Shown piece by piece: positions 1 to 64,000 of a stretch of 64,000 nucleotides of DNA. Within the stretch, counting starts at the first letter, position 1. Every line of letters starts with the position of its first letter. The position numbers and the translations under genes were made by a program. Origin of the DNA: Trypanosoma brucei. Taxonomy: Eukaryota. The notes beneath the pieces were generated by a model. The model did no database searches. It had not been told where the DNA came from and was given only the letters and a program-made list of their open reading frames with translations. The stretch covers positions 320,001-384,000 of the forward strand of contig CH464491.1 of NCBI GenBank assembly GCA_000002445.1, read 5' to 3'.

Positions 1-1
1 T

Positions 2-859
2 TGGCAGGATGTTCAATTTCATGAAGCTAACCATTCCGTAGCGGAGATGTGGCCGCGAATCGGTGAGTTGTACCCTGAAGGAATCCGAAACTCTGTGTTT
101 CCGGAAATAACACAGCCGGGCGATACTTCATCTGCGCCTGGTGAACTTGGCTATTTAGCACCTTTCATTGCCGCTCTCAGTCAACACCCGCCTCTAATTC
201 ATCGGCTTCTGGAAACGAAAACACATCCCGTTAATGGTCCATATTCTTTCATCTTTTTTGATCCGAACAGCAACCCTGTTCGTGTTGACATTGATGACCG
301 TGTGCCAGTGGATGCGAAGTGTGAGCCCAAGTTTACACGCGTGCCACACCGGTCTTGGTACCCGCTGCTGCTGGAGAAGGCATATGCGAAGTTTGTTGGT
401 GGGTACGCAAAGCTCGACCAGTGCACACCACACGAAACCCTCCGTGATCTAACGGGCCGTCCAGTGCTACATATCCCTTTTGATGATCGACTCGCAGATG
501 CAGCGAATACGGGTGACTTCCGATCTGTGAAATTCTGGAAGGGGATTAAAAGGAACCTCGCGGCTGGAGATGTGATCACATGCATAAGCAACCACGAAAG
601 TGTGGACGGCCTTCACTCTCAATGCAGTTACGCTCTCCTTAGTGTAATCGAAACTGTGCATGAATCGAATGATGTCTCTGACATCGTGATCAAATTACAC
701 AACTGCTACTACGATAGCCCGACATACGACGGCCCACTGTGTAACGATGATGATAACTGGACCGATGGTTTGAAGAGACTTTGCCATTATAATCCTGAGG
801 AGGATGCACTTTACATACCTGTTCCTGTGTTTCTGCGTAACTTCTCGAGCATGCAGCGC
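2..859 (+). CDS. Calpain-like cysteine-peptidase-family protein, 3' part of an upstream paralogue. It is 5'-partial (runs off the window) and 3'-truncated by the scaffold gap.
   Basis: Frame 2 is open from base 2 (WQDVQFHEANHSVAEMWPRIGELYPEG...) and is homologous to the copy-2 segment LGWQDAEFHDRNRHLADDWVRISELYPEG. From ~200 to 859 it is nucleotide-identical to 4299..4958 (offset 4099). It carries calpain domain II motifs (PFIAALS, GPYSFIFFDPNSNPVRV, WYPLLLEKAYAKFVGGYAKL). Confidence 0.7.
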
Positions 860-959
860 NNNNNNNNNNNNNNNNNNNNNNNNNNNNNNNNNNNNNNNNN
901 NNNNNNNNNNNNNNNNNNNNNNNNNNNNNNNNNNNNNNNNNNNNNNNNNNNNNNNNNNN
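860..959. other. Run of 100 N: a scaffold/assembly gap inside a tandem calpain-like gene array. There is one more isolated n at 1011.
   Basis: Literal n characters in the sequence. Flanking sequences are paralogous calpain-like genes. Confidence 0.99.
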
Positions 960-3900
960 ATTCATAAAGAGGCGGAACAGCTACGGAACTTAAAAAGAGA
1001 CCCGCTTCGTNATAAGAGGGAGATAGATGACCTTGTGGAGCAAATGAATAATACTGTTGGTGAACTTGCCCTGAACTTACTACGTAGCGATCGTGACTAC
1101 TTGCATTTGGCTCCTGAGGGAGTACCGATTGAAGAGCTTCCACTGGAGGTCGATGCAAAGTTTTGTGCTTTGGAGGCGGAGCGTGCAATGTTAAAAGGCG
1201 AGAACAACCCGAAGAATGCGAGTATGATATTATCTTTGGAAGAGAAATTAAATGAGCGTGCTCGCCAGCTGGCTCAAGAGCAACTACTGGAAGACCTGAA
1301 GGAATTGAGTTCTTTTCAGCATTGTGTTCCTCTCTCACTTTTATCGCCTCATACTGACGTTCAGTTTGCTGCTGATGTTGCTGAATTTCGACGACTGAAA
1401 AAAGAAGGGGAGCAAAACACCCCTGCCATTCAGGGCGTTGTCGGGAGACTTAACGCACGTGCGAATGAGCTCGCGGAAGAGTATTTGCGTACCGATCGCG
1501 CATCGTATCTTAACCCTGAACAACTTGGTGTGCCACTTGACTTGCTATCTTTGGACACAGACTCTGAGTTCGTGTCACTGGAAGCTGAAAGGCTAAAATT
1601 GTTGTTGGACAGAGATGGTTATGTGTCTTATATTAATGTGTTGGAAACTCGTTTGAATGATAGGGTGCGGGAGCTGTGTCGTCTGAGTCTACTTGATTTT
1701 CCCGAATTTTTGTTGGATGTGTCGAACTTTGGGGTTCCTTTGGAGGAACTGTGCCTCTTCGAGGATGATGGTTATCGGCGTCACATTTGTTCGTGGTACA
1801 AGCTTCGTAGGACCCCGGAGGTTGATAACGAACGCATTTCTTGTGAAGCTTGTATTGTTGAAATAGTTCGGGAAAAAGCAAAATTGTATACTGAGGAGAT
1901 ACTTCGATCTCTTCCTCTCGTATATCGTGGTATACCGCTACGTGATGCCGATTTGTTTCGGAACGATGGTTTTATTAATAGTGTTAAACGTTTTCGGCGC
2001 GCCGTTCGTGAAAAGCGGGATGAGAGTGAGATTGTGGAGGCCGAAGATAATATGAAAAATATAGCATTTGATATAATTGATGGTTTGATTTTAAAGGAAC
2101 GTGGCAGTCTTGACCAAGAGCCGGAAGGAATATCTATCAATAACGTTCCACTTGATTACGACAACGCCTATCTTGAGATGGAAGCAGAACTCCATAGTCT
2201 TTTAAAGCAACAATCCATGTGTGAAGCGGCTTCCATATTGCAACTCCGAAAAGCAATGAACGACAGGGTACACCATCTTGCCCTTATTGAGCTGGCGAAG
2301 ATGAGGACTTTCTTGGACCCTGAGATATTCGGCATACCCATTAAAGATCTTCGTCTTGAAGGTGACATGGACTTCCGGAACGCGGAAATTAGTCGATATA
2401 AAAAATTAAAAAATGAGGCAAATGCTGATGTGAAAGACCTTGAAGTTTTAATGACAGCACGTGCACTTGAGGTAGCGAAGGCTTTTGTTGCGCGAGAGAG
2501 AGCTTTTTTAGAGCCAGAACCACATGGGTTGTTGTTAGAGGAATTGCTTCTAGATACGCATAAGGTGTTTACGGATTTGGAGAGGGAGCGCCGAGTGCTC
2601 CTCAAGGAGCCAGGGTTGTGTGAAAACACTGTGAAAATCAAATCACTGCAGGACAAAATGAGAGCTGTGGTCAACGAGTTGGCGGTAGCGTACGTTGCAG
2701 AGTCCCGTAAGTTCCTAGATCCTGCGCCAGAGGGTGTTCCGCTTGAGGAATTGTCTTTAGACTCGAACGAGCTATTTATTGAATTGGAGAAAAGGCGGTT
2801 TGGGCTCCTGCGGGAGGGGAAGGGAGATGAGGGTAATCTTAAAGATGTCGAGAAAAGTATGCAGGACTGCATTCGTGAGTTGGCTAAGGGGCTTTTGAAG
2901 GAAAATCGTGCCTATCTCAACCAAAAGCCATTAGGTATACCACTTGATTATCTACCCCTCAACAACGACAAGAAGCTCCGTGAATTAGAGAGGAAACGAC
3001 GGGAACTTCTGAATACCTACGATAATGATTCTCCCCAAGTGAAGTCTATAGAGGGGGTGATTATTAAGCGAATTGACAAAATTGCTGCTCGTTACCTTGA
3101 AGGAGAGCGCTCCTTTCTGGATCCTTGTCCACAAACTGTTCCCCTGCGTTACTTGCCTCTTAACGCAGACACCAATTTTTGTTCCCTGGAACAGAGGCGG
3201 AGGGAGCTGCGCAGGGGAGGAGACACTGCCGAAGATGATGCAATGATAAAGGAACTGGAAATTCGTATAAATGATCGCGCTCATGAACTGGCTAAAGAGG
3301 TACTACACAATGGTCGGCTTTTTCTTCATCCTGAAATTCTCGGTGTCGCAGTTTCTGATATTCCTTTGAGTGATCACGAACCGTTTGTTCAACTTGAAGA
3401 AGCTCTGAGAAGAATCAAGGTCGACAACCCAATAAACAGCTTTATGGAGGTTGACCTAAGGGAGAAATTAAAGCAGTGTGCGAGACAGGTAACTGAAAAG
3501 ATGCTCGATGAAGAACGGAGTTTCTTGGATCAAAATCCTTTGGGTATTCCACTGAACAGTTTGATGCTGAATTATGACCCGAAAATGCAAGAACTCGAGC
3601 GAGTGAGAAGGAAGAAACTGCGGGATAAAGTGGACGCTAACGAGGAGGAGAGGGAGATGGTGAGGCGCGTCAACGAGATGGCGGAGGAGGAATTACGCCG
3701 TCAACGTATGTACCTTCCGGCCACACCATTGGGAATCCCATTCCAGTACTTGGGTCTTGACAGCGATGGGAAATTTGGCCAAATGGAAAATTTTCTACGC
3801 ACATTGAAAAGGGATCCTCTGTCGAAAGAAAAAGCGATTCGTGATCAGGAGAACGCAAATAGGCAGTACGTATTTAGAACGGCAGCGGAATACAAACGAA

Positions 3901-5993
3901 GGGAGCGCGCGTATCTTAACCCCGAGCCTAATGGAGTTTCCCTTAAGCGGCTATCCCTAGATACTGATCCCAAGTTTCAGAAGTTAGAACAAATGAGAAG
4001 AATGCTGATGCATAGCTCTGATTCAAATGATGCCCAAATTGGTCATTTGGAACATTTGGCTAACGAATATGTGCTTCAACTCGCTTTGCAACAGCTCGGG
4101 TGGCAAGACGCAGAATTCCATGACAGAAATAGGCACCTCGCAGACGATTGGGTGCGCATTAGCGAACTATACCCTGAAGGTAAATACGTACCCTTTGAAC
4201 CCACAAAAGCTAACGGTTGCTCGGTTGTCTCCGCGCCCAACGACGCAAGTTACCTGGCACCTTTTATCGCCGCTTTGAGCCGCTGTCCAGATATGCTAAG
4301 GCAATTATGTGATACAACATCACATCCCGTTAATGGTCCATATTCTTTCATCTTTTTTGATCCGAACAGCAACCCTGTTCGTGTTGACATTGATGACCGT
4401 GTGCCAGTGGATGCGAAGTGTGAGCCCAAGTTTACACGCGTGCCACACCGGTCTTGGTACCCGCTGCTGCTGGAGAAGGCATATGCGAAGTTTGTTGGTG
4501 GGTACGCAAAGCTCGACCAGTGCACACCACACGAAACCCTCCGTGATCTAACGGGCCGTCCAGTGCTACATATCCCTTTTGATGATCGACTCGCAGATGC
4601 AGCGAATACGGGTGACTTCCGATCTGTGAAATTCTGGAAGGGGATTAAAAGGAACCTCGCGGCTGGAGATGTGATCACATGCATAAGCAACCACGAAAGT
4701 GTGGACGGCCTTCACTCTCAATGCAGTTACGCTCTCCTTAGTGTAATCGAAACTGTGCATGAATCGAATGATGTCTCTGACATCGTGATCAAATTACACA
4801 ACTGCTACTACGATAGCCCGACATACGACGGCCCACTGTGTAACGATGATGATAACTGGACCGATGGTTTGAAGAGACTTTGCCATTATAATCCTGAGGA
4901 GGATGCACTTTACATACCTGTTCCTGTGTTTCTGCGTAACTTCTCGAGCATGCAGCGCTGTCACATAAACTGTGGCGACCGTCTGACTGCGCCTGGTGAG
5001 TGGACTGGGGTAAGCTGTGGAGGAAACCCGAAGTTCACAACTTTCCGGAACAACCCCATCTATCTTGTGGAAAACAAAACCTCCCGTCCCGTTACCATTC
5101 TTGCTGAGCTGCGGCATCATGCGCCAGCATACCGTGACCCTGACGATGTAAATCACTATCACCAGTCTGGGCTTGCACTGCTAAAGGCGATAAACACGCG
5201 TATGCCTGTGAGTCCGATCTTGACAAGTGTGACACACCGCTTTTTGCATAGGGGCATGATGTTGGATGCACGGGAGGTGTGTGCTCAAATGGAGTTGCCT
5301 CCGAGTACCACGTGCTATCTCGTCCCATATACGTTGGGTCGTGAGAACTATGGAAAGTTTCACATATCTGTGTACCCCGGTCTTGCAAAGGTGAATCTTG
5401 CCCCTCTTCGAACTGCGGCTCTCTTTGCCTCTCCTGTTGTTATTTCTATGTCGTTGAAAACGGAACTGCGGAACGGTGTGAAGGTTGAGTTTGTTGTGAG
5501 CAGAGCATGTGATGCTCATGTTTTGCTTTGTCAGAGACGACCAAAGGTTATTGATGTATGTAAAAGTGATTTACTCGGTGATTTCAGTGTTAACATGGCA
5601 GTTTATGATGAAAATGGAATCCTGTTGATGAACACAGGGGAGCCTAGGAATGCGCGGGAGGTTGCGGTTTCCTTCCGAGTTCCCCAGCAAGGTTTGTATT
5701 CTGCTGTAATTATGGCTCTTGGCGTGGATCGCCGAGGAAATCATAGAGGATGTCCCTGCCACCTAACGATATTTACGTCGAAAAAAGCGAAAGTGAGACT
5801 CCTTGGTACGGTCCCTAATTTTCCCAGGCGTGCAACACCAAGAACCTCTATCCGAAGTCAGTCAGCGGAAATCATGACACCAGTTAGTTTAACACCAAGA
5901 GACGGTCCCAAAACTGCAGGTTCGTTTCATTTGCCGTATATTTCCGGTGGACAGTCAACGACAGACTCTCCTTTTGTAATGGGCATAAAATGA
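960..5993 (+). CDS. Large calpain-like protein with a central array of ~68-aa repeats and a C-terminal inactive calpain core (domains II+III). Similar to the H49/ClpGM6-type cytoskeletal calpain-like proteins of trypanosomes. The 5' end is lost in the gap.
   Basis: One continuous ORF from the gap to the TGA at 5991-5993. It has ~15 units with consensus (F/Y)L(D/N)PxPxG(V/I)PLxxLxLDxDxxFxxLExxRRxL at ~205-nt period. A calpain-like region follows (4140-5990) with the catalytic Cys and His positions substituted. The ORF-track start at 804 is an artefact of reading through the Ns. Confidence 0.8.
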   Translation: MHKEAEQLRNLKRDPLRXKREIDDLVEQMNNTVGELALNLLRSDRDYLHLAPEGVPIEELPLEVDAKFCALEAERAMLKGENNPKNASMILSLEEKLNERARQLAQEQLLEDLKELSSFQHCVPLSLLSPHTDVQFAADVAEFRRLKKEGEQNTPAIQGVVGRLNARANELAEEYLRTDRASYLNPEQLGVPLDLLSLDTDSEFVSLEAERLKLLLDRDGYVSYINVLETRLNDRVRELCRLSLLDFPEFLLDVSNFGVPLEELCLFEDDGYRRHICSWYKLRRTPEVDNERISCEACIVEIVREKAKLYTEEILRSLPLVYRGIPLRDADLFRNDGFINSVKRFRRAVREKRDESEIVEAEDNMKNIAFDIIDGLILKERGSLDQEPEGISINNVPLDYDNAYLEMEAELHSLLKQQSMCEAASILQLRKAMNDRVHHLALIELAKMRTFLDPEIFGIPIKDLRLEGDMDFRNAEISRYKKLKNEANADVKDLEVLMTARALEVAKAFVARERAFLEPEPHGLLLEELLLDTHKVFTDLERERRVLLKEPGLCENTVKIKSLQDKMRAVVNELAVAYVAESRKFLDPAPEGVPLEELSLDSNELFIELEKRRFGLLREGKGDEGNLKDVEKSMQDCIRELAKGLLKENRAYLNQKPLGIPLDYLPLNNDKKLRELERKRRELLNTYDNDSPQVKSIEGVIIKRIDKIAARYLEGERSFLDPCPQTVPLRYLPLNADTNFCSLEQRRRELRRGGDTAEDDAMIKELEIRINDRAHELAKEVLHNGRLFLHPEILGVAVSDIPLSDHEPFVQLEEALRRIKVDNPINSFMEVDLREKLKQCARQVTEKMLDEERSFLDQNPLGIPLNSLMLNYDPKMQELERVRRKKLRDKVDANEEEREMVRRVNEMAEEELRRQRMYLPATPLGIPFQYLGLDSDGKFGQMENFLRTLKRDPLSKEKAIRDQENANRQYVFRTAAEYKRRERAYLNPEPNGVSLKRLSLDTDPKFQKLEQMRRMLMHSSDSNDAQIGHLEHLANEYVLQLALQQLGWQDAEFHDRNRHLADDWVRISELYPEGKYVPFEPTKANGCSVVSAPNDASYLAPFIAALSRCPDMLRQLCDTTSHPVNGPYSFIFFDPNSNPVRVDIDDRVPVDAKCEPKFTRVPHRSWYPLLLEKAYAKFVGGYAKLDQCTPHETLRDLTGRPVLHIPFDDRLADAANTGDFRSVKFWKGIKRNLAAGDVITCISNHESVDGLHSQCSYALLSVIETVHESNDVSDIVIKLHNCYYDSPTYDGPLCNDDDNWTDGLKRLCHYNPEEDALYIPVPVFLRNFSSMQRCHINCGDRLTAPGEWTGVSCGGNPKFTTFRNNPIYLVENKTSRPVTILAELRHHAPAYRDPDDVNHYHQSGLALLKAINTRMPVSPILTSVTHRFLHRGMMLDAREVCAQMELPPSTTCYLVPYTLGRENYGKFHISVYPGLAKVNLAPLRTAALFASPVVISMSLKTELRNGVKVEFVVSRACDAHVLLCQRRPKVIDVCKSDLLGDFSVNMAVYDENGILLMNTGEPRNAREVAVSFRVPQQGLYSAVIMALGVDRRGNHRGCPCHLTIFTSKKAKVRLLGTVPNFPRRATPRTSIRSQSAEIMTPVSLTPRDGPKTAGSFHLPYISGGQSTTDSPFVMGIK
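1096..4130 (+). repeat. Coding tandem repeat array, ~15 degenerate units of ~204-207 nt (68-69 aa).
   Basis: Recurrent FLDPEPxGVPLEELxLDxDxxFxxLExxRR blocks beginning near 1100, 1305, 1510, 1715, 1920, 2125, 2310, 2505, 2710, 2915, 3115, 3320, 3525, 3715 and 3910. Confidence 0.75.
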
Positions 5994-8167
5994 TTTTTTT
6001 TTCCAGCCTCCAGGCAAGTGAAACCATCGTTATCGTTTTTTTTGTTTTTGTGATCGTTTTTTTTTTGTTCTGTCGTCTCTTTCGTCATTTTGTGTGGGAT
6101 CCTCAAAGTATAAGTGCTTTTTTTCCTTTCTTTCGACGGCCTTGTCACGCGGTCGACATCGTATTATCGTAGCGCAAATGCGCGATTAATGTTTTCATTC
6201 TTTGTATTGATGCACCCAACGGCGACAAGTATAGTAATATTCTACCACTATTCTTCGCAAACGCACTTTCCCCCCTTTTTTATTTGTAGTGTGTTAAAAT
6301 GGTAGCAGTTTGCTGACTTGCGTGTGTATGAGGTATATACCTTCATTCTATTTGTTATACTCGCTTTTTTGCTATATTCGTTATATTCTCTGCCATTTTA
6401 CCTCCTTTACTCTTAGCAAGTGTCCACTTTTCCGTATACTTACTCATTTTTTTACACGTGTTCCTCTCTTTTTTTTTTCTTGAGTGTAATATCTTGCCCT
6501 TACATGTTTGTATTTATTTAACCTTTATCACCGCACGCTTCGTTGGCCAGATGATTGTAGTTTGCGCCCTATGATTTTTAGCTTTTTTGTGTGTGCTTTG
6601 CGTTCACACTTTTATGCGACGCATTTATTCCGTTGTATCGATCATTTTGTATCGTGTCACTGTAACATCAACAACGGACAATTAAAATGAATTTGTTCAC
6701 ATATTTATCACTCGTCCGGCGCTTTCAAGAATTTTTTTGAAAAGACAATTTTTACTGCTAGTTTGCATAATTTAATTCTTCCTAAAGGTGGTTCGGCAAC
6801 TGTAACGGGTCTGATGGGACATAAAATACTTTTTTTTAAAAAAAAGAAAAGGAAGGAAGAAAAAAAAAGACAAAAAGAAATGAGGAATGACGCTGCAATA
6901 ACTGACAGCCTCTCATTTATTTCGTCATTCCTTTTACATGCGCTTGTGTTTATTATTTTCGTATCTTTCTGAAGGGGGAAGAGAGAGAAGGATAATTCGG
7001 CATTGGGCATTTGAAGGAAATGACAGGAAGGGTGGTGAAGGGAATTGTTTCGTTTTCATTTTGAAGTAGAGACAATAATCGCAAATAAACGGAATTATTA
7101 TTATTATTATTTAGTGCTTTGTTTCAAAAATACGGACCTCTTTTTTTTTTGTATGTGTGCTTTCTTATTTTGATTTTCCTATTTTTTCTCCTCCTTTTTT
7201 TTAAAAAAAAAGAAACTTTATCTGCCCTGTTTTTTTTAATTCCACAGGAACAGATGCACGTTTTGTTGATGCAACGGCAATTGATGCGGATTTTAAGCAT
7301 ATCAGCACGCTGCCATAGTCCAAAGAGGGAGTAAAACATCATCTAATGTTTTTATTTTGAGTATTTATTTGGTATTCCCTTACACACTATTTTTTTTCGG
7401 GTCTATTTCCCTGTCGCCGACCGTTTTTTTTTCCCCCTCTTTCATTCTATTTTTTCCATTTTCATTGTTAGTGAACCAATGATATCAAGATTATTTATAC
7501 TTTTTGTTGTTATTGAACAAGTGCGAATTGTTTTACTCCAAATCCAATTCCTTCAAGGTGCTTTTTTTAAAAAAATATTATTACTCTTCATGTTAACATT
7601 AGAGTTAAATATTTTATTGTTCCCTCTTCTTTTCCCTTGCTGTTTTTTCTTCCTTCTCGTTGGGGAACCAAAACGTGCTGAACAAAAAAAAACAATCAAC
7701 AAAAGGGAAGGTGTAGGACAATAGGAAAGATTAGAAAGACCAGAGAAAGAAGCCGAATCAGTACGAAGGCCAAGCAGAGAGATTGCAGTAGTTAAATAAG
7801 AGAGGAATAAGCAAGAAGAAGGATAACGCGGTTTCATACGTTTATTTTTTGTGTGGTCCTGACAACACCGGGCTCTCTGTGTTTAAAACAAATTTACTGG
7901 TACTTGTGTGACCAAGTGTGTCGAGCCATTAAAACGCACAGGACATTAGACAGCTAAGAGAACAAGGAAGAGGTTTAAGTTGAATAAAGAGGGTTATTGT
8001 GAGCAGAAAATATCATCACTGTACCGCCGAGATAAATCTAAAAAGAAAAAAAAAAGAGAAATTAACAACCCTTTCCTCCAGAGAAAAAAAAAAAGAGGAA
8101 AAGAAGAGGGCGAAAGAAGAGTCAAAATAAACAATCAAGATATTGGTGGTAGAAAGTGTTTTGAATC

Positions 8168-9166
8168 ATGCAAGGGCAAAACCAAGCAGCAGTGGATGGC
8201 ACTATGGCCTACACCTTTCAGCACCCACCACAGGGGTTCTTACACGCACAATACAGGGATCCTCACAGCAGTGTAGGCCGTAAGCAATATGCCAATATTA
8301 TGCATGACCGTCGTGTGTATCGCGGGAATACGTACGCCGCCGTGCCCATGTCAACATATGCGCGAGACGAGGAAGAGCGAGTGGTTCGCGAGGCAAACAG
8401 ACGTCGCAAGGAACTTCAGCAGCGGGCCACTTCTATAAAGCGTCGTAAAGAACTTGACGCAGCCCAACGGAAACTTGCGACTCCGCCCCCCGTTGTTGGA
8501 CGGCAGCACATAGAAGTACAAACGGAGGAATTCCTCGAGGAACTGAAGGATGAGGTGGAAGTGGTTCAGCAGGAAACACAAACTGATCCCCTTCTCGACC
8601 GCCCTGCGACACCACCGTATGTTCCTGTAAAGTCTGGTCGTGATGCGGAGTCGCAAATTAATGAAGGAGATTTGTTTCACTTCGACGACGCCGTTGACCC
8701 GATTCTCGATGTTATGGTTGGAAAGACACTTGAACAAGCGATGTTGGAGGTATTGCAGGAGGAAGAACTGGAACTTCTGCGGCAGCAGCAACTGGAGTTT
8801 GAGCAACGACGCAAGGAGGAGTTACTGGAGGCACAGCGACTTGAAGCTCGTGAGAAACGCCTCTTTGAGGAGAAGGAGCGGCGGAAAAAGCAGGAAATCG
8901 AGCGCATCAAGCGCGAGAAGGCTACACGTGAGAAGCTCCAGGCCCGTCAGTTTGCCAAGATGTATTTAATGAACCTCGAAAACCGTGTCTTTGCAAGGCT
9001 TCAGGATGAGGGCTGGTTTCGTGATCGCGTATTACACGAGGTGGAGTTTGACTTCTTCCCGTGGCTCATGGATCAGGTCGCGGTGGAACTTGAAAAGAAG
9101 CAGCGGGCGCGTGTGTTGGTAGACGATCTCATTCGCCAAGTAGTTGCCATACAGTTGAATAGCTGA
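8168..9166 (+). CDS. RSP3: Radial spoke protein 3 (axonemal radial spoke stalk/AKAP).
   Basis: Carries the motif ANIMHDRRVYRGNTYA, characteristic of RSP3 (Chlamydomonas NIMFDRRVVRGNTYA). An acidic/coiled-coil C-terminal half follows, as in RSP3. The ORF is ATG-initiated and 332 aa. Confidence 0.8.
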   Translation: MQGQNQAAVDGTMAYTFQHPPQGFLHAQYRDPHSSVGRKQYANIMHDRRVYRGNTYAAVPMSTYARDEEERVVREANRRRKELQQRATSIKRRKELDAAQRKLATPPPVVGRQHIEVQTEEFLEELKDEVEVVQQETQTDPLLDRPATPPYVPVKSGRDAESQINEGDLFHFDDAVDPILDVMVGKTLEQAMLEVLQEEELELLRQQQLEFEQRRKEELLEAQRLEAREKRLFEEKERRKKQEIERIKREKATREKLQARQFAKMYLMNLENRVFARLQDEGWFRDRVLHEVEFDFFPWLMDQVAVELEKKQRARVLVDDLIRQVVAIQLNS

Positions 9167-9170
9167 GATA

Positions 9171-9185
9171 TAAATAAATAAATAA

Positions 9186-9218
<33 letters not shown>
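9171..9218. repeat. (AAAT)6 followed by an (AT)~14 microsatellite, immediately 3' of the RSP3 stop.
   Basis: The tract aaataaataaataaataaataaatatatatatatatatatatatatatata is seen directly. Confidence 0.95.
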
Positions 9219-9220
<2 letters not shown>

Positions 9221-10292
9221 CATATGCATAAATAAAATATGTGTATTTACATGTATTTATTCACTTTTTCTACTGTTGGAGAGGTAAAAGGAGAGTATGC
9301 ACTGACCAACGGCTAGTGCTGTGGTTAAGCGGCACGATACAATGAAGGGAAGCGAAGGAGGAGCGGGATATCGTCGGCCCGCAACCGGTTAGAGCAGAAA
9401 TAATGAATGAAAGACACGTGAGAAGGAAAGAGGATGTTAGATGTTAATCTTTTCCTTTAAGCGATTCCATCCTCTCTTCTGCTGCACTCTCTACTTGTAC
9501 GATGTCAATTTCTCACTCCTTCAACTTTTTAGGCTTGTGAATTTGCTCGCTATTTTTATCATCCTTTTTGTTTTTTTGTGTGTGTTTGTGGTTGTCGCCT
9601 TTCTTCCTACAGTCACCGCCCCCCTATTCGCTTCTCTTTCGGATCACGCTCTCCTTCTCGTCATTTGAGCATATGTCACCGCCAGTGTTATTGGCATGTT
9701 TCAGAGAGTTAAACCATTTCAAACTTTCTTTTTACTGCAGACGCTGTGTAGAACGGTTAGAGACAAGTTTATGGTTGGAAATGGCGAGAAACTTATTGTT
9801 GATCTTCTTACGGTGCTGCTGCTTCCGCAAATAGTTGTTTTACTCGCCGTTTTCACATGAGACTGTTTTGTTTCGTTTTTTGCAATTTTCTCACCAACAG
9901 TCGCTGTTGTCGTTGCGTGTGCGAAGTCATTTTTTTTTTTTTTTGATTCGTGCCGTGTCGTGTTCGGTCATATTTTCTTTGTGTGTGCTTGTGACGTCTT
10001 TTCTTCGTTCCGTCTCATGTAGTTGAAGCTATTGAGGGAACAAGCGAATACGTAAAGCACTCGTGCACAAAGAAATCTTTAAAGGAAAAACGAAAGAGAG
10101 AAAAAACACGTGTCAGCTCTTGAGGTAATTCAGAGAGGCTACATGTATATTTATAGCAGTTCTGTCACTACCAAGATTGCCATGCACGTGAAGAAGAAAA
10201 AAAAAGGAAACTGAGGGGTACTTGTATATTGAGGGATGATAATTAGGAGGGGGTGAAACATGAGGCAGCACCTTCATGTTTAATATAAGAAT

Positions 10293-10326
<34 letters not shown>

Positions 10327-11049
10327 CTTATTTAAAAAAAAACTCTTAGCCTCTTCTATTGTGCTCCTCTCACATCTACTCTCCTTCGGTACCTTTACCT
10401 TACCCTCGCTTTCTTTTTTCTTTTTTTTTTCTTTTTTTGTTTGATTTGTTTGATTTGTTTGACTGAGTGTTTTCTATTGGTGGTGTTGTTGTGGCGGTTG
10501 TTGTTGTTTGGCACTCTACTGTCGTGCACCGGATGTGTCTCATTCTAGAAAAGAAATCAGTTTTTTTTATTCAATATACATATATGTATATATCTTTTAT
10601 TTGTCCATTTTATTGTTATTATTATTTTTGGGGGGAGTGTGGGGGGAGAAATGTCATTGTAGAAGCCATCGCTTGTGGTTGCTGGTTTCTTCTTCCTCCA
10701 CCCCCAGTGCACGATATGTTGATGGTGCTATGAAATTCTCTGTTAGCCGGTTAACGTAATTTTACATCCCCTTCTTCTTCTTTCCCCCTCGGTCGTTTCC
10801 GCTACTCGCATTTCATTCCAGTTATATACGCTACGGTTTGAGATACTCAACCGCTTCCTGCATCGCGAACCTGCAAGCGGAAGAAGCAAGCTCGAAAAAG
10901 GGAGGTACAAAAGGGTTTGCTTCAAGAACTGTTGTTTTTTTTTTTGCTACAAGTTGTTGACCGACACCAGGACACAAAAAAACCGGAGAATCACCGTCTT
11001 AGCCGTTCCGAGTTTCAAAAAAGGAAATCAAAAAAAAAAAGGCGGTAGT

Positions 11050-14000
11050 ATGAAGGCGCTTAGTGACGATTCTCTACCTTCTTTCCGATTGGGATCACAG
11101 GGGAACTTAGCCGCGGTTCCCACGAAGGGACCATCACCGCGGTTTGAACTTGCACCTATTGTGAATGAACTTCAGCAGCAGATCATATCAGCGGACTGTC
11201 AAAGTGATGTCATTGCCATGCTTGGCGCATCCGGACGACTGGTGTTACGTGACACAATGCAAGATGGTCCACCACTAGTGACCTCTGTGCGTAACCCTTA
11301 CCGCGTGTTTATGAGCCCAGACGGCAACCACACTCTTGTCTCCACCACCGATGGGGAGTTGTGTTACTTTTCTGTACGGAATCGTAAATCAACAGGGCAT
11401 TTCACTCTCCACAATCGTGGTGCCAGTGGGAATGAGGCTGCGCGAAATAATGTGGCTTCGTGTGTTTGTTGGCTTTCATCTGATGCTGGGTTTATTGGAA
11501 GTCCACGCACTTCTATCAGTGGGGCAGAAGGAGTAAGCGGCAGTGGCAGTGGTTGGCAGTTGGGATCAGGAACCGTTTACTGCCTTGTGGGCACAAAGTT
11601 GGGTGGTCTTGTGTTTTTAGTGAAAGTGGAGGTACATGGAGACGGGGGTAGTGTGAAGTTAACGTGCTTCCGTTCTCTGCAACTTCCCGACGCCAACCCC
11701 CAACAACAAGTTGGGTCTGTTGAGGTCGAACATATAAACTCCTTATGGGTTTTGTTCGTGTCAACTCCTACAGTTCTCTATCGAGTGGAGGGGCTCATGG
11801 ATTCTCCAGCAGATTTCTTTGATAGTATCACTGCTTCAACAGGTATGTGGAATATTCGTAGGGTGTCTACTGCGGGGAATGCTTCAGCGTCGGGTGCTGT
11901 CGTGTTGTACCGTCCAGGTATTGGGATGCCGGCACAATCGTATGCATGGGCAAGTGTAGCTGGTGTGGTACATGGTTTGCTAAATAGCCGTTCAGATGGA
12001 AGTTCTGCTAATAGTGGTGAAGCAGCTCTTGTTGAATTAACCGACGGAGGTTCTGTTGTGAATGAACAGCTTCTTGACTTGGAGCACGTAGTGGTACCCA
12101 AAAGTAGTTCCAACGAAAGTGCCGCGATTACGGCGGCGGTGCCTGATCACTCCTTCAGAGGCGAGTCACAATTGCCGGTTGGTGCAACGTTGGTGGACGT
12201 TGGACTAACTGCTTTCCATATGTTGTTACTGTATAGGGATAGGTTCATTGTGCTCAACCACCCAGCCGGTCTTTCGTGGCGGGGAGCCTCCTCCACACTG
12301 CAGGGGGATTGGCCATACCTTTGTGAAATTGAGGAGCGTATTCGGTTCGATCCATTTCGTTATTCAAAGCGGGAGTCACCCCTACGCGGAATCGTTCGAG
12401 ACACTGCAGCACGGAAGGTGTACGTCTTTGATGCGAACACTTTCTGGGAGCTTCAGGTAGAACAGGAGCACCGACAGCAGTCGGAACTCTTCCTTGACCG
12501 AGCGGTCAACACAAGGGAGAGCTCTCATCTGCGAAACCGCTACTTCAGGGCCGCGTATCAACTATGCAAATACGATAAGACAATGAGAAATAAGGTTCAA
12601 TTTCTTCGTGGAAGGTTTCTCCTTCAAATAGGTGCTATTCGTCGGGCGATGGATGTTCTTGCGGAATGTGACTTCTTCGAGGACGTTTACCACCTCCTTA
12701 TGTCCTTTCGGAACAGTAAGGTGTTGCAACTGTACGTAGAGAAACGGTACAAGAACTTGGTCAGGCGTGTCACTGAGGGGAAAGGTGTGCAAATGCAGTT
12801 GGCGTGTTTGTTGGCGCTCATTGTAGTGTTGCGGTTGGACACCATTGCACGTAGTGAAAACATAACTGATGCACCTTCCGCAACTGCGGTAGCAGAGACT
12901 TTAACATCGGGGTTGACAGCTTTCATTGAAGAGACGTTGGAAGAGCGATTGCCCATGTTTAGTTGTGTTGGTTACGTTAATCTCATCGCACAGCTGTTGG
13001 AAGAGCAGTCTCGACCAGAATTAGTACTGAGGTTCGCTGAAAGGATGAACAAGATGCGCTACGTTATCACTTACCATGTATCGCGCGCCAACTATGTAGA
13101 GGCAGCAAATGTGCTTGGGGCTCATGCGCGGCGGATCGATATGCGGAGTACCTGGTACAGTCTTGCCCCCATCCTCATGAAGAAGTGTCCTATACAGTTT
13201 ACCAAAGCGATGCTGCGTGCGGTTAGCCGAGATGCCTATGACATGCCCTATTTGCTTTTGAATGCTGAAAAACTCATCCCAGTTTTCACCCAATATGAAC
13301 CGCACATGAACGAGGATCCTGACAATCAGGAGCATCAAGTTGTTTTATTTCTCGACAATTGCATCACGAAATTGGGTTGTGATTCTCCTGCCGTCCACAA
13401 TTACTACCTAAGCCTTGTGGTCAAACACGACACGAAGCGCCTAGATGAATTTCTCCAGTCTTCGCTTTACTATGATATAAGATTTGCCCTGCGGCAGTGC
13501 CTCGAGTCGCGCAGATATCGGCAGTGCGTGAGATTGTACAGCCAACTTCACCTTTATGAGGATGCATTGCGAGCAGCATTGGATTGTGCGGAGTTGACAC
13601 AGGACGAGACGCCAGGTGGCGCCAGCAGTGCCATCGTCGGTAGTGGTGTGAACGAATGTGCTGCGACATCTCTCGTAAGCGGAGCGGATTTGGGATGTAA
13701 TGAAGGTGAGGAAAGGGATGCATGGTCGAGGTTGAGCGTAGCGCAGGAATTACTTCTATCGCTTCCGGATGATATGCCGTTACCTCGGCGCAAGGCCTTA
13801 TGGCTCATTGTGGCTCAACATGTTATTCAGAAGAATGACAACCGTGCAGCACTCCGTATTTTAGCTGACTCCTGTGGAGTTTTGAAACTGGAGGATATTC
13901 TCGAGGAAATGAACGACGTTAGCGTCATGGAAAACTTCAAAGGGGCTATATGCAAGAGTCTTGAGGTTTATGCATCGTTGACTAAGCAGCTTCGGGAGAA

Positions 14001-14373
14001 GCAGTTGGAGGCGGGTCGCATGTCCGAGGAACTGAAACGGGAGATTGAACAGCCTCGCAACAGCTTTGGTTACGTAACAGCGAATCAGCGATGTATAATT
14101 TGCCGCTCAACTTTGCTTCAGGGGGATGCCCCGTTCTTCATTTACCCCCGCTGTTGCCATGCAGTACACGAGTCTTGCGCGGTGGCAAAATTAGAGAGCA
14201 TTGGGGGGTTGGAGGCTTTTGTTGTGGACGAAGGACTTCCAAAAAACTTCTTGGACGGCATTAACTCGACACGTGATTTGGCCCAGATGGATTGCGTGAT
14301 TTGCGGCGAAACTGCAATATTGGAGATTGACATGCCATTATTTACAGAGGACGATTCTTGGTTAGTGTTGTAG
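11050..14373 (+). CDS. VPS11/VPS18-family HOPS/CORVET tethering subunit. It has an N-terminal beta-propeller-like region, clathrin-heavy-chain-repeat-like helical region and a C-terminal RING-H2 zinc finger.
   Basis: 1107-aa ORF. The C-terminus reads CIICRSTLLQGDAPFFIYPRCCHAVHESC...CVIC (RING-H2 spacing). Alpha-solenoid segments (e.g. RFALRQCLESRRYRQCVRLYSQLHLYEDALRAAL) are typical of class C Vps proteins. The first in-frame ATG is at 11050; the ORF-track start at 10954 is TTG within a T/A tract. Confidence 0.6.
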   Translation: MKALSDDSLPSFRLGSQGNLAAVPTKGPSPRFELAPIVNELQQQIISADCQSDVIAMLGASGRLVLRDTMQDGPPLVTSVRNPYRVFMSPDGNHTLVSTTDGELCYFSVRNRKSTGHFTLHNRGASGNEAARNNVASCVCWLSSDAGFIGSPRTSISGAEGVSGSGSGWQLGSGTVYCLVGTKLGGLVFLVKVEVHGDGGSVKLTCFRSLQLPDANPQQQVGSVEVEHINSLWVLFVSTPTVLYRVEGLMDSPADFFDSITASTGMWNIRRVSTAGNASASGAVVLYRPGIGMPAQSYAWASVAGVVHGLLNSRSDGSSANSGEAALVELTDGGSVVNEQLLDLEHVVVPKSSSNESAAITAAVPDHSFRGESQLPVGATLVDVGLTAFHMLLLYRDRFIVLNHPAGLSWRGASSTLQGDWPYLCEIEERIRFDPFRYSKRESPLRGIVRDTAARKVYVFDANTFWELQVEQEHRQQSELFLDRAVNTRESSHLRNRYFRAAYQLCKYDKTMRNKVQFLRGRFLLQIGAIRRAMDVLAECDFFEDVYHLLMSFRNSKVLQLYVEKRYKNLVRRVTEGKGVQMQLACLLALIVVLRLDTIARSENITDAPSATAVAETLTSGLTAFIEETLEERLPMFSCVGYVNLIAQLLEEQSRPELVLRFAERMNKMRYVITYHVSRANYVEAANVLGAHARRIDMRSTWYSLAPILMKKCPIQFTKAMLRAVSRDAYDMPYLLLNAEKLIPVFTQYEPHMNEDPDNQEHQVVLFLDNCITKLGCDSPAVHNYYLSLVVKHDTKRLDEFLQSSLYYDIRFALRQCLESRRYRQCVRLYSQLHLYEDALRAALDCAELTQDETPGGASSAIVGSGVNECAATSLVSGADLGCNEGEERDAWSRLSVAQELLLSLPDDMPLPRRKALWLIVAQHVIQKNDNRAALRILADSCGVLKLEDILEEMNDVSVMENFKGAICKSLEVYASLTKQLREKQLEAGRMSEELKREIEQPRNSFGYVTANQRCIICRSTLLQGDAPFFIYPRCCHAVHESCAVAKLESIGGLEAFVVDEGLPKNFLDGINSTRDLAQMDCVICGETAILEIDMPLFTEDDSWLVL

Positions 14374-14976
14374 CGGCTGACTGTCGCTAAGGCGGTCGCA
14401 GCACGCCGTGTTCCACGTTCTCATTATTTTTTACTCATTCCGTTACCTTGCCGTGTGCTGTGGTGCCCGACGTTCACCCGGAAAACTGCAGGTATGCACG
14501 CTAGTGAGGGAGTCTACAGTACAAAACAAAAGGAAATTTACCGTTGCTATATAGTAATTAATTCACGACCCCTCTTTGTGTGTGTGTGTGTGTTATTTTT
14601 TTTTTTAATGTTATTCTGTGCTACTCGTATAACCTCCGCTATGCCATTTGTTTTCCATATTTGATTCTTGCGTCGATGACGTGAATAAATGTACATTAAT
14701 TCGCGAGATATATATTCATAGAAGTTGTTGGAATCTTTGAAAAAAAAAAACGACCGCCACGTGGCGTGGGGTGGACTAAAGATATTTCCAACCGACCGGT
14801 GCTGCAGTTCATCCGTTTCGCCGAAACGCTTGTCATCTGCTGTGGGTATTACTCACTTGTGATCAAAGAGTAACTGGGAGGAGGCTCACCACGCTGCCGG
14901 CACTCTCCTTGTTTTTCGTTTAGCGGTATCTTTATTTATTTTAGATCAACGTTACGGAACTAACAGCGTGTGTGCA

Positions 14977-17133
14977 ATGAAGTTTTGGGTGAAGGCAATA
15001 ACGGATAAAAACGTGCAAGAGCAACTTCTTGTTGACGCTGAGAGTTTAGATGAGCTCACGAAGGAGCTCAGCAGCTTACTCAACACGTGTGTGACTTCAA
15101 TATCCGTTTCCGACTTCCAGTCACAAGTAGTGGACAAGATCAACAGTGGTACCGATATTGTGACTGTCAACGTCGGCACATCAACCACCTGTAGTGATAA
15201 CAATTCAAAGGCGAATACTAACACCAGTCATTTTGAGACAAGTGTAACGAGCACAGGGCATTGGTTATGTAACGATGCAGCCTTGTCGTTGACTGAAGAT
15301 GACGAGTGGTTGTGTTCAACCGCCAGCACAGCTATTGCGGAAGGAACACCCGTAAGACGTACATTAGTAGCAAATCAGTTGCTCCTGGATGCTACACCGC
15401 AAATAGACCGTATTTGCCTTCGCCGTGACCAGTTGGAGTTACTACTTCGGCCGTCCCATAGGGGTGCCTACCACAGTGTTATCACGGGTTGTTTTGCACG
15501 CATGCGATGGCGACAGGGATACAGTCTGTACCAAATCGTTCGCCCTGCAAGTGATCAGATGCTCGTATTCGACATGATTCACTATGAGGAAACGCATGGA
15601 ATGGAGGTAGTTAGCAACGCTCCACCTGTTGCCCAGGAACTTACCACGTGGGGGAAGCGGATGCGTGCTGCCTCTCGTCCCTTCGTGACTGCAGGTTTTA
15701 TTGAGGCAAAGGTGGGAGATGTAAATTCTGCCCTGCGAACTGCAAGGGGATCCTCTGTGGAGCGCCCGTCGCTACAACCACAAATAATGGTCCCTTCAAC
15801 TCCCCCTGCTTCCAGCACAGATTCTTACCCAAGACGAGCGCGAAAAACGCTTAATGCGTATAGTCCCTCCCTAGCCTTCTTCAGCTTTGACCGCTTACTG
15901 ATAAAAACGAACGATACACTCAAACACTCGCAGTTTTGTATTGTGAATGAACCGGAAATGGATTCTTTCAGCGTCGTCATTTTCGCGTCACGGTTTTCCA
16001 ACACTTATGCGAAGAAACCAAGACGGTCAGACTTTGCGGGGTGTATGATTACCTTAGATAAGAATGCTCGAACCCCCGGAATAGCAAGTGAAAGAGATAT
16101 TACAGAGAAGGGTTACGAAATGCTTTGCTCTCCGCAGTGGTGGGGGTGCCGTTATATCGCACTGGTTAGACCCCAACCAACCGGAAGTAGTGAACCCTAC
16201 ATTGATAGTAGAGGAATTTGTATGCAGGACTTCACGGTGTTGTCCGGTCGCTTCTTGTCGAGTCTCTTTAATCCACCAACGACAACGTCCCTACCGGTTC
16301 CTACTTGGGCAACAGGCGAGGGTCTCTCTGCTAACATTTTGCGTCCCCAACTTGTTGTGCACCACAAAAAGCTTCATGTATTCTACCTTATTAGCATTGT
16401 GACATCGTCTCCGGTTCGACGTCCGTGCAGCGTTCGCTTAGGAGCTTGTGAGCCGTTAAATGTTGGTGCTGTGTCAAGCAATGCCAATGCAGACAGCCAA
16501 GCTGCTGAAGGTGGTGCTTCTTTGGATGGCTCGTTCGCGAACAGTGGTGCACTACCGCACAGGAACAGATCGAATAGTCCCGCACTTGTGGGTATATGCC
16601 AGTATAGTCTAGCACACGCGGTTTGTGAAGGGGATGCGTTTGGACAGTGGCATATTGTGTCAGATGAGGAACCGCTGCTGTCTTGTCAAACTAATATGCC
16701 CGTATTTACTGCTGCCTCAGTCCCTGCAGTCGATGCTAAGCGTGAGAAAAGTATTGTTAGCGACAATTCACCAGAAAGTGATCCATTGAACGTGCTGCAA
16801 TTACTGTGGTATGAAGGGGACGCTTCCGACAGTCAGTCCTCGGCCCCATCCAACCAATCCACATTGTCCTCCGCATCTCGAAGTAATAGCGTGAGTAACC
16901 GCCCTCTACTACCGTTTGAGCGATGGGTAAACACGCATGAGGATGCATCACCAGATGCTTGGGAACAGGAACCAAGTTATTCCGCTGTACGCATAAATAC
17001 GGAACTAATGAAATCCGGCGTTTGTTCCCTGTCATTATGTGAGCACGAGGGGATGGTACTTGCTGCCTCCGTCAACCGAGACGCTCAGCAGCGCACTGTT
17101 GTGATAGTGGCACCACTAACGACAGAACCGTGA
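14977..17133 (+). CDS. Plus3-domain protein, a possible Rtf1-like Paf1-complex component, with a long Ser/Ala-rich low-complexity C-terminus.
   Basis: The segment RICLRRDQLELLLRPSHRGAYHSVITGCFARMRWRQGYSLYQIVRP matches the Plus3 domain pattern (R..LE.....P.F...V.GCFVR.....Y.L.QI). The first ATG is 14977; the ORF-track start at 14968 is GTG. Confidence 0.45.
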   Translation: MKFWVKAITDKNVQEQLLVDAESLDELTKELSSLLNTCVTSISVSDFQSQVVDKINSGTDIVTVNVGTSTTCSDNNSKANTNTSHFETSVTSTGHWLCNDAALSLTEDDEWLCSTASTAIAEGTPVRRTLVANQLLLDATPQIDRICLRRDQLELLLRPSHRGAYHSVITGCFARMRWRQGYSLYQIVRPASDQMLVFDMIHYEETHGMEVVSNAPPVAQELTTWGKRMRAASRPFVTAGFIEAKVGDVNSALRTARGSSVERPSLQPQIMVPSTPPASSTDSYPRRARKTLNAYSPSLAFFSFDRLLIKTNDTLKHSQFCIVNEPEMDSFSVVIFASRFSNTYAKKPRRSDFAGCMITLDKNARTPGIASERDITEKGYEMLCSPQWWGCRYIALVRPQPTGSSEPYIDSRGICMQDFTVLSGRFLSSLFNPPTTTSLPVPTWATGEGLSANILRPQLVVHHKKLHVFYLISIVTSSPVRRPCSVRLGACEPLNVGAVSSNANADSQAAEGGASLDGSFANSGALPHRNRSNSPALVGICQYSLAHAVCEGDAFGQWHIVSDEEPLLSCQTNMPVFTAASVPAVDAKREKSIVSDNSPESDPLNVLQLLWYEGDASDSQSSAPSNQSTLSSASRSNSVSNRPLLPFERWVNTHEDASPDAWEQEPSYSAVRINTELMKSGVCSLSLCEHEGMVLAASVNRDAQQRTVVIVAPLTTEP

Positions 17134-18721
17134 ATACAACGAGAAAAAACCGGAAAGAAAAAAACATAACATATTGAACAAATCGAAGAAGGGTGTACTT
17201 TGTTCTGCGAGTAAGAAGAGGGTGGAGGAATCGTATTTTTCCGATTTCTTGATGAACGTTCGCCTTTTTTTTTTATATATTTTAAGAGGACTATTGTGGT
17301 TGCATGTGGGTACAAAAGAAGGAAATAAATGAAATGATAATAAAGTGTGCATTTATGTCTTTTTCGTTATCATTTTACTTTTCGTTCATTCATTTTATAT
17401 TCTTTTTTTCCAGCTTCAATAATTCCGTTGTACCTTATTGTTCTAAATAATGTATAATCGTGTTACAATCCCCGTGTCCCATGTTTTCTTCACCTACGAC
17501 TTTTCCCTCTCCTTCTAAAAAAAGAGAAGAATGAAAAATATAATATTAATGAGCTTTCTTTAATTGTGGTTACTGTTATCTGTACTATATTTTTCAATGT
17601 TTTTTTGTTTTTGTATTTTTCGCTTTAGCATATTTATGTCAATAAGATGCGGGAGCGTTCACGAGAATTATTAGTTGTGTGGTTGTCGTCTTTGTTATCT
17701 CCGGCACAACACCTTATGTGCTTATTGTGTGGACACAAGAGAAACAGAAATGGGAGAAGGGGGATTTTTTTTTTTTAAAAAAGAAGAACCTTTTTTCGTT
17801 TTATTTTCGTATTCGGTCGTATAATCCCACTTTTCGTTACTTTTATCTCTATTACCTCTTTTCATTTTGCTTCCCGCTTTCTTCTTTTAACTTTTCCCCC
17901 ATCTTCCTCTTCCCAAGTTTCTTTTTTGTATAGTGTGCTGAAGTTTGCGAGACTGAGCGAGACTGTTACACGTTACAACAGTCGTAATGGTATTATTATT
18001 ATTATTATTAAACAATGATAATAATAATGATAATAACTTTTGCTAGTGTTATTATTACTATTTTGATTTCCGTCTACGTTCTATTTATTTTGATTTTGCC
18101 TTCTGTTACTTTCTTTATTACTTTAGTTGTTTTAGTTCCAGTTTCACTTTTTTGTTGTTTTGTGTGTATGTGTGCATTTTGCGTGTTTGTAGTAGTTATT
18201 CAGTGCCCACTCCTCCCTTCTCCCATACGCTCAGATTTCCTTTATTACGCTAGAAGGAAGCAGAGCGAACACGCATACACAAAACGAATAAAGAAAATTT
18301 AAAATGAAAAAAGAGAAAGAAAAGAAAAGTACTCTCCATCATTCCTCTTTATTTTTCCATATGAGATCCTGTTGGCTCCCATCTCATCTCATCACTTCTC
18401 CCGTTATCTGTCTCCTCACAGTGTCAGTGGCATCGGCGCCAGATGATTATTTGCATGTTCATTGCTTGCGGTTCTTTCCAGTCTAAACTAAAAAACAACA
18501 AAAACTTCGCTTTTCCCCCTATTTCATCTGATTATTCCCTTTTGTAATCGATTTTTTAAAAAAAATGTTTATATGCGTACAACGTGCGTAGATACATTTT
18601 CTCTAATATATATATATATATATATTGATACGCAAGTAATTATAAGAGAATCAAGGCGGAGGGGTTCAGTACGTTACTTTAGGCGTAAGGGGTGGCGGGA
18701 AACTGAAACGGGTTGGATATC

Positions 18722-19699
18722 ATGTCTGATACATTAAGTAGCAAACTAGACGATGTCGATGCGGATGTTTTGCGCGGCGCGTATGAGCCCGTAGCGATTA
18801 TCGGAGAGGGAACTTATGGTGTTGTCTTCCGTGCACGTGGGGTTGCGAGCGGGGCCGAGTTTGCGATAAAGAAACTAAGAAGTGACAAGCTGAAGGAAGG
18901 CGTTCCTGCAACAACACTTCGAGAAGTGACGCTGCTGCACGAAATGAGTGACAATCCAAATGTGGTGCGACTGCTCGATGTTCTGTGCTCCAAGCGTCGT
19001 GTTTATTTGGTGTTTGAGTTGCTTAACGAAGATCTGAGGTCTTTTATTCGCCGCAACTATCCGCAACCACCCGCTACTGCCAGTAGCTCTGTTGTACCTT
19101 TGAGACTCGTGAAAAATTTTACCTGTCAAATGCTTCACGCCTTGTGGAGGTGCCACCAGAATCGAATCATTCACAGGGACCTTAAACCTGCAAATGTGCT
19201 TCTCGGGGTAAAGAAGTCAACGAGGAATGACGGCGAGGATTCGTACATTTTGAAACTGGCGGACTTTGGGCTTGCGCGTACTTATGAGATGACATTGTTG
19301 ACGTATACGAAAGAAGTAATGACGTTGTGGTATCGTGCACCAGAGATTTTGCTTGGGGAGCGGCACTACACGCCAGCCGCAGATGTGTGGTCGGTTGGTT
19401 GCATTGTGTTGGAGATGATTGTTGGTTGTCCTGTTTTTAGAGGTGAGTCCAACCGGGACCAGTTAGATAGGATCTTCTACACTGTGGGAACACCGACGGA
19501 AGAGACATGGGCTGGCGTAGCAATGATGCCAGGATATGACAAGGCAACGAAAATATATAAGGTGGCGCCTCTCCATGAGCGATTGCCGACATTCGATAAG
19601 GAGGCAGTACAGTTTGTTGCATTTCTTTTGCAAGTCAATCCAAAAAGCCGTCCCACTATTCCTACAATTCTTCAACATCCTTTTCTGCAAGGTGACTAG
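18722..19699 (+). CDS. cdc2-related protein kinase (CRK/CDK family).
   Basis: Carries the Gly-loop IGEGTYGVVFRA, AIKK lysine, a PSTAIRE-like helix EGVPATTLREVTLLHE, HRDLKPANVLL, DFGLAR, WYRAPE and DVWSVGCI. There is a ~12-aa insert before the DFG. The first ATG is 18722 (MSDTLSSK...). Confidence 0.85.
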   Translation: MSDTLSSKLDDVDADVLRGAYEPVAIIGEGTYGVVFRARGVASGAEFAIKKLRSDKLKEGVPATTLREVTLLHEMSDNPNVVRLLDVLCSKRRVYLVFELLNEDLRSFIRRNYPQPPATASSSVVPLRLVKNFTCQMLHALWRCHQNRIIHRDLKPANVLLGVKKSTRNDGEDSYILKLADFGLARTYEMTLLTYTKEVMTLWYRAPEILLGERHYTPAADVWSVGCIVLEMIVGCPVFRGESNRDQLDRIFYTVGTPTEETWAGVAMMPGYDKATKIYKVAPLHERLPTFDKEAVQFVAFLLQVNPKSRPTIPTILQHPFLQGD

Positions 19700-20897
19700 C
19701 TCCTTCCCCTCCTTCCACCCCCAACACGTTCGTTGCTTTGCTGTTGCTTTGTTTTATATCATGATTAATTTATCGGTGAAGATGTGGTAATCAGTTTTGA
19801 TTGAATAAAATCTCCGGGGTCTCGATCATTTGGTGAGGCGTTACGATTTAACAATGCGTATTTTTGTGCGTGTTTTGCAATCAACCATTGTAGTCGAATA
19901 GATATGAGAGGAATCAACATCCCGTAGAATTTCCAAAGGCTCAGACGTAATGAAATCACCTGAGTCGCGTAAATCATTTCTTAATTTTTTAATTTTTCGC
20001 CGTCGTTGTTTTTTTTTCTTTCTTTGTATTCTTGGAGGTTTCTTCGTAGCGGCTTTCTTGGCGCGGATCATACACATAATTAGTGCGGGGTGAGGGTCAT
20101 TGATTGAGGGAATGGGGAACCAACTTCAGTAACCGCTTTTGTATGAGGGGATGGGGCATGAGTTGTGTACTCAAAATAAGAAAAATAACGCAAAGAGAGT
20201 GAAAATCAGTACACACGGTCTGTACGCATAGCCGGTGTTCGCGACTGGGGAAACAACACAATGCTATTAGTTATTAAGTTGTTAGTGGAGGTGGTGTTTT
20301 TGATTATTTATGCACTTCACCTGTGGTAATGTCTCTGAGGTATCGTGGGGTACCTCGTTTTGTAAATCTATTGAAAATGTTTTTTAAATCTCCCACGTCT
20401 CTTGCTTCGTTTTCGTTTTGTTTAATAGTTGCTGAAGTGTTATTGGCATATTCTTCATTTCTCTTTTTATTTCCGTTTCATTTGTTTCTTCCTCCACCCC
20501 TTATCACCCTTTTCTTCTTTCGCTGTTTGGAGTATGAAAATGATTGATCACCACTCGCCATGTGCAGGGGTATGTTTCTTCTTGATATGAAATGCCGATC
20601 AAGGTTGCGGTTATTCCCTCCCTGAAATGCTAAAGCGAAAATATATATATGTCAGCGGTTTCTTCGTTAACACTTTTCTCGGCCGGTTTATATCGTGTGT
20701 AATTGCTTTTAAGGCTTGTGAAAGCTATGGTCGCCTCTGTAATTAGTTGAATGATTTTTTTAAAAAAAGCTTTCATTGTAATATTCTGGTCATCTCTTGG
20801 TTTCCCTTTTTTTCCCATCAAACATGTCCTTCTAACACTTCATTAAACTAACAAAATATAAAGAAAACAAGCAAGTATAGTGAGTCATATTTGTTGC

Positions 20898-22247
20898 ATG
20901 AGCACCTCAATTGAGGGAGACAATTGTGGTATATGTTTCACTTCGATTCATCCTCAGTGTAACCCACGTGGAAAACTGAATAGTTGTGGACACATATTTT
21001 GTGCATATTGTATTAAGAAGTGGGCGGAAAGCACAAATGTCTGCCCTCATTGCAAGGCAAGATTTACAACCATTACGGTGTCAAATACCAAAGGTAAAAA
21101 TGAAGTAAAGAAGGTTCGAAAGCGAAACTACAAACTATGGGAATTAAGTGATTCGGAAAGTGAGGGTGAGGGCGGTGAAGCCCTGGCACTGCCACGCGGT
21201 TCGGTGCGATGTGGCGTTTGCGGTGAAGGCGACAACGCCATTCGTATGATTTTTTGCGACCGCTCCCAATGTGACTATACCGTTCATTTGGATTGTGTTG
21301 GGATGTCCGACAGGCCATCTGAGTTCTTTTGTTCCGAGTGTCGTGCGATGTTCGGGGAAGGGGAAACTTCAACATGTCCGCCACCCAACGTCGGAAAGGA
21401 TCGCAGTTGTAACCCAACAGAATATAACGGCAGTAGCTCCTCGCCCAGTTCTAATGTTTGTGCGCCTGCTCCTTCACCTTGCACAACTACAGCGAGGAAA
21501 ATTAGTGTCCCACCGCCGGCATTTCTCCGAGAGGCAATGGAGCGATCCGCTGGGAAGAGGCTAAGAGACGCTAATGTGGAGAACCGCAGTGAAACGCCGG
21601 TCATGCCGCGCCGAAACGCAAATGACTGGAGTCCTGAAGGCGGATATGTAAATGTCGACAACGGCACCATCAACCACGCAGCACAAACCGCGATGCAGCA
21701 ATATCTTCAACGTATGGAGCAACGCGCGCATAGGGAGAAACTTCAATGCGCACACCGCCCCGCGCAACGGCAAGGAGGGGGAGACTGTTTGCGTCAAAAT
21801 ACCCAACTGCGTCTCGATAGAAGGTGCGCTCAGGTCAGGTCTGCTGCAAATGCTGCTGAAATGGAAGCGCTTCTCAATCCGATAACACGGCAGCGTGAAG
21901 AGGAGAGACTTGCAAGGCAACTGGCTAAGGACCTGATGCCCGTGCTTCGCCGCAATCAGTACCTTAAAGACAACCGATTAGTGTTGGACAGTGACGGGTG
22001 TGTGGTTATGAATCCGCCACCGTCGGAACTGGAGGCTTCTGGACGTGAAGCTGAATTGTACAGTCAAGCCATGGTGGAAGGGCGGCGCATGGCTCAGCAA
22101 CGCATTAGTGCAAAGGTGGCAAGTGCACGCCTTCGGAAGGAACAATTACTCATGATTCAGGCAGAAAGGGAGGCTCTTGCGCTTAACCAGCTGGCGATGA
22201 TGATTGCCTCACGTCGCACCGGGGGGGGGGATCCGAAGGTTGACTGA
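20898..22247 (+). CDS. RING (C3HC4) plus PHD zinc-finger protein, PHRF1-like.
   Basis: The RING is CGICFTS...CGHIFCAYCIKKW...CPHCK. The PHD is CGVCGEGDN...IFCDRSQCDYTVHLDCVG...FFCSECR. The first ATG is 20898. The 3' end contains a G10 homopolymer (22220-22229) just before the stop. Confidence 0.7.
   Translation: MSTSIEGDNCGICFTSIHPQCNPRGKLNSCGHIFCAYCIKKWAESTNVCPHCKARFTTITVSNTKGKNEVKKVRKRNYKLWELSDSESEGEGGEALALPRGSVRCGVCGEGDNAIRMIFCDRSQCDYTVHLDCVGMSDRPSEFFCSECRAMFGEGETSTCPPPNVGKDRSCNPTEYNGSSSSPSSNVCAPAPSPCTTTARKISVPPPAFLREAMERSAGKRLRDANVENRSETPVMPRRNANDWSPEGGYVNVDNGTINHAAQTAMQQYLQRMEQRAHREKLQCAHRPAQRQGGGDCLRQNTQLRLDRRCAQVRSAANAAEMEALLNPITRQREEERLARQLAKDLMPVLRRNQYLKDNRLVLDSDGCVVMNPPPSELEASGREAELYSQAMVEGRRMAQQRISAKVASARLRKEQLLMIQAEREALALNQLAMMIASRRTGGGDPKVD
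22220..22229. repeat. G10 homopolymer inside the last codons of the RING-PHD gene.
   Basis: caccggggggggggatcc seen directly. Runs of this length are prone to length errors and slippage. Confidence 0.9.
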
Positions 22248-22782
22248 TTTTGTGATATCCTATCCGAAATTTTATTATTTTTGGTGAGTGTGTGGAGCTG
22301 GAGTAAGGACTCCATGATTTTTGTCTTTTTTTTTCTTGGTGGATGCTGCTGTTACTTCTCTACCGCAGTTGTTTCGGTTTTTTTTGTTTTTTGAAAAGTC
22401 AGTTCGTTGATACGACAAATTACTTTGAGGTTTTTTTTTTTAAAAAATGGAAGCAGACACAACAATTATTAAGCGAGGTTATTGCGAGAGAGCCTATACA
22501 TTACATGTATACGTTTGTGCGTGTTTAATTGATTAAGTTGCAGTTGGTTGTGTTGCGTCACTTAGATTATTATGTTGTTTTGTTGATGTCTGAATAGTCA
22601 TTACCATATTGCGTTCTACTCTTGCACTGCTGTCCGCTACTTTCACTCCGCTTCGTGATCAACTTTGCTATTTGCTCCATTTACAATATCAAATATGTAC
22701 CAATATTGAAGAACTGCTAGGTTTGTATCACTAAAGAACAGATAGTGAGATCAAACAGAAGGGCAGTAATCCATCACCCTTC

Positions 22783-24627
22783 ATGGGAGACAGTGTGATA
22801 CCCCATCACACGGTGGTGCAGTGTATTTACTCATTTTTAAAGGCACATGGGTACAAAAACTCACTTCTCGCCCTGCAGAGCGAGTCCCGTGTGCCGTATA
22901 ATACCATTGATGTTGTTGAGATTGATGAAGCAAGCAAAGACACACCGTGTGTGAACCCGAAGTCACTGGAGCGCGCAGTTCTAGGAGGCAAATGGGACGT
23001 TGTACTCCACAATTATGTGGATACTTTGTTACTCCCTGAGGAGATTGTTTTTGCTCTCTATGAGCTCATATTTGAGGAGCTGCTGGCGTTGGGAGGGTTT
23101 GTTCATGCGGCGCGTGCTTTGTTTACATCTTCGCCGGTGTTTGCCAACATGAAGCGCTCTTCCGGCGCCCGATACGCTCGGTTGGAGCGAATGCTCGCTT
23201 CTTTCAAAAACGAAAACATTAACGACGTAGGAACTGGAGGAACTGAAGTGGTTCCTCGCCATCTTATGGAGAAGCGTGAGGCATTGTTGAAAACCTTACA
23301 GGAAGCTATCACTTGGAATGAAGAACCATACGATGGTGCTCTCCCCGCAGCGTTATGCCGGATGTTCAGTAATGATGGACGTATTGGTGGGCCCCCTTCA
23401 CAGCAATCGACCATGGCGAAAGGGAATGATGCTGTAAGCGTTGGTGATGCCTCAGCAGTTTGTGCTCCTACCACCTTTTTGCGCTATCCGCTTTGCTGCC
23501 CAAAGAAACTCAAAAGCCAAACGCTACCTGGGGGCGGAAGACCATCCGCTTGCATCGTCACACCTCTGTCCAGGAGTGGAGGGGAACAAAGGAAGTTTAC
23601 TGCCCTCGTTGTTGGCACGACTGACGGTGTAGTTAATATTCTTGATGCTGAATCTGCGGGTCCTGTGGAAGGTTCTGTCAAACACACCGATGAGGTTTTG
23701 AGTGTAACCGTGGACGCAGGAGCGGACGGCGGCGTTGCATGGGTTGCGGTTGGGTATCGGGATGGTTGGGTGAAGATTTATAACACAGAGACTAGGAAGT
23801 TGGTGCGCCGTTTCACACAAGTCCACAGTGGGGGCGTAACGTCTGTTGTTTTTACTGGGTCAAGGGCGCCTGAGCTTTTTGGGCACCGGACGCACCTTGT
23901 TTCGGGATCATACGATGGCAGCGTGCAGCTCCTTAACATTCTTAGTGGGGTTTCGCTTCAGCGTATCGGTGATGCACATCATTCCAAGTATGTGTTGTCC
24001 TTGTGTGGGATTTGTTCGGAATCTAGCGAGGATTACCACGTCGTGTCGGCTGGGAATGACGGCGTTCTTTGCTTCTGGAGCTTCTCCGAAGAAAAAATCC
24101 AGCGAGTGGGACATCCGCGAGCGTTGACGACAATTCATGCCGCCTTGAGGGATGACATTCCAACCCGGTTGCTGCCTATAGATGACAGTGGGACAACGAA
24201 GGAAATCTTGGTTCTTACCCGCGGGCAGTGGGCGCTGGTGCTGAGTACCTGTTTTACAAATAACTCAGCGGAACCGCTTGTACTAACACTCCACTGCACC
24301 ATTTACACTCCTCGACCGATGTTTGGCGGTTGCTTGAGGGTTGTGAATACTCCGGCGCAACCGGAGCCTATGTTGACCGTCTTTCTAACTGATAGAAGTG
24401 GTACCATTATACTTTACAATATTGAAATGAGGTGGCGCGGGTCTACTACTGTTGGTACAACCAAGGAATTTCGTCCTGTCGATGAGAGCTCTATTGTGGT
24501 GATAGAACACGGAAAGACTGTAGAAACTCTTAACGTAGCATACGTTCCGGGGAAGCTCGACAATCTTTTGGCTTATTCCCCTTCGATTCCTGCCATGTAT
24601 CTTCTTTCGTGGGAAGCAGAGGCGTGA
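22783..24627 (+). CDS. LisH-CTLH-WD40 repeat protein (WDR26/SMU1-like).
   Basis: N-terminal LisH (VVQCIYSFLKAHGYKNSLLALQSE) and CTLH (LERAVLGGKWDVVLHNYVDTLLLPEEIVFALYELIFEELL) motifs. Multiple WD-like blades follow (GSYDGSVQLL, SAGNDGVLCFWSF). The ORF is ATG-initiated. Confidence 0.65.
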   Translation: MGDSVIPHHTVVQCIYSFLKAHGYKNSLLALQSESRVPYNTIDVVEIDEASKDTPCVNPKSLERAVLGGKWDVVLHNYVDTLLLPEEIVFALYELIFEELLALGGFVHAARALFTSSPVFANMKRSSGARYARLERMLASFKNENINDVGTGGTEVVPRHLMEKREALLKTLQEAITWNEEPYDGALPAALCRMFSNDGRIGGPPSQQSTMAKGNDAVSVGDASAVCAPTTFLRYPLCCPKKLKSQTLPGGGRPSACIVTPLSRSGGEQRKFTALVVGTTDGVVNILDAESAGPVEGSVKHTDEVLSVTVDAGADGGVAWVAVGYRDGWVKIYNTETRKLVRRFTQVHSGGVTSVVFTGSRAPELFGHRTHLVSGSYDGSVQLLNILSGVSLQRIGDAHHSKYVLSLCGICSESSEDYHVVSAGNDGVLCFWSFSEEKIQRVGHPRALTTIHAALRDDIPTRLLPIDDSGTTKEILVLTRGQWALVLSTCFTNNSAEPLVLTLHCTIYTPRPMFGGCLRVVNTPAQPEPMLTVFLTDRSGTIILYNIEMRWRGSTTVGTTKEFRPVDESSIVVIEHGKTVETLNVAYVPGKLDNLLAYSPSIPAMYLLSWEAEA

Positions 24628-25086
24628 AGTTGACTTGAAATGTTCGCACTGATGGTTTTGCGCAGTGATTTTACAAACTTTTGTGCATTTCTGGAATAGC
24701 TGCCAACTATCTGGATGCGGCATCGGTGTCTTCTCTCTCTCTCTATATATATATACGTTTTTTTTAAAAAGTCATGAATGTCCTTACCCACGAAATTCCC
24801 TTGACGTTACGTGGTCATCTGGGTTTGGCTTATTGGGGGAGTTGGGTGTGATCAAAAGTCCCCTTAATAGTTTTCACGCGAATTCATTGCATCGGTTTAA
24901 AATATTATTATTATTATTATTACCGTTATATATGTTCCTTTTTTTTTTGTCGTCAGCAAGTGCGTAAGTTGAGCACTTCCCATTCCCCTTCCCCTCATCT
25001 TTTTTTCTTTTGACCACCGTAGCTCTTCTCTGGTTTTTCTTCTATAATGATAAGTTTTAGTACAGTAAGTGGAAATAACTGACTCC

Positions 25087-26778
25087 ATGAGCAACAAATA
25101 CCTTTTGGATGAGAAGCAACAGTTTATTAATGGGATTGGCACCGAGTTGGCATGGGGATGGTCTCCAGCGATAGATTTTACCGAATTTTTGAATACAAGG
25201 AAGAGGGAACAAACTCTTGGAAAGGGGCCTGAGGGCACCTCAGAAGTGGTGAATCCAACTGTATCCGATGACAAAAAGTCCAGCCAAGAATCAAGTTGCC
25301 TTACCAAAGAAGAAAAGGATATTGAGTCGATGATTGCGACTATCAAACAGCGCTCAGTGGAAGATAAGGAAAGAAATGGATCTGATGAGCCCGGTGACGT
25401 GCGTGTGCTTCTTTGCGGAGCATGTGATATACGCCATGTTTTCCGCACCCTTTCCAGTTTACGGGTGAAGGGATCACTCACATCATCGGGGGAGTCAGTT
25501 GATCCTACGTGGCACTTCTATTTTTATGAGCCCAATCTGCGCGTGCATGCTCGTCACCTATTTTTCCTCAAGTGGCTGTTAGACAGTACTTTTTCTCTCG
25601 ATGAGCTTGAAGAGAGGGTGCTAATGTTCCTTGATGTTTTTGGTAATGCCATGACACGTGACACAACGGCTGCGCAGGTGCGAAATGTCGCCCAACAGCT
25701 ACTCAATGCGTTGCGCTCTGAGGGTGGAGGAGATCTCGCTGAGTTGGTGTCCTTTGCAGAAATGAAGGAAAAGGAACGCGACTTTGTGGAGCAGCAGATT
25801 GTGCACTGGACGCGTGATCGCTCGGTAGCTCACGTGGAAGAGACCCGCTCCAAACGCCTGAGGCAAGAGATGGCGGAGCGTTTCGATAACCGGGACAATA
25901 TCATTGACTGGGACTTCCACTTTCATCTGAATGACTACACAAACCTAATCAAATTTACAGAATATCGCACATGGCGCAACAATGGTGTTGCTTTCGATGC
26001 GACACACATCAACCCACGCCGTGAGTTCACGTATACTTACTCGGTTCCTAACAAAACGCTCTGCCACTTTAACAATAAAGGGGATGGTGTTTTCTTGGGT
26101 GATGTGAAGAATGGGCCGTTCTTTGCCTTGGGGGCACAAACTGCGAATACACACATTCGTTCCAGAACTTTCGATGGCACGTGTAAATATGGCAATGGTG
26201 TTGTCTCGATGCATAATATTCGTGCGTGGTTATATGGTCTCATGACAGGGTTGCGGTGGCCGTGGAGTGACCACTTATTTGCGTGGGATGATGCCTCTAA
26301 CTACAATTGGCTTCCAGAAGGTACCCCCAAAGACGTTACGCACCAAACCACATTACCTAAGGTGAAGTTTCATTTCATTGGTTTGGACTTGGACCGCTTC
26401 CTAAAGCGGATGCGGGATAAGGGAAGACAGAAGTTTGATGCAGCCTTTGTTGGGACAGGATGCACGCAGTTTATGACTCCCTCCTTTTTTGAGATTGCAA
26501 TGATGGAGGACGCTGTCGTGGTTGCGGAAACTGCAAAGTTTGTTATAGATATGAGAGATGAGGGCAAAAAAGCTTTTGTTAACAAAATATGCGAACTGGC
26601 TCGTGCGGCTAACTGGAACCGAAACGAAGACATAACCAAATCTCTTCACAAGGACCAGCCAGATCCTCAGAAAGTTGACGAGAACTCATCAAATAACAAG
26701 GCAGCGCTAATGGCGAAGGAGCGGTACGAAATGCCCTACCAAATAGCCCTTACGCGTTGCTGCTCTGTGGTGGCGTGA
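25087..26778 (+). CDS. DNAAF3: Axonemal dynein assembly factor 3-like (DNAAF3/PF22 family).
   Basis: The N-terminal WGWSPAIDF...VRVLLCGACDIRHVFRTLSS resembles the DNAAF3 signature (human ...SWWGLSPALD...DVLLLGSVDGRHLLRTLS). The size (~560 aa) is compatible. The first ATG is 25087; the ORF-track start at 25069 is GTG. Confidence 0.5.
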   Translation: MSNKYLLDEKQQFINGIGTELAWGWSPAIDFTEFLNTRKREQTLGKGPEGTSEVVNPTVSDDKKSSQESSCLTKEEKDIESMIATIKQRSVEDKERNGSDEPGDVRVLLCGACDIRHVFRTLSSLRVKGSLTSSGESVDPTWHFYFYEPNLRVHARHLFFLKWLLDSTFSLDELEERVLMFLDVFGNAMTRDTTAAQVRNVAQQLLNALRSEGGGDLAELVSFAEMKEKERDFVEQQIVHWTRDRSVAHVEETRSKRLRQEMAERFDNRDNIIDWDFHFHLNDYTNLIKFTEYRTWRNNGVAFDATHINPRREFTYTYSVPNKTLCHFNNKGDGVFLGDVKNGPFFALGAQTANTHIRSRTFDGTCKYGNGVVSMHNIRAWLYGLMTGLRWPWSDHLFAWDDASNYNWLPEGTPKDVTHQTTLPKVKFHFIGLDLDRFLKRMRDKGRQKFDAAFVGTGCTQFMTPSFFEIAMMEDAVVVAETAKFVIDMRDEGKKAFVNKICELARAANWNRNEDITKSLHKDQPDPQKVDENSSNNKAALMAKERYEMPYQIALTRCCSVVA

Positions 26779-27166
26779 TGTGCTTTATTTTAACTTGGCC
26801 GTTACTTTTCTAAATACCTTCCCGTGTCACTTTCCATGTGCTATTCTCATTACTGAGCGTAACTCACGTTTCTGACGTTACCGCTAGCTTTTCATGGATG
26901 AATGTGACGGAAACTGAAATCTTACGTGACTTATCTTCTGCTGCGTCTTCGTTGAACTACCGTTGTCGCTATCATACATTGTGCCTTTACCCTCACTTTA
27001 TGTGTTTTGTTAAGTTTCGGCTTCGTATGCGCCCCTATTAAACCTTTACCCTCCGCTTTCTGTCTTCTTGTTACGCACTGTTTTTTCCCCCTCTCGTTTT
27101 TTTCTTTGCTTTCTCATCGTTGTTATATTGCCTTTGCAATTTTTTTTAAAAAGAAGGTACCTCATT

Positions 27167-29509
27167 ATGTCGGATTTCGTCGATATTAATGTGAATACGC
27201 AGCCGGCCAGGGCGAATACCATCAGTTGGTTTGACGCAATTAGCCCTGGACGTGCCTCCCGGGTTGTAACACCTGCCACTTGTCCTCCACCCAGCAGCAC
27301 AAACATGTCCACAAAGGAAATACGCCAGAGTGACCTTGCGGTTACACAACGTCATCAGGAAAATGACCTCACCGTTTCGACAATATGTTACGACGACGAA
27401 AGTAACAGCTCACTGTTAAGGCGCTTAAACTCCACAGTAACGCCACCTCGTCCGCATACTAATTTAACCGATGGCGAAATGGGCACTTCTGTGGTCCTGG
27501 GTGAATATTCTACCGCTGCTGCCGCATCGCCACAACGACGGATGGTGAGTTCAGGAGCCGTTCCTCGTTCGCGTAGGCGGTGTGATGACATGTATGAGGA
27601 AGCTGTTCGAGGGAAATTGGCTAAAAGGCAGTGGGCTGCCGCCGAGCAAATTCGGCAATCGATTCTCGAGAGAGCGCGTATTGAGCGGGATTGCACGTTC
27701 CAACCTCAACTCTCCCCATATGCAAAAAAATTACACCGCCCTTCTCACCTTGCACCGGAAAACCGCATTTATGAAGAGCTTATGCGAAAGAGTGAATGGC
27801 GTGCACAGAAGCAAAAGGAGCACATTGAGGATGAGTTGAAGGGTTGCACTTTTCGACCGCTGACTGTGCAAGCAGCTAAGCTGAAATCATCGGCTCATGT
27901 ACGTGACTCTCATATCTTTAGCGAGCTCTATAATCACCATGAAGAGCAGCAATACTTTCGCGACGAACTTCGCCCGCGCGTGGTACAGCATTTGGAACAG
28001 CAAATACTGTACAAAAACCCATCCAATAAAATAGTCTCGGAGAACAAGATGAGTGAGGTTGTGGAGCGACTTATTTCCCGGGGCGCCATTGTACAGGCCG
28101 ATCGGCAAAGGGCGAAAAGCGCTGCTATTAGTTCTGAGACATTCAAACCAGCTATCAGCACCAAGTCGGAGCGTATTGTCTCACGACAACAGGATGCCGG
28201 TTTACTGTCGGAGGATGTGTTGGAACGGTTAATGAATCCGCCAAAGACGATGTCGCAGGATCGGTGTCAGCGCCGTGAACGTGAAGAAAAGTTATTTGAT
28301 GAGGATTTCAAGGAGATATGCTCCGAGTATTTGAAAGGTGTTCGCGTTTCGTTGCGGAAGGAATTAGAAAAGAACTTTATCTCCGCCAAATTCGATGCAT
28401 TGGCAGATTACATTCATAGAGAAGAACCCGATTACAAGGGATGTGACAGTCGTGTTGACAAGTACCCCATCAAACAACTGTTGAAGGCTGCTGTTTCTAT
28501 TCTCTCAGCAGAAGAGGGAGATGAGTTGGTGCACATACTAACACACAGTAGGTCTCCCGCTCTCAACCGAAAGGGATTTGTTACTCTGTGTCTGAAGGCT
28601 TTAGCAGTGGTTGAAGACCCACGCAGTAGTGCTCTGGCATCACTACCACCACCCCCTTCTAATTCAGGAAATGGAAACCGCACCGGATTTGTCGATAACA
28701 CCGACAAGAATCGTAGGGATCATTTGAACCGCTTGCGCCACAACATGTCACCCGAGGAAGTTGCGGCCATAAAGGCAAGCGCATTGGAGCGGCAGCAACG
28801 GCGCACTGAGGAGGAACTGCAACGGCAACGTGCAAAAGAAGAGGAAGAGATGAGGGAATGTACCTTCCGACCTCAGACAACCAGAAAAATACCACGTGAA
28901 TGTCGTTCTGGTCGGTACACAAACGTGAGGATCACCAAGGGGGAGATGCTCCGCCGAGCGCATATTCGAAAATCAAGGACTGAAAGCGTGGAAACCCCTA
29001 GTTTAGACCTACCAATTCCTCTGGTGAGGGATATATTTAAAAAACTAAAGATTCCAACAGCGTTTCCTTCACCGCAACGCAGAGCGCATAGCGCCGGTGC
29101 ACACCCTGGCGTTTGTGGGAAGCACCGCCAGATACGTACAACGGCCGTGTTGAAGTCACCCAAACAGCGGGTGAAATCCACGAGCAGACGAAGCAGAGCA
29201 GAAGGGGACCAACAGGGCGTTGCTACGCGTGCCGCTTCTGCCGTCGATAAAAAGAGTCATTTCCCAGCAAAGTCAAAGGGTAAAGAAGAGGCCGCATGTG
29301 CAGCAGTTCCGTCTGAACAAAGTTCGGAGGATGCTGCTGAAACTTATACCGGCCGCTCGTTTGATGGCAACCCTTGGCCAAATGCAGGAGCCCTGTTTCG
29401 TGATGCGGCTTCTGAGCATGGCGTTTTTGGTGGTGAGGGAGCGCTCACTGATCTTGGAAGGCAGCTGATTTTACAGCAACTGCGCGAATACAGAAGTAGG
29501 CAACGGTAA
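27167..29509 (+). CDS. Hypothetical protein with three dispersed (D/E/G)CTF(Q/R)P motifs and basic/charged low-complexity regions.
   Basis: 780-aa ORF. The motifs are IERDCTFQPQ, LKGCTFRPLT and MRECTFRPQT. The first ATG is 27167 (MSDFVDINV). Upstream ORF-track sequence (27068-27166) is a translated pyrimidine tract. Confidence 0.5.
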   Translation: MSDFVDINVNTQPARANTISWFDAISPGRASRVVTPATCPPPSSTNMSTKEIRQSDLAVTQRHQENDLTVSTICYDDESNSSLLRRLNSTVTPPRPHTNLTDGEMGTSVVLGEYSTAAAASPQRRMVSSGAVPRSRRRCDDMYEEAVRGKLAKRQWAAAEQIRQSILERARIERDCTFQPQLSPYAKKLHRPSHLAPENRIYEELMRKSEWRAQKQKEHIEDELKGCTFRPLTVQAAKLKSSAHVRDSHIFSELYNHHEEQQYFRDELRPRVVQHLEQQILYKNPSNKIVSENKMSEVVERLISRGAIVQADRQRAKSAAISSETFKPAISTKSERIVSRQQDAGLLSEDVLERLMNPPKTMSQDRCQRREREEKLFDEDFKEICSEYLKGVRVSLRKELEKNFISAKFDALADYIHREEPDYKGCDSRVDKYPIKQLLKAAVSILSAEEGDELVHILTHSRSPALNRKGFVTLCLKALAVVEDPRSSALASLPPPPSNSGNGNRTGFVDNTDKNRRDHLNRLRHNMSPEEVAAIKASALERQQRRTEEELQRQRAKEEEEMRECTFRPQTTRKIPRECRSGRYTNVRITKGEMLRRAHIRKSRTESVETPSLDLPIPLVRDIFKKLKIPTAFPSPQRRAHSAGAHPGVCGKHRQIRTTAVLKSPKQRVKSTSRRSRAEGDQQGVATRAASAVDKKSHFPAKSKGKEEAACAAVPSEQSSEDAAETYTGRSFDGNPWPNAGALFRDAASEHGVFGGEGALTDLGRQLILQQLREYRSRQR

Positions 29510-30885
29510 GCCGTGTGGTACTCTCAACCACTGACGAGGGATGCGATGAGTTGAAAAGGTGGGGACTTTATTGCCCATAAGGGAGAATACATATGTTTGC
29601 CAATTCATTTCTCATCTTAGATGGGTTTACCCATAGATGCACCCTGATGTGTGCGTACGGACTTGTATTTGTGTGTCTGTATTGATGAGTACAGCTGTAG
29701 CATGTTTTGCAGCATCACGGGTGAAGCGCAGGCCGATGGGGGGAAAAAATCTATCTTTATTTTTTGCCATTCGTTTAACTTTTTTTTTTCGGATCCCCAA
29801 TCTACCTTCTCTCTCTTTTTTTGCTTTGTATGCATTTTCTTGTACGATTTTTACTAGTATTATTACTACCATAGAGATTTCGGTATTTTCCGCGGGTTTA
29901 ATTTACACTGTATTCGCACACTGTATACGAATTCGGAGGAGGGGATGCCATAGTAACCATAAAGATATCCATACATGAATGTATAAAAATATATACACTT
30001 ACGTATTTTATTTGTTTCCGCCTTCGTTCCTCGAATTTCTTTTGTTCTCATTTTTTGTGCAGAAGTGTCCTTCGGCATCTACATGAGCGAATGCAACATT
30101 GCATGTATTGTCGCTTGTCTCCCATCAGTTCCTCCTTCGTTTTTTTTTACCTGCGACCATTGAATGTAACGGGCATTGATAGCAGGTGCCGCATAAAGCG
30201 AATAATGTGGCAAAAAAAAAAAAAGAAGGTTAATGAGTGGATACGGGAAAATAAATGAGGGAATAGAGGGTTCATACTGCGATTGTAAACTGATGGGAAA
30301 GTTCGAAAGTAGTTTCGATGACACAACATATCGGGATTGGGAGGTAAAGTACTGCAGTGGACCATTTTGTTAGTTATAAGTGTGAATATGGAGGCTTTTG
30401 AAGCGTTTCACGATATTAAAAGTGTGTGAGGATTTCACGCACTCGGACATTATGATTTTTTTCAAAATGGCCCATATAATTCTTTCTTGATCTTAAATAG
30501 AATAGGAGAGGGGAAGATGAGAGTGCGTTGAAACCGCTGAGTCTCCTGCTTCCTGTGTGGCGGTTTCTCTCCTTTTTTTTCCTTTTTTTTCTTTTTTCTT
30601 TGTGAGGAATGATCAAATACATTAATAATTAATTTATTTTTGCATGTTCGCCTGAGAAGGTCTGCTTCTGTCTTCGATCGGTGGTTATCAACATAAACCC
30701 CCTTCACACTCATACACGCATCATAGCAGCTCTCTTCTACCTTTCTGTTAAATTCGTCGATCACCTTCCTTTAATATTAAGCATTAGGCAGGTCAGATTG
30801 ATTTTGCTTTTTGCTGTTCGGTTGCCGTATTGCGGTGTAGCTTGCGGTACTTGAGTAGGCGGGATTCTTTAGGTTCACTGATACA

Positions 30886-32232
30886 ATGGTGACCACACAA
30901 CCTAACCAGAGGCGGAAGCAGGGGCGTGCGCATTCTTTGGGTATGGCGTCAGAGCAACGTGAGTATGAAGCCATAATGGCACAAATAAAGAATATCATGC
31001 TACTGGCCAATGAGGAACCACCACAAGGTGAAGATGAGGCCTCCATTGCGAAGCGCATTGACTTGCTTCAACAGGCCCTTGGAGCATTGGAGCAGAGGGC
31101 GAAGGACAACCAACTGATGGTGGAAGTGATGCGGACAAATTTACTGAACAAACGGCAGGAGCGGCTCGTGGAAACGGCTCAGCAGAGACAGGAAAAGTTG
31201 TCCAAGAAGCTAGAGGAAAGAGAAAAGTTTATCCACCTTTTGCAAGAGGACCGTAAGTATATGCTAAGTCAAAAACATGAGGTAGCGGACTCACGAATGG
31301 GTTTGGTGCAAGAGAACGCGTACAACTTGTTCACAACAGCACATGCAAAGGCTGAGGCCGAAAGGCAGCGCAGGGAGAAGGCCGTAGAAAGGATTTATGA
31401 GGAACGGGCGCGTGCGGTAAAGGAACACAGGGACAGAACACAACAGCGCGAAGACCAGAATCGTGAAGCTCTGCTGAGGCAAAAGAAACAGGAGAAGCTC
31501 CAGCGCCGGCAGAGGGAGTTGGAAATTCAAGAGCACGATAAGTACGTGGCGAAACGGCAATACGAAGCGGACAGAAAGCAACAAGAGGCAATGAGGGAGC
31601 AGTGGCAACCGTATTTGCGTAACGGCGCTTCAAGCGCGAATGCCCTGCAACGTTGCGGATCTGGTATGACTGCACATGAGGCTGCGCGTCAGAACCTTAT
31701 GGATGAGTTGAAGGAAAAGGAAAAGCAACACCAGGAACGATACGAAGAAGAGCAGATAACTAGACGTTACGAAATAGAGAGACGGGCCTACAAACATAAG
31801 GAGCGGCAAGAGAGGCAACGCCAGCGATACAGTCAACAGCTGGACGAGAGAATAAAGCGTGGTGACGAAATAATTGCGAAAGCGCAAGAAAAAAAGCGAC
31901 GTGCTGAAAAGGCTCAGGAAAATCGTCAGAAGCAAGAATCAGACGCGGGCGCTGCATTTGCTCGGGACGTAGAGGAACACCGAAAGCGGGCTGAGGCCAT
32001 TCAGTTGCAGCGCCGAGAAAAATTTTTGAGACAGAATTATCTTCGATGGAATGAGCGTGCTGCTCTCGTCATGCAGCATCTGCAGGATGTCTTTCCGCCT
32101 GATGGACGTTGCACACTTTCGGGAGAGAAACCTTGCGGGTTCCTCCCCACGCTTGCTCCATTTCTTGTTAACAAGCGCGGAAATCAGCAACAGAAGAGAG
32201 CTAACACCGTAGGTTCTAACAAGGTTTCATAA
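30886..32232 (+). CDS. Highly charged R/E/K/Q-rich coiled-coil protein (trichohyalin/TPH-like; possibly flagellum or cytoskeleton associated).
   Basis: 448-aa ATG ORF dominated by ERQRREKAVERIYEERARAVKEHRDRTQQRED-type heptads. Confidence 0.45.
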   Translation: MVTTQPNQRRKQGRAHSLGMASEQREYEAIMAQIKNIMLLANEEPPQGEDEASIAKRIDLLQQALGALEQRAKDNQLMVEVMRTNLLNKRQERLVETAQQRQEKLSKKLEEREKFIHLLQEDRKYMLSQKHEVADSRMGLVQENAYNLFTTAHAKAEAERQRREKAVERIYEERARAVKEHRDRTQQREDQNREALLRQKKQEKLQRRQRELEIQEHDKYVAKRQYEADRKQQEAMREQWQPYLRNGASSANALQRCGSGMTAHEAARQNLMDELKEKEKQHQERYEEEQITRRYEIERRAYKHKERQERQRQRYSQQLDERIKRGDEIIAKAQEKKRRAEKAQENRQKQESDAGAAFARDVEEHRKRAEAIQLQRREKFLRQNYLRWNERAALVMQHLQDVFPPDGRCTLSGEKPCGFLPTLAPFLVNKRGNQQQKRANTVGSNKVS

Positions 32233-34559
32233 GCAACCGCGTGGCCGAATGGTGATTTTTCTTTTTTTTTAAAAAAAAAGAGGCATACGTCTCTTGGTGT
32301 TCATTGTAAATAAATAAACGTATATATAAATGTAAATATATGCCACTTTGTTGAAGTGTACTCGTATAAAAGTTTTTTTTGTTTGTGTCTCTTTGCGCGG
32401 GTGTTTTCTTATATATAAACATATACAAATCCTCATGTGTGCACAAGGTGTAGACCTCTTTCAACAGGACGAAAAACGATATACTTTTTATACTTCGTGT
32501 GCCATCATCGATCAAACAAATCAAAAAGGAAAGATGTGGTTTATGCAGCGGGAAGTGGCAAATTTCTTTTTTCGTTTGCTCATTTCTTTAATATTTCAGT
32601 TTAATTGTGTAGGTTATACTGGAATAGAAGGGATTGAAAAGGGAAAAGAAATACATACGAGAGAGGAGGAGTGGTGGAGGTGAACAGGTGTGAATGACAC
32701 AATTTTTTTTTCTAAATTTCTCTTCCACTGTGCTTCAGTAGAGGAGTTAAAAAACGGAAGAAGGGGAGAACATTGTGCATGAAATTATGAGAAGACAAAA
32801 AAGGAAGAAGGAAATACCAGAATAAAATATTTAATTTTTTTTGAAATATACACGCTTATATTTTTTTCCCCCTGTTTTTAAAATCCTACCCCTTTTTTTC
32901 CTATATTTTTCTTTTGCGTGCATGATTGATTTCGCTCACTCCACTTGCGTCTCCCCGTGGATGGAATGGTTGGAAATTTAAAATATTAAGTGAAAACTAA
33001 AGCACAAATACGACATTAAAAGCGCTGGACAAGGTGGAAGGAGAATGAACGTGTGTGTTTGTGTGTGTTGGGTGTCAAAAGATGAAAATTAAGAACAAAA
33101 ACATTACGTATATAACTAATTATAAATATGAACAAATATATAATCATGTATAAACGGATAAATATATGTATTCGAATGTCAAACTAGAAGAGAAGGCAGG
33201 GAAGGTATCCTTATAATTTATTCGTTGGGTGCGGTTGGCGACGTAAGTGTTCGATATCACCTCTCTTCTGCCGCTGCCCATGTGCTTTATTATTTTAGAC
33301 GCGTGCGCCTGCAGGCGCATCATCCGGAAATTATTTTTTAAATTTCCTATTATACTTTACTGCGTTGTTGACGCTGTGGAACAGCAGCCGTCACGCAACT
33401 CGCACACGTTATCTTCTTCTCACTCTTTGGGGGAAAAAAAGGGAAAAGAATTAAAGGAGTAAAGGTGAGAAAGAAGAAAAGAAGAAAGACCTAAACTTTG
33501 GGTACACGTCAGTGATTTTTTTTTTTTAAATTCAAGTTGTTGTTGCTTTTGTTGGTTCCTTTTGCTAATGAACGGGAGCGGATATGCCATATCATCTTTT
33601 ATTGCGTTTCTGCTTTTATTGTGCTCGGTTGCTCGTTGGAGTGGGGCACATTGAGCGGCGTTTAATATGCTGTCAGTAGAGAGAAGGAAATAAAGAAAAA
33701 CGAAGGGGAGAAAATAAGAAACGAAAGAAAAGGATATAAAATAGCAAATGGATACCCGCATGGTAATCATTTGTCCCTCGTGTTTGTGTGCACGAATTTA
33801 TACTTTTTTTTTGCGCGTTATCATCGTTTTGTTATGCGTTGGTGGGTGCGCATGAATAGAGAGAGAAAAGGAAACGATGCGTGTACTCGTGTAAAAGTGA
33901 GGATGACTCATCTAATCCCACGTATTTACTTCAATATATTACACCACAAGTGTGATTTTCTCCCCCCCCTTTTTAAAAAATTCCTTTATTGTTATACGCC
34001 CTTCTTTTTTTTCTTTTTACTCAACCAACTTCTCGCTTATCGAGACGACAGCTCTTTATGTTTTTGTGTTTGTATTGTATTATTACCTCAATACATGCAA
34101 TCTATTCTATTTATCATCTTCTCTTCTTTTCTTTTTTTTTTCGTGTTGTGTGTTTAATCGAATTGGAGCGTTTTTGCATGCACATCGCCCCCTTTTCCCT
34201 TCTTTTCTTTTTTTTTTGCTTTACTTCTTTTCTTTAGTCCTTCTCTTCTACCGTCACGATCATTCCCCCTCTCTTGTTATTTACTGGGGGAGGGAAACTG
34301 CCGCAGTTGATGATAAAGGGTGCAAGGAGCGAAATAAATTAACATATATATATATATATGTTTATACGCCTACCTGTAATGTATATGTATGTATACCCAC
34401 ATCACACTCTTTTTTTGTTGCTTTTGGTGATGCGCTTGTTAACCGCAATATGCGAATGGATATGCCCTCTTCTGGTGCTCTTTTAGAGCCTTTGTTCTTT
34501 CTCTCACTTTCTTACAAATCATTGAAATTTTTGGTTTATTATTATGCAAGTACTTGTTT

Positions 34560-34662
34560 GTTTTTTTCACTTCCCTCATTTCTCATCGGACAGTTGCGTT
34601 TGCATTCTTTTCTTTTCTTTTTTTCTTAATTGTATTCCCCCCTCCCCCTTGGCACTGAAGTT
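34560..34662 (+). promoter_or_regulatory. Example poly-pyrimidine tract plus AG, a putative spliced-leader trans-splice acceptor region, upstream of the membrane-protein CDS.
   Basis: ttttttttcacttccctcatttctc...tttcttttcttttttttcttaattgtattcccccctcccccttggcactgaag precedes the first ATG at 34693. Comparable tracts precede every CDS in the window. Confidence 0.4.
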
Positions 34663-34692
34663 AGTGTATGGGAGGAAATAGTTGAGAATACA

Positions 34693-35940
34693 ATGAGTCA
34701 CACAATGACAAATGCTTCTACTCTCATGAGCATAACAGTTTGCGACCCCAACATGAAAGGTACAGGATTGGAAATGGAATGTTTACGTCCATCCATGCAC
34801 ATTCCCGAACTGGTGCTCATTCCTCCCATTTATGTGTTGATAATATCGGGGTTTCTTTGCACTTTAGTTAATGCCTTCTTCAACTACGTGTCTTTCGGGC
34901 GGAGCAGCATCACAACCGCTATGGAAAAACACACTCGTGTGAAAATGCTTATTCACCATTCACTTATCGTCCGAGATATGGAGGGGCACACCAGCGTGTC
35001 GAGGAGGGACAATATTTACAATGAAACTGATCATCTACTAACTCATAGTAATGTTAGCGTAGACCATAATGACAGCGCTGTTTTCTTTCAGGGAATATTA
35101 AATTCTGATGCTTTAGGGTTCGAATCACCAAGAGTTCCCGCCTCCGTGGCGGACGAGGCGCTATATGGTTCGTTGGAATGTATCCGACGCGTAGGACAGC
35201 AAATTGTATTTTCACACAACCCCAAGTATATGATCATATCGATCACGAAAAGTTTGGTGATGCTCTTGGTGTTACAATACCATTTTGACTACAATGGAGG
35301 GTGGGACAGGTTTGTAGTGTGTACGGCTGCGAACTTGATGAGTGGTTTGCTTACTCCCGTTTTGGAGTATGGTGCCGAGTTCCTGTTACAACTCGACCCC
35401 GATAGCAATCTAAAGGTTGCTCAGGAGCACGATGAATTGGATGATGTGGTACTTATTTCGAGAATACTCACGCGGATCGGTGAATTCAAGTTGGAAGACC
35501 TTGAAACGGTTTTGGTGCAGGGCTGTACATTTATTGTCTTTGGTGCGGTTCTCCTGCCTCCGGTATTTGTCTTTTGTTTGGTGGGTGCTGCTATGTTTTT
35601 GTGGTTGTTCGGACCGTTGTGGTTCGCTTACGGATACTTCCGTCACCTTTACTATAAGCCAAGGCAAAGCAAAGGGTTGTCATCTCCGAATGCCCGCGGG
35701 TGGCTGCGTATTACCCCATTCCGTGAACTTGCGAGGATAGTGTTATTAAAAGCAGTGACGTTGTTTTTACTTCAGTGGACAGTTCAATGCAGTTTTTTGC
35801 TCGGTTTGATGTTGTTGCAAGGTGAAAGCTATTTGAAGGCTCTCCATTTAGAGGTGAAACATCAGTTATGGAGATGGAATAACCCTCTGAAGATGGGTGG
35901 TTTCCGACTTCTTTGCCTTGTCAGCCAACTTTTGTTTTAG
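34693..35940 (+). CDS. Hypothetical polytopic membrane protein.
   Basis: The ORF has several hydrophobic helices: LVLIPPIYVLIISGFLCTLVNAFF, VFGAVLLPPVFVFCLVGAAMFLWLFGPLWFAYGYF and VTLFLLQWTVQCSFLLGLMLL. The first ATG is 34693, after a C/T tract and AG. The ORF-track start at 34630 is TTG. Confidence 0.45.
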   Translation: MSHTMTNASTLMSITVCDPNMKGTGLEMECLRPSMHIPELVLIPPIYVLIISGFLCTLVNAFFNYVSFGRSSITTAMEKHTRVKMLIHHSLIVRDMEGHTSVSRRDNIYNETDHLLTHSNVSVDHNDSAVFFQGILNSDALGFESPRVPASVADEALYGSLECIRRVGQQIVFSHNPKYMIISITKSLVMLLVLQYHFDYNGGWDRFVVCTAANLMSGLLTPVLEYGAEFLLQLDPDSNLKVAQEHDELDDVVLISRILTRIGEFKLEDLETVLVQGCTFIVFGAVLLPPVFVFCLVGAAMFLWLFGPLWFAYGYFRHLYYKPRQSKGLSSPNARGWLRITPFRELARIVLLKAVTLFLLQWTVQCSFLLGLMLLQGESYLKALHLEVKHQLWRWNNPLKMGGFRLLCLVSQLLF

Positions 35941-36178
35941 GTGTACCGCACTGCACTGGTGGCTTTTGTGTACCAGTACGTAAACCGGTACAAATTTCCC
36001 GGTTTTCCAAATCACTTCTTCATTTTGTGAAGCATAGTTGCCTGTTGCGCTTCGCTCTTCCCTTTGAATGGTTGGCGATATTGTGACACGTTTCTGTAAC
36101 TTTCATTGCTGCTTTCTCCGCTTTCTTATATCTACTGTAAAGCATCCGCAATTTTTTTTTTGGTGCTACTGATTTCCC

Positions 36179-38803
36179 ATGCGGCGTTGGCACCGTTCAC
36201 TGAATCCTGCACTTTTCGGTGAGCGCGGGTCGGGCCATTATTTTTCGACCACGAGGGCCCGCCTTCAGCTTCAAGCACAAGACCGCATCATTTGTGGAAC
36301 GCATGGCGCCGGAATTGTGGCTCATCAAACTGCAGTTAATTCTTCGGATAATCCCATGCTTAGTTCCGTTACTACTGCTGCTCCTGCTGCGGATTTGAGT
36401 CGGACGAAACCACATGAAGGTACCGGCACTAGTGAGAGAGACCCTTACATCCGCACCCTTCACAATCAGCGGAGCGCGGCGCCCGAAAGCTCCGTATTGC
36501 AGTCGCACACGGTGAATGCCCCAACGGTGGATGAGTGCGAGATGCTTGCAGAAAGGTGGGGAACCATGAACTATTGGCATAACGATACATTTCCGCGCCT
36601 TGTGGTGCTCTTAAAGAAGTTGTTAGTCCCTGACGTGTCTCCACTTTCGCCCACTGCGGAGTCACTTTTGTCAATGTTCGAGAAGGTTGTGATACCAAAG
36701 CTAACATCGGATGAGGAAGACAGACGGAAACTTGTTTCCTTGTGGTCTGAAACGACACTGCAAGCTGAGGCAGCAGTCACAAAATTCTTATTTCAACGAG
36801 GGTCGTTTGAGTCAATGTTGCACCGCATAATCACCGATGCACTAGAGAAGATGAGCACCTTAGCGCTTGGTGGTCAGGAAGGGAATTTGGCACTGGAAGC
36901 CTTGAAGCGCCAAACACTATTCAAGCGGAACGATTTCATTCAAAAGCGATTGATTGATGTAGTGAGTAACAGTGCTTACCTTGGGTATGGTGATTCAGTA
37001 TGGCAAGTTTTTTTTGCAGCCGTGGAGGCAAATGAGGAAAACTTGCTCAGCGACCGGGCCACCACAGATGCCATTCGTGCCGCCTGGGAGGGAGTTATGC
37101 GAGAAGATGTTGTTCGTCTGCCGGATGTCACTGGAGTTGTAGCACTGTATCTCACGCTCGTATGCATTAGGGAAAGTGGACGCCTCGTTCCGGTGGAACT
37201 AAAGGAACTTTCCTCTGGTTTGGAAGATGGCGTTCGACCCGGCGTGAGAAAACTGCAGCAATATCCTCTGATTTTCCTTCATCCTACGGTAAAGCGTCGG
37301 TTTGTTGTAAAGGCTGTTGCTGAGATTCTCCACAATTCATCTTCAAATGCTTTCTCGAATATGCTTCGGGAAAATGGTTTACATGATACAGCTCGAGAAG
37401 TTGCGCTATGCGAGGCCATGAACAGGAACAAAGAACTTGCTGAAGGCGATGTTGGTGACGCCGTAGGCCGCTTTGTAAGTAAGGGTGAGGTCAAGACACT
37501 GCTTTCATCCCTCGTCAGTGGTACGGACGCCGTTGTGCGTGATGCAGTTGCCGGTATCTTTGGTATAGGCACCACAATCACCATTGATTGGGACGCCGTT
37601 ATGCAAAATGTTGACTGGTCGAACAACTGGCAGCGGCTGGCTACTGCTTTGCTTAGTAATTCAGCTGTTTTGTCGGCAATCGTCAAACTCGTGAAGAATG
37701 CGATTGGTGCTAAGGGAATGTCGAAGCATCTATTTACTGATGAGTATGCAGACCAGTTGCAACTTATTTTGGATGCTCGCGAAGAAAGAGCGGCGTCAAG
37801 GAAACAGAGGATCGAAAACATCGCTCAAGAACTCTCTTCCTTTGAGAGGGTCGATTTGAGTTGTGACCTTCTCCGGAAACTGGGTGTCGATATGACAGAG
37901 TTGGACACGGCAGCCGCGGCAACGCGGAACATGAATGTTGTGCAGAGACCATGCATAGAAGACGGTCTGCTTTCACTCGTGTTGGAAGCTGTGACTAAGC
38001 GCCACCCGAATTGGGTGAAGGCGGGAGTTATACAGACGACTCTCAAAGACCCATTTGACGCGCTGCGGTGGATGATGCACATTTTTATTCGTCTTTCGTA
38101 CGTTCCGCATGCTGGTGCAGCGACCATCGCGCGACTTTCTCGACGCCGCATTGGACCAATTGGGTTGGAACCGCATCAGTTCAACGTCCCTGCGGAACTT
38201 GGTTTCGTAGAGCAGTACGACAATTTGCAGTACAAACGGTACGATTGGCAGGGATGGTACCAGCGCATGTTAGATGTGCACAACCGAAACGTATCGCTAC
38301 GCTGCCGGATTTGCGACTTGCAACGTCTGGACGGCAACGGCGTGCAGTTTGTTGACATGCAGACGGAGCGTAGATTGCGTATATTAGCACAACATCGGGT
38401 TGGAATGGGTGTGCTTAAGTTGGACGCTGATAAATATGAGGATCAGGCGGATAACGTAACCTTCGGCACAACAAAACTATCAGAACTTCTTGCTGATGCC
38501 CGCAAAGCTCAGCTGGGTGAAGAGTACTGGCCTTCCGTCGAGCTGAAGGTGCGCAAACCAAGTGGACAGAGTAAAGCGCACTATTCACTCATTGACAATG
38601 AACGGATTGAGAAACGGAGTAGGGAACTCTACGAAAAGTACCGTGACGCCAAGAAGCGTAGTCTGTTCGTAACACCCATGGAAACATGGTTGGAAGTGAA
38701 GGGAATGCAGGTAAGGAAGTCAGTGGATAATGCCGACGAAGATGGGTACACTCTCGATGCACTTCAAGATATGATGGATGGGGACGACGAGGACAAGGTT
38801 TAA
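36179..38803 (+). CDS. Large hypothetical protein with an N-terminal Arg-rich, acid-free presequence (mitochondrial-targeting-like).
   Basis: 874-aa ATG ORF. The N-terminus is MRRWHRSLNPALFGERGSGHYFSTTRARLQLQ. There is no recognisable catalytic motif. Confidence 0.5.
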   Translation: MRRWHRSLNPALFGERGSGHYFSTTRARLQLQAQDRIICGTHGAGIVAHQTAVNSSDNPMLSSVTTAAPAADLSRTKPHEGTGTSERDPYIRTLHNQRSAAPESSVLQSHTVNAPTVDECEMLAERWGTMNYWHNDTFPRLVVLLKKLLVPDVSPLSPTAESLLSMFEKVVIPKLTSDEEDRRKLVSLWSETTLQAEAAVTKFLFQRGSFESMLHRIITDALEKMSTLALGGQEGNLALEALKRQTLFKRNDFIQKRLIDVVSNSAYLGYGDSVWQVFFAAVEANEENLLSDRATTDAIRAAWEGVMREDVVRLPDVTGVVALYLTLVCIRESGRLVPVELKELSSGLEDGVRPGVRKLQQYPLIFLHPTVKRRFVVKAVAEILHNSSSNAFSNMLRENGLHDTAREVALCEAMNRNKELAEGDVGDAVGRFVSKGEVKTLLSSLVSGTDAVVRDAVAGIFGIGTTITIDWDAVMQNVDWSNNWQRLATALLSNSAVLSAIVKLVKNAIGAKGMSKHLFTDEYADQLQLILDAREERAASRKQRIENIAQELSSFERVDLSCDLLRKLGVDMTELDTAAAATRNMNVVQRPCIEDGLLSLVLEAVTKRHPNWVKAGVIQTTLKDPFDALRWMMHIFIRLSYVPHAGAATIARLSRRRIGPIGLEPHQFNVPAELGFVEQYDNLQYKRYDWQGWYQRMLDVHNRNVSLRCRICDLQRLDGNGVQFVDMQTERRLRILAQHRVGMGVLKLDADKYEDQADNVTFGTTKLSELLADARKAQLGEEYWPSVELKVRKPSGQSKAHYSLIDNERIEKRSRELYEKYRDAKKRSLFVTPMETWLEVKGMQVRKSVDNADEDGYTLDALQDMMDGDDEDKV

Positions 38804-39412
38804 ACAGCTTTGTTGAGGTCTCCATTATCTAGTTGAGAGATTTTTTATCGTAATAGTGTAGTCATTATACGCAGTTTATATTTGTTTCCCCTCCCCCAGA
38901 GGTTTATGTGTAATGGTCACACGACAGGAGAGCACAACGTCTGTGCGAATATATGGTGTACTGTTCCCGTTGGAGCAGTTGTTGGGAGACAGAGAAGTGC
39001 TACGGAAAGGAAAGGGGTCACACTCTGGAAGTCGAAAATGAAGTAAGTACCTTCATTGTCTATGGTTTGAAGGTGGTGGATGAGTGGGATCTGTCCCCCC
39101 TTGTCGCCTTGTACGTGGGGATTTTCTTGCCACTATTTCACACAGTCTTTTTTTTTGCCTTTACCTGAGATACTTGGTTGCCTCTTCTACATTGAATACT
39201 GTTCCGCGGTTGAATAGTAAAGACGCAGTCGAAGTGGGCTTCAATAGTGTCATCAGTTACTAAGCGATCATCTTGCTTACAATATCGGAAACATCTCCGA
39301 CTGAAGCCAACACAGACAGAAAAGGCTCGGCGTATCGTGAATACCATTGTGACTCTTATTTACGGCCGCTTCAGTCTACATCGGCAGTCTTCAACGTTGA
39401 GACGTGCCAGTA

Positions 39413-42298
39413 ATGGAGGAGAACAACGCAACTACAGGGCAGAAGCGAAGGCGCAGAAAAAACAAACGAGGACGGGAAGCTCAGCGGCCCACTGATTCAG
39501 ATGAACTCCAGCCTCTCGTTTCCTATGGTTCGTTGGCACAAACTCCCCTCTTAGCGGAAGAGCAGTCAGTGGGAGCAGTGAGCTTGAGCGCGCAGACGGC
39601 TGCTGCACCTTCCCCTGTCGTTGTGCCGGAGTTTACGGAAGCCGCTAAGAGTTCACCAAGTAGTGTTCAATTGCTGGGTGGTAGTACTGTCGCTCTGGTC
39701 GATAAGACGGTGGAAAGCCACTTCAGCCTCCACGGCCTTCCGTGTGCATCGTGCGCTTCGCATATTGAATCTCACATCGGTGAAATGGGTGGTGTGGCGC
39801 AAGTTACTGTGAACTTTGCATCTTCTCATGCTGTCGTCGTCCACAATCCTCATGTGGTGGGGGCAAGTCGCATCACGGAGGAAATGGAAGCAATGGGATA
39901 CACCGCTGTACTGATCTCCGCCCATTCAGACGATGCCGAACAGTTAGATAACTTGGGGGTGAGGGAATTTGAGCTGCTCATTGGTGGAATGACTTGTGGT
40001 TCATGCGTTTCAAGAGTGCAGTCGGCTCTTCTGGAGATCGATGTCGTGAAAAGCTGCACGATTAACTTTTCGACAGGTACCTGTAAATTAACTATGACCG
40101 GGGGTCGCGACTCTCTGAACTGCGTACAAGAAGAGGTGAAAAAGCTGGGTTACACTGCAACACCTTTGGAGGAGCGAGGGTCGGGAAATGCAGTGGATGT
40201 TATGAAAGAAGCTCTTGAGCGAACGAAGGAAATTCAGGCCCATAAGCGTGCCTTTGTCTTATCCGCCGTTTTGGCGACGCCGCTAGCTGTCTTTATGATC
40301 TTGATGACTGTCACCAAGTACTTCGAGGACATTACTACCATGGTCATCGTCAACACTATTCAACTATACCTCGCAACACCCATCGTTTTTTACTGTGGTT
40401 CTGGTTTCTTTTCTCGCGCGTGGGTTAATCTGAAACACCGTACGTTTACAATGGATACGTTAGTTGCCCTCGGCGCAGGCTGTTCCTATCTTTATTCGGT
40501 GGCGGGGCTGATCACAATGTTTTTAATGAAGCGGCACGTTACAACATATTTTGACACAGCGGGGATGTTAGTGGCTTTTATGTTACTCGGCCGCTACCTG
40601 GAGGCGTACGCTAAGCGTCATACTAATGATGCTCTCATTAAGCTCATGAACCTTGTTCCACCGACGTCACTTGTTGTCACTCCCGCAGGTGATGTTTCGA
40701 TGCCGTCCTCGACTGTAAAAAAGGGAATGCGAGTTCGCGTGCTCGCCGGTGACCGCGTTCCAGTTGACGGCGTACTTGTGGAAGGAAATTCCGACGTCGA
40801 TGAGCAGATGGTAACTGGAGAATCAGTGCCAAAACCTGTAAGTGCTGGCGGGACTGTTGTTGGTGGTACCACGAACCTCACGGCCATGATCGTCATAGAG
40901 GCAACAAAGGTTGGTGAGGAGGCCGTGTTGTCCCAAATCCTTCGCGTAGTTCGGGAGGCCCAGAACAGTAAACCGGCTATTCAGCGGATTGCCGACAAGG
41001 TTGCAGCCCGATTTGTTCCCGCTGTTATTATCTTTTCCCTGGTTGTCTTAGCGGTTTGGTTACTTCTTGGGGCTTTCAACCTTTACCCGAGTGAGTGGCG
41101 TGGAAACAATGAATCGACAACGGTCTTTGCGTTTGACTTCTTCATTGCGACGATTGTCGCAGCCTGCCCTTGCGCCCTTGGCTTGGCAACGCCTACGGCC
41201 ATTATGGTGGGAACTGGTGTTGGGGCAAAACATGGAATACTGGTTAAATGTGGGATGACTCTCGAGGCTATGCGCCGCACTCGCTGCGTTGTGTTTGACA
41301 AAACGGGAACCATTACGAACGGTACCTTGTGCGTTGTATTCCAAAGGCGCTGGGGTAATGGCGCCGATGCAGCAGTTGACGCGGTAGGGGCAGTTGAACA
41401 ACGGTCGAATCACCCAATCTCTCGAGCAATCGCGGTTTGCGTTGCCTCTGATCCTAAAAGTCAAGTAGCCGCCTATGAAGTAGTGACTTCCACGGTACAC
41501 AGCGGCCTCGGTGTGAAGGCAACGGTACAACGCAAGGACAGCGGTCACCAACTTAACGTTTTCATTGGTAACATGGACATGATGTTGAGTTCCGGTATTG
41601 ATGTTTCTGGGGAAGTGGCTAAGGTTGTGCGTTGGCAGATGGGGCTTGGCCGAACAGTCACTCTCGCTGCCGTTGATGGAAGCGTACGATTTCTTGCTGC
41701 TCTGGCAGATGAGCCAAAGGCAGAAGCTGCTGGTGTCATTCGATTCTTAAAGCGACAAAACATTCGTGTTTTCATGGTAACAGGCGACAATCCCGGCGTC
41801 GCAGCGGCTGTAGCGCAAGCAGTGGGGATTTCTCAGGAGGATGTCTATGCAGGTGCCCTTCCTGTCACCAAGGCTGCTGTTGTGAAGGCGTTTCAGGAGG
41901 AATATCGGGATGTTGTGTTTGTGGGCGATGGAATAAATGACGGCCCAGCACTGGCGCAAGCGAGTGTGGGTGTTGCCCTTGGTGCGGGTACTGAAATTGC
42001 CATTGAAGCTGCCGATGCGGTGCTGGTGCGAAACAGTTTAGTTGACTTGCTAAATCTTCGAGCACTTTCCATTACAACAGTGCGCCATGTTTACGGTAAT
42101 TTTATGTGGGCCTTTGGCTACAACGTGTTGATCCTCCCACTAGCAAGCGGGATGTTGTATCCTTTTCTGCACGTAAGGGTGCCCCCTGTCGTCGCCGGGG
42201 TTGCAATGATTCTTTCGAGCCTTAGTGTGCTTATGTCTAGCCTTTCCATTCGCTGTTTCTCACCTTACAAACGGGAACAGTTCATTGATATCATTTAG
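39413..42298 (+). CDS. Copper-transporting P1B-type ATPase (ATP7/CopA-like).
   Basis: Two N-terminal HMA domains (GLPCASCASHIE; GMTCGSCVSRVQ). It has the TM CPC motif (ACPCALGLATPTA, ~41160), the DKTGTIT phosphorylation site (~41296) and TGDN and GDGINDGPALAQASVGVALG hinge motifs. Confidence 0.9.
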   Translation: MEENNATTGQKRRRRKNKRGREAQRPTDSDELQPLVSYGSLAQTPLLAEEQSVGAVSLSAQTAAAPSPVVVPEFTEAAKSSPSSVQLLGGSTVALVDKTVESHFSLHGLPCASCASHIESHIGEMGGVAQVTVNFASSHAVVVHNPHVVGASRITEEMEAMGYTAVLISAHSDDAEQLDNLGVREFELLIGGMTCGSCVSRVQSALLEIDVVKSCTINFSTGTCKLTMTGGRDSLNCVQEEVKKLGYTATPLEERGSGNAVDVMKEALERTKEIQAHKRAFVLSAVLATPLAVFMILMTVTKYFEDITTMVIVNTIQLYLATPIVFYCGSGFFSRAWVNLKHRTFTMDTLVALGAGCSYLYSVAGLITMFLMKRHVTTYFDTAGMLVAFMLLGRYLEAYAKRHTNDALIKLMNLVPPTSLVVTPAGDVSMPSSTVKKGMRVRVLAGDRVPVDGVLVEGNSDVDEQMVTGESVPKPVSAGGTVVGGTTNLTAMIVIEATKVGEEAVLSQILRVVREAQNSKPAIQRIADKVAARFVPAVIIFSLVVLAVWLLLGAFNLYPSEWRGNNESTTVFAFDFFIATIVAACPCALGLATPTAIMVGTGVGAKHGILVKCGMTLEAMRRTRCVVFDKTGTITNGTLCVVFQRRWGNGADAAVDAVGAVEQRSNHPISRAIAVCVASDPKSQVAAYEVVTSTVHSGLGVKATVQRKDSGHQLNVFIGNMDMMLSSGIDVSGEVAKVVRWQMGLGRTVTLAAVDGSVRFLAALADEPKAEAAGVIRFLKRQNIRVFMVTGDNPGVAAAVAQAVGISQEDVYAGALPVTKAAVVKAFQEEYRDVVFVGDGINDGPALAQASVGVALGAGTEIAIEAADAVLVRNSLVDLLNLRALSITTVRHVYGNFMWAFGYNVLILPLASGMLYPFLHVRVPPVVAGVAMILSSLSVLMSSLSIRCFSPYKREQFIDII

Positions 42299-43593
42299 AA
42301 TTGGTGAAAGAATACTCAACAACGGCACTAATAATTGTGATGAAAAATAATGGTAATAACAACGGTAATAATAACGGGTGAGGAGAAGGAGACAAGGAGT
42401 ATGATAGTTTTATATATTTTAATATGCAGAAAACTTTTGCGTGCGTGCGTGTGTGTGTGTAGAGGGGGGTGGGAGGAGCGGTTACATGCGGGGGAAATAC
42501 TTTCAGTGGCCGAGACCAGATTTTACTGGCCGGAAAACATACCAAATTCACTACTGTGCTCAGTTTATTATTGCGAATAGCTTATAGGAGCTACCTTCAC
42601 ATTTCTACAATGCGTTACTGTGAAGTACGGTGCAGGTCTCTGCGATTGCATTACGACCAAACAGAAGCTGAGAAGGGAGGAAACGCGGGCTATATTATGG
42701 TAGACATTTACAATCATGGAGTAAGCACTAATGACGAACACACATCCCAATGCCCTTTTTGATTTTGCGGGTCTGCTTTTATCTTATTTCTTAGTTGTTT
42801 ATGCCTTTAGTATACACCAAACATAAGTGTGCCACCGATGTAAAAGTCGTGATAATCCTTCATACACCACACATTTTTTCATGTGTTCACGTGATTTTAG
42901 GGCTTCTTCCTCCCTTCTTCTTTGGCTGCTGATGATGGCGGTGAAAAATCATTTTGGGGTGACAGACGGAACAGGTTCTGTTGTAATTGCGGTTCTTAGG
43001 GATATATAAATGTGTAGAATAAAAGCAGTGCTAGGGCACCAGGGGTTCCTTTTTTCTGAGTTTTTTGTGCTGATGTTTGTCGTGGAAGCTTCTTTCTTTT
43101 TTATGTTACACTGGATCTCCTCATTTACGCATTCGAGTAATTTATTTTCTGCCATTTGTATGTGCGTATACGCTTTTTAATTTTGTTTCTGTTCAATGTT
43201 TGTGGTTGTTTTTTTTTTTTAGGATGTTGAGTATTCATCAGTGTGTTCTCGACTTTACGGTTCCGCGTTACGCATCATAATGGGAAATGAAAGAAGGTCA
43301 AGGGGGGGGAGTTATATATATATATATATATATATACCATCTGCGTTGTTTGTTGACCCTTATTTTCCATGTTATTTCCCTTTTCTTATTTGTCTTTTTC
43401 CCTCTCCTTTTACCATTGTGCTCTTCCATGTCCCGTATTTTCTTTTTCCCCCCCCCATTGGGGTGCGATGGGAAACAAACAAACAAACAAAAAGATACTA
43501 GCAGCAACAGACGGCGGTAACCAGCCTCGGTTGAGGAATACAATAAAAGAAAAAAAAGATCTTGTAGCGTCGGCATAGGAGAAGTAACGAGAG

Positions 43594-44103
43594 ATGACAA
43601 AATATGAGCTGAAGATGCAGTACTTTGACGAATGGATGATTCGCTGGCGCAAGTTCCAAACCGAATCGGATTGGGAAATTGAAAAGGGCCGTCAGTGGTG
43701 GCGCCGATTCAACATGGCAGTATCCGGTGCATTGTTTTGTGGTCTTGTGCTTTACACATCGGGAACAGCGACGCTGAAACGGCAGTACGGCCTCCCACAC
43801 TTCTTCGATATCGGAGTGGACGGTCAAGCAAAGGAAACAATGCTGAAAACTCTCACCTCCCGCTGGCGTTACACACCACAGGGTTATGGCCGAGTGCTGA
43901 TTACCGGCGTACCGACGTATATCCTCTTCGTGTCTTTGGAACATTACCGCGAGCGACGCCGCATGCAGCAATACTTGCAGCAGAACACGGTTTTTGGTGA
44001 GCAGATGCGGCGGTTGCTCAGTACTGGAAAGATTGAGGAGTACCTTCCAGTTAACATCAAAGCCACTTTACCAGCTTCTCAGCAGGCCATCTACAATTAT
44101 TAG
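43594..44103 (+). CDS. Small hypothetical protein (169 aa) with one predicted TM helix.
   Basis: ATG ORF with the hydrophobic segment MAVSGALFCGLVLYTSGTA and a W/R-rich N-terminus. (GGT)7 and (GT)11 microsatellites lie immediately downstream. Confidence 0.4.
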   Translation: MTKYELKMQYFDEWMIRWRKFQTESDWEIEKGRQWWRRFNMAVSGALFCGLVLYTSGTATLKRQYGLPHFFDIGVDGQAKETMLKTLTSRWRYTPQGYGRVLITGVPTYILFVSLEHYRERRRMQQYLQQNTVFGEQMRRLLSTGKIEEYLPVNIKATLPASQQAIYNY

Positions 44104-45900
44104 TGGCGGTGGTGGTGGTGGTGGTCGTTGCACGTTTAATGAGGTGTGTGTGTGTGTGTGTGTGTGGGAGGAAGGGGAATCCGTCAAGTAGCGATTTCAT
44201 TTATTTAAGTATGATACATGTGTTGGATTCGATGTGTCGGTGTCTTTTGTAGGATTGTTATAGCAAGGAGATGTGCAGTAGGGGGGTGACAAGCGTTTGT
44301 GAGAGTCGGTGACATAAAACGAACAGAGTTTGGGGGAATTCATTCTTCTCTCTAGTATGCGCTTTAGTTTGTTGTATGTCACAACGGAGCGGAACTTTGT
44401 GACGTTGGGGATATGTCCTTTATTTTTCTCTTCTACCCTTCTTAGTTTTTTTGTTATTGTGATTATATTTGTGATGTGCCCTGCTTAACTGACGGAGGAG
44501 TCAGAACCCTACATGTTTACTTTTTTCTATTCTCTTTTTTAACTCATGATCTCTGCAGTGTTTTCACAATCTCTCACTTAGGTTTTTTTTTTTAGCATCG
44601 TATGTCAACAACAATACCTGCAGTTACTGCGAGTGTGAGTGTTTGGTGAGAAACATCAAGGAAGAAGCTTAAGGGAATGAAGCAGTGGCTTAGGATAATT
44701 TTATGCTTGAAAAAGAGAAGAGAGAAAATGAGAAAATCTCGCACACAGAAGCGGAAAGACATAGGTGGGGTCAATGATTAACTATTTTTTACACCGTAGG
44801 GTAGAGGCTTATGAAAAGGTGAAAATAGTTCCAACATGACTCATTTTACCAATGGAGCAACAACAGTTGGGTTTCCCCAAGAAGCGTTCTCTAATGTATT
44901 ATATTTGCGGATAGTAACAATTGCTCGTGACAGAAAATGATTTGCCGCTTCTAACTGTATACCTGCTTACGGAGGGGTGTTGCATGGGGGTTAATATTAC
45001 TTCTTTTTCTTTTTTTTAAAAAAATATATATGTATGCATATACATATGTGTAAGTTTGCGTGCGTGTATTTCCCCTCCCCTGAAAGTAACTACATCGTGA
45101 CTCTCTGTTTGGTGTTATGTTAGCAACCGTTTCATTCATATAAATTCTACTGTACGCCATTCCTCCTCCTCCCCCCCTCCCAGATTTGTTGAGGTCGGCT
45201 CCCTTTTGCTGTCGGTAAGTTATCCATTGTATATGTTGTTTTATTGTTTTTGTTTCTTATCCTCTCTTCTTTCTTTTTTTTGTGTGTGTGTATGTGTGTT
45301 GACGTTGCGCAATCGCACACGTACAATTTGACCATCTCGTTTAATCGATTAAAATAGGTAGCCTGGGAGCATCCCAAAAATAGCTAACACTTGCTCGGTT
45401 ATCATCGAAGGAGACTTCGTTGTTTTACTTTTTTTTTTTTCGTGCGCGTTCTTCGGTCCTATTTGGTTGGGCGACGTTTACGGAGAGTTTGGTGTTGAGA
45501 AAAGGGATATATACGTACAATTTTCTCTTTTGTGTTCACGTTCGTGTGGTTGGTCTACAATCTGCGGAAGGTAGCGCAAAAAAAAGGAGGGTTTATCATT
45601 TTCACTGCACTTAACACCGGCAGCATCGCAGGCGCTTGTGAAAAGGGGTTTACAACGCTATAGACTGTTTGGTTTAACGGTTTACGTGAAGAAACAAAAT
45701 AAAAAGTACAAAAAAAACCAGCGGTTTGTAGGTGTTGCCGTTGAACAAAGGAAAGGAAGTAAAGAGTGAAGGAAGGAAGAATAGCAAGGGTTTCGGCTAC
45801 CGTCAACAAACTCCTTACAATTAAAGAAATAAAGAAAGAGAGAGTGCGAGAGAAAGAAAGAGAAAAGGGGTCTAAAATCAGCACAGTTAAAATAAGAGTG

Positions 45901-46710
45901 ATGAGGCCAACAGGAGAGTCTGAGAAGTTTATAACACTTCCAACCGCCTCGCGGGTACTTCCCACGGGAGGAAGCCCTGCTGATGGCGGTCAGAGGTTGC
46001 AAACTACTATGGGCATAGTATCCCACGGCGCTCAACAGCAAAGGCACAACTCCCAGAACAATGTTACATGGAGGTTGGGAGTAGATGATAGCGTGGAGTC
46101 AAACGGCCTGAATGTTCATGTCCGTGTGCGCGACAGCCGTACTCCAACGCCATTTACTTCCATGTTTGTATCGAGCAGTAGCTCCTCGCCCCTGACAGCT
46201 CGAAGCATGTCCGGATATCAGGAGGAAGAAACATCTCCATATTCCATCAGCGGTGCTGAATACTTGTCTGCTGGTGAACACATAGCACACACAGCACTAA
46301 GTGGGAAATGCAGTTTTTTTTCCTTTCCGGAAGGTTTGCCATCCTTTCGGCCGCCGTCAGTTCCCGCCGAGCGCACCCACAAATTGTTTATTGGACAGCT
46401 ACGCTTTGAAATGTCGCTGGAGGCGCTCGTCTGGTTCCTGCACGAAACCATCAATGTTAATGTGTGCAACATTGAGAAGCGTGGTTGTGGCTGCGCAATT
46501 ATTTCACTGTCGAGTGAGGCGGACCGTGAGGCCGTATTGCAGCTGAAGGAACGGCTCCTCGTTGACATTGGCGGTATGTGGTATGCACGGAGCGATGAGG
46601 AGTGCTGTAACCTCCACAACTACATTGATTGCAGCGTTGCACATATTCCACGACCGCAGAAAGTTCCTCAGCGGCTAGTGGTAATTGAGGAGGCCCGGAC
46701 GGGCAGATAA
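45901..46710 (+). CDS. RNA-recognition-motif (RRM) containing RNA-binding protein.
   Basis: It has an RNP2-like KLFIGQL and a beta-alpha-beta pattern ...LEALVWFLHETINVNVCNIEKRGCGCAIISLSSEADREAVLQ. The first ATG is 45901. The ORF-track GTG start at 45766 lies in purine-rich UTR-like sequence. Confidence 0.5.
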   Translation: MRPTGESEKFITLPTASRVLPTGGSPADGGQRLQTTMGIVSHGAQQQRHNSQNNVTWRLGVDDSVESNGLNVHVRVRDSRTPTPFTSMFVSSSSSSPLTARSMSGYQEEETSPYSISGAEYLSAGEHIAHTALSGKCSFFSFPEGLPSFRPPSVPAERTHKLFIGQLRFEMSLEALVWFLHETINVNVCNIEKRGCGCAIISLSSEADREAVLQLKERLLVDIGGMWYARSDEECCNLHNYIDCSVAHIPRPQKVPQRLVVIEEARTGR

Positions 46711-49700
46711 GTCCGTCTGTCCTGCGCATGCATGTGTGTCCTTTTTGTATTTAATCTTTTATATTTCCCACCTTTTCTCGTCCCATTTTTTGACTTGTTT
46801 TTTGTTCACTTTTGGGTGGATGGGAGTGCAAAAACTGGGGCGTTGCGATACATGAGGTCAACGAAGGTGAGGAAATGTAGTGGACGCGCATGTTGCGTTG
46901 TGCTGTAGAGACAGGGAGTTTTTTTTTTTTTAATTGTAAATAAAAACACCGACGGAAGACAGATTGTTAGTATATTTGGGCAAATTTTGTTCGGTAGTGA
47001 TAGCTAACGATAACGACAGAAGTTACTCACCATTAACGGAAACCGAAATGGGCACAAACGGCAAATATGATGAATGAAAATATCGGAAAAGAATAACAGT
47101 GGGAAGATACAAATCAATAAAGACAACTTCACAACATAAAAGGGCGGTAAAGCATAAGAGGTCAACACCTTTTCGGGTGTTTATTCATTCATTTATTTAT
47201 TCATTTATTAGTCGTTATCAATTTTGAATATCAATAACGATAAAGTGATAATAATAACTTTTAAGGGACGTTTCATTTAATTTAACTCCATTTCTTTTTT
47301 ACTTGTATGTGTGTATATTTTGAGTGTATGTGCATCAGCGACACAATTTCGTTTTGGTCGTTTTTATGACTAGAAGATTTTATGGGAAGGTGATGCAACC
47401 TTTCTTCTTCCTTTTCTTTCCCTTCCCTTCCCTTTCCTTCCCTTCCCTTTTTTTTTAAAAAGAAAATTGACTGTTTCCTGTGGAAAGTGCGTTACCGAAA
47501 GAAGCTTCTGCAGGAACATTTTGGGGTTTTATAATTAAAATAAAAAAAATATTAAAAAATAAAATAATGATAATAATGAAATAACAACAGTAATGAGGAG
47601 AAAGAACTGGGAAAACCGGGTTCGATGGTGACGAAGAAATTCTTTCAAAAGGATTCCGTTACCTTTTTCTCTTCAAATTAAATAACAACAACGGCAGCGA
47701 CAAAAACAAAAAACGGAGTGAAAAGGAATAAAAATATCATAATGAAGAGCGTCACTGGAACCTCCAACGGAGTAATTCCGTTTCCTCCGGCAGTTTTCAA
47801 CATCACGATTTAGTCGGATAATCACGGTAATTTTTTTTAAAAACCTTTTTTTTATTTTTGAAAAGGAATATGTATATAAACATGTGTATTCAAATATATT
47901 TAAATCTAAAAGCGGTAGACACACAAACACAAACATATAACATTTATTTATATAATATGAATGGGTTTGTTTGCATGTGTGACTGCATATTGTAAATATT
48001 CGTCACTATCATAGAAAAAAAACAAGATTGTACATGTATGATTATATGTAAAACATAAATTATAGACCCAATCGACGCACACTTTTTCTTTTGTTTTCCT
48101 TTTATTGAAACTTCACCAATATTGACGATGCACCGGAGGAAAAAAAAAAGGAAAAGAAATACCGTTGGTTATTATTATTATTATTATTATTTAAATTTAA
48201 AAAGAGAACATTTTTTTTTTTGTGCCTCGCTTTTCCACCGCCCTTTTCATGTTTTTATTTTCCCCCTCTCACCCTTAACACCTGAAAAAAAAAGCCGTTA
48301 TTTCAAAGCCCGCTTTCTTCCTTAAATTAATTAAACTCTCGAAATTGCACCTCTACCTGTGTCCTTGTCCACGAAATTAACAGCAGTTTTTAATTTTCTT
48401 TTTCCTCCTTAATTTTATCCCAACATTTTTTTTAATAACCTTTTTTAATTTCCTTTTCTTTTTACCTTCCAATCCTCACTTTACTTTCTCTTTTTTTTGT
48501 TTTGTTTTCATTTTTGTCACACTGCCCGCACCCACCCACCCCCTCCACTCCAATAAGCAAACACACACATATATTTATATATATTTATATATATATTTAT
48601 TTATATGAAGAAAGAAAGAAAGAAAAAAATGCGTTTACTCAACACTGTTTAAAAAACACCTCTTTTATTTCTCCTTTTTTTACTTTTAGTTTTGCATTTG
48701 TTTTATTGTGCATACGCCGTTTTTTTTTTTTGTTGGCATTGTTGTAGTGTTCCGTCGCCCGCCCACAATGTTCATTGTTTTGTTTTGTTTCTGGTCAGGT
48801 TAGAGAGAAAAGGGTGACACCTCAAGCAAAAAAAAATGGTGAAGGAAAGTTAATTATTTAATAAAAGAGTTGGGGAATCGAGAATGCATAACAGGTCGCA
48901 GCATCACATTGCCCGTCCTTTTTTTTTCCTCTTTCTCTCCACTACTTTCTTTCTTATTACAATATTAATAATTATTATTATTACTTCCCCCTTTTAAATA
49001 TTTAAATATTTTTTTCCCCTTCTGGTGTTGTTCCACCGCATCACACGCCTCAAAAACATCTTCGCTTTAACTCATGCTAACAATTTAAAGCAGCGAAAAA
49101 TGATTGAATAATTAGCGACAGCATTTATTCAATAATTTTTGCTTGTTTGCTCTTTACAGCTGATGGAATGAAATGGCTCAGGGGCAAAAGTTGCAGCTTT
49201 TATAATAAAGGCGACGATGGTGTGATGGTGGAGTCATATATATATATATATATTTATTTATTTATTTATTTATATATTTATATATTTATATTTATTTCAT
49301 TTGCCTGCATTTTCACACCTGTTTTTTTTTGAATTGTGTGTGTGTGTGTACATGTGCATGCATATTTTGTTTCAATTTTTCATGTATCTTCCTTTCCTAT
49401 TTTTTTATATTTTTCTTTATATATATATATATATTTATTCAACCATTCATATACACACCACTTGACACTATCACGTTTGTCTCTGTGTGTTCTTTTTTTT
49501 TTGAAAAAAAAATAATTTCCCATATATATACGTCTTCTATATATCCACGTTTGTGCGCTTATCTATACATGTATATATATACATCTATATGCATCTGTAT
49601 TTGATTTTTGATTGATTTGACTGAACTGCGGGCGGCGGAATCGTAAAAGAAAAAAAGAATGAGGCATTGATTTTTTTTTTTTGAAAAAGCAAATATGTAG

Positions 49701-51261
49701 AGAAGGCGGACACAAATGTACAAACGTGAAACAAATCAGCAACTTAAAAGTTAAAAGGAGAAAAGTGAAAAAAATAAAATAAGGTATGATACATTGAGTG
49801 ATATGAGGTGTCTTTTTTTTTTTTACTTAGAGGGTACAGTGTGCACCATTTTTTCTTTCTTTCTTTTTTTGTTATTGAGGTGTGGTTGGGGGGGAAACAG
49901 AAACTTTTTTTTTAAAAAAGGAGAATCAATTTTTAATTTTATTTTTACCTTCACACAAATAACTTTTTTTAAAAAAATATGTTTTTCTCTTGATTCCCTA
50001 CCCACCGTTACGGTACTGGATTTCTTTACTTTCTTTTTTTCATCAATGTTTATATTTATTACTTGTGCTTTTTTTTTTTTCGTAAAAAAAAGGATTAAAA
50101 ATTTTTTTTAATTATATACCCCTATCTTTCATTTTATTATTGTAAATTGTATACACCATGTTAATTATTTATCTGAAATGAGTGAAAAGGTGACAAATGT
50201 AAAAAAAAAACAGCAAAGTGTGGCAGCCCTGTTTCGCTTGAAGTTTACTTTGAATGTAGTTGGGCGCTTCCCTTTATTAATATTGTTAATTATTTTTATT
50301 TTGTTATGCTTTATTTTACTTTGTTTTTATTTCATTTTTTTTTCTATTCACTGGGTTTTCACTTTGTTGCCTTTTCCTCTTCGTCACTGCCGTTGCCGTT
50401 GCTCCTATCGCTCCTCACTGGTGTGGTATCTTTTTGTTTGATTCCCTTTCTCTTCTTCTCTTTTTTTTTCTTCCTCTTTATCCCTCTACTATATTACGTT
50501 ATATTTTAAAATATCCCTCATGTATGATTAGATGGAGACAAGGGAAAAGAAAGAAAGAACGAAACCTCCTTTACTCGTGTATGCATTATAATACGGCATA
50601 TGTCATATTATTCTCTTTTTTAAAAAAAAAAACATATTCGTATAGGAGTAGTGCACACTTTATGTTGTTAGGTAGAGGCAAAGATATAAATGTATAATAC
50701 ATGCATATATATATATATATATATTGTGCATCTAAAAGGCGGAAGGAAACGAAAGAGAGCGTTGTTGCGATATGTTTCTTCAGTTATTTGTGTTGCTGGT
50801 GGTGGTGCGTGAGCGAGAAAATAATTAGAATTCGCGTATTAGATGAATTACCGGAGGTTTCCGCTCCCACCACCAAAAAAAATAATATAAGTACGGCGTG
50901 ATTCACCGGAGACGTTGCCGTTCATCTTATTTTTTGAGGAGACATGAAAGAAAAAAAGAGAAAGAACGAAGGAGTCTGTGGGCCAACCAGCTACTCGGGG
51001 TTTTTGGAGTGATACATCGTGTCGTTGTGTTTCATAGAATGTTGGTGCCTTTTTTTTTAAAAAAAAATCGAATAATACGATTTGGACGATCCCTTTAATG
51101 TTTTTGTGTGTTGTATTCACCTGTACCCAGTCAAATGCAGTGCGTCGTGTATCGTCTTTTCTCCCCATACCTCTGAAACGATTGTTTGCTCATACAGACA
51201 CACACACACACAAAAAAAAAGGCCGGAGCCACGATAAATTATACACGTGCATGCTGGAATA
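46711..51261 (+). other. ~4.5 kb gene-free AT-rich tract, probably a very long 3'UTR/intergenic region. It contains AUUUA-type AU-rich elements and many microsatellites.
   Basis: No ORF above 105 aa on either strand, and all ORFs are low complexity. UAUUUAUUUAUUUAUUUAUAUAUUUAUAUAUUUAUAUUUAUUU lies at 49247-49295. ATTTA clusters sit at 47170-47210. (TTCCC)n is at 47400-47450 and TnAn tracts are present. Confidence 0.6.
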
Positions 51262-52458
51262 ATGAAATTGTCACAACGGTTCCTATCAAACACTTTAGCG
51301 GAGGCCGGCACGCTTCCTTCCCGTGGGACGAGCCATTCTGAAGCAATACGGCAGTTGATCATGTCTACATTTCCTACAGCAACCATCTCATTTATCACCA
51401 CAGGTTCTAATGGTGCTCACAGTGCCAACGTTACTGATACTACCGCTAGTGTCACTAATGCAGGAACCTGCGCAGAAGAGGACGAAAAACTTATGGAACA
51501 ATTACGTATGAAGGACCAGGAGTCCAAACAATCGGTAGGATGCAGTGAATCACTCGGAGCTCGGCGTGGGCCCTTCACAGATTGCTGCTCACCTCAAGGA
51601 GTTGCGGAGTGGCAACGTTTGCATCAGTTGTTCCCAGCAGAAGCTTTCGTAAATGCTCCACAACCCTGTTGGACTCCACATGCTGTAGTTTACATTGGTG
51701 GATTTGAAGCCCCCGACTTGCGCCGTACAGTTGCACCGCGACTTTTCGAAAAGGTGCCCGCCTTCGTAACGGATAGCGAGCGGGAGCAAACCGTTGGAGG
51801 TCGGACGGCTGTAGGAGGGCGGCAGAAAAATCCCAAGTATGCAACCAAAACACTCCACACGGGACTCCTCATGAGTGAAAAGGGTTGTGCACTGCACGAA
51901 CCAGATTTACTGCAGTTGGCTCTACCACATGTGGGACCATCTGCTATGATACGTACTCGCACATATCTTTCATTTGCTGGTGCGGAGCCTAATGTAACGG
52001 CGTTGAATGGCGCAGTGGACCCGATGCAGCGGGTGGCGCTTCGTCCAGCCTTTGGTTATTCCGCTGCGGCGCTGAGGAACACACTTCCATTTGTTGTCGT
52101 GGGGGCATCTCTGTTACTCCGCCGCTGGAATGCACGATGGTCCTCCACAACTTTGAGTAGCGCCTTTTGGCTTTCTGCAGTTGGTCATGCGGTGGAGAGC
52201 GGACGCATGAGTGAAGCCGGATTGTTAGTGCAGAAGGGAGGCGTGGATGCAAATTCAGTGATGCGGGTGCTGGCAATGGAGGCAAGTTCAATAGCGAAAA
52301 ACTGCCCAGAGGATTGTTGTGTAAACTACTTTTTGCCATCGGAGACATTTGAGTTAGAGAGAGGTTTTGCCGAGTTGATGAATGTTGGACCTCGTCTTCC
52401 CATCGATGATCTAAAGGTATTACCCGTGTACCCTCTTTTGGTGCGTCAAACACGTTAG
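51262..52458 (+). CDS. Hypothetical protein. The N-terminus is presequence-like.
   Basis: ORF from the first ATG (MKLSQRFLSNTLAEAGTLPSRG...), with codon-like composition throughout. The ORF-track start at 51247 is GTG. Confidence 0.5.
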   Translation: MKLSQRFLSNTLAEAGTLPSRGTSHSEAIRQLIMSTFPTATISFITTGSNGAHSANVTDTTASVTNAGTCAEEDEKLMEQLRMKDQESKQSVGCSESLGARRGPFTDCCSPQGVAEWQRLHQLFPAEAFVNAPQPCWTPHAVVYIGGFEAPDLRRTVAPRLFEKVPAFVTDSEREQTVGGRTAVGGRQKNPKYATKTLHTGLLMSEKGCALHEPDLLQLALPHVGPSAMIRTRTYLSFAGAEPNVTALNGAVDPMQRVALRPAFGYSAAALRNTLPFVVVGASLLLRRWNARWSSTTLSSAFWLSAVGHAVESGRMSEAGLLVQKGGVDANSVMRVLAMEASSIAKNCPEDCCVNYFLPSETFELERGFAELMNVGPRLPIDDLKVLPVYPLLVRQTR

Positions 52459-52952
52459 TGTTGTTGTTGTTGCTGTTGTTTTTCTTAGTTATTAGGGGCG
52501 AATGTTTCTCATCCGCCGTCATGAGGATAGAAAGGTATTTATTTTTATAGTTAAGGCCTCCTTTGCGTGTGATGTGTGTCTGTTTGTGTTGTCAAAGCTT
52601 TATCGGCAAATGGGTGGTGGTCTACCCGAGGGAAGGCCTTTTGTTGTTGTTGTTGTTGTTGTCTTATTGGGGAAGAAGTCAGCGCATAGAATTTTTTTTA
52701 AAAGAAAAAATGGTGGCAAATTTGGGTAATATTCTTTTTCTTTCTATTTCTTTAAAAAGAAAAAAACGGTATTATAACAACATCTCGGCTAGAGTATATA
52801 TATATATGTATATTACCTCCAACGTGCCGTCACGTTTTGTGCTTCTTAATCTATATATTTATCTCTCGGTACTGTTTTTTATGCCTTACCCGACAAGTTA
52901 CCATATTGCCCTTTGTCAAGCAACAAAACGCAAAGAACGTGGTTCGTTGAGA

Positions 52953-54035
52953 ATGAATGTTTTTGATTCCAACAGCATGCTCTGTCAAGTTGTTAGCAAT
53001 ATCACAGACCCGGTGGAACTTTTCATCGAACCAGAAATGACTGTGGGTGAGGTGCGTGCATTGGTTGCGGAGATGACAGTTGACTCCAACGATTGGAATG
53101 TTCGTCTCACATTCCAAGGTCACACTTTAGAGGACGACGAGGAGACATGGAGTTCCGTGACTCAGCAGTACCCCGTCGCACAAGGAGTTGCTCCTAAACT
53201 CTTTTCACATGCATCTAAGAAACGAGAAGAAAAGGCGCGACGACCGGTGAGTTTACCTCTGATGGAAGAACAAAAGGATCGACAGCAGGCAAAACTTATG
53301 GAACCGATAATCGACACGTTGGTTAACGATCCAAATTTTTCGGAGATGATGATCTCGGGTCAGCCGTCGCTTCGTCGTTTGATTGATGCGAACCCGGAGG
53401 TGGGGCGCTTGTTCCGGAACCCAGAAACCCTCAAGAGTCTCATTATGTCACAAATCGACCCTGATCAGCGAAGGGCAATGAATCGAAATGTGCAGTTGCA
53501 GTTGGCACAAATTAGCGCGATTCCCGGTGGTGAGCAGCTTCTTGAACGGTATACCAGTGGGCTTATGGACGATATGGACCTAAACTTGGACCTTGTGAGG
53601 AACACAAAGATTAAGGTTCCAGAAGACGAAAAAGATGATAATTCCGAGTCTGTGAGAGGGGTAAATAGCGAAGCCCTTCCAAACCCTTGGAGTCAGTCGA
53701 CTAACACCGCCGACTCGGGTAACACAAACACTTTTAGTAACGCCGCGATGAACCTTTTTGGGATTCCTGGGAATGTGGGCCATCCGAGTTTAGGAAACCT
53801 TTTTGGGTCCGGTTTGGGGGGACCGTTTCCTTTTATGTCTCCCGGCATCTCAATACCCCAAACAGGCGTAACCGCATCGCAACGGGGAGATGACGCCACG
53901 CGGTGGTCTCAGCAACTCGCCATGTTGAAGGATATGGGTTTCATGGATGAAGAGTTGTGTTTGGACGCACTTCGAATGACTAATGGAGATGTGGACATGG
54001 CAGTAAACTTCATTGTGAACAAAGATAGCTCTTGA
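52953..54035 (+). CDS. Ubiquilin/Dsk2-like protein: N-terminal ubiquitin-like domain, STI1-like repeats and a C-terminal UBA domain.
   Basis: The UBL is MNVFDSNSMLCQVVSNITDPVELFIEPEMTVGEVRALVAEM...LTFQGHTLEDDE. The STI1-like repeats include QPSLRRLIDANPEV...FRNPETLKSL. The UBA is WSQQLAMLKDMGFMDEELCLDALRMTNGDVDMAVNFIV. The ORF-track upstream extension (52563-52952) is a translated poly-pyrimidine/(GTT)n tract. Confidence 0.75.
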   Translation: MNVFDSNSMLCQVVSNITDPVELFIEPEMTVGEVRALVAEMTVDSNDWNVRLTFQGHTLEDDEETWSSVTQQYPVAQGVAPKLFSHASKKREEKARRPVSLPLMEEQKDRQQAKLMEPIIDTLVNDPNFSEMMISGQPSLRRLIDANPEVGRLFRNPETLKSLIMSQIDPDQRRAMNRNVQLQLAQISAIPGGEQLLERYTSGLMDDMDLNLDLVRNTKIKVPEDEKDDNSESVRGVNSEALPNPWSQSTNTADSGNTNTFSNAAMNLFGIPGNVGHPSLGNLFGSGLGGPFPFMSPGISIPQTGVTASQRGDDATRWSQQLAMLKDMGFMDEELCLDALRMTNGDVDMAVNFIVNKDSS

Positions 54036-54890
54036 TGTTTCTGTCAAAAAGGAAAAAAAACTTGTCGCACAGAATGGTGGGTGCGGTTGCGCGTGTACGT
54101 TTTCACGAAAGGAGAATTGATGGATGTGGCGTGTAGTTTAGACATATGTGGACGGCCCCGCGGCGGAGGATTTGGGTTTTAAGTGTGTCTCCTTTTCCAT
54201 TTTTAAAAAAAAATTCCAATGCTTTACTTTGGATATATCTGGATGGGGGCACTCTTATATGCTACACCCTTGCGACTTACTTTTCCGTTCATTTACTGTG
54301 GGGTGAGGTTTAAAAAAAAAAACTCGTGTTACTGGAATGGTAAGCGTCGTTTGTTCGTGAACCACATGCTTACATTGGCTATTTAACCTCATTTCATACG
54401 CTCAAGGAGGGGATCAGGGACTTTAATCCACAAGCTTTTGTCACTTTCCCCCTTGTTTTTTGTTTGTATGCACCTTAATGTATGTCTGTCTATTTTCTTT
54501 TTTTCTTCCGAGGTAATATATATATATATATTTTACGTATATATTGGGCACAAACGAACACCTTTTTTTTGCCGGTCAACTTAAAGAATGGGTGGAGCGA
54601 CTTCATCTGAAAGGGGGAATACGAAAAAAAAAAAGGGGGTGTAGCGTTGAGGAACTACTTTCCACTACGGAACGAGCCCTAAAAGAAGGGAAATAGGGAA
54701 GTAATACGCAAAGCACATTTATAAATATTTATATAAAGGGAAAGAGAGCACAGGAGGGCTGTTGGAAACGCAATAAAGCACTTGTGGTACCTCTTCTTTT
54801 TGCGAAAGTGAGGTTACGCTTTGGGTTGCTACTTTTCAGGCGGTAAACTAAGTGATTAGGGTGTGCGTAATTAAAAGTTCCCACCACTTT

Positions 54891-55868
54891 ATGCGCTTTG
54901 TTCCACCTTTCCTTGCGGGTGCAGCACTCGCAACTTACTACCGACCTCTGGACAAGTCGAAATCTGCATATTGCTACGCGAGTATTGAAAATGCCTTACA
55001 CTTTCAACCTAAACCAAAGCCCGGAAAAGTTTTTTCCCAACGATACCAACCGTATACCCTTGGGGATGTTGTTCCGATAACACATGACACTGCTCTTTTT
55101 CGTTTCCTTATTGATGGAAATGAAGAGTTTAACCTAAAGCCATGCTCCACACTACAGGCATGCTACAAATATGGCGTGCAACCTATGGATCAATGCCAGC
55201 GCTTCTACACTCCTGTGACGGCTAATCACACGAAAGGTTATTTCGATATTATTGTGAAGCGCAAGCAAGGGGGACTCATGACAGAGCATTTATTTGGTAT
55301 GCACATAGGAGATAAACTTCTGTTTCGATCAGTCACATTCAAACTGCAGTATCGTCCGAATAGGTGGAAACACGTGGGAATGATAGCGGGTGGCACTGGG
55401 TTCACTCCAATGTTGCAAATCATCCGTCATTCGCTCCAGGAAGAATGGGACAACGGTATGGTTGATCGGACTAAATTATCTTTTCTTTTCTGTAACCGAA
55501 CGGAGAGACACATTTTGTTGAAGGGACTCTTTGATGATCTCGCACAAAAGTATTCCAATCGTTTTAAGGTATATTACACAATTGATCAGGCTGTCGAGCC
55601 TGACGTATGGCCGCACTACACCGGACTCGTAACAAAAGAGATGGTGCATGAGACCATGCCGGCACCGAATGAGGAAAAAAAGATTATATTATTGTGTGGT
55701 CCCGATCAGCTGTTGAATCATGTCGCTGGAACACCAATGGGAACAATGAACACCATGTCGAGTGGAATGAATATCCAACCGATGGCACCAGACCTCAATA
55801 ATTTAGTAAATCTTGGGGGGATATTAGGGGAACTCGGGTACTCCAATGATGAAGTTTATCGCTTCTAA
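54891..55868 (+). CDS. NADH-cytochrome b5 reductase-like FAD/NAD oxidoreductase.
   Basis: It has the FAD motif RFYTPVT (RxYTP), the NAD(H) motif GGTGFTPM and CGPDQLL (CGPxxM). The N-terminal hydrophobic anchor is MRFVPPFLAGAALATYY. Confidence 0.8.
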   Translation: MRFVPPFLAGAALATYYRPLDKSKSAYCYASIENALHFQPKPKPGKVFSQRYQPYTLGDVVPITHDTALFRFLIDGNEEFNLKPCSTLQACYKYGVQPMDQCQRFYTPVTANHTKGYFDIIVKRKQGGLMTEHLFGMHIGDKLLFRSVTFKLQYRPNRWKHVGMIAGGTGFTPMLQIIRHSLQEEWDNGMVDRTKLSFLFCNRTERHILLKGLFDDLAQKYSNRFKVYYTIDQAVEPDVWPHYTGLVTKEMVHETMPAPNEEKKIILLCGPDQLLNHVAGTPMGTMNTMSSGMNIQPMAPDLNNLVNLGGILGELGYSNDEVYRF

Positions 55869-56810
55869 TAATAACAACAAAAAATAATAGGAAACGAGAA
55901 TGTTTGATGAACAAAAAAGTAAATAGGGGGAGACTGCATGGTTTTTACTCATGCTTACACGCGTGAAGTAGCGCATACGGAAAAACGATATTTATTCCCT
56001 TTACTTTTCCTCTCGTCACGTGCTTGATCCTGCATAGTTTCCGTTTTTTGTTCTTTTCATTTAAGATTTTGTCTCCCTGTACAACATGGCGGATGATACT
56101 ATAGCGGCCGACACTATGGGGTTTTTTTTTACGAGAATACATATTTGTTATTGATTTATTTGGTTTATATATATATATATATATTAGTTCCACTTCACCT
56201 CCAAAAGTACCGGCATTTCTTCGAGGCAGTGGCACTAAGTTAAATCCATTGGGTTTTGTAATCGTTCGATGCAGAAATGGTTCAATTTAAAAGGACCCTT
56301 TTCTCTATATCGTCTTTTTTTACCCTCCACCTTTCAGTCGCGTCATTTCGTCGCATGCGAAGGGGAGTTATAAATATAAATATATATATCGCCATTTTTA
56401 ATTGCTTTACTTTTTCGCAACTCCATCCTTTTTACCATTTCATTTTGTTTCTTGCGCCCCAATCGGTATTAACATGAACAAGTAGTTGCGAGAAGGAAAA
56501 GGGAGAGATATATACAGAGAAAGAGCGGCAGCAACAGCGGTGGTAGACATTCCTGGGGGGAAATATATATATATATATATTACACTTCGCTGTCATTTGT
56601 TTTGTTGTCACCACCGTCATCTCCATCATTCCCTTTTTCAACTTTGTTTTTGTTTTTGCTGTTACTGAGATAATAAATTTACGTACACTTACAAAATAGG
56701 GGATACAAAAAAAAAAACTTCCTCTACTGCGGGGTTAGATAGAGGACAAAGTAGGAAATAGAATCTTTTTTAAAAAAAAAAGAAAGAAGAGGATAGATAA
56801 ATAGTTTGCA

Positions 56811-57419
56811 ATGCTTCGTCGCACGTCGTTTAATTTCACAGGGCGTGCGATGATTTCGCGCGGCAGCCCCGAGTGGTCGCATCGTTTGGATCTCAAGAAG
56901 GGGAAAAAGACGACAATGATGCACAAACTTGGCACCAGTAAACCCAATAATGCATTGCAGTATGCACAAATGACTTTACACGACCTTACGGAGTGGTGCC
57001 TCGCTTACTCGCCGTGGCCTCTCACCTTCGGTTTGGCATGTTGCGCCGTAGAAATGATGCATGCATATGCTTCTCGGTATGATTTGGATCGTTTTGGTAT
57101 TGTACCGCGTCCAACACCCCGTCAAGCAGAAATTATTATTGTCTCCGGCACTGTGACAAATAAAATGGCTCCAATCTTGCGGAACATATATGTTCAAATG
57201 GTGAACCCCAAGTGGGTTATTTCCATGGGAAGCTGCGCTAACGGTGGTGGTTACTATCACTTCTCCTACGCCGTGCTCCGAGGCTGTGAAAGAGCAATAC
57301 CAGTTGATTTCTGGATTCCCGGTTGCCCTCCTTCAGCGGAAAGTCTTGTCTTTTGCTTGCATACATTACAGAAGAAAATACGCTGGCACGAAATTCAAAA
57401 GTATTCTGTTCGAGATTAA
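56811..57419 (+). CDS. NDUFS7: NADH:ubiquinone oxidoreductase 20 kDa subunit (NDUFS7/PSST/NuoB) with an N-terminal mitochondrial presequence.
   Basis: It has the motifs [25 protein letters not shown] and GCPP (N2 cluster Cys ligands). The presequence is [19 protein letters not shown]. Confidence 0.9.
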
Positions 57420-58071
57420 AGAATCATGGTACAATAGGAGTTTCTATTTTTGGTGTGCATATGTGTTTGTGTGTGTGTCACCCGATAGAAAAGATTTACA
57501 TCGTTACGGCCGTTGGCAAATTAGCGGCAGGCGTCTGCGGGAAATCAAATCCCTCTTTTTCTCCGTCCTTTTTTGACTTTTCCCTTTCCTTCTTTTGTTT
57601 TGGATCAGGGGATGGTGTTCCATTCTTTTGTTCATGCTCAGAAAACTTACTGAACCGGAAAAGGAAAGAAAAAAGGGGGAATAAGTGGAGGTCCATAGGT
57701 TATTATAAGTTGCAACTGCATGTGTGTGCGTTTCACGGTTATTGGTGAGTCGTGAGTTAGTGACGTTAGTTAATTGTTTTTGCGACGGAAGAGTATTCGT
57801 GTGTAACTGCTAAACTACCTTCATTATTCGTTAGCGATATAATATCACCGCTCCTGTTGTCAAACAATGTATTTTCTCTCTTTCCCTCTCTCCCTACTGC
57901 CACTGTTTCCACACTCTTTCACCCCCTTTCCCCTTAATCTTGCATTTATTTCTTAACTGCAAGTAGTTTCAGTATCATTTCTATCGTGTTAAAGCCATCA
58001 CTTAAACGAAAATCAAACGTAACGGTCGCAACTGAGAAGTAACACATCATCATTTACGGGAACGAAAGGAG

Positions 58072-58407
58072 ATGTCCGCGAAGATGTGCCACGTCGTCAT
58101 GTTTGCTCTCGACGCAACGAAGTTCGCCGCCAATCTTCCGGGTTCCGAGTTGCAGCGGCACCTGAAATTACTTCGCGAAACAGTTCCGGGTTTGCTCGAA
58201 ATTAATATGGGCCCAACTGGAACGGATCTTTTTCCCGGTTATGTGGATTGCAGCGGTGGTTTTACTCATTGCCTTGTCTCAAAGCACACAGATGTAAAGG
58301 CACTGCAGGAATATGTGGCGCATCCGAACCACGTCACGTTTGCGGAATTACTAAAGGCCTCATATTCCAAACCTCCCATCCGTGTGGACTTTGAGCTGAA
58401 GGAGTGA
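58072..58407 (+). CDS. Dabb-type stress-responsive dimeric alpha/beta-barrel protein.
   Basis: 111 aa. HVVMFAL...GFTHCLVSKHTDVKALQEYVAHPNHVTFAELL matches the Dabb family pattern (HVLLFKF...GFTHIFESTFES.EAVAEYIAHPAHVEF). Confidence 0.7.
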   Translation: MSAKMCHVVMFALDATKFAANLPGSELQRHLKLLRETVPGLLEINMGPTGTDLFPGYVDCSGGFTHCLVSKHTDVKALQEYVAHPNHVTFAELLKASYSKPPIRVDFELKE

Positions 58408-58570
58408 TAATTTGTCCCTTAGTGGTGCCAGGCATGAGGAAGAAGAGGGAGTGAAGGCACAAAAGGCAAAACGAAACACAACACAACAAAGGGTTTTGTC
58501 CCCACTTCTGAGACACGAAATGCAGCCTGCTTCTTCATTCATTCAATCACCTTAACTACATATATATATA

Positions 58571-58571
<1 letters not shown>

Positions 58572-58601
<30 letters not shown>
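58572..58601. repeat. (GT)n microsatellite.
   Basis: gtgtttgtgtgtgtgtgtgtgtgtgtgtg seen directly. Similar (GT)n/(CA)n tracts occur at 44145-44166, 51197-51212 and 59563-59576. Confidence 0.95.
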
Positions 58602-58602
<1 letters not shown>

Positions 58603-59620
58603 GGTTTTCTTCCTTCAGCTCTTCATTTTATTTTGCAGGCGTTTATCGCGGTCATTTCTTCCCCCTCCCCTTTTCATCCTCCGGTGTGCGGCGTAAAAGG
58701 CAAGTAAGCTGCAAGGAATGCAATTATCAACCGCTAACTTAAAGTGTTGGAGTGAGCCCGAGTGGTTTCGTTTTGATATTGTTGGGGCGTAATGTTTGCG
58801 GTTGGTAATGAATAAAATGAAGTGAATGGGAAGAAGGTTTTATTATTTGAATTCCAGAGGGGATGGAGGAATAAATTATGGTTTTGCTCATTTTCAGTGT
58901 TGGCAGCACTGTGCACGTGTGTAGGGATATGCAGGCAGATATATGTTATTTGTAACACTTACCTCGTACTGAATGTGTGGCACCGCATCCTATTTTGTTT
59001 CCTCTTCTTGTTGTTTCATTGAACCTTTTATTTTATATCAACTAACAAAAATCAGATTTAGCAAAAAAAATTGGGGGAAAGTGAGGAGAAAATAGAATTG
59101 TGGTTGTGTGTATACCTTAAGCAGAAGGTATATACAGTTTTATAGTAATTTCTAAGTGTAATAGTGTTAGAGGGGAAGGGACAAGTGGTGTCACAGAGGA
59201 AACCACGTAAGCAAGGGGAACGTGGGCTTTTGCGTGCTGTTGAAGTAAAGCCTCAGCACAAAAAAGAAAAACCCACCCAACCTACGGACTTACTGTGCCT
59301 TGATTTGCGAACAAAAGCATAGTGGATATCAACCGCTGCTCGCTCACGAATCTGGCAGAGCAATTCCTCCCCGTGCAAAACCCAGTCATCATTAGTTCCA
59401 AAGTGTTCGTATTAAAAAGGATACTTAGCCCACTTTTGGTGCACTGTTACACACATAGTTATATATACTTACACATATTTGTTTATTGATCATACACATC
59501 CAGTCGGCGTGAGTCCGACTAAAAATAGAATTTGAGTTACACAACCAAACACACACACACACATATATATATATACACACAAAGTTATATCACATTTTTC
59601 TCCTACACGCAGCTCCGTCA

Positions 59621-62600
59621 ATGAGTTCTGTGAGGCTTCTACTTGGTCAGGTGATGCACATCACTCCGTCGAGTGTTATTTTCTCTGCTGATGAAGTGGA
59701 CACACTTGACTTTCAGACAGTGAGCACCATTCCGAAAGCACACCGGGACTTTGTTCAAAAAAATGGACTCATTGCGAAGGTTATGCTCTCAGTGACATCA
59801 AAAATAACGAGCTGGAGCACACGGGAGGAGCGACAAAAGATTTGGTGGGACGCACTGACGAGCACTGGGCTCGTCAGGTCCAAAGCGACCACCGTTGAGG
59901 TGCCAACTAACCTGAGCGGTGTGTTTTGGCCCATTATAGACGATGAACAATTGATGATATATGCCGATGCGGCGATAAAGCGCCATGCGAATCTGAAACT
60001 TAATGAGTGCCCTTACGTTGTTCCAGTTTTATATGCGCAGCAAATATTTTATAAGTGCCAGGAGGTCAAGGGGACGCTTTGTGTAGTTTGGATGCCGAAA
60101 TGTAGGTACAACTTGGCTCACTGGACTAAGGTGCAAGTGCCCAGACGGTTCATCCCCGAATCTGTACTATACAAACTTATATACGACATCACCAATGCTC
60201 TAATTTTCCTTCGCGATGTTTGTGTGGAGTATCCAGCCTGTATCTCCATGGAAGACATCCTCGTCGGAGGAGTTAGTGATGCGGAACCATCTTTTTTGTT
60301 GAACACATTAACCAGTAGACCAACCTGCAATCAGAGCGAGGCGAACAGCAGATCGTCGTCCACGGTGCTTTTCGCACCTGAGTTGTTGATTCAACCTTGC
60401 AAATTGCTTACCAACTCGGCTTGTAATGTTTGGTCGCTGGGGATGATCGCTTACCAAATTGCATCGGGACTACCTAGCGAGGAAAGTAAAGCACATCTTA
60501 TGGGGACACGCCACGCGGCAGGTGAGATGATGCTTAATCATTATCGATTGAAACCAAGCGATGTTGTACTTCGTGTGCGGGCAGTACTGCAGGCGGGTTC
60601 TTACAACAACCCGTTTATTCACCTCCTGCTTCTTATGCTAGGTCAGGACCCACACACGCGACCAACACCCTATGTGGTCTATGAAATGCTCCGTGATATT
60701 ATGCGTTTCAAGCCTGTCATTCGCTTCCCGTTTGCCATTGGACCCTTCACTCTGGTGCACTTGTGGTCGGATGACAAAATAGCAGTCGATCCAGTACAGC
60801 GGCGGTACGATACAGAGGCTACCTGTATCGTATGCAACGAAAGCCGCAGCAATTTGATGTGCGGGGACAATGAGCACACGTCTGCACTGTGTTCACCCTT
60901 GTGGTCCGCGGAGGAGCCGCTTCCGGGGTACGCAGTAGCTCGTGAAACTTCCATGACTTACTTGTATCCCATGCTTGGGAGATTGGACAAAAAAGCGCAG
61001 CGGCGGTACATCGATGCAGCATTACGTGGCGACAAAATGAATAGAGGCAGCTTGCTTCAACTGCTCGGTGGTTTCGCTTTGTTGAAACCCAATGAGGGGA
61101 AAAGTGCTGTGGCTCACGACGTGATGATTCCTTTACCTAATGGTGTTCTTCATAAGGATGAAAAAGTCGCAGTGGCTGCGGAACTCAATTTCACCGCGGC
61201 ACTGCCGTGGCCTTCGCAGTGCACTTTCAAACTCCAGCAGGAGGGGAGAATACAGTGGTCCATACCTGGGTTATTCGGCTTCTCCAATGCCCGTTGGTAT
61301 GCGTGGATATTACCGGGAGAGAAGCTGGAGTTGAATGGGGAACCGTGGGTACCGGCCCCTGATGGTGCTTTCGTGTTTTGGTTTAACGAAAGTCTACAAC
61401 CCTCAGAGTATGATCGGTATTTCGTTGTCTGCAGTGTCCTCTCCTTGACGTGGCAGGCGAAAATGAAGAGCAACGTGCTTCCCGACCACGTCTTCAAGAG
61501 AAAGGGTGATGTCGGTGGTTTGACACCCAGCAACGGATCTGAGGGCGGTTTCTCAAGCTGTACAACATCCCACAACGGCGAAGGGTCGGCGGAACGTCAC
61601 TCCAAAAAAGATGTGGACGGTGTGAACAAAAGTGGTCGTAGCGCGTTAGGGCAACGCTCTGTGAACTCGTTGCTCAATCTCCCCAAAGTTGGGGATCTGC
61701 AGTGCACAAAGGGAGATGGTATATTGCCCGCCCGGAGGCAGGTGAGTAGCACTGCAAATACCACCTCATCATCATCCAACTCTTGTGATTCTGATAACTC
61801 AAATCCTAACCACCGACGGCCTCCGAGGCGTGGAAGTGCGGTTGTGCGCATGGACTATGTGGATGATGTTGTGCCGGATATGATTTTTGATGGCACAGGG
61901 GAGACAAACAGCAAAGGGCAGCCGCTGCAACCTCAGCAGCGAAACGGGGTTACCGGACACCGATCAAACTCAACAGAAGGTATCATATCTGTACTTCATA
62001 GGAGTGAAGACGGGATGGCTTGTTCCACACCTCGTGAGCCAACGTACCCTCGAGAGAGACCTCAGGGCAGGCACATAAACCCTCAACCAACCGAACCAAC
62101 GGCTAACCCCCGTCCTCCACCTCCGAATAATTCCCCCGGAAGACGTCAACGGCACGAAGGTGAGGGCAAGTTTGGTCGACTACCAAGTGGAATGGTTACA
62201 ACACCAACCCTCTCCAAATCACCATCCGGATCCCGCTTCTCTGGTCGGCCATCATCGCCAAGCGCCGCGGATGTTAACCGGACGTTGTCACCGAAGGAGA
62301 GCGCAGTGCTTCAACAGAGTAAAACCGGATTCCCACTGCAATCGCCCCCATTACGTGTGTTTGGACGTTGGCATCCTCCGCGGCACATTGACGCGCCGTT
62401 TCAATCGCTTACATTCTGCACATCGTCAACTGCTGAGCATGGGACCTTATCGCCACCAGTGATGCTGTCGATGGGAGTCCGCACGGCCCTCCATGCTCCT
62501 GCCGCCGCAACTCACATGGCGTTCGCCGCCAATATTATGCCATTAGTTCGCCGAAATCATCCAAAGAGCTCTGCGGCACTTGTTGTTAAGGAAAACAATG

Positions 62601-63091
62601 CGCGAGACATCATCCCCCACCATGGTTTGGTGTTTTATGATGAAAAGGAGGAGGTAGTTGGTCTTTTGGCACTGCGATTCGCCCTGACAAGATCTCCGGA
62701 CATCACTACAGGAGAAATGCTTCTTCCAATAAGGCTACTGCCGCCAGTTGTTGCGACAGCCGCCTTTAACGCGCAGTTGAATGCTGCTTATTTTACCGGT
62801 AATGCAGTTTTCCACAGTATCACACGCGTTGGGAGTGAAAGTGAAGTATTGCGTCACTCAGAGAGTCTCCAACACCTCGGAAACTTCGAAACTCTTTCGC
62901 CCTTATCTAAGAAACTAACCCTTTCAGGGGCGCGTTTCGGAGCAAGCGATGATCCACCGCACAAAGTAGTCTGCGGTGACGACGACGTCCTGCCGTTCTG
63001 TTGGATTGGTTTTGAAAACCAGTCGCGTATGTTGATGATTTCAGATGTGCATCGCCTCTCCTGGTATCCATTATACTTCACTGATGAATAA
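59621..63091 (+). CDS. Large protein with an N-terminal degenerate protein-kinase-like (pseudokinase) domain and a long Ser/Pro/Thr/Arg-rich low-complexity C-terminal region.
   Basis: The kinase-like fold motifs are KRHANLKLNE.PYVV..LYA...GTLCVVWMPKCRYNLAHW, ESVLYKLIYDITNALIFLRD and FAPELL...NVWSLGMIAYQIASG. The catalytic-loop HRD is replaced (YPACISMEDILVGG) and the DFG is replaced (LLNTLTS). Confidence 0.55.
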   Translation: MSSVRLLLGQVMHITPSSVIFSADEVDTLDFQTVSTIPKAHRDFVQKNGLIAKVMLSVTSKITSWSTREERQKIWWDALTSTGLVRSKATTVEVPTNLSGVFWPIIDDEQLMIYADAAIKRHANLKLNECPYVVPVLYAQQIFYKCQEVKGTLCVVWMPKCRYNLAHWTKVQVPRRFIPESVLYKLIYDITNALIFLRDVCVEYPACISMEDILVGGVSDAEPSFLLNTLTSRPTCNQSEANSRSSSTVLFAPELLIQPCKLLTNSACNVWSLGMIAYQIASGLPSEESKAHLMGTRHAAGEMMLNHYRLKPSDVVLRVRAVLQAGSYNNPFIHLLLLMLGQDPHTRPTPYVVYEMLRDIMRFKPVIRFPFAIGPFTLVHLWSDDKIAVDPVQRRYDTEATCIVCNESRSNLMCGDNEHTSALCSPLWSAEEPLPGYAVARETSMTYLYPMLGRLDKKAQRRYIDAALRGDKMNRGSLLQLLGGFALLKPNEGKSAVAHDVMIPLPNGVLHKDEKVAVAAELNFTAALPWPSQCTFKLQQEGRIQWSIPGLFGFSNARWYAWILPGEKLELNGEPWVPAPDGAFVFWFNESLQPSEYDRYFVVCSVLSLTWQAKMKSNVLPDHVFKRKGDVGGLTPSNGSEGGFSSCTTSHNGEGSAERHSKKDVDGVNKSGRSALGQRSVNSLLNLPKVGDLQCTKGDGILPARRQVSSTANTTSSSSNSCDSDNSNPNHRRPPRRGSAVVRMDYVDDVVPDMIFDGTGETNSKGQPLQPQQRNGVTGHRSNSTEGIISVLHRSEDGMACSTPREPTYPRERPQGRHINPQPTEPTANPRPPPPNNSPGRRQRHEGEGKFGRLPSGMVTTPTLSKSPSGSRFSGRPSSPSAADVNRTLSPKESAVLQQSKTGFPLQSPPLRVFGRWHPPRHIDAPFQSLTFCTSSTAEHGTLSPPVMLSMGVRTALHAPAAATHMAFAANIMPLVRRNHPKSSAALVVKENNARDIIPHHGLVFYDEKEEVVGLLALRFALTRSPDITTGEMLLPIRLLPPVVATAAFNAQLNAAYFTGNAVFHSITRVGSESEVLRHSESLQHLGNFETLSPLSKKLTLSGARFGASDDPPHKVVCGDDDVLPFCWIGFENQSRMLMISDVHRLSWYPLYFTDE

Positions 63092-64000
63092 GCATTGGTG
63101 TGATTGTTGCCGCTTGGGCGTAGATTTTTCTTTTCCTTTTTCCTTTTTTTTGTTTTTGAAGAGTATGAATCACTTCCTTCTTTTCGTCGATGATTTCTAT
63201 TATTCCCCATCCCTCCCTCGGTTGATTTTTTTTTTTACACCTGTACGTGTATAGTTTTTTTTTTAATTAACTTGTGTTACCGCAGTGAATGTTGTCAAGA
63301 ATGGGAAATATTATGAAGGGGAAAATGAATAAGCAACCTTCACTGTTTGGCTGGAGCAGTAAGGTGTACAACAAACATTTCCCAGTCTTTTTTTTTTCAT
63401 CGGATCCCCCCCCCATTTTTTGTGCCCGTTTGTGTCCGCCTTTCATGCAGAAACGAATTGAATAGCGGTAACTGTGCTTCACGGGAAAACAAGTAATGAA
63501 AGCTGAATAAAATGAATATTTCTCGTTTTGAGTTGTTTTTATGCTTTTATTTATCTCTTCGGGCAGGCATCCATTTTATTTCCTGCGTTTGTTTCCTTTT
63601 TTTGTCCGTGCCATTTCCCCCGTTCAGTCCCGAGGCTCCTCCGCGCTATCGCAGTAGATTTTCGTAGATCCACGTATTAATTTTCTTTCTGAATAATTAT
63701 TTTAACTATTTCCTCCTCATCTGCGCTACTCTAACACAAAAGGGCTTTCCACAAGTGAGTTGGTGCAGGAAATTCTCCTACAAATTATATATAATTGTAT
63801 ATAGTAGTTTCATTTCTACTATTTATTTTTTTTCCTATCGAAGTTTATTTTTTTTTTTGTTTCTGATGTGCATATCGCAGACATCAAACCCTTGTCTTGT
63901 ATTTGAAATTATGCATGGGGATCTATGTATCGGCGCACGCACGCACGCAAACACATGCACAAATACTATTTCCATTATTTGTTCTTATAGAGAGAAAGAA

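What the first reader, a model, noticed from the sequence alone, without database searches (positions are those of the whole stretch)
1..5993. Tandem calpain-like paralogues with identical 3' ~660 nt and a scaffold gap
Bases ~200-859 are nucleotide-identical to 4299-4958 (offset 4099; the minus-strand ORFs 199..591 vs 4250..4690 and 467..661 vs 4566..4760 encode the same peptides). Upstream of that block the two copies diverge at protein level (GIRNSVFPEITQPGDTSSAPGELGYLAPF vs GKYVPFEPTKANGCSVVSAPNDASYLAPF). Copy 1 ends in a 100-N gap exactly where copy 2 continues into calpain domain III. The junction of divergent N-terminal parts with identical C-terminal parts suggests recent gene conversion within a tandem array, or an array partly collapsed by assembly. 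True copy number and the 5' end of the repeat-bearing gene are unknown.
Basis: seen in the sequence. Interest (0 to 1): 0.6.

Follow-up and report, generated by a model that had tools for sequence, protein, structure and literature searches.

The report
Two giant calpain-like genes, collapsed gap
The window holds the tail ends of two neighbouring giant calpain-like flagellar genes of a Trypanosoma brucei-group parasite. They share an identical, copy-pasted stretch, and about 13 kb between them was lost in an assembly gap, so this is a real but ordinary feature of a locus known to assemble badly.

Summary
Window 222-859 is base-for-base identical to 4321-4958 (638 nt, offset 4099). Positions 1-221 differ from 4100-4320 at 114 sites. 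Bases 860-959 are 100 N. The coding strand is +, not -.

Both copies are catalytically dead calpain modules (Peptidase_C2). Copy 2 follows about 15 degenerate 68-aa DUF7623 (GM6-type) repeats and ends at the stop at 5991-5993, 2.2 kb upstream of RSP3.

In a gapless T. equiperdum assembly, window 1-859 maps at 99.8% to the C-terminal module of a separate upstream giant gene. That gene runs on to its own stop, an intergenic spacer and the start of the next gene. The 100-N gap therefore stands for about 13.1 kb.

There the identical tract is 1,090 nt with sharp edges, between flanks only 25-50% identical in protein. That pattern indicates gene conversion. The two genes also share an 11.8-kb block at 99.9%. 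Both contig ends at the gap stop about 640 nt inside a shared block, as expected when assembly breaks on repeats.

The family (ClpGM6) and its assembly problem are already published, so interest is low to moderate.

By-product: the locus seems to hold three giant paralogues. This questions the published pairing of Tb927.11.1090 and Tb927.11.1100 as two ends of one gene.

The parts
1..859 (+). Fragment of the C-terminal calpain-like module (domain II, catalytically dead) of the upstream giant paralogue, here called gene #1. It is cut off at the contig end.
   Evidence: The frame is open over 2-859, with Peptidase_C2 at E 1.1e-21. It is 99.8% identical to L009 19295-20153. There it is preceded in frame by a DUF7623 repeat and followed by Calpain_III, a stop at L009 21149-21152 and a spacer.
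1..221 (+). Copy-1-specific start of the module (WQDVQFHEANHSVAEMWPRIGELYPEGIRNSVFPEITQPGDTSSAPGELGYLAPF...).
   Evidence: It has 114 mismatches to 4100-4320 with no gaps. The same junction is found in T. equiperdum IVM-t1 (L009) and at the head of the T. equiperdum OVI contig L003.
222..859 (+). Visible part, in copy 1, of the gene-conversion tract. It is identical to 4321-4958.
   Evidence: 0 mismatches in 638 nt.
860..959 (.). 100-N scaffold gap standing for about 13.1 kb. By the T. equiperdum assembly, the missing sequence is about 1.0 kb of gene #1 tail with its stop, about 0.9 kb of spacer, and about 11.2 kb of the N-terminal calpain modules and repeats of gene #2.
   Evidence: Window 859 corresponds to L009 20153 (record position 295613). 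Window 960 corresponds to L002 2792 (record position 308717). Both lie on the same contig, CM010682.1, which has no Ns in these loci.
960..1605 (+). Last 646 nt of a long block (11.77 kb in T. equiperdum) that is 99.9% identical between genes #1 and #2. The right-hand contig starts inside it.
   Evidence: Window 960-1605 matches both L009 13927-14572 and L002 2792-3437. L009 11136-14572 equals L002 1-3438 at 99.88%, and L009 2805-4832 equals L009 22136-24161 at 99.9%. The spacing is 11,767 nt in both genes.
960..4100 (+). About 15 degenerate 67-68-aa DUF7623 (GM6-type) repeats of gene #2.
   Evidence: Pfam finds 14 DUF7623 stretches at E 4e-191. A G[VI]P motif recurs every 63-68 aa. No DNA-level tandem repeat is detected. 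The near-perfect GM6 unit and its peptides are absent.
4101..4320 (+). Copy-2-specific start of the C-terminal calpain module of gene #2.
   Evidence: It is homologous to 2-221 but strongly diverged.
4321..5410 (+). Full gene-conversion tract (1,090 nt, 363 codons) in copy 2. It covers most of calpain domain II and much of domain III.
   Evidence: L009 19516-20605 equals L002 6153-7242 at 99.9%, and window 4321-5410 equals L009 19516-20605 at 99.5%. The protein alignment is identical across the core.
5411..5993 (+). Diverged C-terminal tail of gene #2, with the stop codon at 5991-5993.
   Evidence: The tail is only 0-53% identical to the gene #1 tail in 30-aa bins. The ORF ends at 5993.

Best explanation
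The window begins inside the C-terminal calpain-like module of one giant gene (gene #1). After a scaffold gap, it resumes inside the repeat region of the next giant gene downstream on the same strand (gene #2, the one directly upstream of RSP3).

Both genes belong to the kinetoplastid ClpGM6 family of inactive calpain-like cytoskeletal proteins. Their layout is N-terminal calpain modules, a long run of 68-aa DUF7623/GM6-type repeats, and a C-terminal calpain module.

The two C-terminal modules are old paralogues, with flanks only 25-50% identical in protein. A 1,090-nt stretch of one has been copied over the other by gene conversion, that is, non-reciprocal homologous recombination between tandem copies. 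A second, much longer shared block (11.8 kb at 99.9%) covers the N-terminal parts.

These shared blocks are longer than the sequencing reads, so the assembler could not pass through them. Each contig stops about 640 nt into a block. The scaffolder then joined the two contigs with 100 N, which hides about 13.1 kb.

Shown directly: the identity and its edges, the domains, the coding strand, and the mapping onto a gapless contig.
Inferred: conversion as the mechanism, the size of the gap in this particular strain, and cytoskeletal (flagellum attachment zone) function by homology.
For: Identity and sharp 5' edge. The 3' edge and the 1,090-nt length.

Strand and domains.

Copy 1 maps to a separate upstream gene that has its own Calpain_III, stop and AT/T-rich spacer, followed by a new N-terminal Peptidase_C2 module. 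Copy 2 and the repeats map 13.1 kb further along the same contig.

The long shared block has identical spacing in both genes. The contig ends lie 638 nt and 646 nt inside shared blocks.

The copy-1-specific junction is present in three independent assemblies: the window, IVM-t1 and OVI.

A T. cruzi PacBio contig shows the same order: repeats, C-module, spacer, then the N-module of the next gene. RSP3 synteny is kept in Angomonas.

Flanks of copy 1 are closer to T. congolense, T. theileri and T. cruzi orthologues (64, 62 and 55% identity before the core) than flanks of copy 2 (46, 45 and 49%). The two modules are therefore old, distinct lineages.

There are no synonymous differences in 212 codons in the window, and 1 difference in 1,090 nt in IVM-t1, next to saturated flanks.
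Against: The only gapless reference is a hybrid MiSeq plus low-coverage PacBio assembly. It was polished with Pilon, merged with Metassembler, and ordered into chromosomes (PMC6395869). It carries single-base frameshifts, for example at window 3647. False joins or false duplications in this locus cannot be excluded, and polishing could have homogenised the repeats.

That reference is a different strain from the window, so the hidden length in the window's genome is an extrapolation.

I could not read 6.3 kb between L009 and L002. Its content is inferred from the equal spacing.

Hayes et al. 2014 (PMC4121973) concluded from Southern blots that there is a single gene at this locus in T. brucei.
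Confidence: 0.85

Rival explanations
1. One gene only. Window 1-859 would be the N-terminal calpain domain, and 4101-5993 the C-terminal calpain domain, of a single ClpGM6-type gene. The gap would hide just a collapsed repeat array, as in the published single-gene model of the T. brucei locus.
For: ClpGM6 is described as having calpain-like domains at both ends of a repeat core, and as being split into two gene models by an assembly gap (PMC4121973; PMC9981465). The whole of 1-5993 is open on one strand apart from the gap.
Against: On the gapless contig, the 1-859 segment is preceded by DUF7623 repeats. It is followed by domain III, a stop codon, about 0.9 kb of non-coding spacer and a fresh start.

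The real N-terminal calpain modules of these genes have a quite different sequence (Peptidase_C2 at E 2.6e-70, two copies plus Calpain_III). They do not match window 1-859.

The frames on the two sides of the gap also differ.
Confidence: 0.04
2. Assembly artefact. Only one C-terminal module exists, and 1-859 is a misplaced or chimeric contig end, or a second allele of the same gene placed in tandem.
For: The segment abuts a scaffold gap, and its last 638 nt duplicate sequence 4.1 kb away. The T. b. gambiense scaffold of the same locus lacks it within 10 kb upstream and shows a duplicated overlap at a second gap.
Against: Positions 1-221 form an intact in-frame coding sequence that differs from copy 2 at half of its bases. 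That is far beyond allelic divergence.

The same junction recurs in two other assemblies.

Its flanks resemble orthologues in other species more closely than those of copy 2 do.

In IVM-t1 both modules sit 17.1 kb apart on one contig.
Confidence: 0.05
3. The identical tract reflects very strong purifying selection on the calpain core, or a very recent duplication of just this piece, rather than gene conversion.
For: The core is the best conserved part of the module across species: 73% identity to T. theileri against 45-62% for the flanks.
Against: Selection on the protein does not remove synonymous differences, yet there are none in 212 codons.

The same core is only 53-73% identical to full-length orthologues in other genera and species, so it is free to change.

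Inserting a duplicated piece in frame at exactly homologous edges of an existing paralogue is operationally the same thing as conversion.
Confidence: 0.05

Closest known systems
ClpGM6 of Trypanosoma brucei (gene models Tb927.11.1090 and Tb927.11.1100; Hayes et al. 2014, PMC4121973)
   Same: Same chromosomal locus and same protein family. It is a giant calpain-like protein that lacks the catalytic triad, with 68-aa GM6-type repeats between calpain modules. Its assembly is broken at the repeats. The repeat-bearing gene in the window begins within a repeat, possesses a stop codon and is the downstream model, just as the papers describe for Tb11.47.0036/Tb927.11.1100.
   Different: The near-perfect 204-nt GM6 units and the antibody peptides KASDSRSFLDPMPE and ERRKLIAEDREGN are absent from the window and from genes #1 and #2. 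In the gapless assembly they sit in a third gene further upstream. The literature treats the locus as one gene. Here at least two, and probably three, genes are seen.
Tandem giant calpain/DUF7623 genes of T. cruzi Dm28c (PRFA01000019.1) and the RSP3-linked gene of Angomonas deanei (LR877149.1)
   Same: Same domain order. In T. cruzi the same tandem layout is seen: repeats, C-terminal module, spacer, then the N-terminal module of the next gene. In Angomonas the DUF7623 plus Peptidase_C2 gene sits directly upstream of RSP3.
   Different: I did not test whether the copies in those species share identical conversion tracts. Sequence identity to the window proteins is only 39-72%.
Concerted evolution by gene conversion in trypanosomatid tandem gene arrays (general knowledge, not tested here)
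   Same: Patches of identity with sharp edges between tandem same-strand paralogues in one polycistronic unit.
   Different: Here conversion acts on patches inside very large, otherwise old and diverged genes, not on whole short repeated genes.
Leishmania tandem calpain-like genes at the ClpGM6 locus (LmxM.27.0490 is cited as the ClpGM6 orthologue; the neighbouring .0500 and .0510 genes are from my memory only)
   Same: A syntenic group of several large calpain-like genes, which would make a multi-gene array ancestral.
   Different: Not examined with the tools. No Leishmania sequence was retrieved.

Membership tests
Calpain superfamily (Pfam Peptidase_C2, MEROPS C2) | Domain II (Peptidase_C2) match above the curated cut-off | tested here: met
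   77.6 bits for 2-859 and 73.2 bits for the copy-2 module, against a cut-off of 23.8.
Calpain superfamily (Pfam Peptidase_C2, MEROPS C2) | Catalytic triad Cys-His-Asn | tested here: not met
   In the alignment to calpain 9, the catalytic His (GHAYSV) falls on Cys in SQCSYALLSV, while the Asn is kept. The Cys position (GDCW) reads ELGYL in copy 1 and DASYL in copy 2; that alignment was made by eye only. These are therefore pseudo-proteases, as published for ClpGM6.
Calpain superfamily (Pfam Peptidase_C2, MEROPS C2) | Domain III (Calpain_III) after domain II | tested here: inconclusive
   21.6 to 21.8 bits against a cut-off of 21 for the equivalent T. equiperdum sequences, which is only marginal. 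The window's own copy-2 protein gave no Calpain_III row at E 0.01 or better.
ClpGM6 / GM6-repeat calpain-like proteins of kinetoplastids | Array of about 68-aa GM6-type (DUF7623) repeats in frame with a calpain module | tested here: met
   14 DUF7623 units at E 4e-191, followed in the same ORF by Peptidase_C2.
ClpGM6 / GM6-repeat calpain-like proteins of kinetoplastids | Near-perfect (90-100% identical) GM6 repeats carrying the published epitope peptides | tested here: not met
   Neither peptide is present, and the 204-nt unit gives no BLAST hit in the window, L002 or L009. TRF finds no array. The units are present in T. b. gambiense L010 and in the upstream gene in T. equiperdum L011.
ClpGM6 / GM6-repeat calpain-like proteins of kinetoplastids | Calpain modules at both the N- and the C-terminus | tested here: inconclusive
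   The C-terminal module is present in the window. The N-terminal part is hidden in the gap. It is present in the T. equiperdum equivalents of genes #1 and #2.
ClpGM6 / GM6-repeat calpain-like proteins of kinetoplastids | [quoted passage not shown] | not testable with these tools
   This needs tagging or RNAi specific to each paralogue.
Gene-conversion tract between paralogues | A run of identity with abrupt edges inside otherwise diverged homologous sequence, silent sites included | tested here: met
   0 differences in 638 nt next to 114 in 221 nt in the window. 1 difference in 1,090 nt in IVM-t1, with both edges sharp.
Gene-conversion tract between paralogues | Both copies present in one genome, in cis | tested here: met
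   Both lie on contig CM010682.1, 17.1 kb apart. Both are also in the window.
Gene-conversion tract between paralogues | Strain-specific variants shared by both copies (continuing homogenisation) | tested here: inconclusive
   Block position 248 is A in both window copies and G in both IVM-t1 copies. Only that site is informative for both genomes, and consensus building or polishing could produce the same pattern.

The most novel reading that the evidence does not exclude
The T. brucei-group locus upstream of RSP3 holds three separate giant calpain-like genes in tandem, not one.

Gene #0 carries the near-perfect GM6 array and has its own C-terminal module. Genes #1 and #2 carry only degenerate repeats and are mosaics of shared and private blocks.

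If so, the accepted pairing of Tb927.11.1090 (N-terminus) with Tb927.11.1100 (C-terminus) as the two ends of ClpGM6 is wrong. Reagents aimed at the N-terminal region or the calpain core may then hit up to three proteins, because the N-terminal regions are 91-99.9% identical between genes.
Probability: 0.55. Interest if true: 0.45.

Novelty: already known. Interest (0 to 1): 0.3.

Why it matters
For genome annotation, the 100-N gap must not be bridged into one gene model. The two sides belong to different genes and are in different frames, and about 13 kb is missing.

For trypanosome cell biology, ClpGM6 is a key determinant of flagellum attachment zone length and cell shape. If the locus encodes two or three near-identical giant paralogues, then earlier RNAi, tagging and Southern results need re-reading. 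So does the assignment of the C-terminal gene model, and the paralogues may have separate roles.

As a general finding it is ordinary. Gene conversion between tandem paralogues, and assemblies that break on the converted blocks, are both well known.

Tried and rejected
1. My first hypothesis was one ClpGM6-type gene whose N- and C-terminal calpain domains are the two copies. I rejected it once window 1-859 mapped behind repeats and ahead of a stop codon on a gapless contig.

2. I looked for DNA-level tandem repeats in 960-4100, L009 and L002 and found none. The repeats are visible only at protein level.

3. I looked for the near-perfect GM6 unit and the antibody peptides in the window. They are absent.

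4. The first protein search, with 2-859, returned only 3 distant hits. It missed proteins that contain the identical 212 aa, such as P0004, so negative results from that tool are weak.

5. I tried to read the unseen stretches of the T. equiperdum contig (record positions 270500-275460 and 299622-305925) through a locus-derived protein.

6. I tried to identify the source assembly of the window through an exact protein look-up and found nothing on record. The RSP3 look-up gave only near-identical relatives: T. b. gambiense, two T. equiperdum assemblies and some short Logan contigs.

7. The supplementary figure of Hayes et al. with the Southern design is not held.
Full report
**What is in the sequence.**
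A position-by-position comparison at offset 4099 shows that window 222-859 and 4321-4958 are identical (638 nt). Positions 1-221 differ from 4100-4320 at 114 sites, right up to position 221. No other copy exists in the 64-kb window. Bases 860-959 are 100 N, and there is a single N at 1011.

The coding strand is +. One frame is open over 2-859 and another over 960-5993, ending in a stop at 5991-5993. They lie antisense to a strongly supported + strand gene and mean nothing.

**What the pieces are.**
- Pfam places a calpain protease domain (Peptidase_C2) on 2-859 (E 1e-21).
- On the long ORF it places 14 DUF7623 repeats (E 4e-191) followed by Peptidase_C2 (E 2.5e-20).
- The repeats recur every 63-68 aa. 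They are too diverged for a DNA tandem-repeat finder.
- The catalytic His of calpain is replaced by Cys, and the catalytic Cys position is also substituted (by eye). These are therefore inactive calpain-like proteins.
- All large ORFs of the window are on the + strand. Downstream lie RSP3 (8168-9166), a Vps18-like gene, a Plus-3 protein, a kinase and others. This is a trypanosomatid polycistronic unit.

**Source.**
An exact look-up of the RSP3 protein found the locus in three NCBI assemblies:
- T. b. gambiense DAL972 chromosome 11;
- a chromosome-level T. brucei equiperdum assembly (GCA_003543875.1), probably strain IVM-t1;
- T. equiperdum OVI.

The window is 98-99.8% identical to these but is none of them. 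It is therefore a T. brucei-group (Trypanozoon) genome.

**First hypothesis, rejected.**
The literature describes ClpGM6 as one giant gene with calpain-like domains at both ends of a 68-aa repeat core. In the reference genome it is split by a collapsed repeat into Tb927.11.1090 (Tb11.57.0008) and Tb927.11.1100 (Tb11.47.0036) (PMC4121973; PMC9981465). I therefore expected 1-859 to be the N-terminal calpain domain of the same gene. It is not.

**Mapping onto a gapless contig.**
In the T. equiperdum assembly the loci have no Ns. The mapping is as follows.
- Window 1-859 matches L009 19295-20153 at 99.8%.
- There it is preceded in frame by a DUF7623 repeat. It continues through Calpain_III to a stop at L009 21149-21152.
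- Next come about 0.9 kb of T- and TA-rich non-coding sequence, then a new start with an N-terminal Peptidase_C2 module.
- Window 960-9182 matches L002 2792-11015 on the same contig.
- In record coordinates, the two sides of the window's gap are 13,103 nt apart.

So copy 1 is the C-terminal module of an upstream gene (#1, about 18.4 kb). Copy 2 is that of the next gene (#2, about 16.2 kb, of which only the last 5.0 kb is in the window).

The frameshifts that split these genes into several calls in that assembly look like single-base errors. At the one frameshift that falls within the window (3647), the window has an intact frame.

**The shared blocks.**
On the gapless contig the identical tract is 1,090 nt, with a single difference (L009 19516-20605 against L002 6153-7242). 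At protein level the two modules are 23-67% identical (30-aa bins) before the tract, identical for 363 residues, and 0-63% identical after it.

The flanks of copy 1 are closer to the T. congolense, T. theileri and T. cruzi proteins than the flanks of copy 2. The modules are therefore old paralogues, and the tract is a later overwrite, which is gene conversion. Protein-level selection cannot explain the absence of silent differences.

Genes #1 and #2 also share a block of 11,767 nt at 99.9%. The seen parts are L009 2805-4832 against 22136-24161, and L009 11136-14572 against L002 1-3438, with identical spacing. Its last 646 nt are window 960-1605.

**Why the gap is where it is.**
The left contig ends 638 nt inside the calpain tract. 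The right contig begins 646 nt before the end of the long shared block. The T. b. gambiense contig begins only 70 nt further in. Contigs that die about one read length into a repeat are the expected signature of assembly breaking on repeats. This also argues that both shared blocks exist in the window's own genome.

**Independent support.**
- The copy-1-specific junction heads the T. equiperdum OVI contig, which then falls into copy-2 sequence after a small gap.
- A PacBio contig of T. cruzi shows the same tandem order: repeats, C-module, spacer, next N-module.
- In Angomonas deanei a DUF7623 plus calpain gene sits directly upstream of RSP3.

**By-product.**
The near-perfect 204-nt GM6 units are absent from the window and from genes #1 and #2. 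In T. b. gambiense, at least 48 units are joined to the gene #2 fragment only through a 100-N gap. In the T. equiperdum contig, at least 66 units lie in a third gene further upstream (#0), where:
- the array starts 4.9 kb after the gene's ATG, which fits the position of the RNAi fragments of Hayes et al.;
- the N-terminal region is 91% identical to that of gene #1;
- the gene has its own C-terminal DUF7623 plus Peptidase_C2 call, ending 2.5 kb before gene #1.

If this is right, Tb927.11.1090 and Tb927.11.1100 are not two ends of one gene.

**Caveat.**
If the contig is indeed IVM-t1, that assembly is a MiSeq plus low-coverage PacBio hybrid, polished and merged (PMC6395869). I could not read 5 kb at the end of gene #0 or 6.3 kb inside gene #2. 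Hayes et al. report Southern blots consistent with one gene.

**Verdict.**
This is a known gene family at a locus already known to be mis-assembled. The mechanism, gene conversion between tandem paralogues, is ordinary. Interest is low to moderate. The possible three-gene structure of the ClpGM6 locus is the only point a specialist might want to follow up.

Noticed in passing
L011 3438-21773, L009 1-24161 and L002 1-7825 (T. equiperdum CM010682.1, record positions 248727-313750): There appear to be three tandem giant calpain/DUF7623 genes. The near-perfect GM6 array (at least 66 units of 204 nt, about 98% identical to the T. b. gambiense unit) lies only in the first one, which has its own C-terminal calpain call. 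This conflicts with the published pairing of Tb927.11.1090 and Tb927.11.1100 as one gene.
   Followed up: partly
L010 9899-9998 and 14587-14686 (T. b. gambiense FN554974.1): The DAL972 scaffold joins the GM6 array to the gene #2 fragment only through a 100-N gap. A second 100-N gap has the same 830 nt (window 4788-5617) on both sides, which is an unmerged overlap inside the calpain module.
   Followed up: partly
L003 1-341 (T. equiperdum OVI, contig end): The contig head carries the copy-1-specific junction and the shared block. From about position 260 it accumulates differences, and at 303-331 it reads sequence unlike either window copy, just before a 10-N gap. This could be a third module variant or a local misassembly.
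   Followed up: no
window 469 and 4568 (block position 248): Both window copies have A where both T. equiperdum copies and the T. b. gambiense copy have G. This could mean continuing homogenisation of the two copies within each genome, or it could be an effect of consensus building or polishing.
   Followed up: partly
window 859/860 and 959/960: Both contig ends at the gap lie about 640 nt (638 and 646) inside blocks shared by the two genes. That is about one capillary-read length, which suggests a Sanger-era or reference-scaffolded assembly.
   Followed up: partly
L002 about 5480 (equivalent to window 3647); L009 about 9700, 14130, 19080, 22700 and 23250: The T. equiperdum gene calls are split by frame changes. 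The one that can be checked against the window is a single missing G. These look like sequencing errors rather than pseudogenes.
   Followed up: partly
window 9153-9244 and 10279-10350: There are (TAAA)n/(TA)n microsatellites in the spacer between RSP3 and the Vps18-like gene. They form an imperfect inverted pair about 1.1 kb apart. The BLAST alignments to other strains break at 9182-9222, so the length varies between strains.
   Followed up: no
window 6000-64000: All convincing genes are on the + strand, forming one polycistronic unit. They include RSP3, Vps18-like, a Plus-3 domain protein, a protein kinase, a RING-PHD protein, a WD40 protein, a DUF4470/DUF4471 protein and a copper-type P-type ATPase with HMA domains (39404-42298). 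Several large ORFs have no Pfam match (27068-29509, 30886-32232, 34630-35940, 36179-38803, 59621-63091).
   Followed up: partly
tool behaviour: The word-indexed protein search with the 286-aa calpain fragment missed proteins that contain an identical 212-aa stretch (for example P0004, found). Absence of hits from that tool should not be read as absence of relatives.
   Followed up: no

What the first reader, a model, noticed from the sequence alone, without database searches (positions are those of the whole stretch)
960..4135. Fifteen degenerate 68-aa repeats fused to a calpain core: H49/ClpGM6-like architecture with old, diverged repeats
The array has period ~205 nt with a conserved skeleton FLDPxPxG(V/I)PLxxLxLDxDxxFxxLExxRRxL, but only ~30-40% identity between units. 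Known trypanosome 68-aa-repeat calpain-like FAZ/cytoskeletal proteins (T. cruzi H49, T. brucei ClpGM6) have near-identical units. A same-period but highly diverged array implies either a distinct paralogue under selection on each unit or an ancient array no longer homogenised. The units likely form a rod-like cytoskeletal linker.
Basis: partly seen in the sequence, partly recalled or inferred. Interest (0 to 1): 0.55.

Follow-up and report, generated by a model that had tools for sequence, protein, structure and literature searches.

The report
Known trypanosome calpain-like repeat gene fragment
The repeats are real, but this is the already-annotated 3' end of a giant calpain-like cytoskeletal gene in the Trypanosoma brucei reference genome, cut short by an assembly gap, and it belongs to a repeat family that is already described.

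Summary
Window 960-4130 encodes one gap-truncated unit plus 15 complete units of 63-69 aa (mean pairwise identity 27%). A calpain-like core follows (4131-5993).

The window is T. b. brucei TREU927 chromosome 11. The ORF is the annotated fragment XP_828205.1 (Tb11.v4.0001). The repeat is Pfam DUF7623 and is homologous to the GM6 unit (hhalign 99.1%).

"Fifteen" is only a lower bound. A 100-N gap (860-959) hides about 11 kb of the gene's 5' end. In the gap-free T. equiperdum assembly the orthologue has 53 units, no GM6 units, and N-terminal calpain-like domains. It is the third gene in the tandem cluster ClpGM6 - gene A (Tb927.11.1110) - this gene - RSP3.

The core has Ser/Cys/Asn in place of the Cys/His/Asn triad, so it is not a canonical cysteine protease. 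The repeats are under purifying selection (pN/pS 0.24). AlphaFold2 predicts a helical hairpin per unit (pLDDT 95).

Degenerate 68-aa units beside or instead of homogenised ones were already described for T. cruzi H49/calpains. The architecture call is right, but the novelty claim is not.

One conflict remains. The DAL972 scaffold places GM6 units just upstream of this fragment; I judge that a mis-join.

The parts
2..859 (+). C-terminal calpain-like core of the upstream giant paralogue 'gene A' (XP_828204.1, 5799 aa, partial; probably Tb11.47.0035/Tb927.11.1110), cut off by the gap. It is not part of the finding's gene.
   Evidence: The translation of 2-859 is exactly the C-terminal 286 aa of P0042. 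Peptidase_C2, 77 bits. 99.8% identical to T. equiperdum L001 19295-20153.
860..959 (.). Assembly gap (100 N). By comparison with the gap-free T. equiperdum contig it hides the last ~1 kb of gene A, the intergenic region, and about 11.2 kb of the 5' part of the finding's gene.
   Evidence: N run. Window 960-5993 maps to nt 11170-16203 of T. equiperdum gene B counted from its ATG.
960..1112 (+). Partial DUF7623 unit (C-terminal two-thirds) cut by the gap. Contains a single N at 1011.
   Evidence: HMM domain at aa 3-41, covering HMM positions 22-58.
960..1605 (+). Block shared with gene A. Window aa 19-215 (nt 1014-1604) are 100% identical to gene A residues 3742-3938 in the same genome; the rest of the block is shown by DNA identity to T. 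equiperdum. This is the 3' end of an ~11.8-kb stretch that is 99.85% identical between the two paralogues in T. equiperdum.
1113..4130 (+). Fifteen complete DUF7623 / GM6-type units of 63-69 aa. Unit starts: 1113, 1317, 1521, 1722, 1920, 2121, 2322, 2520, 2727, 2928, 3129, 3336, 3537, 3726, 3927.
1606..4320 (+). Paralogue-specific 'island': the last ~12.6 units plus the first ~190 nt of the core. It has no near-identical counterpart in gene A or ClpGM6 and is conserved at 98-99% in T. b. gambiense and T. equiperdum.
   Evidence: No megablast match to L001/L011. Matches L002 and L004/L013. pN/pS 0.28.
4131..5993 (+). Calpain-like core and C-terminal region, stop codon at 5991-5993. Peptidase_C2 match at about nt 4146-4964. 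Catalytic positions are Ser (NDASYLAPF), Cys (QCSYA) and Asn (LHNCY) instead of Cys/His/Asn. A calpain domain III-like start (FRNNPIYLV) follows.
4321..4958 (+). Segment of the core that is 100% identical to window 222-859 (the gene A core). This is evidence of recent homogenisation between the tandem paralogues, or possibly an assembly effect.
   Evidence: In T. equiperdum, core A versus core B is 99.5% identical over 1090 nt.
1044..5993 (+). The CDS as annotated in GenBank: XP_828205.1 / EAN79093.1, 'hypothetical protein Tb11.v4.0001' (UniProt Q387D8, 'Calpain catalytic domain-containing protein'), 1649 aa. The start codon is an internal Met chosen by the annotators; the true start lies in the gap.
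   Evidence: P0033 is 100% identical to the window translation from aa 29 to the stop.

Best explanation
Window 960-5993 is the 3' third of a giant (about 5,400 aa) calpain-like protein of Trypanosoma brucei that is not a canonical cysteine protease. The reference genome annotates it only as a fragment (Tb11.v4.0001), because an assembly gap removes its 5' ~11 kb. It is the last of three tandem giant paralogues on chromosome 11: ClpGM6, then gene A (Tb927.11.1110), then this gene ('gene B'), then RSP3 (Tb927.11.1150). The intact gene, as seen in T. equiperdum, has N-terminal calpain-like domains, about 53 diverged DUF7623 units with no homogenised GM6 units, and a C-terminal calpain-like core. 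Its first 11.8 kb is almost identical to gene A. Its last ~13 units, the first ~190 nt of the core and the C-terminal tail are its own. Shown here: the array, its homology to GM6, the altered catalytic triad, purifying selection, the gene fragment's identity, and the locus structure. Predicted: each unit folds as a short Pro/Gly-rich connector (PxGVPLxxLxLxxD) followed by an antiparallel helical hairpin (~15-residue and ~26-30-residue helices). Inferred: tandem units build a long, semi-rigid helical rod, and the calpain-like end domains act as attachment modules rather than enzymes. On this reading the protein is a structural spacer of the flagellum attachment zone (FAZ) or flagellar cytoskeleton, like ClpGM6 (whole FAZ) and Tb927.11.1110 (FAZ plus anterior tip). 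In the gene-A lineage and in other genera each unit keeps its own sequence identity over long evolutionary times, so the units are probably non-equivalent positions on the rod rather than interchangeable spacers. That positional signal is only weak for this gene's own last units.
For: Array and family: Pfam DUF7623 x14 (619.9 bits) plus Peptidase_C2; 16 units by own HMM; lag-67 periodicity at ~12 sd; hhalign to GM6 units 99.1%. Identity of the gene: 100% match to XP_828205.1, and the upstream fragment is the end of XP_828204.1. Locus: in the gap-free T. equiperdum contig the GM6 array (TRF period 204, 23 copies) runs into a few degenerate units, its own core and a stop. Gene A follows, with 64-66 diverged units and no GM6 motifs. 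Gene B follows (L013 2758-18960): no N, 53 units, 0 GM6 motifs, nt 49-11816 99.85% identical to gene A, and window 960-5993 collinear at 99.1%. RSP3 comes next. Three distinct C-terminal cores exist (core 0 versus A 90.5%, versus B 88.9%). Both Sanger assemblies break about 600 nt into the gene-A-identical block, as expected for a long collapsed repeat. Function: triad Ser/Cys/Asn. pN/pS is 0.24 in the repeats (P=5e-5 versus neutrality) and 0.05 in the core; there are 0 stops in frame against 61 and 103 in the other frames. AlphaFold2 of units 8-10 gives pLDDT 95.4 and pTM 0.83, with helix-loop-helix per unit. Localisation of relatives: ClpGM6 at the FAZ (PMC4121973); TrypTag lists Tb927.11.1110 as 'FAZ + anterior tip' and Tb927.11.1090 as 'Whole FAZ'; antibodies to T. 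cruzi degenerate repeats stain the cytoskeleton and flagellum (PMC3214072). Unit individuality: gene A versus T. congolense has same-position identity 0.57 against 0.33 off-position, with 15/15 best matches on the diagonal; Angomonas versus Phytomonas gives 13/15.
Against: The T. b. gambiense DAL972 scaffold contradicts the three-gene model. Downstream of gene A it is contiguous (no N) through a 'MACQEV' N-terminus and 5 degenerate units into GM6 units. GM6 units fill the 10 kb up to the gap before the window-orthologous fragment. That would make this ORF the 3' end of a GM6-bearing gene. No localisation, expression or knock-down data for this particular gene were found. For this gene's own last 15 units, positional orthology to other species is weak (diagonal 0.32-0.36 versus 0.30 off-diagonal). 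Their individual constraint therefore rests mainly on pN/pS from only 33 substitutions. The T. equiperdum assembly carries frameshift errors and could itself be mis-joined in the near-identical stretches.
Confidence: 0.68

Rival explanations
1. The ORF is the true 3' end of ClpGM6, or of a second GM6-bearing gene. On this model the diverged units are the degenerate C-terminal flank of the homogenised GM6 array, as in T. cruzi H49/calpains, and the gap hides the GM6 units.
For: In DAL972 the 10 kb immediately upstream of the orthologous fragment is all canonical GM6 units (>=48 copies at exact 204-nt spacing) up to a 100-N gap. Downstream of gene A, DAL972 runs without Ns into a ClpGM6-type N-terminus, 5 degenerate units and GM6 units. 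[quoted passage not shown] H49 conserved blocks are flanked by degenerate units.
Against: In the gap-free T. equiperdum contig the GM6 array ends in its own core and stop upstream of gene A. The orthologue of this ORF is continuous for 16.2 kb with 53 units and zero GM6 motifs. TrypTag places the ClpGM6 C-terminus in Tb927.11.1100, upstream of Tb927.11.1110, whereas this ORF abuts RSP3 (Tb927.11.1150). In TREU927 the sequence before the gap is the gene A core, not GM6 units. The window's first 3 units are 100% identical to gene A units. DAL972's two ClpGM6-type 5' copies differ by only 3 mismatches and 1 indel in 3430 nt. They sit beside a ~2.9-kb stretch that is 99.9% identical between paralogues, which is typical of an allelic or duplicated contig mis-joined in a reference-guided Sanger scaffold.
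Confidence: 0.22
2. The array is a decaying remnant: a pseudogene fragment left by duplication of gene A, whose units diverged because constraint was lost.
For: It has the lowest internal unit identity of all arrays compared (0.28). Positional orthology to any other species is weak. It is annotated 'T. brucei spp-specific protein (fragment)' or 'hypothetical protein'. No literature on its expression was found.
Against: The frame is open for 1,677 codons (chance about 1e-42) with 0 stops, against 61 and 103 in the other two frames. pN/pS is 0.24 in the repeats (P=5e-5) and 0.05 in the core between TREU927 and DAL972. The consensus skeleton is intact in all 15 units, and the model is very confident. 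The island is conserved at 98-99% across three T. brucei-group genomes.
Confidence: 0.05
3. It is an active calpain-type protease, and the repeat region is a regulatory or targeting extension.
For: Peptidase_C2 matches above Pfam's threshold (73 versus 23.8 bits). A profile of kinetoplastid cores hits m-calpain at E=9e-14. The Asn of the triad is retained.
Against: The position of catalytic Cys105 is Ser (Gly in gene A). The His of the GHAYS motif is Cys, invariant across 8 kinetoplastid cores. No EF-hand domain was detected. The literature states that ClpGM6 lacks the triad and that most kinetoplastid calpain-like proteins are unlikely to be active (PMC4121973).
Confidence: 0.04

Closest known systems
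ClpGM6 of T. brucei (Tb927.11.1090/.1100; Hayes et al. 2014, PMC4121973)
   Same: Same chromosomal cluster and same domain plan: N-terminal calpain-like domains, an array of ~68-aa DUF7623/GM6-type units, and a C-terminal calpain-like core without a catalytic triad. The units are homologous (hhalign 99.1%). ClpGM6 also has a few degenerate units at both ends of its array.
   Different: ClpGM6 units are 97.6% identical to each other, whereas the window's are 27%. The ClpGM6 core is ~89% identical at DNA level, and its N-terminal unique region differs (55-60% protein identity to the gene A/B type). ClpGM6 has a demonstrated FAZ role; this gene has no functional data.
Gene A: Tb11.47.0035 / probably Tb927.11.1110, XP_828204.1 (DAL972 orthologue CBH17004.1, 6131 aa)
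   Same: Immediate upstream tandem paralogue, with diverged DUF7623 units only. In T. equiperdum the first 11.8 kb is 99.85% identical to this gene. 1090 nt of the core are 99.5-100% identical.
   Different: Gene A has 64 units against ~53. The region between the shared block and the core is 4.9 kb in A and 2.7 kb here, and only ~33% identical in protein. Gene A has clear position-for-position orthologues in T. congolense and T. theileri (0.53-0.57 identity); this gene's island does not. TrypTag localises Tb927.11.1110 to 'FAZ + anterior tip'.
T. cruzi H49/calpain with degenerate repeats only (XM_804900 / XP_809993; Galetovic et al. 2011, PMC3214072)
   Same: A calpain-like protein with two N-terminal CysPc domains, a central array of degenerate 68-aa units (24) and a C-terminal CysPc plus domain III. 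It sits in a cluster with paralogues that carry homogenised H49 units. This is the published precedent for a 'same period, diverged units' array.
   Different: Different species. The unit number differs.
Pfam DUF7623 (PF24610)
   Same: The window's units match the model across its full length (profile positions 2-64 of 64), 14 stretches, 619.9 bits.
   Different: None. It is a plain member. The family has no assigned function (PMC13309793).

Membership tests
Pfam DUF7623 (PF24610) repeat | Match to the family HMM above the gathering score (27 bits) | tested here: met
   619.9 bits, E=4.1e-191, 14 matched stretches; the best stretch covers profile positions 2-64 of 64.
GM6/H49-type 68-aa repeat | Tandem period of about 68 aa (204 nt) | tested here: met
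   Units of 63-69 aa, mean ~67; autocorrelation peak at lag 67.
GM6/H49-type 68-aa repeat | Sequence homology of the unit to the canonical GM6 unit | tested here: met
   The GM6 consensus scores 63.6 bits (E=7e-22) against the window-unit HMM. hhalign gives 99.1%, E=6.8e-19, 66 columns. Per-unit identity is 21-40%.
GM6/H49-type 68-aa repeat | Sequence homology to the canonical T. cruzi H49 unit (L09564) | not tested
Units of T. cruzi calpain-like proteins with DUF7623 repeats (P0025, P0026) score up to 56 bits against the window-unit HMM. The H49 paper reports <60% identity of T. brucei repeats to H49.
Homogenised GM6/H49 array (as in the antigen fragments) | Units near-identical to each other (90-100%) | tested here: not met
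   Mean 27%, maximum 40%, against 97.6% for GM6 units.
ClpGM6 gene itself | Carries the near-identical GM6 array in the same ORF | tested here: inconclusive
   Not visible in the window because of the gap. The T. equiperdum orthologue has 0 GM6 motifs in 16.2 kb. The DAL972 scaffold places GM6 units upstream of the fragment across a gap.
ClpGM6 gene itself | Gene models Tb927.11.1090/.1100, upstream of Tb927.11.1110 | tested here: not met
   The ORF is Tb11.v4.0001. It lies downstream of gene A (XP_828204.1) and directly upstream of RSP3 = Tb927.11.1150.
Calpain, peptidase family C2 | Peptidase_C2 (CysPc) domain | tested here: met
   73.2 bits against a 23.8 cut-off. The core profile hits m-calpain at E=9e-14.
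Calpain, peptidase family C2 | Catalytic triad Cys-His-Asn | tested here: not met
   Cys105 aligns to Ser (NDASYLAPF), the His of GHAYS aligns to Cys (QCSYA), and Asn is retained (LHNCY). The protein is calpain-like and not a canonical protease.
Calpain, peptidase family C2 | Ca2+-binding penta-EF-hand domain IV of classical calpains | tested here: not met
   No EF-hand family in the Pfam scan at E<=0.01.
H49/calpain domain plan (Galetovic 2011) | Two N-terminal CysPc domains, a central 68-aa repeat array, and a C-terminal CysPc (+ domain III) | tested here: met
   The window shows the array plus the C-terminal CysPc and a domain III-like start. In the T. equiperdum orthologue two separate 5' gene-call pieces (228 aa and 1159 aa) each carry a Peptidase_C2 hit. 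Gene A, which shares this 5' region at 99.85% identity, shows Peptidase_C2 / Calpain_III / Peptidase_C2.
FAZ / cytoskeletal protein | Localisation to the flagellum attachment zone or detergent-resistant cytoskeleton | not testable with these tools
   Only relatives have data: ClpGM6 'Whole FAZ' and Tb927.11.1110 'FAZ + anterior tip'.

The most novel reading that the evidence does not exclude
Diverged DUF7623 units are not interchangeable spacers but individually conserved, addressable positions on a giant FAZ or flagellar ruler. Unit-by-unit orthology holds across genera (gene A versus T. congolense 15/15; Angomonas versus Phytomonas 13/15). On this reading, this gene's T. brucei-group-specific island of ~13 strongly diverged yet constrained units, embedded between blocks kept identical to its neighbour by gene conversion, gives the paralogue a distinct set of binding partners or a distinct sub-location. 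The reference model of the ClpGM6 locus (one gene in two fragments plus neighbours) would then need revising to three giant mosaic paralogues.
Probability: 0.2. Interest if true: 0.45.

Novelty: already known. Interest (0 to 1): 0.2.

Why it matters
For the scan it matters little. The finding is a correct reading of an annotated gene fragment from a described family: Pfam DUF7623, and calpain-like FAZ or cytoskeletal proteins with degenerate 68-aa repeats. Three points have modest value for trypanosome biologists. First, the TREU927 and DAL972 reference assemblies are unresolved and mutually inconsistent across Tb927.11.1090-.1150. The gap-free T. equiperdum contig suggests three giant mosaic paralogues, which affects how RNAi, tagging and proteomic data for 'ClpGM6' and its neighbours are read. 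Second, diverged DUF7623 arrays keep position-specific unit identity across genera, which points to non-equivalent units. Third, the unit is confidently predicted as a helical hairpin whose multi-unit array has no solved counterpart.

Tried and rejected
1. DNA-level repeat detection: TRF finds nothing in 960-4130 because the units are only ~40% identical in DNA. The array is visible only in protein.
2. I first suspected the ORF was the 3' end of ClpGM6, because DAL972 has GM6 units right up to the gap before the orthologue. I then down-weighted this after reading the continuous T. equiperdum genes, the TREU927 gene order and the near-identity of DAL972's two ClpGM6 5' copies. It is kept as the main rival.
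3. Positional orthology of the window's own 15 units: only weak (z<=3.3). The best HSPs are in register but at 33-41% identity. T. theileri P0027 looked closest but belongs to the gene-A lineage. No clear orthologue of the island exists outside the T. brucei group among the 42 proteins fetched.
5. Two alignments of overlapping triple-unit segments came out out of register and were discarded.
6. Exact-protein look-ups for XP_828204.1 and for the window's own CDS found no record, so no further gap-free T. b. brucei assembly could be examined.
7. Rfam, tRNA and tandem-repeat scans of the whole window found nothing relevant.
8. A two-unit super-repeat is present in the middle block shared by genes A and B but not in the window's units.
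Full report
**What is in the sequence**

The mechanically listed ORF 804..5993 runs through a block of 100 Ns at 860-959. There is also a single N at 1011. Only 960-5993 belongs to the finding's gene, and that ORF has no real start codon in the window.

The translated region 960-4130 is periodic. BLOSUM62 autocorrelation peaks at lag 67 aa and at its multiples. The lag-67 score is -0.21, against a shuffle maximum of -0.62 +/- 0.034, which is about 12 sd.

An HMM iterated from one unit finds 16 units. One is partial, cut by the gap. Fifteen are complete and lie at nt 1113-4130, each 63-69 aa.

Mean pairwise identity is 27% for protein (range 9-40%) and 40% for DNA. Tandem Repeats Finder therefore sees nothing at DNA level.

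The frame has 0 stops, against 61 and 103 in the other two forward frames.

**What it is**

Pfam already models the unit as DUF7623 (PF24610). There are 14 matched stretches, 619.9 bits, E=4e-191. A Peptidase_C2 domain follows the array.

The window is T. b. brucei TREU927 chromosome 11. GenBank XP_828205.1 ('hypothetical protein Tb11.v4.0001', 1649 aa; UniProt Q387D8) is 100% identical to the translation from nt 1044 to the stop. The 286 codons before the gap (nt 2-859) are exactly the C-terminal end of XP_828204.1. That protein is a 5799-aa 'calpain-like cysteine peptidase, putative, partial'.

The next gene downstream is RSP3, which is Tb927.11.1150 (PMC6140319).

**Relation to GM6 and H49**

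I took canonical GM6 units from the T. b. gambiense DAL972 locus, guided by the published antibody peptides (PMC4121973). They are 97.6% identical to each other.

Their consensus scores 63.6 bits (E=7e-22) against the window-unit HMM. It is only 21-40% identical to individual window units. A profile-profile comparison of the 15 window units with 11 GM6 units gives 99.1% probability, E=6.8e-19, over 66 of 68 columns.

The units are therefore homologous to GM6 but not homogenised.

I could not obtain the H49 unit itself. Units of T. cruzi calpain-like proteins with DUF7623 repeats score up to 56 bits against the window HMM.

The H49 paper already reports that conserved 68-aa blocks are flanked by degenerate units. 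It also reports a complete 4,571-aa H49/calpain (XM_804900) with only 24 degenerate repeats, whose antiserum stains the cytoskeleton and flagellum (PMC3214072).

**Locus structure**

The gap-free T. equiperdum contig CM010682.1 (loci L011, L001, L013, L004) shows three tandem giant genes.

- **Gene 0 (ClpGM6).** Its near-identical 204-bp array (TRF: 23 copies within the locus) runs into a few degenerate units, its own core and a stop.
- **Gene A.** It has an N-terminal region of ~1220 aa with Peptidase_C2 / Calpain_III / Peptidase_C2 hits, 64-66 diverged units, no GM6 motif, and core A.
- **Gene B.** It spans L013 2758-18960 with no Ns, 53 units and no GM6 motif. Window 960-5993 is collinear with it at 99.1%.

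In T. equiperdum, nt 49-11816 of gene B are 99.85% identical to gene A. A 2.7-kb B-specific island then follows (window 1606-4320), replacing 4.9 kb of gene A. Next come 1090 nt of shared core and a distinct C-terminal tail.

TREU927 agrees. Window residues 19-215 are 100% identical to gene A residues 3742-3938, and window 4321-4958 is 100% identical to window 222-859.

The literature fits this order. TrypTag places the ClpGM6 C-terminus in Tb927.11.1100. Tb11.47.0035 is a separate calpain-like peptidase for which two peptides gave 0.4% coverage. Tb927.11.1110 and .1130 are both called calpain genes.

**The unresolved conflict**

DAL972 tells a different story. Downstream of gene A it is contiguous, with no N, through the same 'MACQEV' start seen in T. 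equiperdum gene B. After a ~2.9-kb stretch that is 99.9% identical between paralogues, it continues into the ClpGM6-type unique region, 5 degenerate units and GM6 units. GM6 units fill the 10 kb up to the gap before the window-orthologous fragment.

I judge this a mis-join, for four reasons.

- The DAL972 post-gene-A copy differs from DAL972's own gene 0 5' region by only 3 mismatches and 1 indel in 3430 nt.
- The switch happens inside a near-identical stretch.
- Both Sanger assemblies stop about 600 nt, roughly one read length, into the gene-A-identical block. That is what a long collapsed repeat would produce.
- In TREU927 the sequence before the gap is the gene A core, not GM6 units.

I cannot exclude real structural variation or an error in the T. 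equiperdum assembly. The rival gets 0.22.

**Function**

Catalytic residues. A profile of eight kinetoplastid cores aligns to m-calpain at E=9e-14. It places catalytic Cys105 opposite Ser in this core (NDASYLAPF) and Gly in gene A. The pairwise alignment to calpain-9 places the GHAYS histidine opposite an invariant Cys (QCSYA). The Asn is retained. No EF-hand was detected. The core is therefore not a canonical calpain protease, as published for ClpGM6.

Selection. Between TREU927 and DAL972 the repeats show 18 synonymous and 15 nonsynonymous differences. That gives pN/pS 0.24 (P=5e-5 against neutrality). The island alone gives 0.28 and the core 0.05. The array is constrained and not decaying.

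Localisation of relatives. ClpGM6 and Tb927.11.1110 are at the FAZ. The most likely role is therefore a long structural spacer of the FAZ or flagellar cytoskeleton. This last step is inference.

**Evolution of the units**

I indexed units backwards from the core and compared them on the 58 HMM match columns. Gene A and the T. congolense protein show 0.57 identity at the same position against 0.33 off-position, with 15 of 15 best matches on the diagonal. Angomonas against an unnamed metagenome-derived relative (P0012) and against Phytomonas gives 13 of 15 each. Diverged DUF7623 arrays are therefore ancient, and their units keep individual identities.

The window's own units are the exception. 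Their diagonal identity is 0.32-0.36 against 0.30 off-diagonal. The best HSPs are always in register but reach only 33-41%. The island is about equally distant (0.34-0.40) from gene A and from other genera. It is either an old lineage or an accelerated copy; I could not decide which.

**Verdict**

However, the object is an annotated, gap-truncated fragment of a described kind of protein. The 'fifteen repeats' and the contrast with known proteins are artefacts of the gap and of incomplete recall. Interest is low. The residual value lies in the unresolved reference locus and in the position-specific conservation of units.

Noticed in passing
window 860-959 and 1011; ORF 804..5993: A 100-N assembly gap and a single N. 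The mechanically listed 1729-aa ORF bridges the gap out of gene A's frame and is not a real gene model. The annotated CDS starts at an internal Met (nt 1044).
   Followed up: yes
window 222-859 versus 4321-4958: A 638-nt stretch is 100% identical between the calpain cores of the two tandem paralogues, while the first ~220 nt and last ~550 nt of the cores differ. This looks like gene conversion between neighbours, or possibly an assembly effect.
   Followed up: partly
L012 1-3429 versus L012 31510-34939, and L002 1-9898 (T. b. gambiense DAL972, FN554974.1): DAL972 carries two copies of the ClpGM6 5' region that are 99.88% identical. About 106 GM6 units appear to lie between gene A and the Tb11.v4.0001 orthologue, in conflict with the T. 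equiperdum and TREU927 gene order. This is probably a scaffold mis-join but could be real structural variation.
   Followed up: partly
L001 10001-14161 (P0010; middle block shared by genes A and B, outside the window): The units here show a two-unit super-repeat: identity at unit lags 2 and 4 is 0.42, against 0.32-0.33 at lags 1 and 3. 'PLDxD' and 'PHxD' unit types alternate. The window's own 15 units do not show this.
   Followed up: partly
P0019 and P0020 (Leishmania tarentolae): Leishmania relatives combine runs of 100%-identical 68-aa units with degenerate units near both ends. The pairing of homogenised and degenerate units is therefore general across trypanosomatids.
   Followed up: no
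window 27068-29509, 30886-32232, 36179-38803: Three long ORFs have no Pfam match. The 28-32 kb region has the same positive AT and GC skew as the repeat region, which suggests another charged or coiled-coil-type protein.
   Followed up: no
window 48001-50000: A low-GC stretch (30%) with negative GC skew contains a short TATATATT repeat (49239-49291), inside an otherwise single-strand (+) gene array. It is probably a long intergenic region.
   Followed up: no
whole window: All ORFs of 200 aa or more that look like genes are on the + strand, consistent with one polycistronic unit. There were no tRNA or Rfam hits. Genes downstream of RSP3 include a Vps18-like protein, a Plus-3 domain protein, a protein kinase, a RING/PHD protein, a WD40 protein and a DUF4470/4471 protein.
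   Followed up: partly

What the first reader, a model, noticed from the sequence alone, without database searches (positions are those of the whole stretch)
14977..17133. Candidate Rtf1-like Plus3-domain protein
Residues ~135-185 (RICLRRDQLELLLRPSHRGAYHSVITGCFARMRWRQGYSLYQIVRP) fit the Plus3 domain signature found in Rtf1, a Paf1-complex subunit. The rest of the 720-aa protein is Ser/Thr/Ala-rich low complexity. Paf1C composition in kinetoplastids is incompletely described, so a Plus3 protein is a useful candidate transcription-elongation factor.
Basis: inference. Interest (0 to 1): 0.5.

Follow-up and report, generated by a model that had tools for sequence, protein, structure and literature searches.

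The report
Second trypanosome Plus3 protein, not Rtf1
This Trypanosoma brucei gene (by gene order Tb927.11.1170, annotated only as "hypothetical") really does contain the Plus3 domain found in the transcription-elongation factor Rtf1, but it sits between a PB1-like domain and a five-bladed beta-propeller, an arrangement unlike Rtf1, so it is a separate kinetoplastid Plus3 protein and not the missing Paf1-complex subunit.

Summary

The rest of the protein is not low complexity: residues 1-70 form a conserved beta-grasp/PB1-like domain and ~300-718 a conserved five-bladed beta-propeller. It also lacks every other Rtf1 element, and the Plus3 protein that co-purifies with trypanosomatid CTR9/LEO1 is a different gene (RTF1L, Tb927.7.4030/LtaP14.0860).

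The Plus3 domain is a variant. The phospho-Spt5-binding arginine (human R366 = R150) is invariant, while three Rtf1 basic positions are lost or charge-reversed and one hairpin is deleted.

Best reading: a kinetoplastid-specific adaptor that reads a phosphorylated partner, probably Spt5 on elongating Pol II, and couples it to partners of the other two domains. Partners and localisation are untested. Moderate interest.

The parts
14977..17133 (+). Complete CDS, 718 aa plus TGA stop; T. brucei XP_828208.1/Q387D5; Tb927.11.1170 by gene order
   Evidence: ORF list and translation. Exact-sequence look-up. It lies between RSP3 (Tb927.11.1150, PMC6140319) and CRK6 (Tb927.11.1180, PMC3894213), with one other gene (Vps18-like) in between.
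14977..15186 (+). N-terminal beta-grasp (ubiquitin-superfold) domain, residues 1-70, closest to PB1 domains; topology b-b-a-b-a-b; the most conserved part of the protein (MKFW...EQLLV)
15187..15393 (+). Disordered Ser/Thr/Asn-rich linker 1, residues 71-139
   Evidence: pLDDT <50. Mean top-residue frequency 0.27. Low sequence entropy and S/T/A 0.35-0.45.
15394..15756 (+). Plus3 domain, residues 140-260 (variant form: one hairpin deleted, some basic positions lost)
15424..15426 (+). Codon of R150, equivalent to human RTF1 R366 / S. pombe Prf1 R227, the arginine required for phospho-Spt5 CTD binding
   Evidence: R in 16/16 family members and 6/6 Rtf1 orthologues. Functional role of R227/R366 from bioRxiv 10.1101/2020.04.15.044131.
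15757..15873 (+). Pro-rich disordered linker 2, residues 261-299, with a conserved basic RRx(R)x[T/S] motif (RRARKT, 286-291)
   Evidence: pLDDT <50. Motif conserved across the family alignment. Reading it as an NLS or a kinase site is inference only.
15874..17130 (+). C-terminal five-bladed beta-propeller, residues ~300-718, with disordered insertions (477-539, 587-602, 616-640) and a set of near-invariant polar residues (N312 D313 R339 N342 S351 D352 R373 D374 K378 H467 H547)

Best explanation
The gene encodes a kinetoplastid-specific, three-module Plus3 protein: a PB1-like beta-grasp domain, a Plus3 domain and a five-bladed beta-propeller, joined by disordered linkers. It is a paralogue-like relative of Rtf1 only through the Plus3 domain.

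Most likely mechanism (inferred): the Plus3 domain acts as a phospho-peptide reader. It keeps the arginine and the GCFVR/VSN core that Rtf1 uses to bind phosphorylated Spt5 C-terminal repeats. This would dock the protein onto a phosphorylated partner, most probably Spt5 on elongating RNA polymerase II. The PB1-like domain (oligomerisation or partner binding) and the propeller (a platform with a conserved polar pocket) would then bring in or bind other factors. In short, it is an adaptor parallel to the PAF1C-associated RTF1L, not a replacement for it.

Shown here: the ORF, the three folds, the residue conservation, the synteny and the phyletic spread. Inferred: phospho-Spt5 as the ligand, nuclear localisation and the adaptor role.
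For: Plus3 identity. All 15 scanned members hit PF03126 with a best E of 3.7e-11, and nothing else recurs.

Phospho-binding core kept: R150 (= human R366) 16/16, R175 (= R388) 16/16, Y182 15/16, S213-N214 16/16, E221 and W225 16/16. The R366/R227 role in pSpt5 binding comes from bioRxiv 10.1101/2020.04.15.044131.

Three folded, conserved modules.

The family is distinct from canonical Rtf1. Rtf1-type hits (P0037, P0040, P0055, P0063, which carry the AHNFD...EWKK tail) match only the Plus3 part of the profile.

Orthologues occur in T. congolense, T. vivax, T. cruzi, T. rangeli, T. grayi, T. theileri, Strigomonas, Angomonas, Bodo saltans and unnamed environmental eukaryotes. Synteny is conserved.

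A different gene is the PAF1C-associated Plus3 protein.
Against: - No direct evidence for localisation, partners or ligand. The gene ID was not found in any main text, nor in the held (truncated) supplements of TrypTag, the CTR9 paper or the structure-annotation paper.
- The T. brucei sequence itself scores just under Pfam's gathering threshold (23.7 and 26.8 bits against 27).
- Whether kinetoplastid Spt5 has a phosphorylated CTR of the Rtf1-binding type was not established here.
- Three basic positions conserved in Rtf1 are lost (R401 variable; R429 to D in 16/16; R435 to E/D in 16/16) and a hairpin is deleted, so the binding surface differs from Rtf1's.
- Another T. brucei Plus3 protein turns up in ribosome-assembly pull-downs, so Plus3 domains in trypanosomes need not act in Pol II elongation.
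Confidence: 0.45

Rival explanations
1. It is the true kinetoplastid descendant or functional equivalent of Rtf1, a Paf1-complex subunit. On this view the HMD and C-terminal Pol II/Ctr9-binding elements were replaced by a PB1-like domain and a propeller.
Confidence: 0.15
2. It is a Plus3 protein working outside Pol II elongation, for example in RNA or ribosome biogenesis or some other nucleic-acid or phosphoprotein pathway. The Plus3 domain would bind RNA/ssDNA or a different phosphoprotein.
For: Rtf1 Plus3 also binds ssDNA and RNA. The domain stays strongly basic (pI 9.8). Another T. brucei Plus3 protein (Plus-3/calcineurin-like phosphoesterase) was recovered in a PNO1 small-subunit pull-down. 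Plus3 occurs in several non-Rtf1 architectures.
Against: The positions equivalent to the nucleic-acid-binding arginines of S. pombe Prf1 (R262 and R296, equal to human R401 and R435 by constant offset) are non-basic or acidic in all 16 members. There is no direct evidence for any such pathway.
Confidence: 0.25
3. The C-terminal propeller is the business end: a carbohydrate- or small-ligand-binding module, or an enzyme, of the GH43/GH32/GH130/sialidase propeller type, targeted by the Plus3 domain. One conceivable target is the glucosylated DNA base J, which marks Pol II termination sites in kinetoplastids.
Against: Only 6-10% identity. No Pfam or PDB sequence signal for any GH family, even at E<=10. 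No invariant Glu in the propeller. Five-bladed propellers in the PDB are mostly glycosidases, so the hit list is biased. No named Leishmania orthologue was found.
Confidence: 0.07
4. The Plus3 resemblance is a chance or low-complexity artefact and the ORF is an ordinary lineage-specific protein with no recognisable domain.
For: The T. brucei sequence alone is below Pfam's gathering threshold, and a single-sequence search of the PDB found nothing.
Confidence: 0.02

Closest known systems
Rtf1 / RTF1 / Prf1 (Paf1-complex-associated elongation factor), specifically its Plus3 domain (PDB 2BZE, 3U1U, 4L1P/4L1U; 6TED chain R; 7XN7 chain r)
   Different: No HMD, Pincers, Latch, Fastener or Hook. The N-terminus is a PB1-like beta-grasp domain and the C-terminus a five-bladed propeller. 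The human 409-424 hairpin is deleted. R401, R429 and R435 are replaced by non-basic or acidic residues throughout the family.
Kinetoplastid RTF1L (Tb927.7.4030 / LtaP14.0860)
   Same: A kinetoplastid-specific 'hypothetical' protein of similar size (73.5 kDa against 78.6 kDa) with a divergent Plus3 domain and no HMD (PMC8544896).
   Different: It is a different locus (chromosome 7 against chromosome 11). Its Plus3 domain is reported at the extreme N-terminus (aa 2-152), not after a PB1-like domain. It has experimental association with CTR9 and LEO1, and the window protein has none. The two sequences could not be compared directly because the RTF1L sequence was not obtainable with these tools.
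Other non-Rtf1 Plus3 proteins (T. brucei Plus-3/calcineurin-like phosphoesterase Tb427_050051200; plant TZP; Drosophila tPlus3a/b; multi-Plus3 proteins such as P0031, P0034, P0036)
   Same: They show that Plus3 is a portable module combined with unrelated domains.
   Different: None of these has the PB1-like plus five-bladed-propeller combination. No Pfam family other than Plus-3 recurs in the window protein's family.
PB1 domains (MEKK3, NBR1, p62, Par6, p67phox, Cdc24) and other beta-grasp modules (CIDE-N, UBL)
   Different: 5-15% identity, no PF00564 hit, and no recognisable OPCA acidic motif. The candidate beta1 lysine (K6) is not invariant, being Leu in the Bodo-type sequences.
Five-bladed beta-propellers of glycoside hydrolase clans (GH43/GH62/GH32/GH68/GH130/GH159) and six-bladed sialidases
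   Different: 6-10% identity, no sequence-family signal, long disordered insertions, and catalytic residues that could not be mapped. A cytoplasmic or nuclear context with a Plus3 domain is unlike any secreted glycosidase.

Membership tests
Plus3 domain (Pfam PF03126) | Sequence match to the PF03126 profile at or above the curated gathering score (27 bits) | tested here: inconclusive
   The T. brucei protein scores 23.7 bits (E 7.2e-5) as the whole protein and 26.8 bits (E 8.1e-6) as the 265-aa fragment. Both are just below 27, with full profile coverage 1-108/109. Orthologues P0020 (44.0), P0022 (37.2), P0025 (34.3) and P0021 (32.7) pass. The Bodo saltans and P0009 orthologues carry a precomputed PF03126. 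15/15 members hit at E<=10.
Plus3 domain (Pfam PF03126) | Plus3 three-dimensional fold (N-terminal helices, Tudor-like beta-barrel, C-terminal helices) | tested here: met
Plus3 domain (Pfam PF03126) | Conserved positively charged residues that give the domain its name | tested here: inconclusive
   Of five basic positions conserved in the Rtf1 set, R366 and R388 are kept (16/16 each). R401 is never basic, R429 is D in 16/16 and R435 is E/D in 16/16. Which three residues are the eponymous ones rests on my memory, not on a tool result.
Rtf1 orthologue (Paf1C subunit) | Histone modification domain (HMD) N-terminal to Plus3 | tested here: not met
   The N-terminus is a beta-grasp/PB1-like domain followed by a disordered linker. 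Rtf1-type proteins share no similarity with profile positions before ~77. The literature reports no HMD anywhere in Kinetoplastea (PMC13289920).
Rtf1 orthologue (Paf1C subunit) | C-terminal Pol II/Ctr9-binding elements (Pincers, Latch, Fastener, Hook) | tested here: not met
   The C-terminal 420 residues form a five-bladed propeller. Rtf1 hits do not extend beyond profile position ~294. There is no AHNFD-type motif, which is present in the Rtf1 orthologues P0037, P0040, P0055 and P0063.
Rtf1 orthologue (Paf1C subunit) | Arginine that binds phospho-Spt5 (human R366 / S. pombe R227) | tested here: met
   R150 aligns with R366 in both the MAFFT and HMMER alignments and is R in 16/16 family members.
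Rtf1 orthologue (Paf1C subunit) | Physical association with Ctr9/Leo1/Cdc73 or with elongating Pol II | not testable with these tools
   Published CTR9-TAP (T. brucei) and LEO1/JBP3-TAP (L. tarentolae) list Tb927.7.4030/LtaP14.0860 instead. Tb927.11.1170 is absent from the CTR9 paper's held supplements. Absence from a stringent TAP is weak negative evidence.
PB1 domain | PB1 fold together with the OPCA acidic motif and/or the conserved beta1 lysine; PF00564 match | tested here: inconclusive
   The fold is met at modest Z (6.5-7.5). There is no Pfam PB1 hit and no clear OPCA motif. K2 is invariant, but K6 is not. CIDE-N and UBL domains score almost as well.
GH43/GH32-type five-bladed propeller glycosidases | Five-bladed propeller fold | tested here: met
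GH43/GH32-type five-bladed propeller glycosidases | Family sequence signature and catalytic Asp/Asp/Glu triad in the central cavity | tested here: not met
   No Pfam or PDB sequence match to any GH family, even at E<=10. No invariant Glu in residues 300-718.

The most novel reading that the evidence does not exclude
The protein is a kinetoplastid invention that tethers a ligand-binding or catalytic five-bladed propeller with a conserved polar pocket (N312-D313, R339, N342, S351-D352, R373-D374, K378, H467, H547) to phosphorylated Spt5 on elongating Pol II through a phospho-reader Plus3 domain. The ligand could be a sugar, and the glucosylated base J that controls Pol II termination in these organisms is one conceivable target. 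That would make it a previously unrecognised link between the elongation machinery and a lineage-specific chromatin or DNA mark.
Probability: 0.06. Interest if true: 0.85.

Novelty: new variant of a known kind. Interest (0 to 1): 0.45.

Why it matters
Trypanosomes transcribe almost all genes in long polycistronic units with little initiation control, so elongation and termination factors are where any Pol II regulation must act. Their Paf1 complex is known to be atypical: Paf1 itself has not been found and there is no Rtf1 HMD.

This work shows that T. brucei carries a second, better-conserved Plus3 protein that keeps the phospho-Spt5-reading arginine but pairs it with a PB1-like domain and a propeller. 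That gives a concrete, testable candidate for a lineage-specific elongation adaptor. It also warns against equating "Plus3 hit" with "Rtf1" in comparative surveys. T. brucei has at least three Plus3 proteins, and the family described here is the one most easily picked up by HMM searches.

The gene is annotated only as hypothetical, and I found no publication that mentions it.

Tried and rejected
- Single-sequence phmmer against the PDB found nothing. The family profile was needed.
- A second and third word-indexed homology search (profile A1; P0017) added no new members and no named Leishmania sequence. P0017's low-complexity inserts probably filled the candidate list.
- The afdb50 fold library was unavailable, so I could not list AlphaFold-DB orthologues or organisms.
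- The Plus3-pSpt5 structure paper (Wier et al. 2013) could not be read by DOI or PMC id. Only R366/R227 and, by constant-offset inference, R401/R435 were used as functional residues.
- Literature searches by accession (Q387D5, XP_828208, EAN79096) and by Tb927.11.1170 found nothing. Supplements of the CTR9 paper, TrypTag and the structure-annotation paper (all truncated as stored) do not contain the ID. The Pol II-associated factor paper has no held supplements.
- The RTF1L supplement shows HHpred tables but no sequence, so no direct paralogue comparison was possible.
- The attempt to identify the source organism of syntenic contig L001 through RSP3 identity and GC content was inconclusive. 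L001 has 45% GC, so it is not Leishmania-like.
- The glycosidase reading of the propeller was considered and kept only as a low-probability case. No sequence-level support was found.
- 'Chance motif' was rejected.

Full report
OBSERVATION. The window is a Trypanosoma brucei chromosome-11 segment in which all large ORFs lie on the + strand. The flagged ORF runs from ATG 14977 to TGA 17131-17133 and encodes 718 aa. An exact-sequence look-up identifies it as XP_828208.1/EAN79096.1/UniProt Q387D5, 'hypothetical protein, conserved', on a 5.26-Mb record. Identical or near-identical copies occur in T. b. gambiense, T. equiperdum and T. b. equiperdum, the last with locus tag DPX39_110018100. In the window the gene lies between a Radial_spoke_3 gene (8168..9166) and a CDK-type kinase (18713..19699), with one Vps18-like gene in between. 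Published IDs are RSP3 = Tb927.11.1150 (PMC6140319) and CRK6 = Tb927.11.1180 (PMC3894213). By gene order the target is therefore Tb927.11.1170, which is an inference.

IS IT A PLUS3 DOMAIN? Yes.
- Pfam PF03126 matches residues 142-229 over profile positions 1-108 of 109, with E 7.2e-5 and 23.7 bits. That is just under the 27-bit gathering score. The isolated N-terminal 265 aa scores 26.8 bits.
- Orthologues exceed the threshold: 44.0, 37.2, 34.3 and 32.7 bits. The Bodo saltans orthologue is already labelled PF03126. All 15 scanned members hit Plus-3, and no other family recurs.
- A profile of the family searched against all PDB sequences returns seven hits, all of them RTF1 Plus3 chains, at E 4e-5 to 4e-4.
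- An AlphaFold2 model of residues 1-265 built from a 15-sequence alignment has pLDDT 91-97 over residues 140-260.
- Foldseek on the full-length model independently gives TM 0.71-0.75 to 4L1U, 4L1P and 3U1U.

WHAT ELSE IS IN THE PROTEIN. S+T+A is 28% overall. Only residues 71-139, 261-299, 477-539 and ~587-640 are disordered and poorly conserved.

FAMILY AND DISTRIBUTION. An exhaustive HMM search of 1.84 billion representatives finds 52 proteins.
- About 20 are true family members sharing the N-terminal domain, the Plus3 domain and the propeller.
- The rest match only profile positions ~77-294, the Plus3 region. These are canonical Rtf1 orthologues with the AHNFD...EWKK C-terminal tail (P0037, P0040, P0055, P0063) or multi-Plus3 proteins.
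- Named family members come from T. grayi, T. theileri, T. rangeli, T. cruzi, T. congolense, T. vivax, Strigomonas culicis, Angomonas deanei and Bodo saltans. Several are unnamed environmental or SRA-derived sequences.
- No named Leishmania member was found. I cannot tell whether this is loss or a limitation of the clustering.
- Two SRA-derived orthologues sit in the same gene string as in the window: calpain/DUF7623, RSP3, the target, RING, WD40, DUF4470/4471. They are therefore positional orthologues.

A VARIANT PLUS3 DOMAIN. I aligned 16 family members with human RTF1 and five Rtf1 orthologues.
- The arginine needed for phospho-Spt5 binding is invariant: human R366 = S. pombe Prf1 R227 (bioRxiv 10.1101/2020.04.15.044131) = R150 here.
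- G-C-F-V-R388, S443-N444, E451 and W455 are also invariant, and Y400 is kept in 15/16.
- The hairpin at human 409-424 is deleted.
- Three basic positions conserved in Rtf1 are changed in every member: R401 is never basic, R429 is Asp in 16/16 and R435 is Glu/Asp in 16/16.
- With the constant 139-residue offset set by R227/R366, R401 and R435 correspond to S. pombe R262 and R296. Mutating those abolishes nucleic-acid binding without abolishing pSpt5 binding. This mapping is my inference.
- The HMMER and MAFFT alignments agree for R366, R429 and R435. They differ around R401, but neither gives it a basic counterpart.
- The domain as a whole stays basic (pI 9.8, like the human domain), so nucleic-acid binding cannot be excluded.

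IS IT RTF1? Functionally it may resemble Rtf1 in how it docks, but it fails the membership test. It has no HMD, none of the C-terminal Pincers/Latch/Fastener/Hook elements listed for Rtf1 (PMC13289920), and no similarity to Rtf1 outside the Plus3 region.

The literature already identifies another gene as the PAF1C-associated Plus3 protein. Tb927.7.4030 co-purified with CTR9-TAP (PMC3332058, Table 1). Its Leishmania orthologue LtaP14.0860 ('RTF1L', 73.5 kDa, Plus-3 at aa 2-152) was enriched with LEO1 (PMC8544896). The published evidence for the RTF1L Plus3 domain is HHpred 92.8% with E 0.048, so the Plus3 domain of the window protein is if anything the more canonical of the two.

[quoted passage not shown] A Plus3 hit is therefore not a sufficient criterion for Rtf1 in these organisms. 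The 2026 survey reporting 'Rtf1 Plus3 but no HMD' in Kinetoplastea may have counted this family. I could not check this.

MECHANISM (committed, mostly inferred). I think the protein is a modular adaptor. The Plus3 domain reads a phosphorylated peptide through R150 and the conserved GCFVR/VSN core. By analogy the most likely target is the phosphorylated C-terminal region of Spt5 on elongating Pol II. The PB1-like domain would mediate homo- or hetero-oligomerisation. The propeller would provide a second, specific binding or catalytic site. The linker carries a conserved basic RRx(R)x[T/S] motif (RRARKT, residues 286-291), which could be an NLS or a basophilic kinase site. I put about 0.45 on this reading.

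Rivals:
- A Plus3 protein acting outside Pol II elongation, for example in RNA or ribosome pathways: 0.25.
- The real Rtf1 descendant or a Paf1C subunit: 0.15.
- A propeller-centred ligand or enzyme function, possibly linked to base J: 0.07.
- A chance artefact: 0.02.

Localisation and partners could not be tested. The gene ID is absent from all searchable main texts and from the held, truncated supplements of TrypTag, the CTR9 study and a structure-based re-annotation study.

NOVELTY AND VERDICT. The gene and its AlphaFold entry are public, and the Bodo orthologue is auto-labelled 'Plus3 domain-containing protein'. I found no description of this family, of its PB1-like/Plus3/propeller architecture, or of its variant Plus3 surface. 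I classify it as a new variant of a known kind. Interest is moderate at 0.45. It is a good, testable candidate for a lineage-specific elongation adaptor and a useful caution for comparative studies of Paf1C, but nothing here demonstrates its function.

Noticed in passing
window 804..5993 (+); L001 1..3943: A large calpain-like protein with 13 DUF7623 repeats followed by a Peptidase_C2 domain. The syntenic copy on contig L001 is called as 4346 aa.
   Followed up: no
window ~46710..51247, especially 48001..50000; also 6001..8000: A strongly AT-rich stretch (GC 0.30, against 0.42-0.50 elsewhere) with no ORF of >=200 aa inside the otherwise gene-dense + strand polycistron. A second dip to GC 0.355 lies at 6001-8000.
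   Followed up: no
window 15832..15849 (residues 286-291, RRARKT): A basic RRx(R)x[T/S] motif in the Pro-rich linker between Plus3 and the propeller, conserved in nearly all family members. It could be an NLS or a basophilic-kinase/14-3-3 type phosphosite.
   Followed up: partly
P0027 (3540 aa, SRA-derived; not in the window): A 3540-aa predicted protein with seven separate stretches matching the family profile. It is either a multi-copy Plus3/propeller protein or a gene-call fusion. Unexplained.
   Followed up: no
window 10954..14373 and 18713..19699, against L001 and L002: The Vps18-like gene and CRK6 flank the target in T. brucei but are missing from the same positions in the two syntenic contigs from other trypanosomatids. 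There, a 269-aa or 466-aa ORF precedes the gene and the RING gene follows it directly.
   Followed up: partly
T. brucei Tb427_050051200 (not in the window): [quoted passage not shown]
   Followed up: partly
window 20880..22247 (+) and 52563..54035 (+): A RING + PHD finger protein two genes downstream of the target, conserved in synteny next to the target's orthologues in L001 and L002. Further along is a ubiquilin-like protein with a UBA domain.
   Followed up: no
window 27068..29509, 30886..32232, 33952..38803, 45766..46710, 51247..52458, 59621..63091 (+): Eight ORFs of 225-1156 aa with no Pfam hit at E<=1e-4. They are probably further kinetoplastid-specific 'hypothetical' proteins.
   Followed up: no

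What the first reader, a model, noticed from the sequence alone, without database searches (positions are those of the whole stretch)
27167..29509. Protein with three spaced (D/E)CTF(Q/R)P motifs
The short Cys-containing motif recurs three times (RDCTFQPQLSPY; KGCTFRPLTVQA; RECTFRPQTTRK) separated by ~60 and ~330 residues, each preceded by acidic residues and followed by basic stretches. The repeats suggest a binding module (for example microtubule-lattice or partner-binding repeats). No enzyme motif is present.
Basis: seen in the sequence. Interest (0 to 1): 0.5.

Follow-up and report, generated by a model that had tools for sequence, protein, structure and literature searches.

The report
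Conserved microtubule-protein repeat in trypanosome gene
The three Cys-Thr-Phe-x-Pro motifs are real, conserved anchors of a roughly 50-residue repeat found across many eukaryotes but absent from Pfam, and the gene most likely encodes Tb927.11.1220, a published microtubule-quartet protein of Trypanosoma brucei that resembles the Toxoplasma protein CIP3, which wraps tubulin fibres.

Summary
The 780-aa ORF at 27167-29509 (+) has CTFQP, CTFRP and CTFRP at residues 176, 227 and 565. Chance expects 2e-4 such motifs. All three are invariant in eight trypanosomatid orthologues.

The motif is the core of a repeat of about 50 residues: a long helix, then E-C-T-F-x-P-x-(I/L), about 20 residues, then h-x-E-R-L-Y. 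A Cys-less fourth unit sits at residues 324-328. A profile of the repeat finds 216 proteins, including ciliates, a dinoflagellate, stramenopiles, a green alga and Naegleria. None of the 120 scanned shares a Pfam family.

The window is T. brucei TREU927 chromosome 11. Synteny with three published anchors identifies the gene as Tb927.11.1220. That protein is a TbSpef1-proximity hit that localises to the proximal microtubule quartet.

Best reading: a structural microtubule-associated protein whose CTFxP units are lattice-docking repeats. Direct tubulin contact by the motif is inferred, not shown.

The parts
27167..29509 (+). Complete CDS of a 780-aa protein. It is an exact match to XP_828213.1 / Q387D0 of T. 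brucei brucei TREU927 chromosome 11, and synteny identifies it as Tb927.11.1220.
   Evidence: ORF and translation. Exact-sequence look-up. Synteny anchors: RSP3 = Tb927.11.1150, CRK6 = Tb927.11.1180, TbATP7 = Tb927.11.1260.
27578..27781 (+). Repeat unit 1 (aa 138-205). A predicted 38-residue helix ends at the motif C176-T-F-Q-P180 (nt 27692-27706). It is followed by SPYAKKLHRPSHLAPENR and IYEEL.
   Evidence: C176, F178, P180, R191, P192, P197 and R200 are invariant in 33 family members.
27782..27952 (+). Repeat unit 2 (aa 206-262). Helix 197-226 ends at the motif C227-T-F-R-P231 (nt 27845-27859). It is followed by LTVQAAKLKSS and IFSELY. The spacing to unit 1 is exactly 51 residues in nearly all family members.
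28118..28237 (+). Degenerate repeat unit 3 (aa 318-357). The core is E324-T-F-K-P328 (nt 28136-28150) without a Cys, followed by AISTKSERIV and DVLERLM.
   Evidence: P328 is invariant in the eight orthologues and nearly invariant in 33 sequences. hhalign against unit 1 gives E 2.7e-3. It aligns with canonical units.
28340..28642 (+). Central helical domain with EF-hand-pair-like topology (aa 392-492). The positions that would bind calcium are degenerate.
28751..28990 (+). Repeat unit 4 (aa 529-608). Helix 529-564 ends at the motif C565-T-F-R-P569 (nt 28859-28873). It is followed by the conserved stretch RKIPxEC...V.V..TK..LRRA.
   Evidence: In Leishmaniinae-like homologues the Cys is replaced by Y, F, A or H, and TF.P is kept in most of them (one has AF.P).
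29405..29503 (+). Conserved C-terminal helices (aa 747-779, ...LTDLGRQLILQQLREYRSRQ). This may be a docking or oligomerisation element.
   Evidence: G764, R765, L767, L769, Q771, R773 and E774 are invariant. Predicted helices are 747-754 and 759-779. The element recurs in distant family members.

Best explanation
The ORF encodes a non-enzymatic structural microtubule-associated protein of the trypanosome microtubule quartet, most likely Tb927.11.1220.

The CTF(Q/R)P motifs are the most conserved residues of a repeat of about 50 residues. Each unit has a long charged alpha-helix of 30-38 residues, which is terminated by E/D-C-T-F-x-P. Then comes an extended Ser- and basic-rich segment of about 20 residues, and then a short h-x-E-R/E-L-Y/h element that begins the next helix.

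The proposed mechanism is inferred. The helix-breaking Pro and the hydrophobic Cys/Phe pair form a docking knob, and successive units engage successive tubulin subunits or protofilaments. A helix of about 4.5-5.7 nm plus its linker is about the right length for lattice spacings of 4-8 nm. The protein would then staple or wrap the quartet microtubules, as Toxoplasma CIP3 does on conoid fibres.

The central EF-hand-like domain, which probably does not bind calcium, and the conserved C-terminal helix would bind partner proteins.

Shown here: the repeat is real and conserved, the module is widespread in eukaryotes, the gene identity follows from synteny, and there are sequence and fold links to CIP3. 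Taken from the literature: the microtubule-quartet localisation and CIP3's binding to the tubulin lattice. Inferred: direct tubulin contact by the CTFxP residues, and the stapling role.
For: Repeat and conservation:
- Motifs are present and far above chance.
- They are invariant in orthologues, and the only invariant columns of a 33-sequence family alignment lie in units 1-2.
- Units are mutually homologous.
- Unit 1 to unit 2 spacing is fixed at 51 residues across the family.
- In AF2, each Cys-containing motif sits immediately after a long helix: H138-175|C176, H197-226|C227, H529-564|C565.

Distribution of the module:
- The same module, in register, is found in non-kinetoplastid proteins.
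- There are 216 hits at E<=0.1, including Paramecium, Blepharisma, Symbiodinium, Dunaliella, Naegleria, Phaeothamnion, Amphora and Amorphochlora.
- The modal Cys-to-Cys spacing is 40-60 residues, with a second mode near 100.

Gene identity and localisation:
- Gene identified as Tb927.11.1220.
- That protein is a TbSpef1-BioID hit. TrypTag and mNeonGreen tagging both place it at the proximal microtubule quartet, and it moves with the quartet on TbSAF1 RNAi (PMC7291619).

Links to CIP3:
- CIP3 is the only significant PDB sequence match to four different module profiles, with E 5.9e-5, 0.017, 3.6e-4 and 3.8e-5.
- hhalign probability is 96.9%.
- CIP3 wraps protofilaments 2-5 and penetrates the tubulin wall (PMC12819142).
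Against: - No experiment or structure examined here shows that the CTFxP residues contact tubulin. I could not inspect the coordinates of 9y9z, so I do not know whether CIP3 residues 561-638 are modelled or what they touch.
- Full-length family profiles do not hit CIP3. The relationship is therefore limited to a module plus a domain, and it is weak by sequence.
- None of the axonemal or subpellicular microtubule proteins in the PDB carries the module, so it is not a general feature of lattice binders.
- The gene ID rests on gene-order counting, not on a direct record.
- Microtubule-quartet localisation could be achieved through a partner such as TbSpef1.
Confidence: 0.6

Rival explanations
1. 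The CTFxP units are partner-binding motifs, not tubulin-binding motifs. They would recruit or be recruited by other cytoskeletal proteins, such as TbSpef1 or other microtubule-quartet or basal-body proteins. By analogy, elements of CIP3 form a protein cluster with SAS6L and PRP and engage CF1 and luminal proteins. Microtubule association would then be indirect or reside elsewhere in the protein.
For: Tb927.11.1220 was found as a proximity partner of TbSpef1, which itself binds and bundles microtubules. CIP3 engages several proteins as well as tubulin.
Against: The module occurs in tandem arrays of 2-6 copies, in short proteins from very different eukaryotes that have no other domain. That pattern fits a universally conserved, periodic ligand such as tubulin better than lineage-specific partners.
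Confidence: 0.22
2. The motif is a purely intramolecular structural element. It would act as a helix C-cap and turn that lets consecutive helices pack into a helical-hairpin or spectrin-like rod. It would be conserved for folding rather than for binding anything.
For: AF2 places every Cys-containing motif exactly at a helix C-terminus, followed by a short linker and the next helix. Pro after a hydrophobic pair is a common way to stop a helix.
Against: AF2 confidence across the linkers is only moderate, and pTM is 0.32, so no compact fold is predicted. The linkers are Ser- and basic-rich and vary in length, which is typical of extended ligand-binding segments. The homologous part of CIP3 belongs to an 'extended' protein.
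Confidence: 0.12
3. The invariant Cys is the functional residue. It could be a site of metal co-ordination between units, disulfide or redox switching, or S-acylation.
For: Cys makes up 74% of the residues at that position, against 1.3% Cys overall in these proteins. Unit 4 has a second conserved Cys 14 residues downstream (C579).
Against: When Cys is replaced, the substitute is L, F, Y, M, V, A, W or I in 90 of 107 cases. Leishmaniinae-like orthologues replace C565 with Y, F, A or H and mostly keep TF.P. Each unit has a single Cys, with no partner His or Cys pattern. The protein is cytoskeletal in a reducing cytosol.
Confidence: 0.05
4. The recurrence is chance or a by-product of low-complexity charged sequence.
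For: The regions flanking the motifs are rich in E, R, K and Q.
Against: P is about 2e-12 from composition. The motifs are invariant across orthologues that are only 26-51% identical overall. Unit-to-unit profile similarity is significant.
Confidence: 0.01

Closest known systems
Toxoplasma gondii CIP3 (TGME49_225020; PDB 9y9z chain 63), a conoid-fibre protein
   Different: No full-length similarity is detectable. CIP3 is 1010 aa and restricted to coccidians. The order of module and domain in CIP3 could not be determined. The host structures differ: open 9-protofilament conoid fibres versus the four rootlet microtubules of the quartet. Whether the two are orthologues, or only share a module and a domain, is unresolved.
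Uncurated eukaryotic 'ECTFxP...ERLY' tandem-repeat proteins (for example in Paramecium sonneborni, Blepharisma stoltei, Symbiodinium microadriaticum, Dunaliella salina, Naegleria lovaniensis)
   Same: They share the core motif, the period of about 50 residues and the downstream h-x-E-R-L-Y element. T. brucei units 1-2 align in register with them.
   Different: Those proteins are mostly 250-430 aa and consist of little but 2-6 repeats. The trypanosome protein has four units spread around an extra globular domain, with long disordered N- and C-terminal regions. None of those proteins has a known function.
TPX2-family microtubule-associated proteins (Pfam PF06886 TPX2, PF12214 TPX2_importin)
   Same: From memory only: TPX2 repeats also consist of a helix followed by an aromatic-basic-Pro motif (F-K-A-R-P). 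UniRef names one module protein (Blepharisma) 'TPX2 C-terminal domain-containing protein'. Three module proteins seen here end with a TVPxPF(x)L/I-like motif, and one of them gives a sub-threshold TPX2_importin hit at E 0.055.
   Different: The trypanosome protein, its orthologues and the 120 module proteins give no Pfam TPX2 match. No TPX2 chain appears in the PDB searches. Membership is not supported. The resemblance is in style only.
EF-hand pair (centrin and calmodulin class), for the central domain only
   Different: The loop positions that ligate calcium are not acidic (THSRSPALNRKG). There is no Pfam EF-hand hit. The structural scores are modest.

Membership tests
ECTFxP-ERLY repeat module (uncurated, defined here) | Core [ED]-C-[TS]-F-x-P-x-[ILVT] | tested here: met
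   Three copies at aa 176, 227 and 565, plus a Cys-less ETFKPAI at 324. The consensus comes from 284 units in 121 proteins.
ECTFxP-ERLY repeat module (uncurated, defined here) | Tandem period of about 45-60 residues (or a multiple of it) | tested here: met
   Unit 1 to unit 2 is 51 residues. Unit 2 to unit 3 is 97 residues, about two periods. The family mode is 40-60, with a second mode near 100.
ECTFxP-ERLY repeat module (uncurated, defined here) | Downstream h-x-[ED]-[RE]-L-[YFH] element about 20-30 residues after the Cys | tested here: met
   IYEEL after unit 1, IFSELY after unit 2 and VLERLM after unit 3. Unit 4 has a divergent MLRRAH. These align with the ERLY columns of non-kinetoplastid units.
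ECTFxP-ERLY repeat module (uncurated, defined here) | Significant profile match to module proteins from other lineages | tested here: met
   The family profile A1 retrieves the multi-repeat proteins P0047, P0050 and P0051 at E 5.6e-6 to 5.8e-4 in 1.84 billion proteins. The joint profile A5 finds 216 proteins.
CIP3-like microtubule-wrapping proteins | Sequence similarity to CIP3 | tested here: met
   Similarity is limited to the module. CIP3 561-638 is the only significant PDB hit (E 3.8e-5). hhalign gives 96.9%. Full-length profiles give no hit.
CIP3-like microtubule-wrapping proteins | Shared globular domain | tested here: inconclusive
CIP3-like microtubule-wrapping proteins | Same order of modules and domain along the chain | not testable with these tools
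   The CIP3 sequence and coordinates are not retrievable here. Only aligned fragments were seen.
CIP3-like microtubule-wrapping proteins | Direct binding to the tubulin lattice | not testable with these tools
   Only localisation to the microtubule quartet is published for Tb927.11.1220. There are no binding or structural data.
TPX2 family (PF06886 / PF12214) | Match to the Pfam TPX2 models | tested here: not met
   No hit for the protein or its 7 orthologues at E<=10. No hit to PF06886 in the 120 module proteins, and one sub-threshold TPX2_importin hit at E 0.055.
EF-hand pair | Helix-loop-helix pair fold | tested here: inconclusive
EF-hand pair | Canonical calcium-binding loop (D-x-[DN]-x-[DNS]...E) | tested here: not met
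   The loops read REEPDYKGCDSRVDKY and THSRSPALNRKG, and the family alignment shows no conserved acidic ligands.

The most novel reading that the evidence does not exclude
The ECTFxP-ERLY unit is an ancient, pan-eukaryotic tubulin-lattice-binding repeat that has escaped curation. Tb927.11.1220 and Toxoplasma CIP3 are true homologues, sharing the repeat and an EF-hand-like domain. This would link the trypanosome flagellar-root microtubule quartet molecularly to the apicomplexan conoid fibres. It would support the idea, recalled from the literature rather than tested here, that the conoid derives from flagellar-root microtubules. It would also give a sequence handle for finding rootlet and cortical microtubule proteins in any protist.
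Probability: 0.3. Interest if true: 0.75.

Novelty: new variant of a known kind. Interest (0 to 1): 0.55.

Why it matters
The microtubule quartet organises the flagellar pocket and the flagellum attachment zone of trypanosomes, yet few of its proteins are known. Published work uses Tb927.11.1220 only as a marker, with no domains described.

Three things would follow from recognising a defined, conserved repeat, shared with a protein whose binding to tubulin has been seen by cryo-EM:
- a testable mechanism for how this protein holds on to the quartet;
- a new repeat family of more than 200 proteins in at least five eukaryotic supergroups, all annotated as hypothetical, to examine as candidate microtubule binders;
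- a possible evolutionary link between flagellar-root microtubules and the apicomplexan conoid.

If the motif instead binds partner proteins, it is still a previously undescribed, widely conserved linear repeat.

Tried and rejected
Searches that gave nothing:
- Pfam scans of the protein, its orthologues and 120 module proteins found no family.
- Sequence searches of the PDB with the single protein, the full-length profiles A1 and A3, and the 350-residue profile A7 gave no CIP3 hit or no hit at all.
- A 45-column single-unit profile (A2) against the 5.8-billion-protein set returned nothing. The profile is too short to reach significance there, and the search was wasted.
- Full-text search for CTFKP, CTFRP, CTFQP or CTFxP found only irrelevant papers. 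Searches for protein accessions found nothing.
- The supplements of the TbSAF1 paper held no primers or sequence that could confirm the gene ID directly.
- The supplements of the conoid paper did not list the modelled CIP3 residues.
- Foldseek of the full model and of the domain model against the PDB gave no hit with E<0.07.

Ideas rejected or set aside:
- The TPX2 relationship was treated as a lead from memory and from one UniRef name. It was not confirmed by any test.
- Metal or redox roles for the Cys were rejected because the substitutions are hydrophobic.
- The extra CTFRP at nt 3709 is out of frame with the ORF there and was dismissed.
- The TTG-started 813-aa extension of the ORF (27068) was rejected in favour of the ATG at 27167, which matches the database protein exactly.
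- Weak similarities to ArcMAP4, MOP23B and PF6 (E 0.68 to 8.2) were judged not significant.
Full report
**Observation.** The + strand ORF at 27167-29509 encodes 780 aa, starting at the first ATG. A TTG-started extension from 27068 is not part of the database protein. From the protein's own composition, 2.2e-4 copies of CTF[QRK]P are expected, so P(>=3) is about 2e-12. The only other CTF.P in all six frames of the window is out of frame with its surrounding ORF.

**Conservation.** A search of 5.8 billion proteins found only trypanosomatid relatives: T. b. gambiense at 99% identity, then T. congolense, T. melophagium, T. theileri, T. vivax, T. rangeli, T. conorhini and Porcisia. In their alignment all three motifs are invariant: C176/F178/P180, C227-T-F-R-P231 and C565/T566/F567/P569. 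Overall identity is only 26-51%. An exhaustive profile search of 1.84 billion representatives found 42 proteins, including the prokinetoplastids Apiculatamorpha and Papus. In a 33-sequence family alignment, the only 12 invariant columns all lie between residues 176 and 254, which is units 1 and 2. The unit 1 to unit 2 spacing is 51 residues in almost every member. In Leishmaniinae-like sequences the third Cys is replaced by Y, F, A or H, and TF.P is kept in most of them.

**The motif is the core of a longer repeat.** Profile-profile comparison of the segments around the motifs shows they are homologous to each other. E is 5e-5 for units 1 and 2, 2e-5 for units 1 and 4, and 1.7e-6 for units 2 and 4. 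A fourth, Cys-less unit (E324-T-F-K-P328, followed by STKSERIV and VLERLM) matches more weakly, at E 2.7e-3. AlphaFold2 with the family alignment predicts that each Cys-containing motif lies immediately after a long helix: H138-175|C176, H197-226|C227 and H529-564|C565. pLDDT in these regions is about 70-90, while the N-terminal 136 residues and residues 609-748 are disordered.

**The module is widespread and uncurated.** The weakest hits of the exhaustive search were short environmental proteins made of tandem ECTFxP...ERLY units. When aligned with T. brucei units 1-2 they fall in register, including the IYEEL/FSELY positions against ERLY. A profile of that alignment found 216 proteins at E<=0.1. 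Named sources include Paramecium sonneborni, Blepharisma stoltei, Symbiodinium microadriaticum, Phaeothamnion, Amphora, Amorphochlora, Dunaliella salina and Naegleria lovaniensis. Across 121 such proteins the consensus is E-x-L-x-E-C-T-F-x-P-[KQ]-[IL]-[NS]. There are 1-6 strict copies in most proteins. Cys-to-Cys spacing has a mode of 40-60 residues and a second mode near 100. No Pfam family matches the module in any of them, in the T. brucei protein or in its orthologues. The position before [TS]F.P is Cys in 312 of 419 cases and otherwise mostly L, F, Y, M, V or A. This suggests the Cys works as a small hydrophobic residue rather than as a metal or redox ligand.

**Gene identity and published localisation.** The protein is an exact match to XP_828213.1 / Q387D0 of T. 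brucei brucei TREU927, on a 5.26-Mb contig, which is chromosome 11. All large ORFs in the window are on the + strand. Three of them can be anchored to published gene IDs.
- The Radial_spoke_3 ORF at 8168-9166 is RSP3, Tb927.11.1150.
- The kinase at 18713-19699 is CRK6, Tb927.11.1180.
- The copper P-type ATPase at 39404-42298 is TbATP7, Tb927.11.1260.

Seven IDs lie between .1180 and .1260, and seven genes lie between those ORFs. The ORF at 33952-34629 is a pyrimidine-tract translation and not a gene. This places the gene of interest at Tb927.11.1220, and the next gene (30886-32232) at Tb927.11.1230.

Tb927.11.1220 was identified by BioID as a proximity partner of the microtubule-bundling protein TbSpef1. 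TrypTag lists it at the microtubule quartet. mNeonGreen tagging showed that it colocalises with TbSpef1 on the proximal quartet, and it separates from the basal bodies together with the quartet when TbSAF1 is depleted (PMC7291619). That paper uses it only as a marker, and no domain or motif is described. The ID assignment rests on gene-order counting, and I rate it at about 0.9.

**Link to a solved structure.** Four different module profiles were searched against all PDB sequences: single unit, kinetoplastid tandem, mixed tandem and a broad 32-sequence tandem. Each time the only credible hit was Toxoplasma gondii CIP3 (TGME49_225020, PDB 9y9z chain 63). The E values were 5.9e-5, 0.017, 3.6e-4 and 3.8e-5. 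The tandem profiles match as one stretch covering CTFHP...ECTFQP at residues about 561-638, and the single-unit profile matches the two motifs as separate stretches. Cys-less units lie near residues 234 and 484. hhalign of that fragment against the kinetoplastid units gives 96.9% probability.

CIP3 is described as an extended 'molecular glue'. It wraps around conoid-fibre protofilaments 2-5, bridges the seam and penetrates the tubulin wall (PMC12819142; PMC12905489). In 2017 it was annotated only as coiled coil plus disorder. Full-length profiles do not connect the two proteins, and CIP3 orthologues are restricted to coccidians. I therefore claim a shared module and probably a shared domain, not orthology.

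**Mechanism.** The best-supported reading is a non-enzymatic structural microtubule-associated protein of the quartet, in which each CTFxP ends a helix of 4.5-5.7 nm and starts an extended basic and Ser-rich linker. A unit of about 50 residues would then span roughly one lattice spacing (4-8 nm along a protofilament, about 5 nm across protofilaments). The hydrophobic Cys/Phe pair and the Pro would dock on tubulin, so that several units staple protofilaments or neighbouring microtubules together. The EF-hand-like domain and the conserved C-terminal helix (residues 747-779) would hold partner proteins. The tubulin contact and the stapling role are inferences.

The rivals are:
- partner-protein binding (0.22);
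- a purely intramolecular helix-capping role (0.12);
- a Cys-centred chemical role (0.05);
- chance (0.01).

**Comparison and novelty.** The closest known protein is CIP3. The closest known style of repeat is the TPX2 helix plus F-K-A-R-P motif, which I cite from memory. One module protein carries a UniRef TPX2 name, and three end in a TVPxPF-like motif, but no TPX2 Pfam model matches, so membership is not supported. The protein's localisation is already published. The repeat itself, its wide distribution and the CIP3 link are not in Pfam or in the searchable literature. I class the finding as a new variant of a known kind, a repeat-based structural microtubule-associated protein, with interest 0.55.

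Noticed in passing
window 30886-32232 (+): The next gene downstream is a 448-aa protein very rich in E, R, K and Q, with no Pfam hit. By synteny it is Tb927.11.1230, which is reported to sit on the distal axoneme in procyclic forms and on the whole axoneme in bloodstream forms (PMC10209625).
   Followed up: partly
window 8168-9166, 25069-26778, 27167-29509, 30886-32232 (+): Four flagellum or cytoskeleton genes lie within 25 kb of one polycistronic unit: RSP3, a DNAAF3-like protein (DUF4470 + DUF4471), the microtubule-quartet protein and the axonemal Tb927.11.1230. Whether this is more clustering than chance would give was not tested.
   Followed up: no
window 33952-34629 and 34630-35940 (+): Two listed ORFs lie in the same frame, separated by a single stop codon. 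The upstream one translates a pyrimidine-rich tract (F/L/S-rich) and is almost certainly intergenic or UTR. The real gene probably starts at a downstream ATG (MSHTMTNAS...) and looks like a membrane protein.
   Followed up: partly
window 48001-50000 and 6001-8000: Two markedly AT-rich stretches (GC 0.30 and 0.355, against about 0.45 elsewhere). The first also has negative GC skew. They were not examined.
   Followed up: no
P0088, P0097, P0137 (module proteins from other eukaryotes): A subset of ECTFxP-repeat proteins ends with ...GLGR(F/Y)xEL(R)xLA...(T)VPxPF(x)L/I(x)T/S..., a TPX2-like motif. The Dunaliella protein gives a sub-threshold TPX2_importin hit at E 0.055. This may be a real link between the module and TPX2-type microtubule-associated proteins.
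   Followed up: partly
PDB 9e78 chain 3f (ArcMAP4, Leishmania tarentolae) and 9e2g chain 4P (MOP23B, T. brucei): Two kinetoplastid doublet-microtubule proteins show repeated '...V.RLY...' elements that resemble the second half of the module. The matches are not significant (E 0.73 and 8.2).
   Followed up: no
P0024 and P0025 (1704 and 1840 aa, environmental euglenozoan-like sequences): Two very long family members keep units 1-2, unit 3, the central domain and the C-terminal helix. They carry large acidic or low-complexity insertions between these elements, which shows that the conserved elements behave as separable modules.
   Followed up: no
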